64,000 bases of DNA from Parcubacteria group bacterium. Lineage in GTDB: Bacteria > Patescibacteriota > Microgenomatia > UBA1400 > PJMF01. Below, one piece after another: positions 1 to 64,000 of this stretch. A model generated the notes under the pieces. It worked only from the letters and a program-made list of their open reading frames with translations. It was not told where the DNA came from and made no database searches. Every line of letters starts with the position of its first letter. The first letter of the stretch is position 1. The DNA lies in NCBI GenBank assembly GCA_943350175.1, contig CALQZX010000002.1, forward strand, positions 66,061-130,060. The letters run 5' to 3'. Position numbers and translations under genes: made by a program.

Positions 1-808
1 TTAGATTTTTTTCTAAATAATTGGCTGTTTCGCTAATCATCATTGGCTGGCAGATTCTGCCGCGATGTGGTTCTGGAGCCAGGTAAGGAGCATCGGTTTC
101 TAGGAGAATTTTTTTGGAATCAGCTTTTTGCACCATAGCAAAGATTTCTCTAATGGAATCAGATTTTTTGAAAGTAATATTGCCATCAAAACCAAAATAG
201 CTTTTTTTAAGAGCGAGGGCTTTTTCAATGTAAGCTATTGGTCCAGAAACACAGTGAAAAATTAAAGCATTTTCAAATTGCCAATGTTTTTCAATCAAAT
301 CTAAGGTTTCAAGGTAGGCTCCATCATCATGATCTCGAACGTGGAGAATGAGTGGGAGATTTAGTTTATTTGCTAGCTTGATTTGACCTATGAATAATTC
401 TTTTTGTCTTAATTTGATTATTTCAATTTCATTTCCTTCATCAGCTTTTAGATAAAAGTAATCAAGACCTGTTTCACCGATGGCAACGACTTTTTTATTT
501 GTCGCCATTTTTTCTAGTTCCTGTATTGCCTGATCAATGTCGATGATTTTATTGGCTCTTTCTGGATGAATGCCAACGCTAGCGAAGAGATTTTCGTCTG
601 TGGCAGCAATTTCGATGGCTTTTTGACTACTTTTGAGACCTGGTCCAACGATGATGCTTTTAGCAACGCCATTTTGTTGAGCATTTTGCCAGTGATCTTG
701 CCATTTCATTTGCAAGACTTCGTCGCCCTCCTTAATATTAAAGCAAAAAGGATCGCCACTATATAAAGGCTCTAGATTGTAATGACAGTGAGTATCGATG
801 ATTGGCAT
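1..808 (-). CDS. tatD: TatD-family metal-dependent DNase/hydrolase (3' end runs off the window start)
   Basis: Minus-strand ORF with ATG at 808-806. Translation begins MPIIDTHCHYNLEP, the TatD-type H-x-H metal site at the N-terminus. The frame is still open at position 1. The metG-tatD pairing is widely conserved. Confidence 0.8.
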   Translation of the reverse strand, partial: MPIIDTHCHYNLEPLYSGDPFCFNIKEGDEVLQMKWQDHWQNAQQNGVAKSIIVGPGLKSSQKAIEIAATDENLFASVGIHPERANKIIDIDQAIQELEKMATNKKVVAIGETGLDYFYLKADEGNEIEIIKLRQKELFIGQIKLANKLNLPLILHVRDHDDGAYLETLDLIEKHWQFENALIFHCVSGPIAYIEKALALKKSYFGFDGNITFKKSDSIREIFAMVQKADSKKILLETDAPYLAPEPHRGRICQPMMISETANYLEKNL

Positions 809-814
809 ATTCTT

Positions 815-2233
815 TTAGACTAGACGAGGGAAAAGGCCTGTTTCAAATGATTTTACTTGACCCTCAAAATGCTCTTGAATTTTTAAAGCTGTCTCAGGCA
901 TAAAAGGACTAAACAATTTGGCGATTTGGCTAATTTTTTGACAGGCAATGCTTAAAATTTGTTTTTTCTCTTCGCCTTCTTTTTTCCATGGAGTGTTGGT
1001 GGCGAGATATTTGTCTAAGTTGCTAACTTCACTATCGATATAAGCTAGAGTTTCATTCAGATCAAAATTATCCATTAGCTTTCTATATTCATCTGAAATT
1101 TCCGCTTCACCACTTTCATTTGCCAGGCCAATTTGCTCAGCCATTTTGGCTACTCTGGAGCAGAGATTGCCAATACCATTGGCCAAATTAGCGTTGTAGC
1201 TGATATCTAGTTTTTCAAAAGTAACGTCGCTGTCTTCCCCAAAAGTACCAAGGTTGACGAGTAGATAGCGGGTTGGATCAACGCCGTAGCGAGCCACCAT
1301 TTCTACAGGTGAGATGACATTGCCAAGAGATTTGCTCATTTTCTGACCGTTTACGCCGATGAAGCCGTTAATAAGGATGCGAGCGGAATTTGGCAAATTA
1401 GCTGAAAGCAACATGGCTTGCCACATAGCTGATTGTTGGCGCAAATTGTCTTTGCCGGCCAACTGAATGCCTGGCCAAAAACTGCCAAACTTCTCTGAAT
1501 TTTGTGGCCAGTCTAGCGTGGAAATATAATTAACTAGAGCATCAAACCAAACATACATCACGTGCTTGTCGTCTCCTGGAACATCAATTCCCCAAGGCAT
1601 TTTGGCTTTAAGTCTAGAGATACTGAAATCTTCCAAGCCATTTTTGACAAAAGATTTGATTTCATTTAAGCGACTGGCTGGTTTGACAAAATTTGGATTT
1701 TTCTCATAAAGTTCTAGAAGTTTTGGAGCATATTTGCTGAAGCGAAAGAAATAGTTCTCTTCTTCACGTAGTTCTAAATCTTGTTTTGGATGGAGTGGGC
1801 AACGATTCTCGACTAATTCGCTATCGGTTTTGGCTAATTCACAGCCGACACAATATTTAACGCTGTATTTGGCTTTATAAATATCGCCATTTTTTTCACA
1901 AAGACGCCAAAATTCTTGAGCGGCTGCAATGTGTTTTTCATCAGTGGTGCGAATAAAATGATTGAAGTTGAGGTTGAGTAGTTTTTTTAATTCCTCAAAT
2001 TTGCTGGCCCATTGATCGCAATATTCTTTGGCTGGCATTTTTTGTTCAACAGCTTTTTCCCAGATTTTCTGACCGTGTTCGTCAGTGCCTGTATTAAAGA
2101 TTACTTCGTTGCCGAGGATTTTCTCTTGATAGCGAGCAATCACGTCGGCCTCAATGATTTCCAAGGCAAAGCCAATGTGGGGAGCAGCATTAACGTAAGG
2201 CAGAGTGGTGGTGATATAAAATTTATTTTTCAT
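815..2233 (-). CDS. metG: methionyl-tRNA synthetase (short form)
   Basis: 472 aa. Class I HIGH motif (PHIGFA), KMSKS motif (KMSKSLGN) and a Cys zinc-knuckle (CVGCE...CPLH) typical of MetRS. Confidence 0.85.
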   Translation of the reverse strand: MKNKFYITTTLPYVNAAPHIGFALEIIEADVIARYQEKILGNEVIFNTGTDEHGQKIWEKAVEQKMPAKEYCDQWASKFEELKKLLNLNFNHFIRTTDEKHIAAAQEFWRLCEKNGDIYKAKYSVKYCVGCELAKTDSELVENRCPLHPKQDLELREEENYFFRFSKYAPKLLELYEKNPNFVKPASRLNEIKSFVKNGLEDFSISRLKAKMPWGIDVPGDDKHVMYVWFDALVNYISTLDWPQNSEKFGSFWPGIQLAGKDNLRQQSAMWQAMLLSANLPNSARILINGFIGVNGQKMSKSLGNVISPVEMVARYGVDPTRYLLVNLGTFGEDSDVTFEKLDISYNANLANGIGNLCSRVAKMAEQIGLANESGEAEISDEYRKLMDNFDLNETLAYIDSEVSNLDKYLATNTPWKKEGEEKKQILSIACQKISQIAKLFSPFMPETALKIQEHFEGQVKSFETGLFPRLV

Positions 2234-2652
2234 CGAGGCTTATTATAAGAAAGTCGAGGCGGAAAAGCCAGCAGAGTTAATATTAAGCCAAGGAGAGCGA
2301 TTGCTAAAATAGCTGCAAAGTTAAAATAAATGTGACTAATTTTGAAATAGAGAATTAGATTGATGATAAAGGCAAAAATAAAGCCAATTTTTTTGTTTAA
2401 AAAGAAAAAAGTAAATAGAAAAAAATTAGCGATAAAAAGTAGTGAGAATAAAGGTAAAAAGCTATTTTTAAATATAAAATTTTGAATTTGGTTTGGATAA
2501 ACTTTAGACAGCAACAAATAAAGTAAAAAATAACAAAAAATAGCTATAAATAGGCAAAAAATGTAATGCCAGTATTTTTTTAAGAAACTCAAATCGACAG
2601 TTTTTTTAATCTCTTTTAGTTTGCGCCTAGATCGGGCTTGGTTCTCTACCAT
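2230..2652 (-). CDS. hypothetical polytopic membrane protein
   Basis: 140 aa, very hydrophobic, 4-nt overlap with the metG start (translational coupling), AAAAGG Shine-Dalgarno upstream. Confidence 0.5.
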   Translation of the reverse strand: MVENQARSRRKLKEIKKTVDLSFLKKYWHYIFCLFIAIFCYFLLYLLLSKVYPNQIQNFIFKNSFLPLFSLLFIANFFLFTFFFLNKKIGFIFAFIINLILYFKISHIYFNFAAILAIALLGLILTLLAFPPRLSYNKPR

Positions 2653-2674
2653 CCTTTTAGTATACTAAAATCCT

Positions 2675-3811
2675 ATGACCAGTACGACCTTTATTTTATT
2701 TTTCCTTCTTATTGCCGCTTTGGTGGTTTTTTATCTTTCGATCAAAAAACTTTTGCAAGAAAAAAACTCTGATCAATCTAGCGAGCAGTTAGAAGACATG
2801 GTTCACAAAGTTTTTGGTATGGCTTCCAATGAAATTGCCATTCAAAGCAAAGGCATTTTGCAAGGTGAAAAGGACCTGATTAGAAATGATCTTTCCAACA
2901 AACAAGTGATGATTGAAAAAATGATTAAGGATTTGCGCCAGGAAATGGGTGAGCAACAAAAAGAAATTCGCTCGATTGAAAAGGATCAAATTGACAAAAT
3001 TAGTAAAGTTGGCGCTGCGGTGGAAGAACATCGCTTACTGACTAAAGAATTAAAGACTTCTACTGAGGCTTTGGCCAAAGTTTTGTCCAACAATCAAACT
3101 CGTGGAGCTTGGGGAGAGCGCATTATTGAAGATTTGCTACAAGCCAATGGCCTGCAAGAGGGCATTCATTATCTTCGCCAGGCCAAACTCGGTGAGTCAG
3201 TGATGAAGCCAGATATTACCTTGCTTTTGCCAGATCATCGCAATGTGCCGGTGGATGTGAAATTTCCTTATCAAGAGATCCAAAAAATGTCGATGACCGA
3301 GAATCAGGCTGAGAAGCAAACTCACATTGCTCAGTTTAAGAGGGATTTAAAAATCAAAGTGGATAAAGTTGCAGAATATATTTCTCCAGAAAATGACACT
3401 CTGGATTACGCCATTATGTTTGTGCCAAATGAAGCTTTGTTCTCATTCATCAATCAAAAGTTCCCAGATATTATCGATGAGGCTTTGGCGAAAAAAGTCA
3501 TTATCTGTTCGCCTTTTAGTTTCTTGATTGTGGCTCGCACTGTTATGGAAAGTTACCGTAATTTTATGGTGGGCAAAAAAATCAAAGAAGTCATCAAACA
3601 CATCGACGCTTTTGCCGGTGAATGGCTGAAATTTGACGAAGAATTTTTAAAATTTGGTCGCAGTATTGAAACCTTACAAAAGAACTATGAAACGCTCTCC
3701 ATTACTCGTAAGCGCCAGATGGAAAAGAAGATTGCCAAAATTGAACAATATCGCGGTAGCTCTGTGGAGTTATTGGAAGATGGGGAGAAGCCGAAGTTGT
3801 TAGAAGGGTAG
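2675..3811 (+). CDS. rmuC: DNA recombination protein RmuC
   Basis: 378 aa. N-terminal TM helix, long coiled-coil, C-terminal RmuC-type domain (MFVPNEALFSF...). Confidence 0.7.
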   Translation: MTSTTFILFFLLIAALVVFYLSIKKLLQEKNSDQSSEQLEDMVHKVFGMASNEIAIQSKGILQGEKDLIRNDLSNKQVMIEKMIKDLRQEMGEQQKEIRSIEKDQIDKISKVGAAVEEHRLLTKELKTSTEALAKVLSNNQTRGAWGERIIEDLLQANGLQEGIHYLRQAKLGESVMKPDITLLLPDHRNVPVDVKFPYQEIQKMSMTENQAEKQTHIAQFKRDLKIKVDKVAEYISPENDTLDYAIMFVPNEALFSFINQKFPDIIDEALAKKVIICSPFSFLIVARTVMESYRNFMVGKKIKEVIKHIDAFAGEWLKFDEEFLKFGRSIETLQKNYETLSITRKRQMEKKIAKIEQYRGSSVELLEDGEKPKLLEG

Positions 3812-3877
3812 GTTTTTGCTGAAATAGCTAAAAATAGCACTTCCTGTAATTTAGAGTTGAGATAATATCTGGGTGAT

Positions 3878-3944
3878 GGGCCAGGTGCCGGGCATGACTG
3901 GATCCACGAAATCTGGTTGGGGAGTTCAACTCTCCTCTGGTCCA
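3878..3944 (+). other. tRNA-like element: 7-bp acceptor stem (GGGCCAG/CTGGTCC), anticodon-arm-like hairpin with loop CCACGAA, canonical T-arm (GGGAG-TTCAACT-CTCCT); D-arm too short for a normal tRNA
   Basis: Folded by hand. T-loop TTCAACT fits the TTCRANY consensus. The anticodon-loop analogue resembles tRNA-Arg(ACG) but has C33. Only 14 nt are available for the D-arm region, so this is not a canonical tRNA. It sits in a 390-nt non-coding gap. Confidence 0.2.
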
Positions 3945-4102
3945 CACTCATTCTAATTTTCAAATTGCATTTGAAAAAAGTGAATAAATTTGGTATAAAT
4001 GTACTATTCGTGGATCCGGTTAAAACCGACAGATCAGTCGAAAAATCACTCTTTAAAATGGGTGATTTTTTGTTTTTAAATTACCATAAATGTCATGAAG
4101 TA

Positions 4103-4127
4103 TTAAAAAACACCCAAGCAGGGTGTC
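4103..4127 (-). terminator. intrinsic terminator downstream of the hydrolase gene (minus strand)
   Basis: Perfect 6-bp stem ACACCC/GGGTGT with 5-nt loop, followed on the minus strand by TTTTTTAATA. Confidence 0.55.
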
Positions 4128-4202
4128 CTTTAGTGTACTTGTTTCCGAGACTTAGGAGATTTTACCTTGGTCGGTTCTAGGGCAAGCCCCACAAGCACAT
4201 GA

Positions 4203-5333
4203 TTATTTTAACATATTTTTCGCAAAAAAGCTCAAATCTTTTTGGATCGCTTCGTCCCAATTTGGTTGAAGATTATGATTGGCTCCAGGGTATTTGTAGA
4301 AATCTATTTTGATTTCGTTCTTTTCAGCTGACTGCGTGGCCAATTCGCTACTGGCAGTGGCTCGACTTTCATTTTCTAGATCAACTTTAGCTAGAAATTC
4401 TTCTGTCCAAGAAACCAGGGCTGAGTCATCATTGGTGCCGTGTTGGATTTGGATAGGGCCATTGAGGCGATCCAAATGTTTGGTCAGAGAAAAGTCAAAG
4501 ACGTCGTAGTCTGCTTCAAATTGAGAAAGATATTTGCGAGCTTCTTTGCCTTCATCATCATTTTCATCGGTAAAATACATGATTGAATATGGGAAGGGCG
4601 CCAGAACTGGCGCCCAGAGAGTCGTGGGTAGATTGCTGCCTAAGACTTCTAGAGTGGAGACGGCAATCTGCCCACCATTACTATGTGCCCAAATGCCGAT
4701 TTTTTCTGTATCTAGGATGATTTGTTTGATTGGTAATTCTTCAATATTGCTAAGATCAATTTCTGGAAAAGTTTCAATGATTCTCAGTAGATCAATGACA
4801 TTGGCTACTTTTATAAAGCGGGCTTCCCAAGTATTGCTTGGTTCTATGTCACTATTGCCGTAACCTAAAAAGTCAGGAGCCAAGGTGGCGTAGCCGTTTT
4901 CTGCCAAAACAGCTGCAGCGTTTTTCGTGCCAGCTCCAGAGAAATAGCCCTCTAGTGGAACAAAGCCCCTGATCATCAAAATAACTGGCTTGATCAGACT
5001 TGTTTGATCAAGTTTTAAATTGAGAGCTCCAGAAATATTTTTGCCTTGACTTTCATAACTAAAAAGCAAGATATAGGTCTTTTTTTCTGGATTATTCGAA
5101 ATTATTTTTTCAATTTTAATTGGTTTTTTGGCTTCAAAATTTTTCTGAGCCAAATTTTCAATGGAATATTGCAGCAAAGGCAATTCTTTTACTTTGCTTT
5201 CTTGACTGATTCTTGGACTGAGCAGACCAGATTTAAAGATGCCTTCTTGGTTTAAGTAAAAATATGCAGCTAGAAAAGAAATACTACTGACTAGACTCAA
5301 GAGTAAAACGGCGAGTAAAATTTTTTTGAACAT
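4203..5333 (-). CDS. secreted alpha/beta-hydrolase (esterase/peptidase S9-like)
   Basis: 376 aa. N-terminal signal/anchor, nucleophile elbow GxSxG as WAHSNGG, downstream Asp/His candidates. Confidence 0.65.
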   Translation of the reverse strand: MFKKILLAVLLLSLVSSISFLAAYFYLNQEGIFKSGLLSPRISQESKVKELPLLQYSIENLAQKNFEAKKPIKIEKIISNNPEKKTYILLFSYESQGKNISGALNLKLDQTSLIKPVILMIRGFVPLEGYFSGAGTKNAAAVLAENGYATLAPDFLGYGNSDIEPSNTWEARFIKVANVIDLLRIIETFPEIDLSNIEELPIKQIILDTEKIGIWAHSNGGQIAVSTLEVLGSNLPTTLWAPVLAPFPYSIMYFTDENDDEGKEARKYLSQFEADYDVFDFSLTKHLDRLNGPIQIQHGTNDDSALVSWTEEFLAKVDLENESRATASSELATQSAEKNEIKIDFYKYPGANHNLQPNWDEAIQKDLSFFAKNMLK

Positions 5334-5395
5334 TACTCGCCATTATAGCAAGATCCTTTTAAAGATTTTATTTTTAATTTAAAGGAGTGTCGTCT

Positions 5396-5611
5396 ATGTA
5401 TCTATCTCTGCCACCAAATTCTTCTTGTTCTTCATCATCATTTTCAGCAGCAACTCCGGCTTTAACTAATAAATCCGCAGTCATTGATAATGGAGTTCCA
5501 TCGTCTAGTCGATCTCTTCCTTCAAAAACTAAGAATTTTACTTCTATCATTTTTCCCTTTCAAACTAAAAACCCCGCTCTTTTGAAGCGGGGTTTAGTTT
5601 TTTATAATTAA
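5396..5611 (+). CDS. candidate small Ser/Pro-rich protein (71 aa)
   Basis: ATG at 5396 preceded by AAAGGAG with 8-nt spacing. The ORF ends inside a strong hairpin plus T-tract terminator. Third codon positions are A/T-biased like bona fide genes. Low-complexity sequence and an alternative 51-aa ORF on the opposite strand (5394-5549) make the call uncertain. Confidence 0.25.
   Translation: MYLSLPPNSSCSSSSFSAATPALTNKSAVIDNGVPSSSRSLPSKTKNFTSIIFPFQTKNPALLKRGLVFYN
5572..5603. terminator. bidirectional intrinsic terminator
   Basis: CCCCGCTC-TTTT-GA(A)GCGGGG hairpin flanked by an A-run upstream and TTTAGTTTTTT downstream. Confidence 0.55.
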
Positions 5612-5860
5612 TTTATATTTTATGCCACTAAACAATCCCGCTCATTTTTGCGCAAAATAACCCAAATAAACTTGGAGTGGGTGGAATTAGCTTGTAACAT
5701 TGTCGATGATTTTAAATAATTTTTAGTAATTTTGCAAGCCCTGTTTTTTTTATTTGACTTATGAAGTAAAATACATCTTTCTTAAAGAGAGAGTAAGTGG
5801 TTTTTTGGGTTTTTAGTCAATTTAATTGTTTAATTTCGACAATTAAATTAGAAAAATAAT

Positions 5861-6685
5861 GTGAAAAATGAATTCATAGATACTTTTAAACAAGATTTTA
5901 TTGCTTCACCATCTAATAGTGAAGCAGATAATGCCTTGGTAAGTAGTTTTATAGCAGAGATCGATTTAAAAAATGAAAGTCCATCAATCAGTTCCATGAC
6001 CAAGTGCTTGCTTGGATGGCAAACTAAAAAACTCACTAGACATTTAATAGATAAGAGTGGCGATAAACGTGAGGATGTAATTTCTGCACGCTGGTCGCCC
6101 GGATTTTACAGAATAGCCACAGGTTTAGAATGTATAGAAAAAAAATTGCGAGGAGCAAAAATTCTGGATACTTTTGCAGGGTCTGGATCCATGATGTTCT
6201 CTTTATTAGCTTTAAACATTCCAGAAAGTGTTTTTTTAAATGATTTAAGTTATAAAGGTGGGCAGCCTATTTTTACGGACACAGATTCTTCTAGAGGATA
6301 TTTCTATAATCCACAACAAAATTTAGAAGAATACAGGCTACTCTTTGAGAGATATCAAAAATTTATTCCTAGTCCAAATTTTAATTTAGTCACTGGATAC
6401 GCTTGCGAAGATGCTGGCGGCAGACTGTCTCATGACACTGGTTCATTTGATTTAATATTTACAGATCCACCGTATAATAAAAACTTGAGTCATAGCGGAA
6501 TGGAGGGTTTGATTGCTAGCTTGCCAGAACTATTGAGGATTTCTAGAGAAGGAGCGATTTTAATGATTCCAGAGTCTTGGTTATCAGATCTTGAAAAGCT
6601 AGGATCATATAAAGTTGAAAATTTATCTGGAGGACTAGTTCATAAAAAAACAACTTTCAGAACTATCCTCATTCATGTTCACTAA
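5861..6685 (+). CDS. SAM-dependent amino-methyltransferase (DPPY motif; N6-adenine/N2-guanine MTase superfamily)
   Basis: 274 aa, GTG start. Motif I ILDTFAGSGS and motif IV FTDPPYN. No obvious target-recognition domain after motif IV. Confidence 0.6.
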   Translation: MKNEFIDTFKQDFIASPSNSEADNALVSSFIAEIDLKNESPSISSMTKCLLGWQTKKLTRHLIDKSGDKREDVISARWSPGFYRIATGLECIEKKLRGAKILDTFAGSGSMMFSLLALNIPESVFLNDLSYKGGQPIFTDTDSSRGYFYNPQQNLEEYRLLFERYQKFIPSPNFNLVTGYACEDAGGRLSHDTGSFDLIFTDPPYNKNLSHSGMEGLIASLPELLRISREGAILMIPESWLSDLEKLGSYKVENLSGGLVHKKTTFRTILIHVH

Positions 6686-6793
6686 ATAATTGATGAAATC
6701 TCATCTAACCTCTTAATTTAACTCTTTTTTCTTACCTCGGTTCACCACTATCGTTATCAGAAAAAGACTAAAATATGTTAAAATCTACATGCT

Positions 6794-8191
6794 ATGCAAA
6801 GAACTCTCGTCCTCGAATCCCTTCAAAAAATTGGTCAAACAGTCACCTTATGTGGTTGGGTTGATAGTAAACGCGATCACGGTAAAGTTACCTTCATCGA
6901 TCTTCGTGATAGAACTGGCAAGATCCAGGCTGTTGGCATTGGTGGCAAACTTAGTGAGTTGACCACCGAGTCAGTCATTGAAGTCACAGGTCCTATCAAC
7001 GCTCGAGGAGAAAAATCCATCAATCCCAATTTACCAACCGGTACCATTGAAATTTTCGTTGAAGACTACAAAATTCTCAACAAAGCCGCCGAATTGCCAA
7101 TCTTGGTCGAAGGTGATGGCTTGGACGTCAATGAAGAAATGCGTCTTAAATATCGTTATCTAGATTTGCGTCGTGAGCGTATGCAAAAGATTGTGCGTTT
7201 GCGCTCTAAGTTCTATCAGGCTTTGCGTGAGCAATTAGAGAAAAAAGATTTTACTGAAGTTGAAACTCCAATGTTGACCAAGTCAACCAAGGAAGGCGCT
7301 CGTGATTTCATTGTTCCTTCACGTTTCAATCCTGGTAAATTTTATGCGCTGCCACAAAGTCCACAACAATATAAGCAGCTATTAATGACTGCCGGTGTTG
7401 AAAACTACTATCAATTTGCGCGTTGTATTCGTGATGAAGATTTGCGCGCTGATCGTGGTTTTGAATTTACTCAGCTTGATCTTGAAATGAGTTTTGTCAC
7501 ACAGGAAGAATTAATGGCTCATGTGGAAGAAATTGTCAAAAATGCCGTTAAGAAAGTCGGTGGCAAATTGCAACAAGAAACTTTTCCAGCCATTCCTTAC
7601 AAGGAGGCAGTTGCCAAATATGGCGCTGATAAATTTGACATGCGCTCTGAAGAAGAGAAAAAAGACGGTACTCTGGCTTTTGCTTGGGTAGTCAGCTTTC
7701 CATTCTTCAAAAAAGTGGACAAAAAAGACATCGCTGAAGTGCGTGATGGCAAAAGTGGTTGGACTTTTACTCACAATCCATTTTCTGGCCCAGTGCCAGA
7801 ATCGATGGAAGACCATAAAAATGGCCAAAACATTGAAAATATCGTCACTGCTCAATATGACTTAGTTTGCAACGGCTATGAAGCCGGTGGTGGCAGCATT
7901 AGAGCTCATCAGCCTGAGGTTTTGGAACAAACTTTCAAGATCATGGGTTACTCACACGAAGAAATTCAAGCTAGTGTTGGTCACATGTTAGAAGCTTTCA
8001 AACTAGGCACACCTCCTCATGGTGGTATTGCTCTTGGTTTAGATCGCTTAGTGATGCTTTTGGCTGGCGAAACTTCTATCAAAGAAACTATCGCTTTCCC
8101 AATGTCCTCATCTGGCAAAACTGCCATTATGGATGCGCCAAGTGAAGTGACAGCTGAGCAGCTTAAAGAACTAGGCATCAAAGTCGCCTAG
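6794..8191 (+). CDS. aspS: aspartyl-tRNA synthetase (compact, likely non-discriminating type)
   Basis: 465 aa. N-terminal OB-fold anticodon-binding domain and class II motifs (FRNEG-like region, ...QLDLEMSF, GLDRLVMLL). Confidence 0.85.
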   Translation: MQRTLVLESLQKIGQTVTLCGWVDSKRDHGKVTFIDLRDRTGKIQAVGIGGKLSELTTESVIEVTGPINARGEKSINPNLPTGTIEIFVEDYKILNKAAELPILVEGDGLDVNEEMRLKYRYLDLRRERMQKIVRLRSKFYQALREQLEKKDFTEVETPMLTKSTKEGARDFIVPSRFNPGKFYALPQSPQQYKQLLMTAGVENYYQFARCIRDEDLRADRGFEFTQLDLEMSFVTQEELMAHVEEIVKNAVKKVGGKLQQETFPAIPYKEAVAKYGADKFDMRSEEEKKDGTLAFAWVVSFPFFKKVDKKDIAEVRDGKSGWTFTHNPFSGPVPESMEDHKNGQNIENIVTAQYDLVCNGYEAGGGSIRAHQPEVLEQTFKIMGYSHEEIQASVGHMLEAFKLGTPPHGGIALGLDRLVMLLAGETSIKETIAFPMSSSGKTAIMDAPSEVTAEQLKELGIKVA

Positions 8192-8237
8192 GCAATTTGC
8201 TTAATTCTTGCTGAGCAAAATTTGCTAAAATGAATCG

Positions 8238-9137
8238 GTGAGAAAAACTTCTCTTATTCTATTGTTACTTTTGTTGATTTCATTTTCTGGCTCTGTTTAC
8301 TTGTGGTTTTTTTATCCACAAAAAACGCAGCAAGAATTTGAAGTCAATCTTTTCCCCATGGAAAATATTCCAGTTTTCAAGAATAGCGCTTTGGCGTATG
8401 AAGATCTAAATCTGAGCAGTGTGGCAGCTTATGCCATCGATCTCTCTTCAATGACAGTGCTTTATGAAAAAGATAGCCAAAAATCTCTTTATCCAGCTTC
8501 AACCAGCAAAATGATGACGGCCTTAGTGGCCCTAGATACGTTTAAATTAGATCAAGAATTGCGTGTTGCTAAAGAAGCCACTGTCTCTGGCAATAAATTA
8601 AATTTGAAAGAAGGCCAATTAATCACAGTTAAGGATTTGCTGGCAGCAATGTTAATTTTTTCAGCCAATGATAGCGCTTACGTTTTGGCAAATAATAATC
8701 AGGGTGGTTTTGCTGCATTTATGCAAAAAATGAATGATAAAGCCACAAGTCTTGGTTTGACTCAAACTCATTTCGTCAATCCAGCTGGACTCGATGAAGA
8801 AGGTCAGCAAAGTACGGCCAGAGATTTAACTATTATTGCTTCGGAATTGCTAAAGAATGATCAAGTTAAGCAATTAGTGGCAATGCCTTATAAAAAAATA
8901 GAAGGTCAAGGCTGGGCTTATGATTTATATAACAGCAATCAATTGTTGGGTCAGATTCAGGGAGTGGTTGGAGTCAAAACTGGTACCACAGAGTTAGCAG
9001 GAGAGGTTTTGGTGACCCTAGTTGAACGAGATGGACATCAAATTCTACTGACTTTGATGAACAGTAAAGATCGCTATCTTGATACTAGTAAGCTAATTGC
9101 TTGGATACTTAATAATTACGAGTGGAAAAACCTCTAG
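8238..9137 (+). CDS. D-alanyl-D-alanine carboxypeptidase (peptidase S11, PBP5-like)
   Basis: 299 aa with signal anchor. Active-site motifs SxxK (STSK), SxN (SAND) and KTG (KTGTT). Confidence 0.75.
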   Translation: MRKTSLILLLLLLISFSGSVYLWFFYPQKTQQEFEVNLFPMENIPVFKNSALAYEDLNLSSVAAYAIDLSSMTVLYEKDSQKSLYPASTSKMMTALVALDTFKLDQELRVAKEATVSGNKLNLKEGQLITVKDLLAAMLIFSANDSAYVLANNNQGGFAAFMQKMNDKATSLGLTQTHFVNPAGLDEEGQQSTARDLTIIASELLKNDQVKQLVAMPYKKIEGQGWAYDLYNSNQLLGQIQGVVGVKTGTTELAGEVLVTLVERDGHQILLTLMNSKDRYLDTSKLIAWILNNYEWKNL

Positions 9138-10264
9138 CTAAACAGTTAGAATGTATAAGATTAATACAGAATAAATTTATGCCAACCACATCTTCCAGCA
9201 GCGCTGGTCCAAATTTAACAGGCGCCAATTATGTTGGCCGTTTATTTGTTAGATATGGCTTGGCATTTTTGATTTTCTTGATGGTTGGTCGAGTTTTATT
9301 TAATGCTCTAGTAGCCTATTGGCAAGCCACTCATCCAGCCCCTCCACCAGCTCCAACAGTTGGTTTTGGAATTTTACCAAATTTGAATTTTCCTTCTCAA
9401 GACGAAACTGATAAGCCTGCTTCTTATAGCTTGGAAATGGCTTATGGCATAGAGGAAATAACTGATAGATCAAAAGTTTTTTTGATTACCAAATCTACCG
9501 CCAATTTATTAGCTGATGAAAGGATAAAAGAAATAGCCTCTATTTATGGCTTCATTTTTACTCCAGAGAATATTGCTGATAAAACCTATCGTTTCACCAA
9601 AAACACTCCTCTTGATATGAGTTTAGAGATTAGCTCAGTTGATTTTACTTTTTCCATGAAGAGTAATTTTCTATCTAGGCCAGATTTACTGGCCGACAAA
9701 GCTCTTTTGCCAGAAGAATTTGAGGCAATTGATAGTGTGAAGGAATTTGTTTCCTCATCTAATCTTTTAGGTGCAGACATTGCTTCCGCTTCTGGACAAG
9801 TGACTTTCCTTAGATCTATTGGTGGAGAATTGAGAACAGCTTTTTCCTTATCTGAGGCTGATTTTTTGCAAATTGATTTAAATCGCAGTCCAATTGATCT
9901 GGTATACAAAGTTTACACATCCGAGTGGAACAAAGGCATTATCTCAGCCAAGTTGAGCTCTGCATTTTCATCAAATAATTCCATTGTTGAGATGGATTAC
10001 TATTATCGTCAAGTCGATTATCTGAATTTCGAAACCTATCCACTGCGTACTGCTAAATCGGCTTGGAATCTAGTTCAAGCAGGAGATGCTTATGTGATTA
10101 ATGGTAAAAACTTGAAAGAAGCGGTGATTAGAGAAGTGGAATTGGCTTATTACGATAGTTTTGACGAGCAAAAATATTTGCAGCCGATCTATGTTTTTAA
10201 AGGTGACGCTAATTTTATGGCTATCGTGCCGGCAGTTAGTGCAAATTACTTGAGTAGAAATTAA
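9122..10264 (+). CDS. hypothetical membrane-anchored protein
   Basis: 380 aa. One TM helix near the N-terminus followed by a Pro-rich linker (PAPPPAP). No recognisable catalytic motif. The start is uncertain (9122 GTG overlaps the upstream gene; alternative ATG at 9179). Confidence 0.45.
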   Translation: MEKPLAKQLECIRLIQNKFMPTTSSSSAGPNLTGANYVGRLFVRYGLAFLIFLMVGRVLFNALVAYWQATHPAPPPAPTVGFGILPNLNFPSQDETDKPASYSLEMAYGIEEITDRSKVFLITKSTANLLADERIKEIASIYGFIFTPENIADKTYRFTKNTPLDMSLEISSVDFTFSMKSNFLSRPDLLADKALLPEEFEAIDSVKEFVSSSNLLGADIASASGQVTFLRSIGGELRTAFSLSEADFLQIDLNRSPIDLVYKVYTSEWNKGIISAKLSSAFSSNNSIVEMDYYYRQVDYLNFETYPLRTAKSAWNLVQAGDAYVINGKNLKEAVIREVELAYYDSFDEQKYLQPIYVFKGDANFMAIVPAVSANYLSRN

Positions 10265-10295
10265 AGATTTTAATTGAGGTGATAAAATACCAACT

Positions 10296-11732
10296 ATGAA
10301 TAATATTCGTACCAGAATGGCCCCTAGTCCTACCGGAGAAATGCACGTCGGCAGTCTAGCCACACTTCTCAAAAATTATGCCTTTGCCAAGAAAAATGGT
10401 GGGCAATTTATTTTGCGTATCGAAGATACGGATAAAGAAAGAGAAGTTGAAGGTGGAGTGCAAGCAATTCAAGAAATTGTGCGTCGTTATGGCTTAGATT
10501 GGGATGAAGGTCCAGGCAAAGGTGGCGAATATGGTCCATATATTCAATCAGAGCGTTTAGATATCTATAAAAGAGAAGTGCAGACTTTAATCGATAACGA
10601 CAAGGCATATTATTGTTTTTGTTCCAAAGAACGTTTGGCAGAAGTCAAAGAACAGCAAATGGCTAGTAAACAGCCTCCTCATTATGACCGTCATTGTAGA
10701 AATATCTCTGTAGATGAAGCCAAAAAAAGAGTGGCTGCTGGTGAAGATTATGTGATTCGTCTTAAGGTTCCAGCAGATCAGGAAATTACTTTCACCGATT
10801 TACTTAGAGGTGAAATCACTTTTCATTCCAATTTAATTGATGATCAAGTTTTACTAAAATCTGATGGCTATCCAACCTATCATTTGGCAGTAGTCATTGA
10901 TGATTATTTGATGAAAATTACTCACATTATGCGTGGAGAAGAATGGATTAGTTCCACTCCCAAGCACGTTTTGCTTTATCAGGCTTTTGGTTGGCCAGTG
11001 CCAGTATTTGCCCATATTCCAGTCTTTTTGAACCCTGATGGTAAAGGCAAAATGAGCAAGAGAAAAGGCATGGTTTCGGCCGCTTCTTTCTTGGATAGAG
11101 GTTATTTGCCAGAAGCGATGTTGAACTTTTTTATGATTCTTGGGTGGGCTAAAAAAGATCAGGAAGAAGTCATTAGTTTAGAAGAATATATTAACGAATT
11201 TGATCCAAGTGATTTGAGTAGCAATAGTGTCGCTTTTGATATCAAGAAACTTGATTGGCTCAATGGTGTCTATATTCGCAAACTAAGCCCAGAGCAATTA
11301 AAAGAAAAAATAACTCCATTTATTGCCGCTGATTTTCCAGCTGACAAAATAGAGCAAGTTCTGCCTTTGATTCAAGAAAGATTGGTGACTTTGGCAGATT
11401 TTAATTTATTGACCAAATTTTTCTACGGTGAAATTAATTACGAGACCGATTTGCTGTTGAAGAAAGCTGATTCAAAAGAAATAGTAATTCAAGAATTAAA
11501 CGAAACAATTACTTTACTTGAATCTTTGAGTGATTGGTCTTTAACTTCTTTGGAAGAAGCAATTAGAGGACTTCAAGAGAAAAAAGATTGGCACAGAGGT
11601 CAATTTTTTATGATGCTGCGCATTGCTGTCACCGGAGAAAAAGCTACTCCTCCTCTTTTTGAAACGATTATGGTTTTAGGCAAAGATTTGGTGCTGGCAC
11701 GTTTGAAGACAGCGCTTGATAAATTAGCCTAA
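10296..11732 (+). CDS. gltX: glutamyl-tRNA synthetase
   Basis: 478 aa. RMAPSPTGEMHVG (HIGH region), LRIEDTD and KMSKR motifs. GAGGTG Shine-Dalgarno upstream. Confidence 0.9.
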   Translation: MNNIRTRMAPSPTGEMHVGSLATLLKNYAFAKKNGGQFILRIEDTDKEREVEGGVQAIQEIVRRYGLDWDEGPGKGGEYGPYIQSERLDIYKREVQTLIDNDKAYYCFCSKERLAEVKEQQMASKQPPHYDRHCRNISVDEAKKRVAAGEDYVIRLKVPADQEITFTDLLRGEITFHSNLIDDQVLLKSDGYPTYHLAVVIDDYLMKITHIMRGEEWISSTPKHVLLYQAFGWPVPVFAHIPVFLNPDGKGKMSKRKGMVSAASFLDRGYLPEAMLNFFMILGWAKKDQEEVISLEEYINEFDPSDLSSNSVAFDIKKLDWLNGVYIRKLSPEQLKEKITPFIAADFPADKIEQVLPLIQERLVTLADFNLLTKFFYGEINYETDLLLKKADSKEIVIQELNETITLLESLSDWSLTSLEEAIRGLQEKKDWHRGQFFMMLRIAVTGEKATPPLFETIMVLGKDLVLARLKTALDKLA

Positions 11733-11753
11733 AACAAAGTTGATGGTAAAAAT

Positions 11754-12572
11754 ATGACTGCCCAAAGTAAATCACAACAAATCCTAGCTTCATTGGCGAT
11801 GGCCGGACAAGTGGCTATGACCAGTCCTTTGCTTTCTAGCAATCAAAATCACCAGCAGGTTTTGGATGAAAAAACTCGCCAAGTGGCTCTAGATATTTCA
11901 GAGCAAGAACATCAGGAAATTGTCGCTAAACTTAGTTCTTACGTTAATTCTCCAGCAGGGCACTTGGAAAGAGAGACTGAGCTTTATCTGGAACAGCAGC
12001 TTTCAGAGATTCTTGGTTTTAAAGTCAGAGCAGAGTTGGACGGTCAAAAACTCAATCATAGTGTTGGTATTATGGGAGCTGAGCAACACTTGCTTCGTTT
12101 TCCTGGTGATGAGCTAAAAGATCATGATGCCTACACTGAAGCCGGCATAGCTCCAAATAGAGGCGCTTTTGGTTGGTTTACTCAGAATGGAGAGCTGACT
12201 GAAAAATCAATTCTCAGAGAAAAATATTATTTTGCTGTTCAATTGATGTATTTACCGCAGTGGAGTGAAAATCACCCAGAACTTAAACCTTGGTATAAAT
12301 ATCGCAAAATGATTGTCATTAATCCAGCTGAGCAAATGGCCGTAGTCGGGGTGGTAGCTGATGCTGGTCCAAGCATGTGGGTTAAAAAGCAATTTGGCGG
12401 TTCTCCAGAGGTGATTCGCGAAGGTAGAATTTGGAGCCCTAACAGTAAAGGTAAGGTAATGATTTTATTTATTGATGATGAAGAAGATATTGTGCCACTT
12501 GGTCCAATTTCTCTAGATTTTAAAGCTGTCTTAGCTCACAATGAGAGCAATAATTCTCAAGCAAATATATGA
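11754..12572 (+). CDS. hypothetical protein with possible RlpA-like double-psi beta-barrel domain
   Basis: 272 aa. The C-terminal segment VVGVVADAGPSMW...GRIW resembles the V-x-D-x-GP core of DPBB/RlpA-like domains. Weak, memory-based assignment. Confidence 0.4.
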   Translation: MTAQSKSQQILASLAMAGQVAMTSPLLSSNQNHQQVLDEKTRQVALDISEQEHQEIVAKLSSYVNSPAGHLERETELYLEQQLSEILGFKVRAELDGQKLNHSVGIMGAEQHLLRFPGDELKDHDAYTEAGIAPNRGAFGWFTQNGELTEKSILREKYYFAVQLMYLPQWSENHPELKPWYKYRKMIVINPAEQMAVVGVVADAGPSMWVKKQFGGSPEVIREGRIWSPNSKGKVMILFIDDEEDIVPLGPISLDFKAVLAHNESNNSQANI

Positions 12573-12964
12573 TCAAAACAAATCTCTTTATTGGTTCTCG
12601 TTATCCTGTTGATCGTCACAAAATCAAAGCAACTGTAGAGAGAGTTCTGAGTGAGCATGGCACAGACAATGCTCAGGTAGATGTATCGATCGTTGGCATT
12701 AGAAAAATCACCACGCTTAATGAAAAATATCTCAAACATGAAGGCCCAACCGACGTTCTCTCCTTTCCCCAACACAATAAAGGACAACTGCAGGACATTC
12801 CTCTCCCAGAGGGAGAGCTCATACACTTGGGAGACGTGATCATTAGTTTTCCAGAGGCAGTCAAAATGGCCAAAAGATTTGGCAAGATGGTCGATGCACA
12901 GATTTGCTTTTATCTAGAACACGCTCTACTTCATTTACTTGGTTATCATCACGACGATCATTAG
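12569..12964 (+). CDS. ybeY: rRNA maturation endoribonuclease YbeY
   Basis: 131 aa. C-terminal zinc motif HALLHLLGYHHDDH (H-x3-H-x5-H). Confidence 0.75.
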   Translation: MIKTNLFIGSRYPVDRHKIKATVERVLSEHGTDNAQVDVSIVGIRKITTLNEKYLKHEGPTDVLSFPQHNKGQLQDIPLPEGELIHLGDVIISFPEAVKMAKRFGKMVDAQICFYLEHALLHLLGYHHDDH

Positions 12965-13020
12965 ATTTTTGAGTGTAATTTTCTTCAGCATGGGACTTTT
13001 ATCTGTGTTAAACTTTAGCC

Positions 13021-14586
13021 ATGGCTTGGTATCGTCTTTATCGTCCAAAAAAAGTTCAAGATTTAAATATTAGCTCTGTTAGAGAATCTCTGCAGCGCAT
13101 GATGGCTGATGGCAAAATTCCGCAGTCGCTCCTCTTTGCTGGTCCAAAAGGAACAGGCAAGACCTCAGCCTCCCGTATTTTGGGCGCCATGCTCAATGAT
13201 CCAGCTAATGCTGCTCTGGTTGATTATCTTTTTTTCAAAAAAACTGCTCCCAAGAAAATAGCTTTTGCAGAGCCAGATGAAACTAGCGATTTTGCCAGAA
13301 GAGTTTATGAAGGCCATTCCTTTGTAGTTCAAGAATTAGATGCCGCTTCCAATCGTCGTATTGATGACATTCGTTTGCTCAAAGAGAGGATTAATCTGCC
13401 TCCTTCTGAAGGTAAAATGATGGTTTATATCTTGGATGAGGTTCACATGCTGACCAATGAAGCTTTTAATGCTTTGTTGAAAATTCTTGAAGAACCACCA
13501 GCCCACGTTGTTTTTATCTTGGCCACCACAGAACTGCACAAATTGCCGGCTACTATCGTTTCTCGCTGTAGCGTAATTAATTTTAGAAAAGCTAATACTT
13601 TGGAACTTAAGCAGTCTTTGGAGCGAGTACTCTTGGCAGAAAAAATTAAATTTGCAGATGGCGATCTGGAAAAAATAGCGGCCAGAGCAGATGGTAGTTT
13701 CCGTGATGGAGTGAAGATTTTGGAAATGGCTTGCAAAGACGGCAAACTTGATTTGGAAGTAATTAAAGATCTTTTGGCTAGCGATAGCGAAGTTTACATT
13801 AAAAATTTGCTGGAATTTGTAATTAAAAAAGATGATCAAGCTCTAGTTAAGGTTTTTGAAGAGCTAAGAAACAATAATTACAATCAAAAAGATTTTTATA
13901 AAGATTTCTTCGAATTTTTACACAAAGATTTGTTAATCAATCTCTCAGTGATTGAAGGAGAGGCTGCTTATTCTCTCAAAATTGATCAATTTTTCCTCAA
14001 AGAAATTTTATCTGTAGATCTGAATCAAGAAACCCCAATTCCTTTCCTTGTTTTAGAATTGAAACTTTTGGAAATTATTGAGAGATCAAAAAAGCCTAAA
14101 GACCCTGCTCAGTCAAAAGAAGATGACTCAGATAGCAAAAAAAAAATTCAAAAAACTGAAGTAAAAATTGAATTAAAAACTGAGGAGGTTGGACCAGCAA
14201 AAAAAGTTGAAACTGTAGAGCCAGCTCAAGTAATAAAAAAAATGGAACCTGTTATTTTAGATTCTCAAATAGATACTAAAACTTTGTGGCAAAACTTAAT
14301 TAAGAATTTTGCTGCAGACAACTTTTCTCTTCTTACTCTCCTTAAATCTTGTAAATTAGATAGTTTAAGCGATGGCATTGCCAGAGTTTTTGTTTATTAT
14401 TCCTTTCATAAGGAGCAGCTAGAACAAAATAAAAATAGAGATTTGCTTGGCAAGGCAGCCATGGAGCTTTTAGGAATAAACTTGAGGTTTGATTTTGTTT
14501 TGCAAAGCGAACAAGTTCTTGCTGGAACGAATAACGAGACACAAGACTCAGAGCTAATGCTTGCAGCGAAAGATTCTTTGTTATAA
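13021..14586 (+). CDS. dnaX: DNA polymerase III subunit tau/gamma
   Basis: 521 aa. YRPKKVQD..., Walker A GPKGTGKTS, SRC motif (SRCSV), clamp-loader domains I-III followed by a K/E-rich linker. An A10 tract at 14137-14146 lies just after domain III. Confidence 0.9.
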   Translation: MAWYRLYRPKKVQDLNISSVRESLQRMMADGKIPQSLLFAGPKGTGKTSASRILGAMLNDPANAALVDYLFFKKTAPKKIAFAEPDETSDFARRVYEGHSFVVQELDAASNRRIDDIRLLKERINLPPSEGKMMVYILDEVHMLTNEAFNALLKILEEPPAHVVFILATTELHKLPATIVSRCSVINFRKANTLELKQSLERVLLAEKIKFADGDLEKIAARADGSFRDGVKILEMACKDGKLDLEVIKDLLASDSEVYIKNLLEFVIKKDDQALVKVFEELRNNNYNQKDFYKDFFEFLHKDLLINLSVIEGEAAYSLKIDQFFLKEILSVDLNQETPIPFLVLELKLLEIIERSKKPKDPAQSKEDDSDSKKKIQKTEVKIELKTEEVGPAKKVETVEPAQVIKKMEPVILDSQIDTKTLWQNLIKNFAADNFSLLTLLKSCKLDSLSDGIARVFVYYSFHKEQLEQNKNRDLLGKAAMELLGINLRFDFVLQSEQVLAGTNNETQDSELMLAAKDSLL

Positions 14587-14780
14587 TTGTCTAACCCTTA
14601 TATCTTTAACAGGCCACGTTCGACGGAAATTATTAGCTTTTTTAAGTTAACGATCTTCTTCTCACTCAAAGAAGTCGCTGTTAAGATATGTTATATTATG
14701 GTTCAGATCTCAGTCAGCTTCTTCTATGGGCTGCTAAAGATATAAGAGTTATTATTTATTAATAGAAAATAAAGAAAGGA

Positions 14781-14798
14781 GCGAATACTCGTATTCGC
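14781..14798. promoter_or_regulatory. perfect 18-bp palindrome GCGAATAC-TC-GTATTCGC between an AAGGAG box and the ybaB start
   Basis: Read directly. Dyad symmetry typical of a dimeric regulator site or a small hairpin. Confidence 0.3.
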
Positions 14799-14822
14799 GA
14801 CAAAAGTATGGCAGGAGGTTTC

Positions 14823-15089
14823 ATGAATCAGCTTGGTGATCTAAATAAATTGCGCAAGCAAGCTAAACAGATGCAGCAAGATCTAGCAGCAGAAGAAATT
14901 ATTGTTGAGCGTGGTGATATCGTAGTCAAGATTACTGGAGGTCAAGAAGTCAAAGACATTTCTGTCCAAGGTATTCACAGCGATGAATTAGTCAAAGCTC
15001 TTAACGAAGCAATTAAGAAGTCTCAAGAAGTCGCTGCTAAGAAATTGCAGAGTATGACTGGCGGACTTGGCTCTTTGCTTGGTAAATAA
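14823..15089 (+). CDS. ybaB: nucleoid-associated protein YbaB/EbfC
   Basis: MNQLGDLNKLRKQAKQMQQDL... matches the YbaB family. GGAGG lies 4 nt before the ATG at 14823, so the in-frame ATG at 14808 is less likely. The dnaX-ybaB neighbourhood is conserved. Confidence 0.8.
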   Translation: MNQLGDLNKLRKQAKQMQQDLAAEEIIVERGDIVVKITGGQEVKDISVQGIHSDELVKALNEAIKKSQEVAAKKLQSMTGGLGSLLGK

Positions 15090-15091
15090 AA

Positions 15092-15709
15092 TTGCTGATG
15101 AATGTTTTTATTGCCAGTTCCAATGAAGGTAAGATTAAGGAAATTAAGGCAATTCTTGCCGATACTTCTCTTAATTTATCGAGTGTTTTGGATCGTGGAG
15201 ATTTAAAAGACTTCGATGTTGAAGAAACTGGTAAAACTTTTCAAGATAATGCACTTCTGAAAGCTAAGGCTTACGCGCAGTTGCTAAAAATGCCAACTAT
15301 TGCTGATGATTCTGGCTTGGAAGTGCAGTCTTTAGACGGCTTTCCATCTGTAAATTCCAACCGTTGGTTTAAGGGAACTGCCAGTGAGCGTAATTTGGCC
15401 TTGTTAGATTTATTGAAGAATGAGGGAAATCGTCAGGCAAGATTTTATAGTGTGATTTGTTTTTATGATCCAAATACTAAAGTCGCTAAGTTTTTTGAGG
15501 GTGAAATTAAAGGGAAAATACCTCTGGAGCAAAGGGGGAGCAAAATCGAAGGTTTTGGTTACGATCCAATTTTTATTCCAGAGGGTTTTGAAAAAAGTTT
15601 TGCAGAACTAGGAACTGAATTTAAAAACACCATTTCACATCGAAGAAAAGCTTTACTTAAGCTAAGTCAATATGTTCTTCAAGGTAAACGTCTTGGACAG
15701 CCTGAATAA
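15092..15709 (+). CDS. rdgB: non-canonical purine NTP pyrophosphatase (Ham1/RdgB family)
   Basis: 205 aa. N-terminal ...IASSNEGKIKEIKAIL motif and FGYDPIF motif of the Ham1 family. Confidence 0.8.
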   Translation: MLMNVFIASSNEGKIKEIKAILADTSLNLSSVLDRGDLKDFDVEETGKTFQDNALLKAKAYAQLLKMPTIADDSGLEVQSLDGFPSVNSNRWFKGTASERNLALLDLLKNEGNRQARFYSVICFYDPNTKVAKFFEGEIKGKIPLEQRGSKIEGFGYDPIFIPEGFEKSFAELGTEFKNTISHRRKALLKLSQYVLQGKRLGQPE

Positions 15710-16727
15710 TTTTGACGCCCTCTTCCATTGGCCTCTTAAAAGCTTTGCGGCCCATGATTAAGCCTGCTCCGCCAGCTCTTTTATTAATGACCGCGGTTTT
15801 AACAGCGGCTTGAAGATCTTTCTGATAACTGCCATCTTCACTGCTTTCACCACCAGAATTAATTAGGCTGATTTTGCCAGCGTAACAGTTCATGACTTGT
15901 AGACGGACCATGTCGATTGGGTTTTCTGTGCTCAGGGCTTCATACATTTCTTTACTTTGTTTGCCGAACTTGAATTTAAGGAAAGCGCCGTCATTTTCTG
16001 GCATTTTTTGCTTGATGATGTCGGCTTCGATTGTCACTCCCAGGCGGTTGGCATATGAGGTGATGTCAGCAGCACTTTCATAGTTTTCATCTTTATCTTG
16101 TAGAGCCTGATTTCGTGGATAACACCATAAAATAGTGGCGAGTCCCAATTGGTGGGCTTCATAGAAGGCTTTGGAGATTTCTACTATTTGGCGATTGGAC
16201 TCCTTTGAGCCGAAATATATAGTCGCGCCAATCGCCACAGCTCCCATCTCGTAAGCTTGGCGAACTTGAGCGAATAGAATCTGATCCCATTTATTTGGAT
16301 ATGTCAGAAGTTCATTGTGATTAATTTTAACAATGAAAGGAATTCTGTCGGCATATTTTTTACTAACCAAGCCAAGAGCTCCTAATGTGGAAGCAACTCC
16401 ATTGCAGTCAGCTTCCATAGCTAACTTGACGACATTTTCTGGGTCGAAATAAATGGGGTTTTTATAAAAAGAATAAGAAGCATTGTGCTCGATATCCTGA
16501 TCAACCGGTAGAATGGATAGGTAGCCAGTGTTGCCCAGTCGGCCATGACCGTAGAGTCTTTCTAAGTTTTGAATAACTTTTTCACTACGATCAGAATTGG
16601 CAAAAACATGCTGAACATGATCGCTCTTTGGAAATTCAATTAATTCTTTTGGCAGCAATTGACATTGATGAGCCAAAAGATATTGAGCTTCACTACCGAG
16701 TAATTCAACTATGTCTTGGTAAATCAT
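15657..16727 (-). CDS. fbaB: class I fructose-bisphosphate aldolase (FbaB/DhnA type)
   Basis: 356 aa, collinear with E. coli FbaB from memory: TGYLSILPVDQ, IVKINHNE, AVAIGATIYFGS, TAVINKRAGG, GRKAFKR. Confidence 0.85.
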   Translation of the reverse strand: MIYQDIVELLGSEAQYLLAHQCQLLPKELIEFPKSDHVQHVFANSDRSEKVIQNLERLYGHGRLGNTGYLSILPVDQDIEHNASYSFYKNPIYFDPENVVKLAMEADCNGVASTLGALGLVSKKYADRIPFIVKINHNELLTYPNKWDQILFAQVRQAYEMGAVAIGATIYFGSKESNRQIVEISKAFYEAHQLGLATILWCYPRNQALQDKDENYESAADITSYANRLGVTIEADIIKQKMPENDGAFLKFKFGKQSKEMYEALSTENPIDMVRLQVMNCYAGKISLINSGGESSEDGSYQKDLQAAVKTAVINKRAGGAGLIMGRKAFKRPMEEGVKIIQAVQDVYLEEHIDLA

Positions 16728-16729
16728 TT

Positions 16730-17332
16730 TTATTTGGTTTTACTTTTAATTTTGGTTTCTACTTTCTTGATTTCAGATTTAACTTCTTTAACTTTGGCTT
16801 TAACTTCCTCTACCTTAGCTTTAACTTTTTCAACTTTGGCAATAATGGTGCCAGCTAAGCCATATTCTGGTTTTACTTCATAAAGAATGTAAAGACTCAC
16901 GGCTAAACTAAATAATAAGCCAAAGAGACCATCTTTGAAAAAGAAAACGCTGACTAAGTTCATAATCAATCCCAATAAGCTTAAACAAAGCAAACCAAAC
17001 CAACCTTGAAGCTCACGGTTTTTAAGTGGCTTGTAGATAGAGACTGAAACAATACCTGAGACTATTTGCAAAAGACCAGTTAGATAAAAGTAAACTGGTG
17101 GGATACCTTTCCAGAAATTAAAGATTCTGTAGTAGTCGTTGGCGCCGAAAATACTACGCAAACCTCCAGTGATTAAGAACAAGCCAGAAACAAGAGTTAA
17201 GTAAGGAGCAATTTTAGCCAAAACTTCAGTAGCCTTTTTAGGCAAATGGGGAACATTTTGGAAGACTTTTTCGAGTTCTTTATCGATACTTTTTATTGTT
17301 GGGTGTGAGAACAAAGCGGTAATATTTTGCAT
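16730..17332 (-). CDS. membrane protein with C-terminal Lys/Glu/Val-rich tandem-repeat tail
   Basis: 200 aa. Four TM segments, then KVEKVKAKVEEVKAKVKEVKSEIKKVETKIKSKTK encoded by a ~15-nt periodic DNA repeat at 16733-16860. Confidence 0.5.
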   Translation of the reverse strand: MQNITALFSHPTIKSIDKELEKVFQNVPHLPKKATEVLAKIAPYLTLVSGLFLITGGLRSIFGANDYYRIFNFWKGIPPVYFYLTGLLQIVSGIVSVSIYKPLKNRELQGWFGLLCLSLLGLIMNLVSVFFFKDGLFGLLFSLAVSLYILYEVKPEYGLAGTIIAKVEKVKAKVEEVKAKVKEVKSEIKKVETKIKSKTK

Positions 17333-17382
17333 AAAATTATCTTAGCATAGTTGGACTTGCGGTGAAATGCTAAGATTGAGTC

Positions 17383-17880
17383 ATGCCAAAAGATAACAAA
17401 AAGGAACTATTTTATTTAGTGGATGATAACGACGATGTTATTGGTTCTGTAGAGAGATTTATTGCTCATCGCAGCAAAACACTCAAGCATCGCAGTATTT
17501 TTATTTTACTATTTAATGATCTTGGAGAGTTGCTTCTACAGAAAAGAAGTCAGTTTAAAGATAGCTTCCCAGGGTTTTGGACAGTTTCAGTTAGTGGACA
17601 TGTGACCTTTGGTCAAACTTATGATGAGGCGGCCAAGAGGGAAATGGAGGAAGAAATCGGCCTAAGTTTTAATCTAGCGCCGCTGCAAAAAATCTATATT
17701 GAGGAAGAAAGAGAATTTGCTTTTATTTATCGAGCTAATTGTGAGGGTAAGATCAAAATTAACTTTGATCAAAGTGAAATATCAGAAGTAAAATGGGTGG
17801 CCTTGAAGGAATTACCCGATTTTATCAAGGAAAATGATTTGACGCCTTCGGCACTTAAAGTATTAAAAACTGCGTTATAA
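17383..17880 (+). CDS. NUDIX hydrolase (IPP-isomerase-like subgroup)
   Basis: 165 aa. Nudix box GHVTFGQTYDEAAKREMEEEIGL. Confidence 0.6.
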   Translation: MPKDNKKELFYLVDDNDDVIGSVERFIAHRSKTLKHRSIFILLFNDLGELLLQKRSQFKDSFPGFWTVSVSGHVTFGQTYDEAAKREMEEEIGLSFNLAPLQKIYIEEEREFAFIYRANCEGKIKINFDQSEISEVKWVALKELPDFIKENDLTPSALKVLKTAL

Positions 17881-17888
17881 TTACAGAA

Positions 17889-18803
17889 ATGAATCCTTTT
17901 TATATTTCTTTATTTTCAGTTTTAATCTTCATTCTTATTGGTTACGTTGCCAAACAAGCAAAATTACTAGATGCAGAGATTGCTAAGAAATTAATTAAAT
18001 TTCTTTTTACCATTCCTTTGCCAATCCTTGTCTTTAGCTCTTTTGCTAGCAATCCTATTGAATTAAAACTTCTTTCTTTGCCGCTAATTGCTTCCATTAT
18101 TACTATTACGCTTGTAACGATTAGTTACTTTTTTGGCAAAATTTTTCGCTTTGATCGCAAAACCACTGGAACGTTAATGACAGCTTCCGGCATTAGTAGT
18201 ACTTTGCTGTTTGCTTTGCCTTTTATCACTGTTTTTTATGGTCAAGAGCAAACTAGATATTTATTTCTATATGATTTCGGTAATGGTTTGATGGCTTGGA
18301 CCTTGGTTTATTATTTGGCTGGCAGAATGGGTAATAAAAATGGTCTTAAAGTTAGCGAATCAATAAAAACTTTTCTCAAAAATCCAATGATTTGGGCCTT
18401 GGTACTTGGCATTATGGTTGCTGCAAGTGGTTTGACTTTGCCTTCAATTTTCAAAAACATTGCAGGGCAAATGGCTGGATTTACTAATCCTCTGATCCTT
18501 TGTTGTGTCGGCATTTTTCTTAACTTGGATTTCTTTAAGCAAAGTAAGAATTTAATTAAAATATTGCTGGGAGCTTTTTTGGTGATGGGTGTGTCTCTTG
18601 CTTTAGCTTTTGCGCTAACAAATGCATTTGGAATATCTGGAATAATTCAGAAGATTGTTCTAATTTGTGCTTTGGCTCCAGCAGGAACTTTGACGGTGGC
18701 TTTTTCTGCAGAGCATAATCTAAACACAGAATATGCTAGCGCTCTGGTTGCAGCCACGATGTTTTTTGCAATTTTGCTGATGCCACTATTGATTGGAATG
18801 TAG
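17889..18803 (+). CDS. AEC-family (auxin efflux carrier-like) transporter
   Basis: 304 aa, ~10 TM helices in two 5-TM repeats. Confidence 0.65.
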   Translation: MNPFYISLFSVLIFILIGYVAKQAKLLDAEIAKKLIKFLFTIPLPILVFSSFASNPIELKLLSLPLIASIITITLVTISYFFGKIFRFDRKTTGTLMTASGISSTLLFALPFITVFYGQEQTRYLFLYDFGNGLMAWTLVYYLAGRMGNKNGLKVSESIKTFLKNPMIWALVLGIMVAASGLTLPSIFKNIAGQMAGFTNPLILCCVGIFLNLDFFKQSKNLIKILLGAFLVMGVSLALAFALTNAFGISGIIQKIVLICALAPAGTLTVAFSAEHNLNTEYASALVAATMFFAILLMPLLIGM

Positions 18804-18950
18804 TTTTTTTAGTGATTTTGGGGAATCCACTCTTCGAGTATTAGCCACGCGCTTCGTTTTTTTTGAATGCTCAGTGATACAACCTCGCTTGGCGGCAGGA
18901 CTACTTTTCGTTTCACTCAAAAGATTCATTCCCTTTAGAGATCTATTTAC

Positions 18951-18980
18951 AAAAAAACACGGATAAACCGTGCTTTTTTG
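18951..18980. terminator. bidirectional intrinsic terminator (ends the tRNA-Glu transcript on the minus strand)
   Basis: CACGG-ATAAA-CCGTG hairpin flanked by A7 upstream and T6 downstream. Confidence 0.6.
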
Positions 18981-18985
18981 TAAAG

Positions 18986-19057
18986 TGACCCCATGGGGAA
19001 TCGGACCCCAGTTATCGGGATGAGAACCCGATGTCCTAGCCGCTAGACGATAGGGCC
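18986..19057 (-). tRNA. tRNA-Glu (anticodon CUC)
   Basis: Hand-folded cloverleaf from GGCCCTATCGTCTAGCGGCTAGGACATCGGGTTCTCATCCCGATAACTGGGGTCCGATTCCCCATGGGGTCA. 7-bp acceptor stem, a D-arm near-identical to E. coli tRNA-Glu, anticodon loop TTCTCAT, 5-bp T-stem. No encoded CCA. Confidence 0.75.
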
Positions 19058-19119
19058 TTGTCCAGAGATTATACCAAAAAAGCAGCGTTTTTGTAAACGC
19101 TACACTTAATGTAATTTGA

Positions 19120-19938
19120 GTGATTAATAATAAGTTAATGATTCTTATTATTACTTTACTCAGCTTCATTTTATTCTCTAGGCAAATTCAGGCAAAATCT
19201 TTTGATTATCAATTTATTTTTGAAGGTAATTCCATTAATTTAGATTTTTTTAAAGCAATTAATATCTCGCCAGCAACCCAACCAATTATTGAGGTGATTC
19301 CGCCATCTATCGAGCCGACGCAGCCTCAATTAGCTAAATTTTTAAGTTTTGAATATAAACTCAAGAAAAATAATGATCTGCCCTTAGATTTGCCTCTTTT
19401 CTTAGTAGCTTTTGGTCAAGAGGTTATTTTTTATGCTGACACTAGTTTAGCGGATGATCAATTTCACAAAGTAGAAATAGATCTAAGCTCATTTGACCAA
19501 GATATTCTTAAGAAATCACCGGTTTTTTATCAAAATAATTATCTAAGCGGTTTTGAATTGGAGGTTAGCAATGTGGTTTTTATTAGCGAGCTCTCTTCAA
19601 ATGCTATAGCTGATCCGCAAGTCATAGATTTGAGTGCAATCAGAGAAAAAGATCAGTCTTTGACGGTTGTGTTTGCTCTCCAGGAGGAATTAAAAGCCCC
19701 GCATGAATATGAGCTTGCTTGCTTGAATGAAAAAGAAGAAGTTATTCATTCAGTTGAATTAAGCAAAAACGACGATTTTCTCTGGTCCAACTTCTCTTTT
19801 ATTAGGTTTTTTGCCAACCAAAAAAACGAACTTATTTTTCATCTAAATGAATTTAATTGTGATGGCCTGATTAACTTAACCATGGATCAAAAAATTAAAT
19901 CGACTTCCGTTTCTATAATTAATGTGGAAAATTTATGA
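19120..19938 (+). CDS. hypothetical secreted protein
   Basis: 272 aa, cleavable signal-peptide-like N-terminus (…FSRQIQA), no known motif. Confidence 0.5.
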   Translation: MINNKLMILIITLLSFILFSRQIQAKSFDYQFIFEGNSINLDFFKAINISPATQPIIEVIPPSIEPTQPQLAKFLSFEYKLKKNNDLPLDLPLFLVAFGQEVIFYADTSLADDQFHKVEIDLSSFDQDILKKSPVFYQNNYLSGFELEVSNVVFISELSSNAIADPQVIDLSAIREKDQSLTVVFALQEELKAPHEYELACLNEKEEVIHSVELSKNDDFLWSNFSFIRFFANQKNELIFHLNEFNCDGLINLTMDQKIKSTSVSIINVENL

Positions 19939-20555
19939 AAGAAATATTACTAAATTGCTTTGCGCAAAACGAAAATTGTCAAATAGTATCTGATCTTAAG
20001 AATTTTTCCATATCTTCTCCCATAGAGAACAAATATTTGCTTCAAATTACCAATCAAAGCGAGAATAATTGTGAAATTGATTTGCAGTTAAAAAGAATTG
20101 GGCAAAGCGAAAGTTTGTCTGAAGTTGAATTATTGATTACTAGAGGAAAAGAACTGCTTTTTCAAGACAACCTGGAAATATTTTTCAAGCAAAAAATTTC
20201 TCTAGGTTCAATCAGGGCTAAAGTTTCCGATAAATATTTTTTAACATTTGATTTTATTAATTTGTCTTTAGAAAATAAAAAAATAATTTTAAATTTTGAT
20301 TTTGCGCTCAATTTTCACTGCAGCGATCTAGTCACAGAAAATTTATCAGCCATAAATCAAACTGACAGTCAAGCTGCCGTAAAAGAAAATAAAGCAGAGG
20401 TTCTAGCTGCCGCAGACAATAATAATCAGAAAATAGCTCAAAATAGCAGTTTTCTCTCTTCCCCAATTTTTTATCTTTTGTCGAGCTTGTTTATCGTAGT
20501 CTTTTTTGTCATAATCAAGTTTGTTAATGGCAAAAAAAAGAAAAATAAAGGATAG
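19935..20555 (+). CDS. hypothetical protein with C-terminal TM anchor and poly-Lys tail
   Basis: 206 aa. 4-nt overlap with the upstream gene. An A8 tract lies at 20531-20538 in the overlap with the next ORF. Confidence 0.45.
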   Translation: MKEILLNCFAQNENCQIVSDLKNFSISSPIENKYLLQITNQSENNCEIDLQLKRIGQSESLSEVELLITRGKELLFQDNLEIFFKQKISLGSIRAKVSDKYFLTFDFINLSLENKKIILNFDFALNFHCSDLVTENLSAINQTDSQAAVKENKAEVLAAADNNNQKIAQNSSFLSSPIFYLLSSLFIVVFFVIIKFVNGKKKKNKG

Positions 20556-21441
20556 CTTTTGGTTTAAAGTAAATCATCTTTTTAAACCTCAAGCTTCCAA
20601 CAGATACCGCTCCAAACTTTTACATCCGCAATCTTTGCTTGTGGTGTCGATGGTTTTATTGGCTTTTTTTTCACTTTTCAATGCTCTTAGATTCTTTCCA
20701 AGTCTAGCTGACAAGGTGCTGGGTTTTAGCTCCAATATCACCGCTGATGGTCTGCTAGTTGGCACAAATGAAGAACGCCAAAAACTTAATTTAGAGAAAT
20801 TGGTTTTAAATGATGAACTTAGTCAAGCGGCTCTGGCCAAAGCACAGGACATGTTTAATGATCAATACTGGGCACATGTGGCGCCAGATGGCAAACAAGC
20901 CTGGGATTTTATCAAAGAAGCCAAATATGTTTATAAGTATGCTGGCGAGAATTTGGCTAGAGACTTCAATAACAACGATGAAGTAGTGGAAGCCTGGATG
21001 GCTTCGCCGTCCCATCGCGAAAATATAGTTAATGGAGATTTTACCCAAATGGGTCTAGCAGTAGTTAATGGTAATTTAAAAGGTTTTAACACTACATTAG
21101 TGGTGCAAATTTTTGCCGTGCCTTCTTCAGTGACGATGAAGGGCAATGATGGCGGGGAATTCCATTTACCCAAAGCAGCCGAACCTACTTTTGAGGTAAA
21201 TGACTCTGTGGCTGGAGCAGAAACTATTAATCGTGATTTGGTTTTTTCGCCACTTAATTTAACTAGAGCCTTCTTTTTATTAGTCGTTTTATTAATAGTT
21301 CTAACTCTGCTTTACGATTCATTGATAGCTTCAAGTAGAAAATATGAGCGTTTGGTTGGACAAAATTTTGCTCATGTTGCTCTTTTTGTGACAGTTGCGT
21401 TTTTATTAGTTCTATTTAAGGGAGGGGCTGTTCTACCATGA
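20521..21441 (+). CDS. CAP/SCP (PR-1-like, YkwD-type) domain protein, membrane anchored
   Basis: 306 aa. GENLAR...SPSHRENIVNGDFTQMG matches the CAP-domain signature. N-terminal and C-terminal TM segments. Confidence 0.6.
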   Translation: MLMAKKRKIKDSFWFKVNHLFKPQASNRYRSKLLHPQSLLVVSMVLLAFFSLFNALRFFPSLADKVLGFSSNITADGLLVGTNEERQKLNLEKLVLNDELSQAALAKAQDMFNDQYWAHVAPDGKQAWDFIKEAKYVYKYAGENLARDFNNNDEVVEAWMASPSHRENIVNGDFTQMGLAVVNGNLKGFNTTLVVQIFAVPSSVTMKGNDGGEFHLPKAAEPTFEVNDSVAGAETINRDLVFSPLNLTRAFFLLVVLLIVLTLLYDSLIASSRKYERLVGQNFAHVALFVTVAFLLVLFKGGAVLP

Positions 21442-21695
21442 AAATCTTCCTAAAGAGTCATCAACTTGCTTATCTTTTTTTGTTTGCTTTATTAGCTTTG
21501 TTTGTTTATTTATTTATGAATGCTTGGCCAAATAGACAAATGCAAAGATACATAGCGATTATTTTTGGTGCACTTTATTTTATGTGGGGGGTAGTTAGTC
21601 ACACAAAAAGTAAAAAAATTAATAGTGAAATTGTTTTTGAATATTTATCTATTTCGATGCTAGCTGTACTTATTATCGTTTTGATTACTTTATAA
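21438..21695 (+). CDS. small membrane protein
   Basis: 85 aa, three hydrophobic helices, 4-nt overlap with the upstream gene. Confidence 0.4.
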   Translation: MKIFLKSHQLAYLFLFALLALFVYLFMNAWPNRQMQRYIAIIFGALYFMWGVVSHTKSKKINSEIVFEYLSISMLAVLIIVLITL

Positions 21696-21759
21696 CTAAT
21701 AACTTGCTTTTAAAAAAGCCTCGTGCTACTTTTGATGAGTCTAAATAAAGAAAGGTCAT

Positions 21760-22506
21760 ATGGCAGATAAAGAAATGAAGGGTATTATTTTGGCTGGAGG
21801 AGCAGGAACTCGTTTGTATCCACTAACCAAAGTAACAAGCAAACAATTACTTCCAGTTTACAATAAACCGATGATTCAGTATCCTCTGGAAACCCTGATT
21901 AGAGCAGGGATCAAAGATATTCTGATCATTGTCGCTCCAGATCACGCTGGTGATTTTCTTAAATGTCTAGGCAGCGGTCGCGAATATGGCTGTCATTTCA
22001 CTTACGAGATTCAAGATAAACCAGAAGGAATTGCTCAGGCTTTTATGATTGGTCAAGATTTTATTGATCATGACAATGTCACTTTGATTTTGGGAGATAA
22101 TCTTTACGAAGACGATTTTTCAGAAGCAATCAAGACTTTTGAAACTGGTGGCCGTATTTTTGCCAAGAGAGTTTCAGATCCGCAACGTTTTGGTGTGGTT
22201 GAATTTGACGAAAATAATAGAGCTATTTCGATTGAAGAAAAACCACAAAATCCAAAATCAGAATTTTCTGTCACTGGTCTCTACATCTATGACTCAACTG
22301 TGATCGATAAAGTTAAGGCTTTGGCCTTTTCAGATCGTGGCGAATTAGAGATTACCGATGTCAATAATCTATATCTTGCTGAAAACAAGCTAGATGTAGC
22401 TTTTGTTGAAGGAAGATGGTTTGATACTGGTACTTTTGAATCGATGCATGAGGCTATTTCTTTTGCGAGAGATCGACATCTAGCCAAAGAAGCTCGCTCA
22501 CTGTAG
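21760..22506 (+). CDS. sugar-phosphate nucleotidyltransferase (glucose-1-phosphate thymidylyltransferase-like, short form)
   Basis: 248 aa. MKGIILAGGAGTRLYPLTKVTSKQLLPVYNKPMIQYPLE is near-identical in pattern to the RmlA N-terminus. Confidence 0.75.
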   Translation: MADKEMKGIILAGGAGTRLYPLTKVTSKQLLPVYNKPMIQYPLETLIRAGIKDILIIVAPDHAGDFLKCLGSGREYGCHFTYEIQDKPEGIAQAFMIGQDFIDHDNVTLILGDNLYEDDFSEAIKTFETGGRIFAKRVSDPQRFGVVEFDENNRAISIEEKPQNPKSEFSVTGLYIYDSTVIDKVKALAFSDRGELEITDVNNLYLAENKLDVAFVEGRWFDTGTFESMHEAISFARDRHLAKEARSL

Positions 22507-22516
22507 AATAATTTCT

Positions 22517-23380
22517 ATGAAGAAATTGGTATTTTTTTGTTTAGTGTTTTTTCTTTTTGTGTCTTCAGTTCAAGCTCAGGAAATGCCATCTATCGAAGAT
22601 GCTCAACCAACTTCCACGACAGAAGACTCTGTTTTGAAGACTGATCTTATCTGGCAAAAAGAACGTTTAGATCAAGAAATTGCTGCTGTTAAAGCGATTT
22701 ATCAATCTCAATTGGAGAATTATTTATATCACGATAAATTATATAGAATTGCCTATGATCAATATCAGCAGCTTCAAACCCTGGTTTCCATAGAGGATCT
22801 GAATCAAAAAGGTAAAAATTTAGGTGTTTACAGGGATGATGTTCTAATCAGTTATTTAGATTTACTCAGGTTAAATCTTGTAGCGACTGAGGGCGTCGAA
22901 TTGTCTCTTAAAACCAAATTTTTAACCCAATTGGAGGCAACAATAACTTATATTAAAAGTCATCAAGAAAATCTTAAGAATTTAAACGATCGAGATCAAA
23001 TTTCATTGTCTTTGGCAACATTTACTCAAGATCAAAAAAATGTTGGGCGATTAGCTGAGGGAGTACTAGTTTTATTGTCTGCTGGCAATTTGCAAATGAT
23101 TTATGATAAATCATTGGTGCTTAAAAAAGATATCGACGTCTACCTGACTGAAAAAGGTAATCTCAGTTTACCTGCTATCGATAGGGCTAGCTCTGAAACT
23201 AATCGTAGCCTGGAATCTGCTAAATTGAAACTTGATTCTTTTTGGTCAGAAATTATTGATCGTGCTGAGGGGAACTGGAATTTGGCTAATTTTTATGATG
23301 ATTTGCCACGAACAATGAATCCTATTTATGTTAATTTATCTCAATCAATCTCTTATTTAAGTGAATTACTAAGTATTTAA
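22517..23380 (+). CDS. hypothetical secreted protein
   Basis: 287 aa, signal peptide (…SVQAQE), helical/coiled-coil composition. Confidence 0.5.
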   Translation: MKKLVFFCLVFFLFVSSVQAQEMPSIEDAQPTSTTEDSVLKTDLIWQKERLDQEIAAVKAIYQSQLENYLYHDKLYRIAYDQYQQLQTLVSIEDLNQKGKNLGVYRDDVLISYLDLLRLNLVATEGVELSLKTKFLTQLEATITYIKSHQENLKNLNDRDQISLSLATFTQDQKNVGRLAEGVLVLLSAGNLQMIYDKSLVLKKDIDVYLTEKGNLSLPAIDRASSETNRSLESAKLKLDSFWSEIIDRAEGNWNLANFYDDLPRTMNPIYVNLSQSISYLSELLSI

Positions 23381-23383
23381 AAT

Positions 23384-23743
23384 ATGTCACTTCGCAACGA
23401 AAATAGTCAAGCCAATCAAACTGAATTTGTAGATCAGGCTCCTTTTTTAGATAATAAATCATCTAGAATTTTTTCTTTAGGAGAGATTAAAAAGAATAAA
23501 AACTTGAGGCCATTCTATATTTTGTCTTTTTCATTTGTCCTTTTAGTGGCTATCTTTTTCCTAATAATTACTTCTAGAAAGCAACAAGTTGAGGAGCAAG
23601 TGCTGAATGAAGTCGAAGAAAATTCCGCATTAGATCCACTCAGTCAAAGAGCCTATGAGTTGAGAGAAGATCTTAAAGATCATGATCCAACCAAGCAAAG
23701 CTTACCTTTTCCTCAGGTTGATTTGGAATTTAATATCAATTAG
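23384..23743 (+). CDS. hypothetical single-pass membrane protein
   Basis: 119 aa, one TM helix. Confidence 0.4.
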   Translation: MSLRNENSQANQTEFVDQAPFLDNKSSRIFSLGEIKKNKNLRPFYILSFSFVLLVAIFFLIITSRKQQVEEQVLNEVEENSALDPLSQRAYELREDLKDHDPTKQSLPFPQVDLEFNIN

Positions 23744-23744
23744 A

Positions 23745-24317
23745 ATGCCATCTAATAAAACTATGCCAATACATAAATCTTCTTATCAAGAAAAATTTGA
23801 AAAAACCCTAGCTCATGCTCAAGATGGTTTCGCTACTTTGCGTACTGGTAGAGCTAGTGCTCAGCTTCTAGATGGTGTCTATGTGGAGGCTTACGGCTCC
23901 AGGATGTCTCTACATGAGGTTGCTTCAATTTCTACTCCAGATACTCAGCTTTTGGTAATCAAGCCATGGGACAAAGGTTTGTTATCAGCCATAGAAAAAG
24001 CTGTTCAATTGGCACAATTAAATTTAAATCCAGTGGTAGATGGTGACATTATCAGAATTGCTGTCCCAGCCTTAACTAAAGAAAGAAGATTAGAAATGGT
24101 TAAGATTTTGCATCAAAAAGAAGAAGAGGCCAAGGTTATGCTTAGAGGCACTCGTTCTGATGTGCGCAGAGATATTGAAAAACAAGAAGGCGAGACAGGA
24201 GTCAGTGAGGATGATCTTAAGTCTGAGATTGAGGAATTGGACAATACTGTTAAAGACTACATTAGTAAGTTGGAAGAAATTTCCAAGAAAAAAGAGCAAG
24301 AGCTCATGAGCATCTAA
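23745..24317 (+). CDS. frr: ribosome recycling factor
   Basis: RRF family throughout (…ATLRTGRASAQLLDGV…LNLNP…IRIAVPALTKERR…). Start moved to the internal ATG at 23745; the upstream 21 codons of the tracked ORF overlap the preceding gene. Confidence 0.85.
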   Translation: MPSNKTMPIHKSSYQEKFEKTLAHAQDGFATLRTGRASAQLLDGVYVEAYGSRMSLHEVASISTPDTQLLVIKPWDKGLLSAIEKAVQLAQLNLNPVVDGDIIRIAVPALTKERRLEMVKILHQKEEEAKVMLRGTRSDVRRDIEKQEGETGVSEDDLKSEIEELDNTVKDYISKLEEISKKKEQELMSI

Positions 24318-24320
24318 AAT

Positions 24321-25430
24321 ATGGCAGCTTTGATTTTTATTCTTATCTTATCTGCTCTTGTGATTATTCATGAATCTGGGCATTTTTTGTCTGCCAAAAG
24401 AAACGGCATTAAGGTTAAGGAATTTGGTTTGGGCTATCCTCCAAGAGTTTTAAAACTTTTCAATTGGCAGGGCACTATCTTTTCATTAAATTTAATTCCT
24501 TTTGGTGGCTTTGTGCAGATGGAAGGCGAAAATGGGCCAGAAAATGATTCGCACGATAAAGATTCCTTTTATGAAAAATCAAAGAAGGCTAGACTAGAAG
24601 TGATTTTGGCTGGAGTTTTCTTTAATTTTGTTTTTGGTATTTTGGCTTTTGCCATAGTTTTTTATCAAATGGGCATTCCAAAGCAATTAACTGGTCAGGC
24701 TAGGATTCAAGATGTTGTCGAGAATTCTCCAGCAGCTAAAGCTAACTTGGTTTCCAATACCAATATTTTGGCTTTCAAAGTTGATGAGCAGTGGGTAGAA
24801 ATGATGGATATTTCCAAGGTGCAGTCTTTTGCAGCACAACATCTGGGTGAGACAGTTTCAATTAGAACCTCTTTGCCTTGTGATCAAGAAATTTGCCCGA
24901 AGGAATTTCAAGAAAGTTCTATTTACTTAAGAACTAAAGAAGAAACTCCAGCAGGAGAAGGTTCAATGGGGATTACTTTTAGCGACGTGATTTTTAAAAG
25001 CTATCCTTGGTATTTGATGCCTTTCATGACTATTTTTTATGCTTTTGAGCAGTCTTTTAATCTTGGAATTCTGATCATTCAATCTCTTGGACAATTGGTG
25101 GTGGATTTATTTGCTGGTAGAGGCGTTCAACAAGAAATAGCCGGTCCAATTGGTATTATTGATCAGGCCAGTAGCTTTGGCTTTTTTGATGGAGGCTTTT
25201 TAAGCATTCTAAATTTCGCAGCTATTCTTTCTATCAATTTGGGAATTATGAATTTATTGCCAATTCCTGCTCTGGATGGCGGCAGAGCCGTTCTGGTGAT
25301 TTTAGAAAAATTCTTTAAAAGAAAAAGTATTGACAACGTTGCTAACTACTTGAATTATTTTGGCTACATTTCTCTACTTGCTTTGATGATTGTTGTTTCC
25401 TTTAATGATATAAGAAACATATTCAAATAA
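24321..25430 (+). CDS. rseP: RIP zinc metalloprotease RseP (site-2 protease)
   Basis: 369 aa. HESGHF (HExxH) in TM1, PDZ-like middle region, C-terminal LDGG motif (PALDGGRAV). Confidence 0.8.
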   Translation: MAALIFILILSALVIIHESGHFLSAKRNGIKVKEFGLGYPPRVLKLFNWQGTIFSLNLIPFGGFVQMEGENGPENDSHDKDSFYEKSKKARLEVILAGVFFNFVFGILAFAIVFYQMGIPKQLTGQARIQDVVENSPAAKANLVSNTNILAFKVDEQWVEMMDISKVQSFAAQHLGETVSIRTSLPCDQEICPKEFQESSIYLRTKEETPAGEGSMGITFSDVIFKSYPWYLMPFMTIFYAFEQSFNLGILIIQSLGQLVVDLFAGRGVQQEIAGPIGIIDQASSFGFFDGGFLSILNFAAILSINLGIMNLLPIPALDGGRAVLVILEKFFKRKSIDNVANYLNYFGYISLLALMIVVSFNDIRNIFK

Positions 25431-25434
25431 ACTT

Positions 25435-25683
25435 ATGGCAAAAAAAAGAAGTAAAAAAGATCGAGTTCGCGCTAAATTGCGTCATGCTCCAGTTATTAAG
25501 GCTATGCCTGTTGAGTCTAAAATTCAAAAAAGTGAAACAATAAGGCCAGCCGAAAAAAATGACTATTTAAAAGAAATTTTTGCCTACGATCCGAAATTAA
25601 TCCTCAAGGATCTGCGCAAAACTTTCCTTGTAGTTGTTTTTGTTTTGATTGTTTTGTTAGCAATATTTTTATTATATACTTGA
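25435..25683 (+). CDS. small basic protein with C-terminal TM helix
   Basis: 82 aa. N-terminus KRSKKDRVRAKLRHAP, C-terminal hydrophobic helix. Confidence 0.4.
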   Translation: MAKKRSKKDRVRAKLRHAPVIKAMPVESKIQKSETIRPAEKNDYLKEIFAYDPKLILKDLRKTFLVVVFVLIVLLAIFLLYT

Positions 25684-25714
25684 GACTTACGCTAAAATTT
25701 AAGAAAGGGTTCTG

Positions 25715-26917
25715 ATGCCAAAGAAAAATTTAATAGTTGCCTTGATTTTATATGTTGTAAGTGCTGGATTGTCTTTCGGTGCTTTTTCCTATTTTTCTAA
25801 AGATTCTTTAGCAACTAATTCTTCTATTGATGCAAATAAGGCTGGTGATCCCGATCAAACCTTGCTAAGTAGTCTGTTAACTATTGATCCTAGTGAAGCT
25901 AGAGATCAAGTTTGTCCTTTGAATGGCGCCTATTACACCATGACTGAAAAGAATGCCTGGGAGAAGCGTCGTCCACTTTTTGTGATGATTGAAAATACCC
26001 CAGATTCTCGTCCTCAAGCGGGTTTGAGCCGTGCTGATGTGGTTTTTGAAGCTATTGCTGAAGGTGGTGTAACTCGCTTTGGAGCCATGTTTTATTGTGC
26101 CGCTCAACTACAGGATTTGACTTTAGCTCCAATCCGTAGTGCTAGAACTTATTTTGTTGATTGGGCTTCTGGTTTTAATATGCCAATGTACGTTCATGTT
26201 GGTGGAGCCAATTTAGCAGGTCCAGCTGATGCTCTCGGTCAGATTGGTGATTATGGTTGGGAGGGAAATAATGACATCAATCAATTTTCAGTTGGTTACC
26301 CAACTTTTGTTCGTAATTATAACCGTATTCCTGGTAAAGAAATTGCTACCGAGCACACTATGGAAACAACCACTGAAGGTTTGTGGAAAATAGCTGCCGG
26401 TCGTGATTGGACTAATCTTACTCCTGAGAGAATTGTGGCTAGAAAAACTGTTGAAGCTGCCACTTGGCAAAGCGCCTACAAAGGCTGGGTTTTTGAAGCT
26501 GATAAAGTAGCTGCTGGGTCGACTTCTAGAATCGCCTATGATTTTTGGACTGGCTACAATCAATATTCTGTCGAATGGAATTATGACAGTAATACCGATT
26601 CTTACAAAAGAAACAACGCTGGTGAAGCTCATGTTGATATAAACAATGAAGAGCAAGTTGCTAGTAAAAATGTTGTTATCTTATTTACTACTGAAAAAGG
26701 ACCAATTGATGAGAAGAAACATATGCTTTATACCACCACGGGTAGAGGTAAAGCTCTTATCTTCAAGCACGCTCAGGCTCCAATTGAAGCCAACTGGGTC
26801 AAGAAAGATCGCGAAGCTGAATTAGAATTCGTTGATGTGCGGGGTAAAAATGTTGAATTAGCTAGAGGACAAGTTTGGATTTCTGTTTTAGCAACTGATT
26901 CAGAAGTCACCTACTAG
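25715..26917 (+). CDS. hypothetical secreted/lipo-protein (possibly DUF3048-like)
   Basis: 400 aa, signal anchor, no catalytic motif recognised. Confidence 0.45.
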   Translation: MPKKNLIVALILYVVSAGLSFGAFSYFSKDSLATNSSIDANKAGDPDQTLLSSLLTIDPSEARDQVCPLNGAYYTMTEKNAWEKRRPLFVMIENTPDSRPQAGLSRADVVFEAIAEGGVTRFGAMFYCAAQLQDLTLAPIRSARTYFVDWASGFNMPMYVHVGGANLAGPADALGQIGDYGWEGNNDINQFSVGYPTFVRNYNRIPGKEIATEHTMETTTEGLWKIAAGRDWTNLTPERIVARKTVEAATWQSAYKGWVFEADKVAAGSTSRIAYDFWTGYNQYSVEWNYDSNTDSYKRNNAGEAHVDINNEEQVASKNVVILFTTEKGPIDEKKHMLYTTTGRGKALIFKHAQAPIEANWVKKDREAELEFVDVRGKNVELARGQVWISVLATDSEVTY

Positions 26918-26961
26918 AATTGTTCTGATACCAGAGTTGTTTTAATGGAAAGGTTAAAAAT

Positions 26962-28353
26962 ATGAAAAAAATTCTAATTTTTGTTTTTACCTTAATAATT
27001 TTGACTTTTAGTCAAGGATCGACAAGAGCTTTTTCTGGCAATTTGAAAGCTGATGCTCATTGTGACAGTCCTTGGTTCTATAAATTTAATTTTTCTGGCG
27101 AAGATGTTTCTATCGAGCATTGTGGCAGAAGTGATAGTGGTAGTCTTGATTACACTATTACAAGCGTTGCAGCAGGCGAAGTAGTGGTTTATCACAGAGG
27201 AAGCGCAACTCTTAGATTGAAAATAAATGGCAATAATTACAGCAAGACTGTTAATGGCGAAGGCTCTTGGAAAACCGGAGTGAAAATTGCTGTCGGCGAC
27301 AAGGTCTCTTTACTGGCAGACATGGGTGATTCGCCTTATTCTGGCTGGATCAGTCCAAAAGATAATCTTTGTAATGGTTTCTCTGGAGCAGGATCAGCTA
27401 ATGTTTCTAGTCTATATAATGCAATTTCGAATGATGGGAATAAATTAATTTCAGCTCAGTGTTGGGGCGATGGCTATGCCTATGAAAGTTTCTTAAAAGA
27501 AAGCTACAGCAAGCCAAATGTAAATATTTCCTGTACTGGTTCTGCCAAAGATTGTCACGATGTGATGATTGAAGATATGGATTTCAATGATGGCGCCTTT
27601 TTCTTAGCAGTCGATGATCGTGTGGAGCATAAGAGCTCTTGTGATTATTTGAATATCATCAGTGGCAATAATTCCAAGGTACCAGCAAAAGTGACCTTTG
27701 AAGTTAAGGCTAGCGACAATCTGGGGGCAATTAAACAATATCGTTATATTTTTGGTGATGGCAGTAAAATTGAAACTGAATACGCCAAAATAGATCACAC
27801 CTATGAAAGTTCTGGTAAATTTAGCGTAATTGCTGAAGCCAAAGACAGTAAAGATAATTGGATTAAGAGTGACAAATGCCAGCAAACGGTTAATGTGGCT
27901 GCCGTTAGCATTGAGAGTCATCGTAGTTCTTGTTCTTATCTTTACGTTACAGAAGGACAAAATCGAAAAGCTCCAGCTCTTGTTAAATTTAAAGTAGCGG
28001 GCTACGACAATAAAGGAGACATTAAGTCTTATAAAATTGATTTTGGAGATGGCAATAAAGTTGAAGCTAATTCAACTCAATTCGAGCACAATTATGCACA
28101 ACCAGGAACCTATAAAGTCAGAGCAGAGGTTAAAGACTCAACTGATCAATGGAGAAGTGATGATGACTGTGTAGAAACTGTTTATATTAGTACTGAACCA
28201 ATAGTTAATCAGCCATCAACAGGCACACCAACCTGGGTGTCAGTGGTTGGTTTGGGTGGAGGAGCTTTGGCTTTTGCTTATCCATTTGTACAAGGCACCA
28301 AAAATATGAATAGCTTTGTAATTAAGAGTTCTAGTAAAAAAAGGAAAAAATAG
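26962..28353 (+). CDS. cell-surface protein with two PKD-like repeats and a C-terminal sortase-type sorting signal (QPSTG + TM + KKRKK)
   Basis: 463 aa. Signal peptide, two ~90-aa repeats (…F/FGDG…Y…G.Y.V…KD…W), C-terminus NQPSTGTPTWVSVVGLGGGALAFAYPFV…KSSSKKRKK. Confidence 0.65.
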   Translation: MKKILIFVFTLIILTFSQGSTRAFSGNLKADAHCDSPWFYKFNFSGEDVSIEHCGRSDSGSLDYTITSVAAGEVVVYHRGSATLRLKINGNNYSKTVNGEGSWKTGVKIAVGDKVSLLADMGDSPYSGWISPKDNLCNGFSGAGSANVSSLYNAISNDGNKLISAQCWGDGYAYESFLKESYSKPNVNISCTGSAKDCHDVMIEDMDFNDGAFFLAVDDRVEHKSSCDYLNIISGNNSKVPAKVTFEVKASDNLGAIKQYRYIFGDGSKIETEYAKIDHTYESSGKFSVIAEAKDSKDNWIKSDKCQQTVNVAAVSIESHRSSCSYLYVTEGQNRKAPALVKFKVAGYDNKGDIKSYKIDFGDGNKVEANSTQFEHNYAQPGTYKVRAEVKDSTDQWRSDDDCVETVYISTEPIVNQPSTGTPTWVSVVGLGGGALAFAYPFVQGTKNMNSFVIKSSSKKRKK

Positions 28354-28381
28354 CCTGCAAGTTCGACGTCTTTTTCCCGTT

Positions 28382-28990
28382 TTGGCTTTAACTGGATTGA
28401 TAGCTTTTTTACTTTGGTTGTTTTTAGTTTTATTGCCGGTCGTTTTTGTAGAAATTAAATATCAGTTTAAGTCTTTTTTTCAATCAATCGGTTTTAGTGA
28501 TTTGAAATCAGTCTTTGTTCCCAATTTTTCTGAAATGACTATTGTGGGAAATGCTTCAAAAAATAAAGATTATGGAATAATTATTCCCAAGCTTGGCTTG
28601 GATGAAAAAGTAATCTTCAATGTTGATCCAAATAATGAAGATCAATATCGAGCAGCTTTAAAAATGGGCATAGCCCATGCTTCTAGTACCAGTTATCCAG
28701 ACGAAAATGGCCTTGGCTATTATTTTGCTCACTCATCTAGTCCAGGATTCAAAACTCAATACAACGCTGTTTTTTATCTTTTGGACAAGCTTGAGGAAGG
28801 TGATGCTGTTTATATTTGGAATGAACGAAAAAGATATCATTATCTAGTTAGTGAGAAAATGATTAAAGAACCATCAGACACTGCTTTTCTTTATCAATCT
28901 TATGATAGCGAGACAATTGTTTTGCAAACTTGCTGGCCACCTGGAACAACCCAAAAGAGGCTCCTGATTTTTGCCAAAAGAGTTAATTGA
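28382..28990 (+). CDS. sortase-family transpeptidase
   Basis: 202 aa, TTG start. N-terminal TM anchor, conserved His (YFAHSS), TLxTC-type catalytic motif (IVLQTCWPPG) and a downstream Arg. Confidence 0.7.
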   Translation: MALTGLIAFLLWLFLVLLPVVFVEIKYQFKSFFQSIGFSDLKSVFVPNFSEMTIVGNASKNKDYGIIIPKLGLDEKVIFNVDPNNEDQYRAALKMGIAHASSTSYPDENGLGYYFAHSSSPGFKTQYNAVFYLLDKLEEGDAVYIWNERKRYHYLVSEKMIKEPSDTAFLYQSYDSETIVLQTCWPPGTTQKRLLIFAKRVN

Positions 28991-29085
28991 TGGCCTTCAT
29001 TAATAGTTTGCTTTTTTATTTTTTTTTGTTAATATTGAAATTGAGTACAAATTGATTTCAATACTAGTCTAATAAAGGAGAATTT

Positions 29086-29685
29086 ATGGCAGATTTAAGC
29101 GATCTTTTAGTTTCAAAAGTAAGAGTGAAGATGCTCGAACTTTTTTTTGAAAAACCTGGTGAAATGTTCTATGTCAGAGAAATCACTCGCTTGGTCAAAG
29201 AAGAAATCAATGCCGTGCGTCGAGAACTAGATAGAATGCTTGAGTGTGGATTGCTCAAAAGTGAACAACGCACCAATCGTCTCTATTATTTCCTCAATAA
29301 AAAATATTTATATTTCCAAGAATTGCAAAGAATTGTCATTAAAACGACAGGCATTGGTAAAAAAATTCGCAAGTACAGACGTAAGCTTGGCAATGTTGCT
29401 TATGTAGTTTTTACTGGAGCCTTCATTAATCAACAAAAATTGAATAAGGATGAGCTAGATGTCTTAGTAGTTGGTGACATCGTTTTGCCTGAATTGGAAG
29501 CTTTGATTAAGGGAGAAGAGAAAGCTTTTGGTCGAGAAATTAATTACGCTGTTTTGGAAAGTGAAGAATTTGAATTCCGTAAAGCTCGTCGCGATCCATT
29601 TATTATGGAGGTGATGTATGGAGCTAGAGTAATGGTTATAGGAGACGAATTGGAGTTCTGTCATCGCGAGTTGCCAACAATGTAG
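29086..29685 (+). CDS. winged-helix transcriptional regulator with C-terminal nucleotidyltransferase-like domain
   Basis: 199 aa. N-terminal wHTH (…YVREITRLVKEEINAVRRELDRMLECGLLK…). Inverted and direct AAATTGA repeats in its upstream region. Confidence 0.45.
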   Translation: MADLSDLLVSKVRVKMLELFFEKPGEMFYVREITRLVKEEINAVRRELDRMLECGLLKSEQRTNRLYYFLNKKYLYFQELQRIVIKTTGIGKKIRKYRRKLGNVAYVVFTGAFINQQKLNKDELDVLVVGDIVLPELEALIKGEEKAFGREINYAVLESEEFEFRKARRDPFIMEVMYGARVMVIGDELEFCHRELPTM

Positions 29686-29712
29686 TTTTTTGTTAGAGTA
29701 AGAAGTTATTTT

Positions 29713-31086
29713 ATGAAAAGCAAATCATTAGCTAAGCCTTTATTTTTGATTTTTTTCTTGACCATCATTGCTGGTTTTATAGCTCTGCCAGATAAAATTG
29801 GCAGTTTTAATAAACCGGTTTTAGATTTTTATTTCTTAGGCAATCACGTCTATAAAAATTATCAGCTACGCAAAGGCTTGGATATTCAAGGTGGCATGCA
29901 AGTCACTCTTGAAGCCGAGATGGACAATATTGCTGCTGAAGATAAAATGACTGCTCTAGAATCTGCCAGAGAAGTTATTGCCAAAAGAGTTGATCTTTAT
30001 GGCATTAGTGAAGCTTCCATTCAAACTTCTCAAAAAGAAGATAAATATCGTTTAATCATTGAATTACCAGGTGTTTCCAACCCTAAAGAAGCCTTGGAGT
30101 TGGTTGGCAGCACTGCACAACTAGAATTTAAATTACAAAAGCAATTGACGGAAGAGCAAGCTGCTCAAGCGACTGTGTCTGCTGCTGTTTGGCTCGATTC
30201 ATTTACAGATACAGGACTGACTGGCAAGCAACTTAAGAGATCTTTGGCTCAATTAAATCCTCAAACCGCCAGTCCAGAAATTTCTTTGGAAATGAACGCT
30301 GAGGGTCGAGATTTGTTTGCTGATGTGACTAAGAAAAATGTAAATGAAGTTTTAGCTATTTTCATTGATGGTGTGCCAATTATGACTCCAGTGATTTCTA
30401 CTCCAATTCTTGATGGCAGGGCAGTGATTAGTGGCAGTTTTACCATTGATGAGGCCAAAAAGATTGCCATTCAATTAAACGCTGGAGCTTTGCCAGTTAA
30501 TATTAAAATTTTGGAACAAAAAACCATTGGGGCTAGTTTGGGCGATGAATCCATCCAAAAGAGCGTCGTTGCTGGTTTGGCTGGTCTTGGGTTAGTTTTG
30601 CTTTTCATGATTCTTTATTATGGCTGGCTAGGAGTAATTGCTAGTGTTTCTCTAATAATTTATGCCATCCTCACAATCGCCATTTATAAAGTCTGGGGTG
30701 TAGTTTTAACTCTGCCAGGCATCGCTGGTTTGATTCTGACTATTGGCATGGCTGTTGATTCCAATATTTTAATTTTTGAAAGAATGAAGGAGGAGCTCCG
30801 AGTTGGTCATCCATACGCAAGAGCTATGGAGCTAGGTTTTGGTCGCGCTTGGGATAGTATTAAAGACGCCAATACGGCTTCTATCTTCACTGCTTTGGTT
30901 TTAATCAATCCTTTGAATTTTTCTTTTCTCAACACAAGTGGTTTGGTCAAGGGATTTGGTCTGACTTTTCTACTCGGTACTTTATTAAGTTTATTTACTG
31001 GCATGGTGGTCAGTCGTTTGTTGCTTCGAGTTTTTGTTCCTCTTTTAGGAAGACAGAAAAATCAAAATCAAGGAAATAAATCATGA
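29713..31086 (+). CDS. secD: protein translocase subunit SecD
   Basis: 457 aa. Periplasmic domain plus a 6-TM SecD/SecF core (…GLDIQGGMQV…). Confidence 0.85.
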   Translation: MKSKSLAKPLFLIFFLTIIAGFIALPDKIGSFNKPVLDFYFLGNHVYKNYQLRKGLDIQGGMQVTLEAEMDNIAAEDKMTALESAREVIAKRVDLYGISEASIQTSQKEDKYRLIIELPGVSNPKEALELVGSTAQLEFKLQKQLTEEQAAQATVSAAVWLDSFTDTGLTGKQLKRSLAQLNPQTASPEISLEMNAEGRDLFADVTKKNVNEVLAIFIDGVPIMTPVISTPILDGRAVISGSFTIDEAKKIAIQLNAGALPVNIKILEQKTIGASLGDESIQKSVVAGLAGLGLVLLFMILYYGWLGVIASVSLIIYAILTIAIYKVWGVVLTLPGIAGLILTIGMAVDSNILIFERMKEELRVGHPYARAMELGFGRAWDSIKDANTASIFTALVLINPLNFSFLNTSGLVKGFGLTFLLGTLLSLFTGMVVSRLLLRVFVPLLGRQKNQNQGNKS

Positions 31087-31967
31087 ATTTAATGAAGTTT
31101 AAAAAAATTTATTTTTTCATTTCTTCTTTTGTAATTATCCCAGGCCTAATCTCTTTGCTTTTATTTGGTCTAAAGCCAGCGATTGATTTTACTGGAGGAT
31201 CGGTGGTGGAGCTGCACTTTTTAGATCAAGAAAAATTTGCCAACTATTCAGAACAAAATCTTAAAGATAGCTTATCTGGTCTCTACGAAATCGATACCAT
31301 TCAAAATTCTGGTGAACAAAAAATAACCCTCAAGGGAAAAGAAATTAGCAACCAAGAAAAAGATAATGCTGTGACCAAGCTTGCTGAAAGTTATGGCCAA
31401 ATAGATGTTTTGCGTTTTGAAACAATCGGACCAATTTTGGGTGCAGAACTTTTAAAAAAGACTTTGACAGCTATTCTTTTGGTTGCTAGTATCATTACTT
31501 TCTTTGTGTGGAAGCAATTTGATGAGCTCAAATACGGTCTTTGTGCTGTTCTAGCGATGCTACACGATTCTTTGGTTTTAATCGGCTCATTTAGTCTTCT
31601 GGGCCATTTCTTTAATGTTGAAGTAGATGTTTTGTTTGTTACGGCTTTGTTGACGACTCTGTCTTTTTCTGTGCATGACACGATTGTGGTTTATGATCGC
31701 ATTAGAGAATTGAAGCGCAAGCATGCTCGTTATTCTTTTGATCAAATCGCCAATGCTGCTGTTTGGGAAACCCTTGGTCGTTCTATTAATAACTCCATGA
31801 CTATTATCATTATGCTTTTAGCCTTGGCAATTTTGGGTGGTGCCAGCATTCACTGGTTTGTTATGGCTTTGTTGATCGGATCGATTACCGGAACTTATTC
31901 AAGCACTTTTGTGGCTGTGCCACTTTTGACTGTTTGGGATAAAGTTTTCACCAAGAAAAAAGCCTGA
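31083..31967 (+). CDS. secF: protein translocase subunit SecF
   Basis: 294 aa. 4-nt overlap with secD, SecF-type TM core. Confidence 0.85.
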   Translation: MNLMKFKKIYFFISSFVIIPGLISLLLFGLKPAIDFTGGSVVELHFLDQEKFANYSEQNLKDSLSGLYEIDTIQNSGEQKITLKGKEISNQEKDNAVTKLAESYGQIDVLRFETIGPILGAELLKKTLTAILLVASIITFFVWKQFDELKYGLCAVLAMLHDSLVLIGSFSLLGHFFNVEVDVLFVTALLTTLSFSVHDTIVVYDRIRELKRKHARYSFDQIANAAVWETLGRSINNSMTIIIMLLALAILGGASIHWFVMALLIGSITGTYSSTFVAVPLLTVWDKVFTKKKA

Positions 31968-33554
31968 TTAAGGAATCAATTTCTGAGCTTCTTTTATTAA
32001 TGTTTCTTTGTTGTTTAATTCTGAATCATCTAGAACCATCTCCAGAAGTTTATCAAGAATTTCTCCAAGAATTGGTCCTGGTTTGAGAGATAGCTCACTC
32101 ATTAGATCGTTGCCGTTAATGGCGAGATCATCCAATCCCATGGGTTGATTAAGTTGCTCGATAATTCTTTGCTTCATTTCTTCCAAACGCCAGCTAGTTT
32201 TTTTGGCACCACTGCCTAAGCGATCGCCTTCGCGCAGGTCGAGAATATCGTCAATATTATCAAAGCCAACTCGACGAATAAAACGACGGATGGAAGCATC
32301 GCTATGATGCTCTTGGTAATGGAACATGTGATAGCGGACTAGAATGAAGATTCTTTGGACGTCCTTTTTTGGCAAACGTAGGCGATTGGCAATTTGACTG
32401 GCAATTCTGGAGCCTAAAATGTCATGGCTATAAAAAGTAATTTCTTCATTTTCCTCTTTATATGATGGGGGTTTGCCAATGTCGTGAAGCAGTGTGGCCA
32501 AGCGAACAATTGGATCTTTGGATGGACAAAATCTTAGCGCATCTAAACTATGAGTCCAAACATCAGTGATGTGATGACCTCTCTGTTGCATGCCCATGCC
32601 AGCATATAACTCTGGAACAATGCTTTCCAAGAGCTCTGCCTGATCGAGTAATTCAATGCCTTTGGCTGGCTGATCGCTTGAGATGATTTTAAGGAATTCG
32701 TCTCTAACTCTTTCAGCACTGACAAATTTAAGTAGTTCTTTATGAAATCTGATGGCGAAGTAAGTGTCGGTTTCAATGTCCATGTTCAATTGGACCGCTA
32801 GACGGATGGCTCTGAGCATGCGCAAGGCGTCTTCGTTAAATCTCTGATCAGCTTTACCGACAGTACGAATGATTCTTTTTTCGATATCTTCTTTGCCATT
32901 GTGAAGATCAATAAGTTTAAAATTCTCCTCATCAATTTGATAAGATGTCTCTAGTTTTTTATCTGCAAAGATTTTTTCTAAGTAGTTTTCATTGATTGAA
33001 ATCGCCAAAGCGTTGATAGTAAAGTCTCTTCTCTCCAAGTCCTCTTCAATGCTTTTGCCAAAGTCGACGCTTTCTGGACGGCGATGATCTAAATATTCGC
33101 CATCGCTACGATAAGTGGTCATTTCAAAAGGAGGTAGAGTTTTTTTTACTTCTTTAACCTCCTCATTATCAAGAGAAGCGGCTTTTTCTTTGAGTGAAAT
33201 ATGGATTTTTTTGGCGTTTTTCAGATCAATGATACGATTTTCTTTGACTTCTTCTTTTTCGCCAAAGTCCACGAGGGTTTTTTCTGGTAATTGAGCAATT
33301 CTTGCTATTTCTTCGATTAAATTCTCGTGAGTAACGCTGACAGTACCAAATTTATTTTCATAAAAACTATCAGCAAAGACTTTTTGAATTTCACTTGGGG
33401 AAGCATTGGTGGTGAAATCAAAATCCTTGACTTCATTTGGTTTGAAATTCATAACCAAATCACGCACAGCGCCGCCAACGAGAAAACCTTCAAAGCCATT
33501 TTTATGGAATTGGTTGAGGATATATAAAACTTCAAATGGTAAATTTAAGGTCAT
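31968..33554 (-). CDS. cca: CCA-adding tRNA nucleotidyltransferase with HD domain (contains ~60-aa K/E-rich insertion)
   Basis: 528 aa. GGAVRDLV, DFDFTT, TYRSDGEY.DHRRP head-domain motifs. HD-domain HDIGKP in the C-terminal half. Confidence 0.8.
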   Translation of the reverse strand: MTLNLPFEVLYILNQFHKNGFEGFLVGGAVRDLVMNFKPNEVKDFDFTTNASPSEIQKVFADSFYENKFGTVSVTHENLIEEIARIAQLPEKTLVDFGEKEEVKENRIIDLKNAKKIHISLKEKAASLDNEEVKEVKKTLPPFEMTTYRSDGEYLDHRRPESVDFGKSIEEDLERRDFTINALAISINENYLEKIFADKKLETSYQIDEENFKLIDLHNGKEDIEKRIIRTVGKADQRFNEDALRMLRAIRLAVQLNMDIETDTYFAIRFHKELLKFVSAERVRDEFLKIISSDQPAKGIELLDQAELLESIVPELYAGMGMQQRGHHITDVWTHSLDALRFCPSKDPIVRLATLLHDIGKPPSYKEENEEITFYSHDILGSRIASQIANRLRLPKKDVQRIFILVRYHMFHYQEHHSDASIRRFIRRVGFDNIDDILDLREGDRLGSGAKKTSWRLEEMKQRIIEQLNQPMGLDDLAINGNDLMSELSLKPGPILGEILDKLLEMVLDDSELNNKETLIKEAQKLIP

Positions 33555-33571
33555 AGCCTTATTATAGGGCT

Positions 33572-35230
33572 ATGAAATGGCACATTCAATCGACAAGTAA
33601 CCCAAAAAATCTAGAGGAACTTAAGCAGGTTCTTTTGTCCAATAGAAATATTGATGATGAACAAAGTTTTTTCAAGGGAATTTCTCCCTTTAAAATTACT
33701 TTGGAAGAGTTGGGCTTCGATTCTATTGAATTAGATAAAATTAAAAAACGCCTCAAGATTGCCAAAGAAAAAAAGCAGAAAATTATTATCTTTGGTGATT
33801 ACGATGCTGACGGAATTAGCGCCACAGCAGTTTTGTGGCAAGCCATGAATGCTCTTGGATATAACGTTTTGCCATTTATACCTAATCGTCTCAAACATGG
33901 TTATGGTTTGTCGGTCAAAGCTCTGAATGACTTATTAGCAGAACACAATGATCTTTCATTAGTAATTACCGTCGATAATGGTATTGTTGCTCATCCGGCT
34001 TTTAAATTCCTGAAAGAAAGAGGGATTGACGTCATTGTTACAGATCATCACCAAAAAGATGATCAGGAACCAGACGTTTTGGCACTTTTTTATTCACCCA
34101 AGGTTTGTGGCTGTGCTGTGGCATGGTTTTTGGCGAGAGAATTAAGTGATGCTGCTGCATCCACTGCAGCACAAAAAAAGTTATTAATTGAATTACTGGC
34201 TTTCGTAGCTATCGCTACTGTGACTGACTTAATGCCTTTACTCTCAATTAATCGTTTTTTATTGATGTATGGCTTAGTTGTGCTCCGATCAAATGTCAAT
34301 CTTGGTCTGAAAAACTTATTTGCTTTGGCCAAAATTGATTCAGATAGAATCGATGCTTACACTCTTGGTTTTCAAATTGGACCACGCATTAATGCCATGG
34401 GTCGTTTAGCGGATGGTATGGATGCTTTGCGTTTGCTCTGTACCAAAGATAAAACCAAGGCGGCCACGCTAAGTAATTTGCTTCACGAAACGAATGAAGA
34501 TCGTCAAAATTTGACTTTTGATTTGACCAAACAAGCAGAAGAACTTGTTGCTAAGGAAACTCAAGAAAAAATCATCATTCTAAGCTCACCAAGTTATCAC
34601 GAGGGGATTATTGGCTTGATTGCTGGCAAGATGACAGAGAAATTTTCCAAGCCGAGTATCGTCATTAGTGAAGGTCCTCAAACTTCCAAAGCATCGGCTC
34701 GTTCTTTACCTGGTTTTAATATTACTGAATTCATTCGTTTATTTAAAAAAGATTTATTGGAGGTGGGCGGACATCCTTTGGCAGCTGGTTTTGCTTTGGA
34801 AACAGAAAAAATTGAGTTGGTCAAAAAACTAATGCAGGCTAAAGCCAGAGAAATGCTTGCGAATCAAAACTTAGAGAAAATTCTTGAGATCGACGCTGTT
34901 TTAGAAAATAGTCTATTAACTCTTGAAGCAACTAAACTAATAAACACTTTTGCTCCTTTTGGTCTGGCCAATGCTAAGCCAGTTTTTGTTTTGAAAAACA
35001 TGCTTTTGAAAAACTACAAAACTCTTGGTAGAGAAGAGCAACATTTGAAGCTGATAGTTGCTTTTGAAGGTGAAACTAAGGAATATGAAGTTTTGGCTTG
35101 GGGTCGAGCAGCTCTAGCTTCGCAGTTTAATTTAAACGATAGAATAGATTTAGCAATTTCTCTAGATATAAACACTTACCGTGGAGTTGATAAATTGCAG
35201 CTGATTCTCAAGGACATAAAGAAAGTTTAG
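33572..35230 (+). CDS. recJ: single-stranded-DNA-specific exonuclease RecJ
   Basis: 552 aa. DHH motifs (IIIFGDYDADGISA, VITVDNG, TDHH) and a DHHA1 domain. Confidence 0.85.
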   Translation: MKWHIQSTSNPKNLEELKQVLLSNRNIDDEQSFFKGISPFKITLEELGFDSIELDKIKKRLKIAKEKKQKIIIFGDYDADGISATAVLWQAMNALGYNVLPFIPNRLKHGYGLSVKALNDLLAEHNDLSLVITVDNGIVAHPAFKFLKERGIDVIVTDHHQKDDQEPDVLALFYSPKVCGCAVAWFLARELSDAAASTAAQKKLLIELLAFVAIATVTDLMPLLSINRFLLMYGLVVLRSNVNLGLKNLFALAKIDSDRIDAYTLGFQIGPRINAMGRLADGMDALRLLCTKDKTKAATLSNLLHETNEDRQNLTFDLTKQAEELVAKETQEKIIILSSPSYHEGIIGLIAGKMTEKFSKPSIVISEGPQTSKASARSLPGFNITEFIRLFKKDLLEVGGHPLAAGFALETEKIELVKKLMQAKAREMLANQNLEKILEIDAVLENSLLTLEATKLINTFAPFGLANAKPVFVLKNMLLKNYKTLGREEQHLKLIVAFEGETKEYEVLAWGRAALASQFNLNDRIDLAISLDINTYRGVDKLQLILKDIKKV

Positions 35231-35284
35231 TTTAATTTGTCCTCCGTTTTCACTTCGGACATTCCCTCGTTGAAACTCAGTCGA

Positions 35285-35320
35285 AAAACCGCAGGTTTTT
35301 AGGCCTGCGGTTTTTCTTTT
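35285..35320. terminator. bidirectional intrinsic terminator between recJ and the convergent dsbA-like gene
   Basis: CCGCAGG-(8 nt)-CCTGCGG hairpin flanked by A5 and T5-C-T5. Confidence 0.6.
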
Positions 35321-35336
35321 TAAAACTTATCTGGTT

Positions 35337-36170
35337 TTAGAGATGTTTCTCTAACATGGCTTCAACCTGTTCAAGAGGTAAAGCTCCTGGGATTAATTCA
35401 ATGCCACCTTTTTTACTAATGATGACTGTTCCTGGAGTACCAGTGATGCCAGCTTTAGTGCCACTAGCCTGAGAATCTTTTACTTTAGTTGCCATTTCTT
35501 TGCTATCGATACAAGCTTTGACTTTGTTTCGATCTGCACCAGCAACAGCAGCTAAACTAAGAACCATTTCTTCGCTGACTTTTTTATTGGTTGGGTCAGT
35601 GCCGAAAATGGTGCCATCGTTCATTTTGGTGTAAACACTGTCGCTAAATTTCCAGAAAGCGTCTTGCGAACCATATGTGTTCACACATTCGCTAGCTTGA
35701 GCCAGAGGCTCAGCATTTGGATGAAAAGAGAGTGGGTAATGTCTATAGACCCAAACTAATTTATCACTGTACTTGGCCATCAAATCGACCATAGTTGGAT
35801 GAAATTTATTACAATAAGGACACTCAAAATCTGAGTATTCAATCAGGGTCACTTTGGCGTCTTTGTTGCCACGGAAGTGATCTGTTTTTGGATCAAATAA
35901 GGCAATGGTTTCTAATTTCTTTTGTGCTGCAGCGGCTGCGGCAGCATCGCCACCAGCGGTGTCTGCAACTCCGTTACCAGCACCATTTCTAAGCATTCTG
36001 TTTTCTGTCCAGAGTGATCCACTTAAAAATCCAAGGACAAATGCCATGACCAGCAAGATAATTAATGAAAAATTAGCATTAATGAAACCGCTAAAAGCTT
36101 GGAAGGAAAACCTGTCTACTGCTTTTGAGACTACGACTGTCTTTTCCTTTTGTTGAATTTTTTTAACCAT
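35337..36170 (-). CDS. DsbA-family thiol:disulfide oxidoreductase, membrane anchored
   Basis: 277 aa. TM anchor and thioredoxin-fold active site CPYC (…FECPYCNKFH…). Confidence 0.7.
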   Translation of the reverse strand: MVKKIQQKEKTVVVSKAVDRFSFQAFSGFINANFSLIILLVMAFVLGFLSGSLWTENRMLRNGAGNGVADTAGGDAAAAAAAQKKLETIALFDPKTDHFRGNKDAKVTLIEYSDFECPYCNKFHPTMVDLMAKYSDKLVWVYRHYPLSFHPNAEPLAQASECVNTYGSQDAFWKFSDSVYTKMNDGTIFGTDPTNKKVSEEMVLSLAAVAGADRNKVKACIDSKEMATKVKDSQASGTKAGITGTPGTVIISKKGGIELIPGALPLEQVEAMLEKHL

Positions 36171-36199
36171 GAGTTCTTCCTTTAATTAGTTGTTATTTT

Positions 36200-37030
36200 T
36201 TGACTCCACAGTTTAATTGCGAAGCTTGTACTACAATATGCATTATTATGCAGAAATTTACAAGCAGAATATTGAGTGTTTATGAAAAGAACCAGTTACT
36301 TAAGTATAGTTTGAAGGAAGCCGAACTGCTTACAAAAGGTGAATTGCCTGTTGAGTATTTTACCGGCTTTGTAAATTTTAAAAACTTAGATTTAAAAGTT
36401 AATCAAAATGTTTTAATTCCTAGAGTTGAAACTGAAGAATTGGTTGATCTATTAATCAATTTTGCCATTTCTGTTGATGAGTCATTTTCCTATTTAGAAG
36501 TTGGAACTGGCAGTGGAGCGATCAGTGCTGCTTTTTTTGATTTTTTGCTGAAAACAAAAAAAATACAATTTGAAGAGTTAATGATCACTGATGTTTCCAA
36601 TGAGGCTTTAAATTTAGCTAAAGAAAACTTCACTTCGCTTTTTGGTGCCTCAGCACTTTCTAAAATTAGATTTTTGAAAAATGATTTGTTGGATAATTTT
36701 CCCAAAAAAAGATTTAACATGATTGTGGCTAATCTGCCATATATTCCTTCAAGTAAAATTGAAACTTTGGATCCGAGCGTTAAAGATCATGAGCCATTAT
36801 TGGCGCTAGATGGTGGAGAAACTGGTTTTGAATTAATAAATAAGATGCTTGAACAGATTTTGAATCAAGATTTATTAGTGGAAGATGGGAAAATTTTTCT
36901 AGAAGTTTACGAAACTCACAATCTTCGATTTATTGAAAAAAGATTTAGGAAGATTTATGAAAATTTTTCTATTTTGGAGATTAAAGACCAATTTGAAAGA
37001 CAACGTTTCTTAATTTTGCAAAAGATCTAG
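36200..37030 (+). CDS. prmC: peptide-chain-release-factor glutamine N5-methyltransferase PrmC/HemK
   Basis: LIPRVETEELVD, motif I VGTGSGAIS and NPPY-type motif IV (ANLPYIP). The start could be the internal ATG at 36248. Confidence 0.7.
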   Translation: MTPQFNCEACTTICIIMQKFTSRILSVYEKNQLLKYSLKEAELLTKGELPVEYFTGFVNFKNLDLKVNQNVLIPRVETEELVDLLINFAISVDESFSYLEVGTGSGAISAAFFDFLLKTKKIQFEELMITDVSNEALNLAKENFTSLFGASALSKIRFLKNDLLDNFPKKRFNMIVANLPYIPSSKIETLDPSVKDHEPLLALDGGETGFELINKMLEQILNQDLLVEDGKIFLEVYETHNLRFIEKRFRKIYENFSILEIKDQFERQRFLILQKI

Positions 37031-38133
37031 TTTTGTAGAAGCGCTAAATATTGTTTGGCAATTTTTTCAATTTTATATTTTTCTTCAAATTTTTCTTTAG
37101 CATTTCTGGCTAATTTTTCTTGTAGATTTTTATCTTTTAGTAGCTTGATGATGGAATTTGCCAAATCAAGATAATCGCCATCTTTAGCCAAAAGAGCGCT
37201 CTCACCATTGCTAATTAATTCATTGCCTGGCGCGCGATCAAAAGCAACAATTGGTTTTTGAAGAGCCATTGCCTCGATAATTGTTAGGCCAAAACCCTCC
37301 AATGGCCAAACTGATGGACAAAGAACTATTTCACTTTGTTCTATTAAATCTTGTTTGTTTTTTACATACTTTAGAAATTTAATTTGAGAATCATTGTTGC
37401 TTGATTTTTTTAATTCTTGTTCAAAACTTCCTTGTCCCACAATTAGTAATTCTGCATCCTTGAATTCTTTTTTGACAAAAGCAAAAGCTTTAATGGTCAG
37501 ATCTTGGCCTTTGCCTTTTTCTAACCTAGAAACCACGATGAGGCTGTTTTTTTTGATTTTATTTTGTAGATTGAGGGTCGGCGACTTAGATCCGCAGGGA
37601 ATCAAAACCATTTTATTATCTTCAAAGATATTTTTTAAAGATAGCTTGGTGTTTTCGGAGGGGACGATTACTTTTTTGGCAAAATTTTTGCTAATGTAAT
37701 AGAGAAATTTAGGAATGCCATAAAGTTTATTAAAGATTGGTGAGAGTGGTCCATATTCAATGAAAAAAACTGGCAAATTAAATAATCTAGCCATTGGGGT
37801 AACAATAATTTTTTCTGAAAAACCAGAGCAAATTATGACTTGTTCGTCTGTTCTTTTTTTGATTTTAAATAAAGTTTTTAAATAATAAATTTTGGCCAAA
37901 GGAGTTAATAGAAGACTTTTTAAAAGGCCTTTGCGGTTGCCAGCAAAATCTAAATAAATAGGAATTTTCTCTACATTAATGTTTTGATGCTCGGTTAAGC
38001 TTTTTAGTAAAAAATCATTACTGGTGTATAGAAAAACTTGATTTCCAACTCTAGCGATTTCCAAAAGAAGGTCGTGGGCAAATTTTTCAGCACCACCAAA
38101 ATCCTTGCTTTGCAAAAAGAAATTAATTGTCAT
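37027..38133 (-). CDS. glycosyltransferase family 4
   Basis: 368 aa. GT-B fold with the EGFGLTIIEAMALQKPIVA (E-x7-E) signature. Confidence 0.75.
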   Translation of the reverse strand: MTINFFLQSKDFGGAEKFAHDLLLEIARVGNQVFLYTSNDFLLKSLTEHQNINVEKIPIYLDFAGNRKGLLKSLLLTPLAKIYYLKTLFKIKKRTDEQVIICSGFSEKIIVTPMARLFNLPVFFIEYGPLSPIFNKLYGIPKFLYYISKNFAKKVIVPSENTKLSLKNIFEDNKMVLIPCGSKSPTLNLQNKIKKNSLIVVSRLEKGKGQDLTIKAFAFVKKEFKDAELLIVGQGSFEQELKKSSNNDSQIKFLKYVKNKQDLIEQSEIVLCPSVWPLEGFGLTIIEAMALQKPIVAFDRAPGNELISNGESALLAKDGDYLDLANSIIKLLKDKNLQEKLARNAKEKFEEKYKIEKIAKQYLALLQN

Positions 38134-38378
38134 TTTTTCTCAATTTGAATGATAATTTCGTTTAAATCTTTTGGTAAGCTATCGATCATTTTTTTCATAG
38201 CTGGGCCGAAAAGTGGAATCAAAATGTATGCCGCCAAAGCCAAAAAAATAATATTAAAAAACCAAGAGCCAATACTGCGAGCGATTCCGGCTAGAAAATT
38301 TTTCTTAAAAATTGCCCAATTACTTATGTTGTATAAGTTTTCAGTTTCTTCGCCGCTTATGTTTAGTTTTTTCTTCAT
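38130..38378 (-). CDS. small membrane protein
   Basis: 82 aa, one TM helix, 4-nt overlap with the downstream GT4 gene. Confidence 0.4.
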
Positions 38379-38425
38379 TTGTTCATTCTAGCTTTTTTAA
38401 TTCTTTTTGGCTACAATTCTCTTTT

Positions 38426-40648
38426 ATGAAAAAGCAATTTAAGACCAATAAATGGCAAGAAGAAATTAACACTAGAGACTTTATTTTCAATAATTTTACT
38501 CCGTACGATGGAGACAGTTCTTTCTTAGTCGGTCCAACAAAAGCCACCAAAGAACTTTGGGATAAATCCAGTGAACTATTAAAACAAGAAATAAAAAATG
38601 GCGGAGTTCTTGATGTTGACACCAAAACTATTTCTTCAGTTACTAGTCACAAACCAGGTTACTTGAATAAAACCTTAGAAAAAATTGTTGGTTTTCAAAC
38701 CGATGAGCCACTCAAAAGAGCCATGAAACCTTACGGTGGAGTGAGAGTTGTGGAAGCTGCTTGCGAGGAAAATGGCTACAAAGTTGATCCTCTGGTTTCA
38801 GAAATATTTACCAAATATCGTAAATCTCACAATGATGGCGTTTTTGATGTTTACACCAAAACCATGCGTCAATTGCGTTCAACTGGAATTTTGACTGGTT
38901 TACCAGACAATTACGCTCGTGGCCGTATCATTGGTGATTATCGCCGTGTCGCTCTTTATGGCATCGATCGTTTAATTGCAGCCAAAAAAGCAGACAAAGA
39001 TGCTTTGGATGGCGTAATGACTGACGACATCATTAAGCTTCGCGAAGAAGTCAGTGAACAAATTAAAGCCCTTGGTGAAATGAAAGAAATGGCTGCTTCT
39101 TATGGTTTTGATATTTCCAAACCAGCAGAAACCGCCCAAGAAGCAATTCAATGGACTTGGTTTGGTTTCTTGGCTGCTCTTAAAGAACAAGATGGGGCTG
39201 CTATGAGTTTGGGGAACGTCAGTTCTTTCTTTGATGTTTATATTGAAAGAGATTTGGAAGACGGTAGTCTAACCGAAGTAGAAGCTCAAGAATTAGTCGA
39301 TCACTTCATCATGAAATGTCGTTTGATTCGTCATTTACGCATGAATGCCTATAATGATCTTTTTGCTGGTGATCCAACTTGGATTACTGAAGCTGTAGGC
39401 GGCTTTTTCTCCAATGGTCAGCACAAAGTTACCAAAACAAGTTTTAGATTCTTGCAAAGCTTATACAACATTGGCCCAGCTCCAGAACCAAATTTAACCA
39501 TTCTTTGGTCAGATAAATTGCCGGAGGGCTTTAAGAAATTCTGTGCTCAAGTTTCGATCGATACTTCTTCACTACAGTACGAGAACGATGATTTGATGCG
39601 TGATGTCAGTAGTTGCGATGATTATTGTATTGCTTGCTGCGTTTCGATGATGGAAACCGGTAAAGAAATGCAATTCTTCGGTGCTCGCTGCAATTTGGCT
39701 AAGGCTTTACTGATCGCTCTTAACGAGGGTCGTGATGAAAAAACTGGTGAAACAATCGTGCCTAATATCGAGAAAATGCCAGAAGGCCCAATTTCTTATG
39801 ATGAGTTTAGCAAGCGATTTGAGAAAACCGTCGCTTTTTTGGTAAAAGAATACGTTAACACCATGGATGTTATTCATTACATGCATGACAAATACTATTA
39901 TGAGAAAGCCCAGATGGCTCTCATGGACACCAAAGTCAAAAGAAATATGGCTTTTGGCGTCGCTGGCTTGAGTGTGGTGACTGATTCTATCTCAGCTATC
40001 AAATTTGCTAAAGTCACTCCGGTTCGTGATGAAAATGGTTTGACCAAAGAATTTAAAGTTGAAGGTGAATATCCAATGTATGGCAATGATGACGACAAAG
40101 TTGATTCAATCGCCCAAAAATTGGTCAAAGATTTTAATGCTGAACTTGGCAAACAACATATTTATCGTGGTGCCAATCCAACTCTGTCTGTTTTAACCAT
40201 CACTTCCAATGTGGTTTATGGCAAAAAAACAGGTGCTACTCCAGATGGTCGTAAAGCTGGTGAGCCTTTTGCTCCTGGTGCCAACCCAATGCATGGTCGT
40301 GATCATTCGGGCGCCATTGCTTCGCTGAATTCAGTCTCTAAGATTGACTACAAGAATGCTCGCGATGGAGTTTCTAATACTTTTTCGATTGTGCCAAAAA
40401 CACTGGGCGAAAATAAAGAGGCTCAAATCAAAAATTTATTGGCCATGTTGGATGGCTATTTCAATAAAAACGCTCATCATTTAAACGTTAATGTTCTTAA
40501 TCGTGAAACTTTGGAAGATGCTATGGAGCACCCAGAGAAATACCCACAATTGACCATTCGTGTTTCTGGTTATGCAGTCAACTTTATTAGATTGAGCAGA
40601 GATCATCAAAGAGAAGTCATCGCTAGAACTTTTCACGAGAGCATGTAG
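38426..40648 (+). CDS. pflB: formate C-acetyltransferase (pyruvate formate-lyase)
   Basis: Glycyl-radical signature RVSGYAV near the C-terminus, catalytic Cys-Cys ([11 protein letters not shown]). Start placed at the ATG at 38426 ([13 protein letters not shown]…); the upstream 38 codons of the tracked ORF are Cys/Phe-rich non-protein-like sequence. Confidence 0.9.
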
Positions 40649-40660
40649 ACTGGTATTTGG

Positions 40661-41395
40661 ATGCTAAAAATTCATTCTCTAGATACCTTTGGCACTCATG
40701 ATGGACCAGGCATTCGTCTGGTCATCTTTGCGCAAGGCTGCCAATTTCGTTGTCTTTATTGCCACAATCCAGACACACAAGCTCTGGAAACTGCTGAAAT
40801 GAAAAGAATGGAAACTGCTGAAATAATTGAGTTCCTAGAAAAGGAAAGAACTTATTTTGGTCAAACTGGAGGCCTCACTATTTCTGGTGGTGAGCCAACT
40901 CTACAGGCAGAGGCATTGACTGAGCTTTTCAAAGAATGTCAAAAGCACGGTTTTAATACCTGCCTAGATACTTGCGGAGCTGTTTTTGACCAAAGCGTCA
41001 AAGATCTCTATGATCTGACTGACATTGTAATGTTGGATGTTAAACACATTGATCCTGTTTGGCACCAAAAACTAACTAAAGCCAGTAACGAAAATGTTTT
41101 AAAAAATGCTGCTTACCGTGAGGAAAGTGGTAAGGAAATGTGGCTGCGTTACGTTTTGGTACCTGGCTGGACTGACCAACCTGAGTATCTAGAAACCTGG
41201 GCTAAATATTTCGCAGGCTATAAAACAGTCAAAAGAGTGGAACTTATCCCTTATCATGAATTAGGGGTTTTTAAATATCAGGCTTTAGGTAGAAAATATG
41301 AGTTAGTTGGTGTCAAACCACCAAGCCAAGCAGAAAAAGATGCTGCTGCCTTAATTTTTAGAAAATATTTAGGAGATAAAGTTGTGGTCGTTTAG
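40661..41395 (+). CDS. pflA: pyruvate formate-lyase activating enzyme (radical SAM)
   Basis: 244 aa. CxxxCxxC cluster GCQFRCLYCHNP and the glycine-rich SAM motif (GGLTISGGEP). Confidence 0.9.
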   Translation: MLKIHSLDTFGTHDGPGIRLVIFAQGCQFRCLYCHNPDTQALETAEMKRMETAEIIEFLEKERTYFGQTGGLTISGGEPTLQAEALTELFKECQKHGFNTCLDTCGAVFDQSVKDLYDLTDIVMLDVKHIDPVWHQKLTKASNENVLKNAAYREESGKEMWLRYVLVPGWTDQPEYLETWAKYFAGYKTVKRVELIPYHELGVFKYQALGRKYELVGVKPPSQAEKDAAALIFRKYLGDKVVVV

Positions 41396-41420
41396 TCCAT
41401 GGCAAATAAAGAAAGAAAAT

Positions 41421-43508
41421 ATGAATTTAGATAAATTGTTTTATCCAAAATCAATCGCTATTATTGGTGCTTCCAGTCGAGAGAAAACTGTTGGCAACGA
41501 CGTGGTCAAAAACCTTGTTCAACAAGGCTACCAAGGTCAAATTTATCCAATTAATCCTAAAATTGATGAGCTTTATGGTCGCAAGGTTTATCATGAAATC
41601 ACCGAAATCGATGGAGAAGTTGAATTAATTGTCGTAGCTATTCCAGCTAAATTTGTGGCCGATGAAATCAGAAAAGCCGCTACAAAAGGTGCTAAAGCAG
41701 CGATCGTTATTTCTGCTGGTTTTAAAGAAGCTGGTAATTTGGAACTAGAACAACAATTGGCTGCAACTTGCAATGAACTTGGCGTAACTTTAGTCGGTCC
41801 AAATTGTTTGGGTGCCATTAACGCTGAACATAGCATGAATGCTTCTTTTGCCGCGGTCATGCCTCCTGTTGGCGACATTGCCTTCTTTTCTCAAAGTGGC
41901 GCTCTTTGTACAGCAGTCTTGGATTATGCCAAAGACTTGGGCATTGGTTTTTCTAAGTTTGTTAGTATTGGCAATAAAGCTGCTTTGGAAGAACTTGATT
42001 TGATCAAATATTTGCACGAAGATCCAAAAACCAAAGTCATTTGTTTATATGCAGAATCTCTAGAAAATGCTCCAGAATTAATTACTGCTCTTAGAGAATT
42101 AAATCGTGGTAGCAATCCAAAACCAGTCATTGTTCTTAAATCTGGTAAAACCGCTGCTGGTGCAGGCGCCATTGCCTCCCACACTGGTTCACTTAGCACC
42201 GGCGACAGTGCTTACCAGGCCTTATTTGCTCAAGCTGGCATGATTCGTGCCAATACTATTAGCGAACTTTTTGATTTAGCTCAAGTTTTTTCCATGAATC
42301 AGATTCAGGCAGTTAAAAAAGTCACCATCATCACCAATGCTGGTGGTCCTGGTGTTTTGACCACTGATGCGGTGATTGAGAGTGGTTTGGAATTGGCAGA
42401 TTTAGCTCCAGAAACTGTGGTTAAATTACGCTCTTTCTTACCTCCTTCAGCCAGTACTCATAATCCAGTTGATGTTTTGGGTGATGCTGCTGGTGAAATT
42501 TATGAAAAAACCATCGAAGTGGTGGCAGAAGACCCAAATACCGACGCCATTATCGTGTTACTCACTCCTCAATCGATGACTGAACCAGAAAAAACTGCTC
42601 AAGCTGTAGTTAAAATGCGTCAAACCAGCAGCAAGCCAATTGTGGTTAGTTTGATGGGTCGCGCTTTGGTGGCAGGAGGTGTGGAAATTTTACGTGCCAA
42701 TAAAATCGCTAGCACTGCTTTCCCAGAGCCAGCCGCTGCCGCAATGGCCAAGTTTGCTAAATTTAGTAACTGGAGCCAGGAAAAGAATGAAGCTTTCTTA
42801 AGCTATAACGACGTGGATAAAGAGAAGGTCGCTCAAATTTTCGCCGCCGCCAAAGAAAAAGGTCAAACCTCATTTCCAGAGGCAGAAGCTATGGAAATCA
42901 TGAAAGCCTACCGTTTTCCTTTGCTTAAATCAGCTATCGCCAGAAGTAGTGACGAGGCCTTGAAAATCATGCAAGAATTCAACTGCCAAGTGGCCATGAA
43001 AATAGTTTCGCCAGATATTTTGCATAAGAGCGACGTGGGCGGTGTCAGTCTTGGTGTAAGCGTCGATAATATTGTTAGCGAATATGAAGCCATGATGACT
43101 AGAGTGGCTGCCAATAAGCCAGAAGCCAAGCTCGAAGGTGTGCTTTTGATGGAAATGGCTGGCAAAGGAGTGGAATTGATCCTTGGAATCAACAAAAATG
43201 CTTTGGGCACAATGTTAATGTTTGGTTTGGGCGGCATCTATGTGGAAGTTTTCAAAGATGTAAACCTCGCTTTTGCTCCTTTAACTAGAACTGATGTTTT
43301 GAAAATGATTGGTGGTCTTCGCTCAAGTAAATTACTTGAAGGCGTGAGAGGTGAAGCTGCAGCTGATAAAGAAAGCATTATCGAGTCGATCGGCCGTTTA
43401 TCTCAACTAGTGAGTGATTTCCCTACAATTGTGGAATTGGATATCAATCCATTATTGGCGACCAAAGATGGTGCTAAAGTGCTGGACGTGAGAGTAGTGA
43501 TAGAATAA
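41421..43508 (+). CDS. ADP-forming acetyl-CoA synthetase (fused alpha-beta; acetate--CoA ligase [ADP-forming])
   Basis: ~695 aa. N-terminal CoA-binding Rossmann domain (SIAIIGAS…G…IYPINP) and a succinyl-CoA-synthetase-like domain, then a C-terminal ATP-grasp domain. Start set at the ATG at 41421 (MNLDKLFYPK…). Confidence 0.8.
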   Translation: MNLDKLFYPKSIAIIGASSREKTVGNDVVKNLVQQGYQGQIYPINPKIDELYGRKVYHEITEIDGEVELIVVAIPAKFVADEIRKAATKGAKAAIVISAGFKEAGNLELEQQLAATCNELGVTLVGPNCLGAINAEHSMNASFAAVMPPVGDIAFFSQSGALCTAVLDYAKDLGIGFSKFVSIGNKAALEELDLIKYLHEDPKTKVICLYAESLENAPELITALRELNRGSNPKPVIVLKSGKTAAGAGAIASHTGSLSTGDSAYQALFAQAGMIRANTISELFDLAQVFSMNQIQAVKKVTIITNAGGPGVLTTDAVIESGLELADLAPETVVKLRSFLPPSASTHNPVDVLGDAAGEIYEKTIEVVAEDPNTDAIIVLLTPQSMTEPEKTAQAVVKMRQTSSKPIVVSLMGRALVAGGVEILRANKIASTAFPEPAAAAMAKFAKFSNWSQEKNEAFLSYNDVDKEKVAQIFAAAKEKGQTSFPEAEAMEIMKAYRFPLLKSAIARSSDEALKIMQEFNCQVAMKIVSPDILHKSDVGGVSLGVSVDNIVSEYEAMMTRVAANKPEAKLEGVLLMEMAGKGVELILGINKNALGTMLMFGLGGIYVEVFKDVNLAFAPLTRTDVLKMIGGLRSSKLLEGVRGEAAADKESIIESIGRLSQLVSDFPTIVELDINPLLATKDGAKVLDVRVVIE

Positions 43509-43513
43509 TCACT

Positions 43514-44641
43514 ATGAAATCAGCCATTTATGCCTTTTCTGGCGACCCAATTACTTTTGGTCATTTGGATATTATTAAGCGCGCTGCAGCCGTTTTTGAC
43601 CGTTTAGTGGTGGCGATTGGCGTTAATCCAAGTAAGAAGTATCTTTTTTCTCTGGAAGAGCGTACTGAAATGGCCCGTCGCTCCTTGCTCAATCTCACTA
43701 ATGTCGAAGTTAAGTCATTTTCTGGCATGCTAGTGGATTTTGCTTACGAAAATAATATCAATGTAATTGTTAAAGGTGTGCGTAGTAGCAATGACTTTGA
43801 ATATGAAATGAGCTTACATAATTTGGGTGAAAGTCAGAAACTTGGTATTGATACCTTTATTCTCTTTGCCAAACCAAGCCTGGCTCACATCAGCTCAAGT
43901 GCTGTCAAAGACATTCAGAAGGAACAAGGCTTGATTCAAGATTATGTCCCACCTTACGTCAAACAATGTGTGGAAGCCAAATTGAGTGGCCAATACATCA
44001 TTGGTCTAACTGGTGAAATTGGTGCTGGTAAATCCTATGTTGGAGAAAAGCTGGTAGAGCTGGCCAAAGCAATGAATTTGGAAGCTCATAACATCGAACT
44101 GGATCATTTATCTTGGCAAATCCAGGACGATCTCAAAGAAGAAAAATACGAAGTAGTGCGTAAGCAAATTATTGATACTTTTGGCGCTGAAGTCGGCAAT
44201 GCTGACGGCAGTATTAATCGCAAAGCGCTTGGTGAAATTGTTTTTGCTGATCAAAAAAAGTTAGAGCGTCTCAATGAAATTATGGATACGCCAATTCTAG
44301 TGCGCTTGCGTCGTGAGCTCAAAGATAAAAAAGGTCTAATTTTCCTCAATGCCTCTTTGCTCGCTGAAGCTGGTATGGGTCAGCTTAGTAACTGCAATAT
44401 GATTCTTTTGTCTGTGGATGAAGCGACTCAAGAACAAAGATTGCTCGATAGAGATTTGGATAAAGAGCAGATTAAAAGAAGACTGATGAGTCAATACGAT
44501 TTTGTACACAAGAAAGAACAACTGGAAAAAGAAATTGAAATGAACAGACAGGGAAAATTGTGGGTGATGGAGAGTGAGGATTACGGAATAGTCAATTTAT
44601 TGGAATCTATTATTAGCTATTTTCAATTAAAAAATAAATGA
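43514..44641 (+). CDS. bifunctional phosphopantetheine adenylyltransferase / dephospho-CoA kinase (CoaD-CoaE fusion)
   Basis: 375 aa. N-terminal PPAT motifs (FSGDPITFGHLDII, KGVRSSNDFEYE, ISSSAVKDI). C-terminal DPCK P-loop IGLTGEIGAGKS. Confidence 0.8.
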   Translation: MKSAIYAFSGDPITFGHLDIIKRAAAVFDRLVVAIGVNPSKKYLFSLEERTEMARRSLLNLTNVEVKSFSGMLVDFAYENNINVIVKGVRSSNDFEYEMSLHNLGESQKLGIDTFILFAKPSLAHISSSAVKDIQKEQGLIQDYVPPYVKQCVEAKLSGQYIIGLTGEIGAGKSYVGEKLVELAKAMNLEAHNIELDHLSWQIQDDLKEEKYEVVRKQIIDTFGAEVGNADGSINRKALGEIVFADQKKLERLNEIMDTPILVRLRRELKDKKGLIFLNASLLAEAGMGQLSNCNMILLSVDEATQEQRLLDRDLDKEQIKRRLMSQYDFVHKKEQLEKEIEMNRQGKLWVMESEDYGIVNLLESIISYFQLKNK

Positions 44642-46173
44642 CAGTTTCTACTTTTGAGCAAAACACTAAAAATGAGCAAATGTATTCAGTAGATGAATTA
44701 GTAGCTAAAAAATCTGTTGATTTATTACCACCAAATCTTAATCAAAAAATTAGTATTCAAGTCATATCTTTTAAAGAAATGTCAGAGCAGACTCCCATAA
44801 GTAATGAGATAGGACATTTAATTCTATTTTTAGAATCAGTGATTTCAGCTACAAATAATTTAGACAAAAGTGCCTTAAAAGAAATTGAGATTTTGTTCAA
44901 TGTTAATAATCAAAAAGGAGACGTTCCTATTGGGAACCGTCGTGCTTTGTTGCTTCTATCTAGTTTAACAAAGTTTAAAGACTTGCCAGTGGAAAAGATT
45001 ATAGAGGTTATGGTGAAAGATGGTATGTTAGTTGGTCAAGATATTGAACCAAATTATGATCTAGGTATTAAAGAACTAAAGAAGCAGCTCGCTATTCATG
45101 GAATAACTGATGATTACGAGGTATCAGAAATAATTTCTGATCGAATGGCAGAATGGAAAAATGCATTTAATCAAAGTCTAATTGCAAAAGATAGAACAAC
45201 TAAGTTGATTATCAACTTGCGTCAAAAAATTGAAGATGGACTCTCAATTGGATTAATAGATTGTACAGATGGCTCATACATTTCAAAGTATAAAGAAGGT
45301 GATAATAAAACTTATCCAAATACACAGGCAGCTCGCAGGCTTTTGCTATCAGAAATAGCCAAAAACAGATCAGATCAAATTGGAGGCAATTCATTAATGA
45401 TTCCAATGGATAATGATTGCTTGCTAACCGAATCAGGCTTAAGAACTTGGTTGGAATCTACTTATAAAAAAGAAGCATTTCTTTCTGTTCCAGATTTTGT
45501 TCCAGATGAAAGTTGTCTGGATATTAATGAAAATTCGATTGCAGAAGCTAAAATTTTTCAGCAGTTTTCTGATTTTAAAATGATTAAAGGTTTCATAAAA
45601 TCATTTTTAAATAACCAAAGAATAAGTTTTGCTCCATTTCTTGGATCATGTGGATTTTCTACGAGTACTTATAAGTTGATTAAGGGCTGGGATTTGATGG
45701 ATGAATCGTTGGGAGAAGATGCGAGAATGATGACTAAAGTTATTAAAAAAGCAGATCACCTTTCTTTTTACCCTAGAGCATTAATCAAAGTTTCATCCAG
45801 AATTAGAGAGGGGTCATGGATGGGTAACCAGGACAAATGGAAGGAGAGGTCTAGAGATTCGTATCTAATTAAAGTACCTAAGGATAATCTTTTTTGGAAA
45901 AGATTTGATTTATCCAATTCTTTGATTGATTTCGACCAATTAGTTGATTTGCTTACAAATTTGATTAAAAAAAGATTCAGTCAAGACGATATGAAAAATA
46001 TTCATGGGGAAAGAATTTTGAGTTATTTAGAATCTGATAATAAACAACTAAGTTTGATTAGAGCACTAAACGCTCTACTTTCTAGCGGACTATCTAAAAA
46101 TGAAATTTTTGTCAGAAATGAAGACTCTAAGCAGTTGCAAGACTTATTTGTGGCAGTTTCACAATTGCTTTGA
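44638..46173 (+). CDS. hypothetical protein
   Basis: 511 aa, 4-nt overlap with coaDE, no recognisable motif. Confidence 0.5.
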   Translation: MTVSTFEQNTKNEQMYSVDELVAKKSVDLLPPNLNQKISIQVISFKEMSEQTPISNEIGHLILFLESVISATNNLDKSALKEIEILFNVNNQKGDVPIGNRRALLLLSSLTKFKDLPVEKIIEVMVKDGMLVGQDIEPNYDLGIKELKKQLAIHGITDDYEVSEIISDRMAEWKNAFNQSLIAKDRTTKLIINLRQKIEDGLSIGLIDCTDGSYISKYKEGDNKTYPNTQAARRLLLSEIAKNRSDQIGGNSLMIPMDNDCLLTESGLRTWLESTYKKEAFLSVPDFVPDESCLDINENSIAEAKIFQQFSDFKMIKGFIKSFLNNQRISFAPFLGSCGFSTSTYKLIKGWDLMDESLGEDARMMTKVIKKADHLSFYPRALIKVSSRIREGSWMGNQDKWKERSRDSYLIKVPKDNLFWKRFDLSNSLIDFDQLVDLLTNLIKKRFSQDDMKNIHGERILSYLESDNKQLSLIRALNALLSSGLSKNEIFVRNEDSKQLQDLFVAVSQLL

Positions 46174-46755
46174 TGAATTAATTTTGATTCCTAATCTAAA
46201 TCTCACCAACGAATAAATAATTATACAAATGGTGAAGATATAAACGGGGAAGCCCCATTGCGCAAAACTCCAATCTTTGATGGTCAGTAAAGTTAAACCA
46301 GAATTGATCATGCCAAATAAAAAGATGGTGCTATTTTCAGTCTCTGGTTCTTTGTAGGATTTGATTATGGTTGGCAAGGAAGCAAAAGCATCAGCAATGA
46401 TGGAAAAAAGAATGGCTAAATTACCTTCACCTGTTACTTGCCAAATAATGATGGCGAAGACAGAAATAGAACCATAAACATAGTCCATTTTGTTTAATTT
46501 CCAATAAGCTTTTTTATTGATGAATGAAGCTAAAACAATCATGGTTGGATTAAATCCAGCCATGAAAGTCATGAGCGCTGTTAGGCCAACACCTTTTTCT
46601 AACTGAGCAGCAAAAGCGATCATCGGAGCCAAAGCCCAAAGAAACCAAGTGACGCGATTTGGTTTTGTTTTGCCTTTGACGGTATCAATGAGGTAACTAA
46701 GCCCGCCGTAAAAAGAAAGCAGAGCGCCTAAAATAATGAAGTTTTCGTTTAGCAT
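46159..46755 (-). CDS. hypothetical polytopic membrane protein
   Basis: 198 aa, ~6 TM helices. Confidence 0.5.
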   Translation of the reverse strand: MLNENFIILGALLSFYGGLSYLIDTVKGKTKPNRVTWFLWALAPMIAFAAQLEKGVGLTALMTFMAGFNPTMIVLASFINKKAYWKLNKMDYVYGSISVFAIIIWQVTGEGNLAILFSIIADAFASLPTIIKSYKEPETENSTIFLFGMINSGLTLLTIKDWSFAQWGFPVYIFTICIIIYSLVRFRLGIKINSSKQL

Positions 46756-46770
46756 TTTTATATTCTAGCA

Positions 46771-47535
46771 CTAGGCTAATTCAATAGAAATTGGACAATG
46801 ATCGGAGCCCATCACCTGATCATGAATTTCGGCACTTTTTAATTTTTTCTCTAAATTTTTACTAACGAAGAAATAATCAATTCTCCAGCCAACATTTCTT
46901 GGTCTGGCACCAGAGCGTTGACTCCACCAAGTGTAACGGTCTTTTACTGTTGGATTTAGAGCACGAAAACTATCAATGAAACCAAGCTCCAACAATTGAT
47001 CAATCCAAGCTCTTTCCTCCTTTAGAAAACCAGAAATTAGTTCATTTTCCTTGGGTCTAGCCAGATCAACTTTCTGATGAGCGGTATTAACGTCGCCACA
47101 AATGACGATATTTTTTTCAGTCTTCAAGAGTTCTTTGAGATATTGGAGTAAAAAATCATAATAAGCCATTTTATAAGCCAATCTCTCTGGAGAGGCTTTG
47201 CCATTGGGAAAATAGATATTAAAAAGGGTGAAATCCTGATATTTGCTGACGATAGTGCGACCCTCACGGTCAAATTTATTTTCGCTAAGGCCAATTTGGA
47301 TGGAGAGTGGTTTTACTTTGCTATAAGTCACTACTCCTGAGTAGCCCTTCTTTTCTGCCGAAGCAAAAGAGCTTTCGTAAGGAGCAATTTCCGTTAGATC
47401 AAAGCCCAACTGATCTGGAGAAGCTTTGGTTTCTTGTAGACAGACGATGTCAGCATCAAGATCTTTGATCCAGGTAAAAAACCCTTTTTTGGCGATGGCA
47501 CGGATTCCATTGACGTTCCAAGAATAAATCTTCAT
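46771..47535 (-). CDS. xth: exodeoxyribonuclease III (AP endonuclease, EEP family)
   Basis: 254 aa. MKIYSWNVNGIRA…, CLQETK, C-terminal SDHCPISIEL. Confidence 0.85.
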   Translation of the reverse strand: MKIYSWNVNGIRAIAKKGFFTWIKDLDADIVCLQETKASPDQLGFDLTEIAPYESSFASAEKKGYSGVVTYSKVKPLSIQIGLSENKFDREGRTIVSKYQDFTLFNIYFPNGKASPERLAYKMAYYDFLLQYLKELLKTEKNIVICGDVNTAHQKVDLARPKENELISGFLKEERAWIDQLLELGFIDSFRALNPTVKDRYTWWSQRSGARPRNVGWRIDYFFVSKNLEKKLKSAEIHDQVMGSDHCPISIELA

Positions 47536-47563
47536 ATATTAGAAATTATAGCGTATATTAGCC

Positions 47564-48439
47564 TTGTCGCCCAACATAAATATGAATGAATTTGATTACT
47601 TAGTTTTGCTTACTTTGGCTTACAGCAGTTGTTTTTCCTTTGCTTTGACGGCTGATGAGGTGATTAAACGTTTACCATTGGCACCAAAAAAACTCATTTT
47701 TTCTGAGAAAAAAATCAGAGAATCGCTAAAGAAATTGACTAAGCAAGCTTTAATTCAAAGTGATGGACAATATTTTTTCTTGGAAAAGAAAGATTTGATA
47801 AGTAGAAAAAAACGTGCCAAATTTGTTTCCGCCAAAAAAGAGCGAACAACTGAATTTGTAAAATTGGCTAGCAAAATTCCATTTGTCCAAGCCATTGTCT
47901 TAACTGGCTCCACAGCCGTTGATAATGCCCAAAAAGAGGACGATTTAGACTTCATGATTATTTGTAAGAAGAACACCTTGTGGATCTGCCGTTTCCTCTT
48001 AATCGCCCTCACCAAACTGAAAGACAAAAGACCAAGTCAAGAAAAAGATAACGCCTGGTGTCTCAACCTTTGGTTAGACGAAAGCGACCTAACAATCGAC
48101 GAAAATAGAAGAAGCCTCTACGAAGCCTACGAAATACTACAAATGAAATTCGTCTTTGACCGAAGTAATTATGAAAAAAGATTTTTAAATGCCAATGCTT
48201 GGCTTCGCAATTATTTGTTTATTTACGAATTATATGGCTTTGGCAAATACAAAAAAGAAAAGAGTTACTCTTGGTTCAATCAACTTTTTTTTAGCTTGCA
48301 AAAAAGATATCGTCTTTTGAGTTTTGGCCAAGAGAATTTTAGCTTGAGTCTGACTCAAGCCTTTTTTAACCATTTGAATTTTCGAGCAAAATTATTTACT
48401 AGATTAAGAAAAAAATTGAGTGATTTTGATATGTTATAA
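47564..48439 (+). CDS. wHTH plus Pol-beta-type nucleotidyltransferase domain protein
   Basis: 291 aa. The GS-x9-13-DxD-like segment LTGSTAVDNAQKEDDLDFMI. Start possibly at the ATG at 47582. Confidence 0.45.
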   Translation: MSPNINMNEFDYLVLLTLAYSSCFSFALTADEVIKRLPLAPKKLIFSEKKIRESLKKLTKQALIQSDGQYFFLEKKDLISRKKRAKFVSAKKERTTEFVKLASKIPFVQAIVLTGSTAVDNAQKEDDLDFMIICKKNTLWICRFLLIALTKLKDKRPSQEKDNAWCLNLWLDESDLTIDENRRSLYEAYEILQMKFVFDRSNYEKRFLNANAWLRNYLFIYELYGFGKYKKEKSYSWFNQLFFSLQKRYRLLSFGQENFSLSLTQAFFNHLNFRAKLFTRLRKKLSDFDML

Positions 48440-48481
48440 ATTCATTTTTTATTCATTTTAGAGTGGTTTAATGAAAACATT

Positions 48482-48592
48482 ATGAACAAAATAATCGAAA
48501 AAATTCTCCAAAATCAGAATATCTCCGAACAAGAAATCAAGACAATAATTACTGATCAAACCTACGGGCAACCGTGGAGTGATGAGGAATAA
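48482..48592 (+). CDS. candidate 36-aa peptide (MNKIIEKILQNQNISEQEIKTIITDQTYGQPWSDEE) translationally coupled to the sensor kinase
   Basis: ORF below the 60-aa track cut-off. Its TAA stop overlaps the kinase ATG (TAATG). Weak Shine-Dalgarno. Confidence 0.3.
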   Translation: MNKIIEKILQNQNISEQEIKTIITDQTYGQPWSDEE

Positions 48593-49980
48593 TGAATTTT
48601 AAAAATATATTATTAACTTTTGAAGAAAATTGGTCAGAAGATAAAATAAGAAAAAGCTATCTTTTGAATTTAATTAACGCTGGTTTATTTATTTTTCTTG
48701 TTTCTATCATTGCAATTCGAATCTTAGGAGAAATGTTTTTCAATGCATCTTCAAACAAAGAAAGTTTTGTGGTTTTGTTCTCTATTCTTTTACTTTTGAG
48801 TTTTATGATCTTTTTAGTGAAAAAGGGATTTGTTCGAATTGTAGCTTTCTCAATTTTGATTTTGTTGTTAGCCTCTTCTTTAAAAGGCAGTTTTACGTGG
48901 GGATTAGATCTTTATACAGTTGATATGATGTATCCGCTGATTATCTTGTTGAGTGCTATTTTAATTAGCTCAAAATTTTCTTTTTTCATGCTCTTTATTA
49001 TTTGCTTTAATTTATCTCTGATATTTATTTTGCAAGAAAATGGATATTCATTTGCAAGTTCCGCATGGAAGCTATCCACACCGAGTTTCCTGAATTTATT
49101 AACCATTTTGCTTATTTATACTTTGATGACCTTTCTATCCTGGTTGTCATCCAGGGAAATTGAAAAATCTTTAAATAAATCAAGGATTTTGGCTAGCAAA
49201 CTCAAAATGCAGAATGAAAACCTTGAGCAAATAGTTGAAGAAAGAACAAAAGAATTAAAAGTATTGCAGTTAAATCAGCTGACCAGAATTGCTCCGCTTT
49301 TAGATCTTGGAAAGTTATCTGCCGGTCTAATTCATGACGTCAGAGAACCTTTAGCAGTTTTAAGTTTTATTATGCAAAATGCAAGTCAAAATAAAAACAT
49401 AGTAAAAGATTTGGATGAGGCTTTTTTGGCAATTAATAAAATAGATGAACTTTCAAAAATGAGCGCTTGTCAGCTGTTCAGTGAACCCGAATTAGAAATT
49501 TTTAATTTAAATCAAGAAATAAAAAAAATTATTAGTTTATTTGAATATAAAACTAGACTCAGAAAAGTAAGGATTATTTTTGAAACAAATAAAGAATATG
49601 ACTTGCATGCTGACCGATCAAAGTTGAATCAAGTAATAGCCAATTTGATTTTAAATTCATTAGAAGCTTATGAATTTTCTGAAAGTAAAGAAAAATATAT
49701 TTTTATAAAATTAATTAAAAAGCCGAGGAACTTGTTAATTAAAATTAAAGACTATGGAATTGGAATTAATCAAGAAAATTTAATTCACATTTTTGAACCA
49801 AACTTTTCATCCAAAGATAATAAAGAATTTTTGGGGTTTGGCCTCTATGTTAGTCAAGAAGCAATGAAGAAAGTTTTTGAAAGTAGAATTGGATTTGAAA
49901 GTGAAGCTGAAGCTGGTTCTGAATTTACGCTTTTTATAAAAAATAAATTTATTCTCAATGAATTCGCTAAAAGCCATTAA
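48592..49980 (+). CDS. sensor histidine kinase (polytopic N-terminal sensor domain)
   Basis: 462 aa. ~7 TM helices, H-box region (LIHDVREPL), HATPase N box (LILNSLEA), G1 (IKDYGIGI) and G2 (GFGLYV) boxes. Confidence 0.7.
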   Translation: MNFKNILLTFEENWSEDKIRKSYLLNLINAGLFIFLVSIIAIRILGEMFFNASSNKESFVVLFSILLLLSFMIFLVKKGFVRIVAFSILILLLASSLKGSFTWGLDLYTVDMMYPLIILLSAILISSKFSFFMLFIICFNLSLIFILQENGYSFASSAWKLSTPSFLNLLTILLIYTLMTFLSWLSSREIEKSLNKSRILASKLKMQNENLEQIVEERTKELKVLQLNQLTRIAPLLDLGKLSAGLIHDVREPLAVLSFIMQNASQNKNIVKDLDEAFLAINKIDELSKMSACQLFSEPELEIFNLNQEIKKIISLFEYKTRLRKVRIIFETNKEYDLHADRSKLNQVIANLILNSLEAYEFSESKEKYIFIKLIKKPRNLLIKIKDYGIGINQENLIHIFEPNFSSKDNKEFLGFGLYVSQEAMKKVFESRIGFESEAEAGSEFTLFIKNKFILNEFAKSH

Positions 49981-51769
49981 TTATTTAGAAAATCATTATC
50001 TTGATGATAATCAAGCACTTTTTCCAATTATCTTAATTTTAAATTCTCTAAATAGTTGCCAATTGAAGGGGGCTAATAAAATAAAGAAAGAAATTTTCTC
50101 GTTCCTTATTAAGGAAAAATCATCGAATAACTCATTTAATTATTGGTGCAAAGATTCGGCTAGTTATTTAAAAGAGCCATATCCAAATGATCTGGATGAC
50201 ACTTTTTGTGCTTGGGAGGCTTTGTTTCATTTTGATAAAGAAATTATCAATGAACTCGTTCTATTAGATTTGAGCAAGATTTTGCTTCTCAATCAAAAGA
50301 AAAATTCTGGACCATATTTTACTTGGATTGTGAATAAGAATGATTTTCCAAAATGGAAGAATATTGACCTGTTGGTTAATATAAACATAGCTAGATTTTT
50401 AACATCTCAGAAGATTTTAGTTAAGGGTTTGGACGAGTTTATAGATGAAAAGATATTATCTGAAGACTTGTCATCAGTTTATTACAAAGGAGAATTGGCG
50501 AGTTTATATTTTTTAAGCTATTTTTATAAAGGACAACTTAAAAATAAAATTAAAGAAAAATTAATTTTGTATCTAAATCAAAAGACCTCAGATAGTTCAA
50601 TGATTCTTTTATTTATCGCAACTATTCGTTTTGGTTTTGAAGATTTACTAATCAGTGAGCACTTAAAAATAATTTCATCGTTACAAGAAAAAGATGGTTC
50701 GGTTAATTCTTTTGATTTTTATAATTATAGAAATCAAAAAACTGGTGAGAAATGTTATGGCAGCAAATCGCTGAGCACTGCTTTTTTCTTGGAATTATTA
50801 ATGCTTCTAGAAAAAATGAAACTTAATAAAAAAGAGTCAAAATTAAAAAGTGATTTAATGAGTGTGTTTAAGCAAAAAACTTCGATTCTGAAAGATGAAA
50901 AGATAGAGGAAATACTTGTTAAAAAGGCTAATTCTATTATTAATGGCAAGGAAAGCGATTTAGCCATATTCTTACCAAGGCAGCTGATTATTTCTTTAAA
51001 AAAGAAGGTTAGAATTGGTGACGAAATTATTCTCAGATTATCATTAATTAATCTTTTTGCTTGGCTAGCTTACACAATTTATGATCACATCAATGATCAA
51101 GAAGGAGATTTTGACAAATTACCGATTGCCAATTTAGTTTTTCAGTTGCTTATTAAAGAAGTTTTATTACTACCTAATGGCGCATTCTATCTTTACAAGA
51201 TTATTAATCTTTTCACGATGATGGAAAAGAATTTTTTAGAAGAATTAAATTTTTATCGATTTGATAATCAACCTTGGATGAAAATCTCTGAAATTAATGA
51301 ATCAAAAATTAAAATTTTTTTATATAACAAATCAATTGGTCAGATTTTTTCAGTTTATTTTTTATTGGATTATCTTGAGTTGAAAGACAAGAAAATTATC
51401 TTGGCGATTTTACGTAATCTGATTTTGATAAAACAGATGAATGATGATGCTCACGATTGCTTCAAAGACCTGAGTGCTGGGCAAATCAATAGTGTTAATT
51501 ATATTTTACTCAAACACATTTCCTCTGAGGAAAATAGAAATCAGTTCTTATGTAAAAAAATAGAGGAATTAAAAATTATTTATTATAAAGAAATTATTCC
51601 AGTTTTTTCAAAAAAAATATTCTTATACATTAAAAAAACTAAAAGCTTATTAATTCGACAGACTTTATTAAAAGAAGATGACTTTTTTATGAAAGTTTTA
51701 TCTAAGTATGAAAATATAACTAAGGAAGGTCTAAGGGAAAGAACAAATCTTATCAATTATCTAAACTGA
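49958..51769 (+). CDS. hypothetical alpha/alpha-toroid repeat protein with class-II-terpene-cyclase-like DxDDT motif
   Basis: 603 aa, 23-nt overlap with the kinase gene. Motif YPNDLDDTFCAWEAL, several Q-x3-5-G/S-x-(W/F/Y) repeat-like segments (QKKNSGPYFTW, LQEKDGSVNSFDFY), and a DDxxD (NDDAHD) in the C-terminal half. Confidence 0.5.
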   Translation: MNSLKAINYLENHYLDDNQALFPIILILNSLNSCQLKGANKIKKEIFSFLIKEKSSNNSFNYWCKDSASYLKEPYPNDLDDTFCAWEALFHFDKEIINELVLLDLSKILLLNQKKNSGPYFTWIVNKNDFPKWKNIDLLVNINIARFLTSQKILVKGLDEFIDEKILSEDLSSVYYKGELASLYFLSYFYKGQLKNKIKEKLILYLNQKTSDSSMILLFIATIRFGFEDLLISEHLKIISSLQEKDGSVNSFDFYNYRNQKTGEKCYGSKSLSTAFFLELLMLLEKMKLNKKESKLKSDLMSVFKQKTSILKDEKIEEILVKKANSIINGKESDLAIFLPRQLIISLKKKVRIGDEIILRLSLINLFAWLAYTIYDHINDQEGDFDKLPIANLVFQLLIKEVLLLPNGAFYLYKIINLFTMMEKNFLEELNFYRFDNQPWMKISEINESKIKIFLYNKSIGQIFSVYFLLDYLELKDKKIILAILRNLILIKQMNDDAHDCFKDLSAGQINSVNYILLKHISSEENRNQFLCKKIEELKIIYYKEIIPVFSKKIFLYIKKTKSLLIRQTLLKEDDFFMKVLSKYENITKEGLRERTNLINYLN

Positions 51770-51783
51770 TCTCCCAAAAGCTC

Positions 51784-52416
51784 ATGCGACTGTTAATTTT
51801 TAGTCAAGATAATCAACTATTAAGATTCTTTACTGCAAACTTCCCTAAAAAAGCAATTTCAGACATAGTTTTTTCTAAAGAAGATTTTTTTACCAATTTC
51901 TACTTATATGATTATGATTTAATTTTGTTAGATCTGTTATTTGTGGGAAATAATTATTGCGATTTAATTAAAGAGGTTAGAGAAGAGAATAAAAGAATTT
52001 CAATTATTTGTTTATTTGGAAAAGACAAATTTCCAAATTTGGCTGAAACTTTATCTTTACAAATAAATTATTTATTATTTAAGCCAGATTTGTTTAGTCA
52101 AAATTTGCAAACAAATTCTCTTAATTTATTAAAATTTGATCAAGAAGCAGATCTTTTCTTTACAAGAAATAGAATGCTTAAATTAAGCAAACAAGAACAT
52201 CTCTTATTAAAATTTTTATTTTTAAATCAGCATAAATTTAATTCAAAATTAGAGATAGCCAGAAAGATATTGAAAGAGTCTTATCTCATTGGCTCTAATC
52301 TAGTTGATGTTTACATTTACAGGCTGAGAAAAATTTTAGGAAGCGAATCATCAGGAGTAAAAATAATAAACCGAAAAAATTTTGGTTATAAAATTACTGC
52401 TTGTACAGATTCATAA
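51784..52416 (+). CDS. OmpR-family response-regulator-like protein (atypical receiver + winged-helix DNA-binding domain)
   Basis: 210 aa. Phospho-acceptor-like Asp in DLILLDL, K-P in KPDLF, acidic pocket DN instead of DD. C-terminal winged helix (…VDVYIYRLRKIL). Confidence 0.6.
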   Translation: MRLLIFSQDNQLLRFFTANFPKKAISDIVFSKEDFFTNFYLYDYDLILLDLLFVGNNYCDLIKEVREENKRISIICLFGKDKFPNLAETLSLQINYLLFKPDLFSQNLQTNSLNLLKFDQEADLFFTRNRMLKLSKQEHLLLKFLFLNQHKFNSKLEIARKILKESYLIGSNLVDVYIYRLRKILGSESSGVKIINRKNFGYKITACTDS

Positions 52417-52578
52417 ATTTTGTTATTTTATTTCTTGCTGTGGAATATAGTGAAAATCTATAACTGTGCCGCAACGGTGATTCCTTAGGGATTAGTCCGA
52501 TCTTCAGCAAAAGAGATATTCTTGACGAGCATCGAGTTAGAGTTATTTTGTAGACTTTAATTTTCTACCACAATCGAT

Positions 52579-52600
52579 GCTCCCTGAGGGGAGCTTTTTT
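52579..52600 (+). terminator. intrinsic terminator; its 5' stem arm can alternatively pair with 52527-52534
   Basis: GCTCCC-TGAG-GGGAGC followed by T6. The upstream octamer GAGCATCG (52527-52534) is exactly complementary to CGATGCTC (52575-52582), which overlaps the terminator stem. Confidence 0.55.
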
Positions 52601-52676
52601 GTCTAAAGACCAAGGTAAAGCAATTTATTTATTTTGCTCCAAGGGTTTTCCTTGCGGAGCTAGTGAAAGGTCTGAA

Positions 52677-53390
52677 ATGTCAAAAGAAGAAGGCAGGAAA
52701 GCTTTAGAAATGGCTGGAAGCATTGGAGTTGGTGCGAGCGAAATGGGGGCAAACTGGGCCTCACTCAACACACTTAACTTTTCCTCAATCTTAGAAAATT
52801 TAGGTCAAGAAATCGGGATGAGCAGTTTTGAATGGCAAAAAATTTTATCTCAGGCTGGTTTGTGGATGATAGATGGCTTAGATGCAAGAATTACTAATTT
52901 GCAAAACAAGGCTGTCGAACAGAGCACAGCAATTGAATTAAGACAGATGTTTGGCGTGCCAATTTCTTTACTAGCAATGCCTGTTTTCGTTGAATTGGAA
53001 GGCATGGAATTAGCTGCAAAGATTGATCTGAAACAAGAAGCATTGGCAACTTCTCAACTATGGGAGCAAATTAATAATAGGTTGCTTTATGCTATTCAGT
53101 TGTTTTTGGCAGAACAAATTAATTTGGTAGAAGAAGATAAGCTTGCGCATGAAGCAGCCTTGACTGAGTCAAAAAAGGAAGCAGATGATGTCCCTGCCTT
53201 GGCAGAAACAATTCAAAGAATAGGAGAAAAATTCAAATTAAAGCTGGCAGAGTTGGAAAAAAATAAAGATTCTTTATTAAATGCTTTTTCAAAAGTAAGC
53301 AAAAATACCATTGCTTCCGTTGAAAGAGTTTTCGAGACGACGGTTTTTAGTGCGCGAGGACAGAGTTTGACTACGGTTTCTATAAAATAA
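52677..53390 (+). CDS. hypothetical protein
   Basis: Start placed at the ATG at 52677 (GAAAGG 7 nt upstream). The tracked TTG start at 52599 lies inside the terminator T-tract. ~237 aa, helical, no motif recognised. Confidence 0.45.
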   Translation: MSKEEGRKALEMAGSIGVGASEMGANWASLNTLNFSSILENLGQEIGMSSFEWQKILSQAGLWMIDGLDARITNLQNKAVEQSTAIELRQMFGVPISLLAMPVFVELEGMELAAKIDLKQEALATSQLWEQINNRLLYAIQLFLAEQINLVEEDKLAHEAALTESKKEADDVPALAETIQRIGEKFKLKLAELEKNKDSLLNAFSKVSKNTIASVERVFETTVFSARGQSLTTVSIK

Positions 53391-53438
53391 AAAGCTGGAG
53401 ATATTATTGAGAGATAGAGAATATGCTTTTTTATTGTG

Positions 53439-53509
53439 ATCCCGGGTCAGGATTCGAACCTGAAATAACTGATTCAGAGTCAGTGATGATGCCATTTCAC
53501 TACCCGGGA
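53439..53509 (-). tRNA. tRNA-Gln (anticodon CUG)
   Basis: Hand-folded from TCCCGGGTAGTGAAATGGCATCATCACTGACTCTGAATCAGTTATTTCAGGTTCGAATCCTGACCCGGGAT. U1-A72 pair as in bacterial tRNA-Gln, perfect anticodon stem ACTGA/TCAGT with loop CTCTGAA, perfect T-arm TCAGG-TTCGAAT-CCTGA. Confidence 0.75.
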
Positions 53510-53557
53510 GTGTGATTTTAAGATTATTTTACCTTCTAATTATATAACAAAATAATT

Positions 53558-54229
53558 ATGAAGAGGATCTTAATTCTTGAGAGCGATTGGCTTGTTTTAT
53601 CTACTCTAAATGATTATCTAAAAAAGAAGGGCTGTCTAGTAAATTGTGCTCAAACAATTGAGAGAGCCAAAGTCTTACTTCTTAAACATAAATTCGACCT
53701 ATTTATTTGCGAACGCATCTTGGAAGAGGGTGACGTTTTAGATTTTTTAGATTCTATTAAAGAGAAAAAACTATTCATGAGGGTCTTGGTTGTCAGTCAA
53801 AAAAAATCATTATTAGATAGAATTGATACTTTAAAATTAGCCAACGATTTTCTAGCCAAACCATTTAATTCAACTGAACTTTATTTGAAAATTGACAATC
53901 TGCTGAATTTAGAAAGAATTGGCGGCGATGAATTCATAGAAAATTCACTTTTTTTGCTTAAAGATTCAGCTGGCTTAGAAAATAAAAATCATTTTCGTCC
54001 TCAAGAATTAAAAATTCTTGAATGTCTCCTCAAGCATAAGAATATGGTAATTTCTTATGAGACGATCTCCTCATATGTTTGGGGTTATAGAGATTCGTTC
54101 CCTCTTAAAAAAACCATTAGTGTCTATATTAGAAGAATAAGGACTAAGCTATTCTTACAAAATTTGAAGATCATGACTGTCAAAAATAGAGGTTATAAGC
54201 TTATTGATTTAAAGGAAAAAAGCATTTAA
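53558..54229 (+). CDS. OmpR-family response regulator
   Basis: 223 aa. Receiver domain (MKRILILESD…, DLFICE) and C-terminal winged helix (…ISVYIRRIRTKL). Confidence 0.65.
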   Translation: MKRILILESDWLVLSTLNDYLKKKGCLVNCAQTIERAKVLLLKHKFDLFICERILEEGDVLDFLDSIKEKKLFMRVLVVSQKKSLLDRIDTLKLANDFLAKPFNSTELYLKIDNLLNLERIGGDEFIENSLFLLKDSAGLENKNHFRPQELKILECLLKHKNMVISYETISSYVWGYRDSFPLKKTISVYIRRIRTKLFLQNLKIMTVKNRGYKLIDLKEKSI

Positions 54230-54671
54230 CGGTAGTGCCTCTATTTTTTTTGGAAAATATTTTTAGATATCCGCCAAATTCTTTTTTTATTTCTTTATTA
54301 ATTTTTTGAAGATCTGATTCTTTGGACCCATCTCCTAGAATTAATATACTTTGTTGGAGCAGCTTCTTGGAAAGAAAAGATATGCCGCTTCCACCATCAG
54401 TTATGCTCAACGACAGCTCTTTTTCACTTTCTAATTTGCTGGTTAATAAAATAATTTTATTTGGTATTTTTTTTGGATATGCTTTTTTAGCTTGTTTAAT
54501 TAAACTAAAAATTAGTCCTTGGAAAATAGCTTCGTTCCCAATAATCTCAAGTTCTTTTGGAACGTCTATTTTGCAACTATAAATAAAACCTTTTTTAATT
54601 AAAGAACTGAGAGTTATGACTTCTCTAATTTTTTGATTAACAGGAATTTTTCTCGCTTCAATTCGCTTCAT
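54201..54671 (-). CDS. stand-alone histidine-kinase-type ATPase domain (HATPase_c only; possible kinase remnant)
   Basis: 156 aa. N box (GNEAIFQGLIFSLIKQA), G1 (ITDGGSGIS), G2-like (GDGSKE…GGYL). No HisKA/H-box, no TM region. Convergent with and overlapping the regulator gene by 29 nt. Confidence 0.4.
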   Translation of the reverse strand: MKRIEARKIPVNQKIREVITLSSLIKKGFIYSCKIDVPKELEIIGNEAIFQGLIFSLIKQAKKAYPKKIPNKIILLTSKLESEKELSLSITDGGSGISFLSKKLLQQSILILGDGSKESDLQKINKEIKKEFGGYLKIFSKKNRGTTVKCFFPLNQ

Positions 54672-54715
54672 TAAAATATCTTAAAGCGACAACTTAAAAT
54701 TTACTTAAAATTTTA

Positions 54716-56197
54716 CTATGGATTTGCTATCTCTATCTCCCACACCTCCAAACACGGTGCGCCATTTGGCCTACAGAAGCTCGCTAGACGCTGTTTAGGC
54801 GGTATTTCCATCTTTAAGCGGTGTGAATTAACCACCAATAATTTCAAGTCAAATCCTTCAGCCTTTTCCCAGAAACTTTTCGGAATATTTCGGACAGGTT
54901 GGCCAATGCCTTCCACATAAATATTTTTCACATCTTGATTGTGTAAATTTAGCAGAATTCCATCTGGTAGTGTCCCAAAATAACCCTCCGTTGCTACCGC
55001 CACCTTTTGCGTCTTAGCCAATTCTTGAATCATCTCTGTCACTTCCTTAATTCCGTGTCCAGAAGACCATTCTTGCAAGAATTGCTCGCGATCAACTTTG
55101 CTCAATTGCAGCTGATCGACATTAAAGTAAGCATTTTTGATAAACATTGCATAAGGCAAAATAATCAGCAGCAAAGCCAAATACCTAATAACTTTCTTCT
55201 CACGTAAATTATGGAGAGTAATAGCCGCTGAACTGAGGAAAAAGAAAGCGCTTGGCAGTATGTAGCGAGGATAAATGATTTTGCCAAGCAAAACCAAAGG
55301 CAAAATAAACAATATTCCAGATAAAAATAAAACCGTTTGTTTGCGACGAGTTTTGGCAAAAGCTGGCAAAGCCAAAACCAAGATCACTGGGCCTAAATAA
55401 GTCATCAATTGTTCCATAAAGAAAGTAGTATTGTGAACAATTACTGGCCAGATGGCAGTAGAAAAAATCACTTCTTTGCTTTGCAGGAAATTACCACCGA
55501 CCGCAAATAATTGACTGAATAAAGGTACGACTTTGAAACTGGCAAATGCCAAGCCAGCCAAAAGCAAACCAGCACTAATTTTCAAGCCTTTTTCGACAAT
55601 CAATTTAAGAGTGAGTTTCTCCTCAAAGAAAATTGCCAGATAGAAAACCGGCATGAAAAGCAAGGCTGGAGTTTTGCTCATGATTGCTAGGAAGAAAAAA
55701 CCCGCTAATCCTAGAATTGCCCACAGACTTTTGTTTTTCACAATCAACAAAGTGAAATAATAAGCCACGATTAGATTCGCCAAGAGCAAAGCATCGGTAA
55801 TGGCCAGGCGATTGTGAAAGAAGATAAAAGGATTAATGATTGCCAAAAACATCGCCAGGTAAGCGGCTGATTTTTCTTTAAGCTTGGCCAAGATCAGGAA
55901 AATAAAAGACACACTCACTGCTCCGGCCAAAACCGAGACTAATCTAGCAGCGTAGAGCTGATCGCTAAAGAAGTGTAGAAAAGGCACCATTAACCACATC
56001 AAGAGTGGAGTCTTGCCATCGTTCATAGGATAGAAAAGGTAGCGATTAAAATCATCGATAATCAATTGAGCCCAACGAATATAGATTGATTCATCGGCAA
56101 AGACTGGCAAAGCAGTCAAATGAAAAAGCTGTAGTGCAAAATACAAAACCAAGAGCAATAAAAAGAAAAACCAAGCTTTATTCTTCACGCTTCCCAT
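54716..56197 (-). CDS. GT-C glycosyltransferase, family 39 (PMT/ArnT-like polyprenyl-phosphate-sugar-dependent transferase)
   Basis: 493 aa, ~11 TM helices, N-terminal loop DE motif (VFADESIYIRWAQ) as in PMT/ArnT enzymes. Confidence 0.65.
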   Translation of the reverse strand: MGSVKNKAWFFFLLLLVLYFALQLFHLTALPVFADESIYIRWAQLIIDDFNRYLFYPMNDGKTPLLMWLMVPFLHFFSDQLYAARLVSVLAGAVSVSFIFLILAKLKEKSAAYLAMFLAIINPFIFFHNRLAITDALLLANLIVAYYFTLLIVKNKSLWAILGLAGFFFLAIMSKTPALLFMPVFYLAIFFEEKLTLKLIVEKGLKISAGLLLAGLAFASFKVVPLFSQLFAVGGNFLQSKEVIFSTAIWPVIVHNTTFFMEQLMTYLGPVILVLALPAFAKTRRKQTVLFLSGILFILPLVLLGKIIYPRYILPSAFFFLSSAAITLHNLREKKVIRYLALLLIILPYAMFIKNAYFNVDQLQLSKVDREQFLQEWSSGHGIKEVTEMIQELAKTQKVAVATEGYFGTLPDGILLNLHNQDVKNIYVEGIGQPVRNIPKSFWEKAEGFDLKLLVVNSHRLKMEIPPKQRLASFCRPNGAPCLEVWEIEIANP

Positions 56198-57386
56198 TAA
56201 ATAGGAAAACTACCCCACTAAGCAAGAGGTAGAAAGCTGGAATTAGCCAAGTAACGGCTTTTTGCAGAGGTTCCAAACTACTGGTGTCCAAATGAAAACT
56301 CATCCAAGGAATGTAATAAAACCAAGGCACATTGCGAAGTAGAGAAGATAGTGAAAAAACGATCAATAAATTACGCCAAAATTTAATTTTTACCATTGGT
56401 ACAAAAATCAAAGACCATAATAAATACCAAGGCAAAAATTGCTTGGAACGATCAGTGAGGAGTGGCGCAAACATGGCCAAACTCATCAGCTCGTAGCTAT
56501 ATTTCTCTATTAGCTGAAATAACTTTATCTTGCTGCCAAGTTTTTCTTTAACCAAGAAATAGCCGATGAAAGGCAATAAAACTACCGTGGCAAATTTAAT
56601 CGAAATGGAAAAAACCATCAACAGCACGATCAAAATAATTCTCAGCAACTTGTTTTTCTTAAACTCGCTCGCCAAATAAACAGCCAAAAGCGCTGGTGCC
56701 AGCATCCATAAATCGTTGTGAGCGCTGCTAAGAATTTCGATCAAAACTAGTGGGTTGAGAAAGAAAAGAGCAAGCTTTTGATAATTTTCTTTTTTGAAGA
56801 ATTTTTCGCTAATTAATAAGGTGAGTAATAAAGATAAAAAGGCAAATAATTTAAAGACAAAAAAAGTACTTAGGAATTTGCCAAATCCCGCCACATACGG
56901 CGCTAGAGATAAGGCTGTCCAACCATAGCCATAAGGAGCTGGTGTATGGGTATTATTCATAAAGCGTAGCAATGGATCATTGGCAAAATCCAAAGCAGTT
57001 TTGATGTGCGGATTGGTGCCATATTCGACTACCATTTTGGCGTTAAAAATATAATTAAAGAGATCATGAGAAAGGCCATTATAAGAAAGAATTAAAGGCA
57101 AACTAATAATAATTAAAAATTGCCAAAAGTTTTTTCTAGAATTTAAATTTAATTTTTCAAAGTTTTTGAGAATTAATAAATAATTAGCAAAAATTAAAAC
57201 AACTAAGACAAAAAAGAAAACGGTGCGAAAACTTTGCAGTGGTAAGACATTTTTCCAGAGATAAGTTTGAAAATTTACAAACCAATCATATTTAAGTAAG
57301 ATTAAATTTGGATCAGCAACCACAAAAGAAAACAGCGCGAAAATCACGAAAAGAAAAAAATAAGAAATCAACCAAAATTTTTTCAT
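56178..57386 (-). CDS. polytopic membrane protein (probable GT-C-fold glycosyltransferase or associated protein)
   Basis: 402 aa, >10 TM helices, overlaps its neighbours by 20 and 4 nt (operon). Confidence 0.45.
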   Translation of the reverse strand: MKKFWLISYFFLFVIFALFSFVVADPNLILLKYDWFVNFQTYLWKNVLPLQSFRTVFFFVLVVLIFANYLLILKNFEKLNLNSRKNFWQFLIIISLPLILSYNGLSHDLFNYIFNAKMVVEYGTNPHIKTALDFANDPLLRFMNNTHTPAPYGYGWTALSLAPYVAGFGKFLSTFFVFKLFAFLSLLLTLLISEKFFKKENYQKLALFFLNPLVLIEILSSAHNDLWMLAPALLAVYLASEFKKNKLLRIILIVLLMVFSISIKFATVVLLPFIGYFLVKEKLGSKIKLFQLIEKYSYELMSLAMFAPLLTDRSKQFLPWYLLWSLIFVPMVKIKFWRNLLIVFSLSSLLRNVPWFYYIPWMSFHLDTSSLEPLQKAVTWLIPAFYLLLSGVVFLFNGKREE

Positions 57387-58138
57387 TGCTTTGGATATTT
57401 ATTTGTCCAATCAGCCATTTTGATCTTCAAAATATCAGTGAACATCAAAATAGAATCTCTCACTGGACTGACGCGATCAGTTTGGAAGTGTTTCCAAAGA
57501 ATTGGCACTTCTTGCATGCCAAAGTTATATTTTTTGGCTAAATATAAAAGTTCGACATCAAAAGCACCAGTAAAAGCATCTTGGCGATTATCTTTGCCGG
57601 AGTAAATATAAAGGCTTTCAAAAAGTTTGATAGTGGCTTTTTCTGAAAACAACTTAAAACCACATTGGCTATCTTGAGTACCTGGAACGGCTAATAATTG
57701 CACAACTAAATTGAAACCTCGACCCATGATGTGCCTATAAAAAGGTTCTTTTTCTCTCTTGGCACCAATAATCTCTCTGGAGCCAAAAATAACCTCATGT
57801 TCACTAGTGTATTTCAGTAATTTACGAACTTCACGAAGGGGAGTTGATTGATCAAAGTCAGTAAAAAGTCTCCAACTACCGGTTGCTTGTAACATACCAG
57901 CTTTGACGGTTGGACCCTTGCCCTTATGTTGATTGAGGACAACTTTAATTCTTTCATCTTTTTTACTGAATTTTTGAAGTTCTTCAACTGTGTCATCGGT
58001 GCTACCGTCATCAGATAAAACGAGCTCCCATGATCTTTCATAGTCCTTCAAAAATTGAAGAACTTCCTCAAGTACTCCACGAGCAATGTTTTTACTTTCA
58101 TTGTAGGAAGGTAAGACTACTGATAGATATGGTTTCAT
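57383..58138 (-). CDS. GT2 polyprenyl-phosphate glycosyltransferase (Dpm1/Ppm1-like)
   Basis: 251 aa. VVLPSYNE, LSDDGSTDDT (DxD) motifs of GT2 dolichyl/polyprenyl-phosphate hexose synthases. Confidence 0.75.
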   Translation of the reverse strand: MKPYLSVVLPSYNESKNIARGVLEEVLQFLKDYERSWELVLSDDGSTDDTVEELQKFSKKDERIKVVLNQHKGKGPTVKAGMLQATGSWRLFTDFDQSTPLREVRKLLKYTSEHEVIFGSREIIGAKREKEPFYRHIMGRGFNLVVQLLAVPGTQDSQCGFKLFSEKATIKLFESLYIYSGKDNRQDAFTGAFDVELLYLAKKYNFGMQEVPILWKHFQTDRVSPVRDSILMFTDILKIKMADWTNKYPKQ

Positions 58139-58151
58139 AGGTTTAAATAAT

Positions 58152-59693
58152 TTAATTATTATAGCTAGTTAGAACAGTAATTTCTGGGCCATTTTCTATT
58201 TGAAAAACTTCTTGGATATTTTTATTTGGAAAAACGATGATTTCATAGATCTCAGATTTCAAAACGTTTTTTTCTACTTTTTCTTCATTAATGATGAAAA
58301 GTTTAGTTGCGCTGTGGTGATTCTCCATTTCTACTGGCTCATTTTCATTGGTGCTGAGGAAATATCTATAATTCATGCCATAAAGATCTTTGGAGTTGGC
58401 TAATAAAACGATATTATATTTTTCATCTTTACCAACTCTTTTATAAATTTCATCAGTTGTTCTCTTTATGTCGTCAATTGTCCAGCTATTGCTTCTAATC
58501 GAGTATCTCTGCGCGTTGTTTATGATGAAATAAATTAAAAATGGTACTAGCAAGACAGTCGCTAGCCATTTGTTTTTGAATTTAGTGAAAAATAAGCCAT
58601 AGAACATGTAAACAAAAGGAAATAAATACGCAATGTAATGTTCGTAGACTTGATGCTGATAAAGACTAACTCCGAGAATTCCTGGCACCAAATAAGCAAG
58701 CAAAATGATCTCTCCATCTGAAAGTTTTTTTCTATTTCTAATCAAATAGATCGCTGTCAAAATCAAGGCCACAAACATGAAAGGATGGTTGTTTTTATTG
58801 ACAGCAAAACTTGCTTCAAAGAGTACTTGAGAAGCACGATCTTTCAGATCAATACTGATGAATTTACTAAAAGCTGCAAATCCTTGGCGTCCAGCTTTTC
58901 TTTCTAAATTGAAGCTTTCTTTTTCAGTCAAAATTGAAGCGAAGGATTCTAAATTTACTGATCCATGTTTTAGATCAAAAAGAACGAGTGGCGTGAGAGA
59001 GAGAATGAAAATTAAGACAGCTAGAATGATATTGCCAATAAATTTCTTTTCTTTGCTGAAAAATTTATTTTTTTGTAGTTTAATTTTTTCAATGAGTTGA
59101 ATCAGAAAAATTATGCCAGCTCCAGAGATAGATAATAAAGTGACGTAATGCAATTGAATTAAAAGACTAAAGCAAACAGAAACAAGTAGCCAATATTTCG
59201 CATTCTTTTTCCAAGCCAGATAAGTGAAATAGAACATCAATAAACTAAAGAATGGCGCGATATTAGGATTCCAACTGAATCGAGCTAGATTGACTACTCC
59301 GGCAGATAAAGTAAAGAAAATAGTTGCCAAATAAGCAGTTTTACGATCAAAAATTTTATTGGTGATCTTGAACAATAAAAAAACGGTTAAGACTGACAGG
59401 GCAGCGACAGCGAAAACCGGGCCCATTGGATCTGGATAGCTTAGGAATAAGAACGGCAACATAAAATAATAATAAAAAGGACCCAAATACATATTGCCGA
59501 TGCTGGTGACAGGGCCGATGAAAACTGGATCTAAATTTTTGAAAATGCGAGAGACAACCAAAACGTCCCTGCCCTGATCACCCTGGAACATGACTGAGTT
59601 TCTTAAATTGTAGAAACGAAGGAAAATGGCTGAAATTAGAATTACCAATAAAAAAAAGTGCTGAAATTTTATTCTTTTAATCAAGCCACGCAT
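58152..59693 (-). CDS. GT-C glycosyltransferase, family 39-like (second copy)
   Basis: 513 aa, ~12 TM helices, N-terminal loop with …FQGDQGRD… (ArnT/PMT-like). Confidence 0.6.
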   Translation of the reverse strand: MRGLIKRIKFQHFFLLVILISAIFLRFYNLRNSVMFQGDQGRDVLVVSRIFKNLDPVFIGPVTSIGNMYLGPFYYYFMLPFLFLSYPDPMGPVFAVAALSVLTVFLLFKITNKIFDRKTAYLATIFFTLSAGVVNLARFSWNPNIAPFFSLLMFYFTYLAWKKNAKYWLLVSVCFSLLIQLHYVTLLSISGAGIIFLIQLIEKIKLQKNKFFSKEKKFIGNIILAVLIFILSLTPLVLFDLKHGSVNLESFASILTEKESFNLERKAGRQGFAAFSKFISIDLKDRASQVLFEASFAVNKNNHPFMFVALILTAIYLIRNRKKLSDGEIILLAYLVPGILGVSLYQHQVYEHYIAYLFPFVYMFYGLFFTKFKNKWLATVLLVPFLIYFIINNAQRYSIRSNSWTIDDIKRTTDEIYKRVGKDEKYNIVLLANSKDLYGMNYRYFLSTNENEPVEMENHHSATKLFIINEEKVEKNVLKSEIYEIIVFPNKNIQEVFQIENGPEITVLTSYNN

Positions 59694-59699
59694 GGTTCT

Positions 59700-60899
59700 T
59701 TAGTTCTTTTTCTTTTTCCAAATAAAAGTATTGTAAGCAAAGAAATTCCAAAACATGCCAATGAAAATACCGACGACTGCAGAAATTGTTCCAGTATCAA
59801 CTACGAAATTAATAAGTGGCACGGTGAAAATTGGGATAAGACCAATTACATTTGATGTAAAAGCAGCAATAGCAGTTTGAACAAGAATGGAGCCGCCACT
59901 AGATAAATTGAAGGTCAGAAAACTAAGTGGAATTTGTTTGGCTTCGAGCTTGCGATCCTTAAATGTCCATAGGTTGCTCCAGATAAAATTAGAAATGATG
60001 GCCGTTTCGATAGATAAAAAGTTGGCTAGTACAAAAATTTGTTCACCAGAGAAGACTAACCTCCATAATTGCAGAGCAATTAGCTGCACCATCGCGCCAA
60101 AAGCCCCAACCATAGCAAATCTCACCACTCTCATCTTTAATATTTCTTTAATTCTAACTCTCATAAGATATAACAGGGTATTTTTTATGTACTCTGGCCC
60201 AATTTTACTATTACCTACTACGCGATCTTTAAATTCAAATGGTACTTCTGCAATTTTAAAACCTTTTCTAAGGGTTTTGTGCAAAAAGCCAATTTGAAAA
60301 GTATAGCCTGAAAAAAGTTCACTGTGCATTTCTTTCTCTACAACAAGGTAAACTTCTTTTTTGATTGCTCTAAATCCAGTCGTCCAGTCTCTGATGGAAA
60401 AATCTAACATTAAAAAATTAATGAATAGATTGCCGACGATACTCAAAAATTTACGGTGGAATCCCCAGTTTTCTGGAATAGAGCCACCTTCGATGTATCT
60501 AGAACCAAGAACCATATCGTTGCCTTGATCTATTTTTGCTAAAAAAGCAGGGATTTTCTTCGGATCGTGAGAGAGATCCGCGTCAAATTCGAAAACCAGA
60601 TCAGCACTCAATTTATTAAAAGCATGATTCATGCCGCTTAAATAAGCGCCTCCTAAGCCTGATTTCTTTTTGTTGATTAGTAATTCTAAGAATTTGAATT
60701 TCTTTTGCAATTCTGTGACAAATTCTGAAGTTCCATCTGGAGAGCTATCATCAACCACTAAAATTTTCATTTCCCAGTTTTTGATTTCTTTAAAAACATT
60801 GCCAAGGGATCCCACTGTTTGGGCGATATTGCCTTTTTCATTGTAAGTAGGAATGATAATAATTGCTTTTTTCATTTTAGTTGGCGTTTTTGCTTTCAA
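59700..60899 (-). CDS. GT2 polyprenyl-phosphate glycosyltransferase fused to a GtrA-like membrane domain
   Basis: 399 aa. IIIPTYNE, VVDDSSPDGT motifs. C-terminal ~130 aa has 4 TM helices of GtrA type. Confidence 0.75.
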   Translation of the reverse strand: MKAKTPTKMKKAIIIIPTYNEKGNIAQTVGSLGNVFKEIKNWEMKILVVDDSSPDGTSEFVTELQKKFKFLELLINKKKSGLGGAYLSGMNHAFNKLSADLVFEFDADLSHDPKKIPAFLAKIDQGNDMVLGSRYIEGGSIPENWGFHRKFLSIVGNLFINFLMLDFSIRDWTTGFRAIKKEVYLVVEKEMHSELFSGYTFQIGFLHKTLRKGFKIAEVPFEFKDRVVGNSKIGPEYIKNTLLYLMRVRIKEILKMRVVRFAMVGAFGAMVQLIALQLWRLVFSGEQIFVLANFLSIETAIISNFIWSNLWTFKDRKLEAKQIPLSFLTFNLSSGGSILVQTAIAAFTSNVIGLIPIFTVPLINFVVDTGTISAVVGIFIGMFWNFFAYNTFIWKKKKN

Positions 60900-61854
60900 A
60901 TTCCAAATCTTGTTGCACCATTAAAGTCACTAATTCTTCAAAATTAATAGTAGGTTTCCAATTGAGAGATTTCATGGCTTTTTCTGGATTACCAATCAAT
61001 AAATCAACTTCTGCTGGACGATCATATTTTTTATTGTGTTTATAGTATTTTTCGTAATCACCAAGACCAGCTGCTTTACAAGCAATTTCCAAGAATTCTC
61101 TGACGCTGTGAGTTTCACCGGTGGAAATAACATAGTCATCAGCTTGCTCTTGTTGAAGCATGGCCCACATAGCTTCGACGTAATCTTTGGCGTAACCCCA
61201 ATCTCTTTTGGAATCCAAGTTTCCGAGCTCAATGAACTCTTGCTTGCCCAATTTAATACGAGCGACAGCATTACTAATTTTACGAGTAACGAATTCCAAA
61301 CCACGGCGTGGCGACTCATGATTGAAAAGAATGCCAGAAACGGCAAACATGTCATAAGATTCACGGTAATTTACCGTAATCCAATGACCATAAACTTTAG
61401 CGACGCCATAAGGTGAGCGAGGATAGAATGGTGTGTTTTCATTTTGAGGAACTTCTCTGACTTTGCCAAACATTTCACTTGAGCTGGCTTGGTAGAATTT
61501 AGCTTTTGGACAAGCCAATCTCATCGCTTCCAAAACTCTAGTCACACCAATGGCAGTAAATTCGCCGGTTAAGACTGGTTGCTCCCAAGAAGCTTTGACG
61601 AAGGATTGAGCGGCTAAGTTATAGATTTCATCTGGTTGGATGTCTTGAAAAGCAAATGTCAAAGAATGTTGATCGATCAAATCACCAGAAATTAATTCCA
61701 AGTTTGGATTGTGAATAATGGTTTTAATACGGTCAAAATTTTGAGTACTGGTGCGACGAGTTAGACCATAAACTTTATAGCCTTTTTCAAGCAATGATTC
61801 AGCTAAATAAGAACCATCTTGTCCGGTAATTCCTGTGATAAAGGCTTTTTTCAT
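60877..61854 (-). CDS. gmd: GDP-mannose 4,6-dehydratase
   Basis: 325 aa. MKKAFITGITGQDGSYLAESLLEKGY…, YxxxK (YGVAKVYGHW), the C-terminal …GNLDSKRDWGYAKDYVEAMW motif typical of Gmd. Confidence 0.9.
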   Translation of the reverse strand: MKKAFITGITGQDGSYLAESLLEKGYKVYGLTRRTSTQNFDRIKTIIHNPNLELISGDLIDQHSLTFAFQDIQPDEIYNLAAQSFVKASWEQPVLTGEFTAIGVTRVLEAMRLACPKAKFYQASSSEMFGKVREVPQNENTPFYPRSPYGVAKVYGHWITVNYRESYDMFAVSGILFNHESPRRGLEFVTRKISNAVARIKLGKQEFIELGNLDSKRDWGYAKDYVEAMWAMLQQEQADDYVISTGETHSVREFLEIACKAAGLGDYEKYYKHNKKYDRPAEVDLLIGNPEKAMKSLNWKPTINFEELVTLMVQQDLEFESKNAN

Positions 61855-62807
61855 ATATTTTCTCTCCAGTAATTTAAAATTCTTTCTAAAGTTTCTTTTA
61901 ATTCATGCTCTGGGGCATAGCCCAAATTTACAATCTTTTCATTGTCGCAAACAAGATAAGGAAGGTCAACTGGGCGAATTTTACTTGGGTCAACGAGAAC
62001 CTTAATTTCTTTGTTTGCCATGCTAATTAGCAGATCAAGAATCTCTTTAATACTGTGGCTCGCACCAGAGCCAACGTTGTAAACTTCGCCGCTTTGGCCC
62101 TTTTTCATAAGTAAGATATAGGCGGAAACAATGTCTTTAACGTCGGAAAAATCGCGCACGCTCTCCAAATTTCCAACGCTGATAAAATCTTGCTGGCCTT
62201 TTTCTACTTTGGCAATGGCTGCTGCCAGATCTGCAACGACAAAACCAAGAGTTTGACGTTCACCAATATGATTAAAAGGTCTAACTCTGACGATATTGAG
62301 TTGCTCGCTTTTGACAAAAGTGTAGACCATCATGTCTTGAATCAATTTTGATAAAGCGTATGGATTGTCTGGGCCTAATTGTGACTTTTCATTAATTGCT
62401 TCACTACTAGCCTCGTACATTAGGGCTGTGCTAACGTGAAGCATCTTGCTTTCTGGCGCATATTCTTTAATTGCTTCGAGCAAATTCAACTGTAAGCTGG
62501 TATTCATTTCTAAAATAAATTTACGTTTCTCAAAACTATCCCCAACGTTGGCCAAAGAAGCCAAGTGATAGATTTCATCTGGTTGAATTTCTCTAATTAA
62601 ATCCTGAGTGGCTTGGTAATCAGTCAAATTAATTTGATGGATATTGTTTGGATCGACAAATTTCTTGACGAATTGGCCGTCATCTCTATATGAGGTGACA
62701 TGCAAATCTCTTTCACCTCTATTGTAGAGTTCTTCAACTAAATGTGAGGCGACGAAGCCAGTTCCACCAGTAATGAGGATTTTTTTCATAAATTTATCTT
62801 TTACCAA
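61851..62807 (-). CDS. NAD(P)-dependent sugar-nucleotide epimerase/reductase (GDP-4-keto-6-deoxymannose reductase- or epimerase-like)
   Basis: 318 aa. ILITGGTGFVASHL Rossmann motif, YALSKL (YxxxK). 4-nt overlap with gmd. Confidence 0.7.
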   Translation of the reverse strand: MVKDKFMKKILITGGTGFVASHLVEELYNRGERDLHVTSYRDDGQFVKKFVDPNNIHQINLTDYQATQDLIREIQPDEIYHLASLANVGDSFEKRKFILEMNTSLQLNLLEAIKEYAPESKMLHVSTALMYEASSEAINEKSQLGPDNPYALSKLIQDMMVYTFVKSEQLNIVRVRPFNHIGERQTLGFVVADLAAAIAKVEKGQQDFISVGNLESVRDFSDVKDIVSAYILLMKKGQSGEVYNVGSGASHSIKEILDLLISMANKEIKVLVDPSKIRPVDLPYLVCDNEKIVNLGYAPEHELKETLERILNYWRENI

Positions 62808-64000
62808 TGCCTAAATATTGAAAGCCCATTTTTTTGATTTTTTCTGGATCGAATTGGTTTCTAGCATCAATGAAAAATTGATTTTCGTTATTTCTGACTT
62901 TGGAGAAATCGAAGCCAATGATTTCTGGCCATTCCACCACACACATGATAACGTCGCTGTCTTCACAGGCTTCTTCAATACTTGAATATTGTTGATGGCG
63001 ATCGCTGTCTAAGGCGCTGTATTTGGCCATTGGATCATAACTTTTGACAGTCGCACCAAGATTACTTAATAAAGGAATAATTTTGGTGGATGGAGCTTCA
63101 CGCATATCGTCAGTATTTGGTTTGAAAGATAAGCCAAGAAGAGCGACGGTTTTGTTTTCAAAACCACTAATTTCCTCTGCAAATTTTTCCAAAAGACGAT
63201 AAATACGGTTTTTGTTTATTTCATTGACGCGATTGAGCAAATTGCCATCTTCACCAATGCTTCTGGAATAAGCTGCTAGCTCTTTGACATCCTTAGGGAA
63301 GCAAGAACCGCCGTAGCCAAGTCCTGGATACCAATAGTGTTGGCCAATTCTTTTATCGTAACCAATGGCTTTAATGACTTCATTGATATCTGCACCATTT
63401 TTTTCGCAAAGATTAGCAATTTCATTAATGAAAGTAATGCGAGTGGCTAGATATGAGTTGGCGGTGTACTTAGCCATTTGCGCTGAAGCGACTTTGCAGC
63501 GAATCACGGGAGCGTTTAGGCTTTCATGTAATTCTTCCAATTTCTCAAAAACAAATTCAGATTCTGCACCAATGACAATTCTGTCTGGATGCAAAGTATC
63601 TTGGACGGCTGAGCCTTCGCGTAAAAATTCTGGCAGAGAAGCGCCGTAAAAATTAACTGACGATGTTTCTTTGATGATGGCAATAGTTTTCTCCAAAGTT
63701 CCTGGAGGAACTGTTGACTTGATAACAACGATGGCTGAGTCACTAAGATAAGGAGCTAAAGATTTGGCACTGGCGAAGATATAACGTAAATCGGCTGTTT
63801 CATCAGCTGCGGAAGGAGTGCCTACAGCAATAATGATGATTTCGGCGCCAGTGATGGCAGTTTCATAGGAAGTGGTGAAAGTGAGTTTGCCTTTGGCTTG
63901 CTGCTCTAATAATAAATCTTGAAGTCCTGGTTCGTAAAAAGGTACTTGGCCTTTTTCCAAAAGTTTGACTTTGTTTTCATCGATATCTAAGCCAACTACT
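62794..64000 (-). CDS. UDP-glucose/GDP-mannose 6-dehydrogenase family protein (5' end runs off the window end)
   Basis: The frame stays open to 64000 upstream of the tracked TTG (…VVGLDIDENKVKLLEKGQVPFYEPGL…, the canonical N-terminal region). Central GGSCFPKD catalytic-Cys motif. Confidence 0.8.
   Translation of the reverse strand, partial: VVGLDIDENKVKLLEKGQVPFYEPGLQDLLLEQQAKGKLTFTTSYETAITGAEIIIIAVGTPSAADETADLRYIFASAKSLAPYLSDSAIVVIKSTVPPGTLEKTIAIIKETSSVNFYGASLPEFLREGSAVQDTLHPDRIVIGAESEFVFEKLEELHESLNAPVIRCKVASAQMAKYTANSYLATRITFINEIANLCEKNGADINEVIKAIGYDKRIGQHYWYPGLGYGGSCFPKDVKELAAYSRSIGEDGNLLNRVNEINKNRIYRLLEKFAEEISGFENKTVALLGLSFKPNTDDMREAPSTKIIPLLSNLGATVKSYDPMAKYSALDSDRHQQYSSIEEACEDSDVIMCVVEWPEIIGFDFSKVRNNENQFFIDARNQFDPEKIKKMGFQYLGIGKR

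Follow-up and report, generated by a model that had tools for sequence, protein, structure and literature searches.

The window, a 64-kb stretch of DNA from a Pacebacteria/Microgenomates (CPR) bacterium, closes with a run of eight consecutive open reading frames on the minus strand, extending from 54716 to past 64000. In the order of transcription they encode a nucleotide-sugar 6-dehydrogenase (Ugd), an Rmd-type reductase, Gmd, a GT2-GtrA fusion, a 513-aa GT-C protein, a 251-aa GT2, a 402-aa MptA/B-like protein and a 493-aa GT-C protein. The corresponding frames span 62794 to beyond 64000, 61851-62807, 60877-61854, 59700-60899, 58152-59693, 57383-58138, 56178-57386 and 54716-56197. With the starts called on the contig, neighboring genes overlap by 4, 4 and 20 nt and are otherwise separated by gaps of 1-13 nt. 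Every one of the eight has a significant family match, so these are not chance frames. They form one tight operon, and the eight consecutive minus-strand genes described in an earlier sequence-only reading of this DNA are all present.

Ugd, which is UDP-glucose dehydrogenase-like, opens the operon and occupies 62794..64000 of the window. Its 5′ end lies beyond; on the parent contig the full gene encodes 426 aa and reaches window-equivalent 64074. PF03721, PF00984 and PF03720 are all matched, and TIGR03026 scores 401 bits (cut-off 189.8). TuaD comes highest among the equivalog models, its 393 bits lying under the cut-off of 700; the full-length copy in the related locus L001 scores 438 bits. 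The next gene encodes a GDP-4-keto-6-deoxy-D-mannose reductase (61851..62789) of 312 aa from its ATG, or 318 aa from an alternative TTG start at 62807. Its best solved relatives are 2PK3, a GDP-6-deoxy-D-lyxo-4-hexulose reductase matched over the full length (E 2.8e-53), and 6X3B, a GDP-6-deoxy-D-mannose reductase (1.6e-39), both Rmd structures. An Fcl identity was rejected, as the Fcl model NF047922 gives just 61 bits where 500 are required. The choice between Rmd and Fcl, which the sequence-only reading had proposed to settle by sequence, falls to the Rmd type, from which GDP-D-rhamnose or its C4 epimer GDP-6-deoxy-D-talose is the predicted product. Gmd (60877..61854, 325 aa), whose gene shares a 4-nt overlap with that of the reductase, reaches 434.4 bits on TIGR01472, exceeding the equivalog cut-off of 415, and 448 bits on PF16363. 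It is 74-93% identical among related loci. Searches of the 64-kb window found no GDP-mannose-forming enzyme.

The GT2-GtrA protein (59700..60875; 391 aa from its ATG) joins an N-terminal GT2 catalytic domain (PF00535, 94 bits) to a C-terminal GtrA/DPMS-type four-helix membrane domain (PF04138 GtrA_DPMS_TM, 59 bits). This is the architecture of archaeal DPMS. Among solved structures the best match is 5MLZ, the Dol-P-Man synthase of Pyrococcus furiosus (E 4.9e-40), and the alignment, residues 11-333 against 24-326 of 374, spans both the catalytic and the membrane parts. Its donor is probably a GDP-sugar. Its orthologues track Gmd and Rmd without exception: one is present in all 61 loci with Gmd and in none of the six without it. 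Such strict co-occurrence would not be expected of an enzyme that simply used GDP-mannose independently of Gmd and Rmd. The short GT2 (57383..58138, 251 aa; PF00535, 79 bits) shares 28% identity with GT2-GtrA, and its closest solved relatives are DPMS 5MLZ (4e-13), ArnC (1.2e-10) and GtrB 5EKP (4.4e-8). A hydrophobic-segment scan found no transmembrane or hydrophobic segment in this protein, which resembles the catalytic domain of Ppm1 in size and build. Its gene sits downstream of the 513-aa GT-C gene in 65 of 67 loci. From these matches it is a candidate second polyprenyl-phosphate sugar synthase. The dehydrogenase, Gmd and two synthase-like GT2 proteins, one of them fused to GtrA, had all been named in the sequence-only reading, and the profile and structure matches bear this out.

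Two GT-C proteins match PF13231 PMT_2 above its cut-off of 26.1: the 513-aa protein (58152..59693) at 37 bits and the 493-aa protein (54716..56197), whose gene closes the conserved cluster, at 45 bits. Both consist of a membrane domain and, C-terminal to it, a soluble alpha/beta domain, about 100 aa long in the 513-aa protein; this build makes the 493-aa protein ArnT-like. Past the first transmembrane helix, the former carries an invariant GDQGRD motif (D39, D43; alignment A1) and the latter an invariant PVFADE motif (D35-E36; alignment A3), with a D-E pair as in PMTs and ArnT. AlphaFold2 models (pLDDT 82 for the 513-aa protein; pLDDT 89 and pTM 0.88 for the 493-aa protein) confidently predict a GT-C fold for both. 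Foldseek matches the 513-aa model to STT3, ALG12, ArnT (TM-score 0.56) and Pmt4 (2.6e-3), and the 493-aa model to ArnT 5F15 at the top (2.7e-7, TM-score 0.55), then ALG12 (TM-score 0.64), STT3/PglB and Pmt4 (1.1e-5). The two proteins resemble ArnT, ALG12, STT3 and Pmt4 about equally, at just 12-15% identity and TM-scores of about 0.5-0.6.

The sequence-only reading had called this pair family-39 transferases, paralogues of each other that might assemble into a PMT-like heterodimer. A GT39 assignment is not supported for either protein: only the broad PMT_2 model matched, and profile searches detected neither PF02366, the GT39/83 model, nor PMT_4TMC or MIR in either. Among 21 members of the 513-aa family, all match PMT_2 and only one touches PF02366; in the 493-aa family, many distant members carry precomputed matches to it. 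Nor are the two close paralogues, as BLASTP found no similarity between them and profile-profile comparison related only their N-terminal halves, with 71% probability (E 3.7e-5). A PMT-like heterodimer of the two is not supported either: the protein to which the 493-aa GT-C is repeatedly fused is the MptA/B-like one, the two genes being joined in two lineages (L004, 902 aa as called on the contig, and P0391, 938 aa).

This MptA/B-like protein (56178..57386, 402 aa) had been listed as a third polytopic membrane protein. It is indeed polytopic, with six or more hydrophobic segments and conserved extracytoplasmic loops that include the invariant residues D108, N111, R141, H147 and E217 (alignment A2), but it is no unidentified extra. 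By precomputed matches, it and all of the homologues listed (at least 120) carry PF26314 MptA_B_family, so that the cluster probably encodes three GT-C glycosyltransferases.

A relative of the 513-aa GT-C is encoded in 526 species genomes, and the operon is conserved across hundreds of ultra-small CPR bacteria. Of 58 related species loci whose flanks are long enough, 47 preserve the complete eight-gene order, even where GT-C identity falls to 39-45%, and Ugd is found in 60 of 61 Gmd-bearing loci. Failure of the cluster to persist as a unit in relatives, which the sequence-only reading had held would count against it, is thus not what is seen. Adjacency could also be lineage-frozen gene order, with Ugd, Rmd and Gmd supplying cytoplasmic glycosyltransferases encoded elsewhere. 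In keeping with this, the unrelated trmD, which lies between operon and Rml genes, is equally conserved, and a core of 513-aa GT-C, GT2, Mpt-like and 493-aa GT-C genes survives in loci L021, L074 and L077 without Ugd and without the Gmd/Rmd/GT2-GtrA module. Nor is a polyprenyl-phosphate-6-deoxyhexose or -glucuronate donor known for synthases of this kind. A division into separate pathways is nevertheless very unlikely in view of the translational coupling from Ugd through the 513-aa GT-C (4-nt overlaps and gaps of 1-6 nt) and the strict association of GT2-GtrA with Gmd and Rmd.

Just past the window end lie genes for an LCP ligase (TIGR00350, 74.9 bits against 62.3), RmlB (470 bits against 365), an RmlD-like protein that stays under its cut-off (147 bits against 224) and a Wzx-type flippase. 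An RmlA-like gene lies within the window, and RmlC was not found next to the RmlB and RmlD-like genes of this contig. Across relatives the cluster is accompanied by genes for an LCP ligase, dTDP-rhamnose and a Wzx flippase; in 38 of 53 loci LCP lies upstream at a distance of 10 kb or less. Because synteny is generally conserved in these small genomes, as with trmD, this adjacency is weaker evidence than it appears. Taken with the LCP-adjacent core of the reduced variants and a scan that found no Ser/Thr-rich stretch in any ORF of the 64-kb window, these neighbors favor a wall glycopolymer as acceptor. As a whole, a lipid-linked sugar-transfer operon decorating such a polymer is the best explanation of the locus, and we give it about an even chance of being correct.

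On the cytoplasmic side, Gmd and the reductase would turn GDP-mannose into a GDP-6-deoxyhexose (D-rhamnose or 6-deoxy-D-talose) and Ugd would produce UDP-glucuronate. Both GT2 enzymes would place sugars on polyprenyl phosphate; GT2-GtrA would most likely take the Gmd/Rmd product or GDP-mannose, and its GtrA-like four-helix domain may also help the lipid-sugar cross the membrane. On the outer face, the three GT-C proteins (513-aa PMT_2, 402-aa MptA/B-like and 493-aa PMT_2) would pass sugars to the acceptor, the latter two acting as a unit. The acceptor would most likely be a cell-wall glycopolymer built with dTDP-rhamnose, exported by the neighboring Wzx and joined to peptidoglycan by the neighboring LCP ligase. 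The general route from nucleotide sugar through polyprenyl-phosphate-sugar to outer-face GT-C transfer was already part of the sequence-only reading, and the match of GT2-GtrA to 5MLZ and those of the short GT2 agree with it. The cluster itself lacks both a priming phosphoglycosyltransferase and any cytoplasmic glycosyltransferase for polymer building. The proposed logic parallels the decoration of Rha-rich wall polysaccharides in Gram-positive bacteria and the GT-C-driven assembly of arabinogalactan and lipomannan in Corynebacteriales. This class of mechanism is established in Gram-positive bacteria (PMC8035078).

The acceptor is not readable from sequence; GT-Cs of one family, YfhO, target teichoic acids in Bacillus and Listeria and Ser/Thr-rich proteins in streptococci (PMC12041528). 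A cell-wall sugar polymer is more likely than proteins. In a possible but rather unlikely alternative, modeled on actinobacterial Pmt with its Ppm1-made donor, the 493-aa GT-C would draw on a polyprenyl-phosphate donor and put the first sugar, mannose or a 6-deoxyhexose, on Ser/Thr residues of proteins that are secreted or displayed at the surface, and the MptA/B-like and 513-aa proteins would elongate or diversify the O-glycan. The invariant D35-E36 fits this model, as do the weak match of the 493-aa family profile to Pmt4 9E61 (E 0.012) alongside the Foldseek match, the precomputed PF02366 hits of distant relatives and the adjoining soluble GT2, Ppm1-like in size and closest relatives. PgfS is the top NCBIfam match of both GT2 proteins, though far sub-threshold, and Gram-positive GT2 plus GT-C sets for protein O-glycosylation exist in Pgf and GtrB/PgtC2 (PMC12041528). 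The window further encodes a sortase and a PKD surface protein. Yet ArnT, which acts on a lipid, outranks the PMTs by both sequence profile (5EZM, likewise a weak match at E 0.0046) and fold, ALG12 and STT3 rank equal to or above them, and an ArnT-like soluble domain stands in place of PMT_4TMC. The 513-aa family is essentially without PF02366, Ser/Thr-rich segments are lacking as described above, and the LCP/Rml/Wzx surroundings, together with the reduced variants in which LCP adjoins the core, suit a glycopolymer better.

The GT-Cs could also build a mannan- or rhamnan-type chain on a membrane lipid, in a lipomannan- or ArnT-like manner, the product remaining in the membrane and not being ligated to peptidoglycan. 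The top structural match of the 493-aa protein, the lipid A glycosyltransferase ArnT, points this way, and so does a cluster composed, like the late steps of lipomannan synthesis, of only lipid-sugar synthases and GT-Cs. Ugd could feed a glucuronosyl-diacylglycerol anchor, as found in Corynebacterium LM-B. Precomputed matches place the 402-aa protein in the family of MptA and MptB, the alpha-1,6-mannan polymerases of lipomannan, whose role and Ppm1 dependence are described in three reports (PMC2157549, PMC2440535, PMC3485146). Such a lipoglycan is nonetheless improbable: the cluster holds no GT4 or GT-B enzyme of anchor synthesis, the fold matches are of the low identity and TM-scores given above, and the LCP association favors a peptidoglycan-linked product. 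Lipid A is itself an unlikely target, as CPR bacteria are monoderm and ArnA, ArnB and ArnD are absent from the cluster.

The association with LCP that supports the wall glycopolymer is closest in the reduced variants, where the LCP gene directly adjoins the GT-C core. The genes of L074 run LCP, 513-aa GT-C, GT2, Mpt-like and 493-aa GT-C; after them come one more GT-C, the fourth (PTPS_related/AftD-like), then Wzx and three genes for GT2 proteins. L050 has its LCP and Rml genes in inverted orientation on the downstream side, still adjoining the cluster.

From position 54716 to the window end, the minus strand carries eight long open reading frames (ORFs), with no competing long ORFs found in this interval. 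In operon order they encode Ugd, an Rmd-type reductase, Gmd, a GT2-GtrA fusion protein, a 513-aa GT-C protein, a 251-aa GT2 protein, a 402-aa putative MptA/B-like (Mpt-like) protein and a 493-aa GT-C protein. The parent contig, k141_1346201 from an ENA metagenome assembly, is 155 kb long and contains the window as positions 66053-130052. As called on this contig, neighboring genes overlap by 4, 4 and 20 nt or are separated by gaps of 1 to 13 nt, a spacing that corresponds to the layout of a single operon. The Rmd gene overlaps that of Gmd by 4 nt, and Ugd, the most upstream gene, continues past the window end to a full length of 426 aa. Scanning for promoters and terminators gave no more sites than in shuffled sequence. 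On the same strand, 44 nt downstream of the operon, lies a 156-aa ORF (54201-54671) whose weak similarity to HATPase_c (E 0.0012) does not reach the cut-off. An OmpR/PhoB-type response regulator gene (53558-54229, plus strand) runs towards it, the 3′ ends overlapping by 29 nt. The small ORF may be either a remnant or the ATPase domain of a kinase in minimal form. This ORF is kept in the close relative L002 and not in L003, and its retention in close relatives only places it outside the cluster.

Homologues come from Patescibacteria, namely Pacebacteria, Woesebacteria, Shapirobacteria and Microgenomatus. When one genome was searched for each species, 526 genomes proved to encode a relative of the 513-aa GT-C, and 80 loci were fetched. 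A synteny script recovered the complete eight-gene order at 47 of the 58 loci with enough flanking sequence; most departing loci lack just one gene, and the order holds down to GT-C identities of 39-45%. The cluster is conserved as a unit, in keeping with the single island proposed by an earlier sequence-only reading, and few envelope gene sets of Pacebacteria and Microgenomates are as conserved. Many of the cluster-bearing records (L007, L009-L011, L013 and L048 among them) are titled ‘uncultured Pseudomonadales bacterium’, ‘Vitreimonas sp.’ or ‘candidate division TM6’, and their taxonomy is probably mislabelled.

Gene order in this region can also persist without a functional link, as illustrated by the unrelated trmD. 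This gene lies on the opposite strand between rhamnose (Rml) genes and Ugd, 37 nt from the Ugd start (positions 4941-5582 of L001, the locus on the window’s own contig, equivalent to 64112-64753 in window numbering), and its position is kept in L002-L004 and most of L005-L084. A mere juxtaposition of functionally unrelated genes would account for such a pattern, yet sits poorly with the close spacing of the operon genes and the strict co-inheritance of GT2-GtrA with Gmd and Rmd, and we consider it very improbable. The GT2-GtrA orthologue occurs in all 61 loci with Gmd (and Rmd) and in none of the six without. Conversely, three loci (L021, L074 and L077) carry the core of 513-aa GT-C, GT2, Mpt-like protein and 493-aa GT-C without the Gmd/Rmd/GT2-GtrA module; in L021 a different short GT2 gene stands upstream of the 513-aa GT-C, so that the pairing of GT2 and GT-C genes is maintained. 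Finally, L004 and P0391, an independent representative, encode the Mpt-like and 493-aa proteins as a single fused polypeptide (902 aa by the gene call on the L004 contig; 938 aa in P0391, 39% identical to the window’s 493-aa protein), which argues that these two proteins act together.

The first three genes are predicted to supply nucleotide sugars. Ugd matches all three domains of the UDP-glucose/GDP-mannose dehydrogenase family and scores 401 bits against TIGR03026 (cut-off 189.8). Its best equivalogs are UDP-glucose dehydrogenases, as are all of its best models, and a role as GDP-mannose dehydrogenase was rejected on this ground. Gmd is a GDP-mannose 4,6-dehydratase (434 bits against an equivalog cut-off of 415). 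The short-chain dehydrogenase/reductase (SDR) encoded upstream of it has two Rmd reductases as its closest solved relatives, 2PK3 (2.8e-53, full length) and 6X3B (1.6e-39), followed by dehydratases at 1e-29 or weaker, and reaches 61 bits with the Fcl model, far below the cut-off of 500. The choice between Rmd and Fcl, raised in the sequence-only reading, thus falls to an Rmd-type reductase, whose predicted product is GDP-D-rhamnose or its C4 epimer GDP-6-deoxy-D-talose. These closest relatives are the Rmd enzymes of Aneurinibacillus thermoaerophilus (S-layer glycan) and Pseudomonas aeruginosa (common polysaccharide antigen), where Gmd likewise adjoins an Rmd-type reductase. In both organisms GDP-D-rhamnose is used by cytoplasmic glycosyltransferases, whereas the glycosyltransferases of the present operon are solely lipid-sugar synthases and GT-Cs.

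The fused GT2 (391/399 aa) joins a PF00535 domain to a C-terminal PF04138 GtrA_DPMS_TM domain (59 bits, residues 260-394), with hydrophobic segments at 258-388. It aligns with the P. furiosus Dol-P-Man synthase 5MLZ (E 4.9e-40, residues 11-333 against 24-326) over both catalytic and membrane parts, and shares with it the succession of a GT2 catalytic domain and a four-helix membrane domain of GtrA/DPMS type. Unlike the archaeal enzyme, it is bacterial and encoded in an operon with Gmd and Rmd, with which it is strictly co-inherited. The 251-aa GT2 has no hydrophobic segment and is 28% identical to the fused protein. DPMS, ArnC and GtrB are its closest solved relatives and are among the closest of the fused GT2 too, which would make both proteins polyprenyl-phosphate sugar synthases. 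The PF04138 domain supplies a GtrA-type flippase element and a Wzx-type gene lies nearby, either of which may perform the flipping. The strict co-inheritance of the fused synthase with Gmd and Rmd suggests that this DPMS-type enzyme may use a GDP-6-deoxyhexose in place of GDP-mannose as its donor substrate, and points to a possible new lipid-linked 6-deoxyhexose donor.

The 513-aa and 493-aa membrane proteins had been read as two GT39 paralogues of a protein-O-mannosylation-like island, an assignment that closer comparison does not support. PF13231 (PMT_2) is the sole Pfam match of either protein. PF02366, the GT39/83 core, matches neither of them even at E up to 10, and neither PMT_4TMC (PF16192) nor MIR domains were found by Pfam in either; eukaryotic PMTs additionally carry a luminal MIR domain. 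Within the 513-aa family PF02366 matches one of 21 members (E 0.0017), and within the 493-aa family precomputed PF02366 matches occur in many distant members and are absent from close ones. The AlphaFold2 models (pLDDT 89 and pTM 0.88 for the 493-aa protein, pLDDT 82 and pTM 0.84 for the 513-aa protein) both have a polytopic helical part to which a soluble alpha/beta domain of ~100 residues is joined at the C-terminus, which is the ArnT-type build. With these two confident GT-C models, the conserved order GT2, GT-C, GT2, Mpt-like, GT-C places predicted GT-C enzymes beside the synthases.

PMTs are not the nearest solved structures of either protein. When the 493-aa model was compared with the PDB by Foldseek, ArnT ranked first (2.7e-7, TM-score 0.55, 12% identity), followed by ALG12 (6.5e-7, TM-score 0.64), STT3/PglB, Pmt4 (1.1e-5) and Pmt1/2 (1.7e-3 or weaker). 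For the 513-aa model STT3, ALG12 and ArnT all ranked above Pmt4 (2.6e-3). Identities were 9-16% throughout, so that both proteins are best described as predicted GT-C enzymes distant from every characterised family. By sequence, the 493-aa family has marginal matches at best in the PDB, its profile finding ArnT at E 0.0046 and Pmt4 at a similarly weak E 0.012, and nothing was found there for the 513-aa and 402-aa families in single-sequence and profile searches. Invariant acidic residues directly follow the first transmembrane helix (D35-E36 in PVFADE of the 493-aa protein; D39 and D43 in GDQGRD of the 513-aa protein). ArnT also has the D-E motif of the first extracytoplasmic loop, so this feature is common to both enzyme groups and cannot separate PMT from ArnT. 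The automatic label ‘glycosyltransferase family 39’ should not be taken as evidence of protein O-mannosylation.

Nor are the two proteins close paralogues: BLASTP aligned nothing between them, and hhalign related their N-terminal halves only (71% probability, E 3.7e-5). A PMT1/PMT2-like heterodimer, which had also been suggested, was rejected because the pair is scarcely related and the observed fusions join the 493-aa protein to another partner, the Mpt-like protein. The latter had no match in our Pfam/NCBIfam search; its precomputed PF26314 (MptA_B_family) match recurs in all 120 listed homologues, so that it is a putative MptA/B-like protein as judged from precomputed matches only. Its family profile matched no solved structure and is unrelated to both PMT_2 families at profile level. 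The three predicted GT-Cs of the operon span two or three very divergent families.

The ArnC/ArnT (GT83) system and the Rhizobium RgtE/RgtA-D galacturonate system have several features in common with the operon. Structurally, the 493-aa protein is matched best by ArnT, which has the same succession of membrane and C-terminal soluble domains; each of the two GT2 proteins counts ArnC among its best relatives, and Ugd opens the Arn and Rgt pathways too. In contrast, no ArnA, ArnB, ArnD or ArnE/F gene was found in the operon or its 10-kb flanks, where Ugd and the ArnC-like GT2 proteins are the sole Arn-like genes, and the match to ArnT is itself remote. Lipid A is an unlikely acceptor in this lineage. 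Arn-type lipid A modification was rejected because ArnA, ArnB and ArnD are absent.

Directly past the window end come trmD, RmlD-like and RmlB genes, an LCP-family glycopolymer ligase and a Wzx-type flippase. RmlB (470 bits against 365) and the LCP ligase (74.9 against 62.3) exceed their cut-offs, and the RmlD-like protein, at 147 bits, stays below its cut-off of 224. RmlB and RmlD-like adjoin without RmlC in L001 (2625-4527); in the more distant L004 (2006-4548) RmlC (dTDP_sugar_isom) lies between them. An RmlA-like gene is found within the window at 21760-22506, 40 kb from the RmlB/RmlD-like pair. Of the 53 loci with sufficient flanking sequence, 38 have LCP upstream at a distance of at most 10 kb. 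L050 carries LCP and the Rml genes in inverted orientation on the downstream side, still adjoining the cluster, and the reduced variant L074 has the order LCP, 513-aa GT-C, GT2, Mpt-like, 493-aa GT-C, a fourth GT-C (PTPS_related/AftD-like), Wzx and three GT2 genes. As the conservation of trmD indicates, frozen gene order accounts for part of this LCP/Rml neighborhood pattern. An acetyl-CoA synthetase-like gene and a CTP_transf_like-CoaE fusion also occur near the cluster in L002 and L003; within the window they follow a PFL-like glycyl-radical enzyme and its radical-SAM activase (38312-43508, plus strand), the synthetase-like protein being ADP-forming (CoA_binding, Succ_CoA_lig, ATP-grasp_5).

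The following pathway would accommodate these genes. In the cytoplasm, Gmd and Rmd would produce a GDP-6-deoxyhexose and Ugd would produce UDP-glucuronate. The two GT2 enzymes would then form polyprenyl-phosphate sugars, to be moved across the membrane by the fused GtrA-type domain and possibly by Wzx as well. At the outer face, the three GT-Cs would transfer the lipid-linked sugars. We give about an even chance to an acceptor that is a wall glycopolymer, ligated to peptidoglycan by the LCP enzyme. The predicted outcome is a glycan outside the membrane that contains a rare D-configured 6-deoxyhexose and possibly a uronic acid too. Enzyme families, folds, fusions and the unity and modularity of the operon come from the analysis itself, and from these the sugar borne by each lipid, the flipping role and the acceptor are inferred.

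Protein O-glycosylation, in which these sugars would instead be passed to surface proteins, appears rather unlikely, although a GT-C system can serve this purpose. The substrates of YfhO-type GT-Cs are teichoic acids in Bacillus and Listeria and Ser/Thr-rich protein regions in streptococci (PMC12041528), and GT-C family membership therefore cannot settle the acceptor. Ser/Thr-rich stretches are absent from every ORF of the window, a weak negative given how little of the genome 64 kb represents. Some traits are shared with the actinobacterial Ppm1/Pmt (GT39) system, in particular the combination of a DPMS-family synthase and a GT-C whose first transmembrane helix is followed by an acidic D-E motif, and a soluble 251-aa GT2 that resembles the Ppm1 catalytic domain. 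The window proteins differ from this system in lacking PF02366 and PMT_4TMC, having a C-terminal soluble domain instead, and in not having PMTs as their best structural match.

The operon also has parallels in the multi-component (three-component) transmembrane glycosylation systems of Gram-positive bacteria, such as CsbB/GtcA/YfhO, GtlA/GtcA/GtlB, CsdAB/CD/EF with CflA in L. lactis, and GacI/J/K/L in S. pyogenes (PMC8035078). Common to these and the present operon are a GT2 polyprenyl-phosphate sugar synthase, a GtrA-type flipping element and external transfer by a GT-C, together with GT2/GT-C gene pairs and a link to genes for rhamnose-containing wall polysaccharide and the LCP ligase. In the operon, however, the GtrA-type domain is fused to the synthase in the archaeal DPMS build, whereas it is a separate small protein in the Gram-positive systems. 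Three GT-Cs accompany two synthases, none of them of YfhO type and one MptA/B-like, a dedicated GDP-6-deoxyhexose pathway is included, and the host is a candidate phyla radiation (CPR) bacterium. The recurrent fusion of Mpt-like and PMT_2 proteins is a further difference from the known GT2/GtrA/GT-C systems.

The serial use of external GT-Cs with polyprenyl-phosphate donors is likewise known from Corynebacteriales, where lipomannan/LAM and arabinogalactan are assembled by Ppm1, MptA/MptB/MptC, Emb/Aft and Lcp1. The operon shares with this assembly an MptA/B-family member, by precomputed matches only, as well as nearby Rml genes and an LCP ligase. It differs in that no sequence-level relation to solved Emb, Aft or PimE is seen beyond the common fold, the phylum is another, and the predicted sugars are a 6-deoxyhexose and a uronic acid rather than arabinofuranose. 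The parallel with lipomannan would also allow a membrane lipoglycan or glycolipid as the product; with an LCP-family ligase so often in the neighborhood, we regard this as quite improbable. A further-reaching form of the wall glycopolymer reading would have GT2-GtrA make polyprenyl-phosphate-D-rhamnose or -6-deoxy-D-talose, and the three GT-Cs, with a second lipid-linked sugar, build up the main heteroglycan of the Microgenomates wall on the outer side of the membrane by polymerisation, LCP completing the process. Such a pathway would be the CPR equivalent of arabinogalactan and lipomannan assembly in mycobacteria; taken as a whole it is speculative and unlikely. Either lipid-linked sugar would, to our knowledge, be of an undescribed kind, and the chance that the operon involves such a D-rhamnose donor is modest. 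The general logic is that of the known GT2/GtrA/GT-C systems and of mycobacterial GT-C-driven envelope assembly, and is in principle unsurprising. No description of the cluster, or of GT-C systems in CPR bacteria, was found in the literature.

The envelopes of CPR bacteria (Patescibacteria) are almost uncharacterised biochemically, and these mostly uncultured organisms rely on surface contact with their hosts. The cluster offers a well-defined and very widely conserved entry point to their envelope chemistry, and a concrete handle on the cell coat.

Elsewhere the window has the usual character of a small CPR genome, and it includes a sortase. A PKD-domain protein (463 aa) is immediately followed by the sortase (202 aa; both within 26962-28990, plus strand), with a 400-aa DUF3048 ORF upstream and SecD and SecF downstream. 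These genes look like a surface-protein anchoring module of the monoderm envelope type, and are a possible glycoprotein candidate. Apart from the operon, a GT4-family cytoplasmic glycosyltransferase of 368 aa (37027-38133, minus strand), whose best matches are sub-threshold (BshA, PglH and SdgA), could make a primer or anchor for a surface glycan. The segment 48000-52000 has a GC content of 0.27-0.29, compared with ~0.37 elsewhere, and encodes a 462-aa HATPase_c protein, a 603-aa protein without a family match and a 210-aa Trans_reg_C protein; content at this position varies between relatives, so it may be a variable or acquired segment. A cobalamin riboswitch aptamer of the AdoCbl-II type is found at 52424-52514 (plus strand; 46 bits, gathering score 36.5, E 6.5e-8). 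The 263-aa ORF directly downstream of it (52599-53390) has no Pfam or NCBIfam match and may represent a B12-related CPR gene that is not yet characterised.
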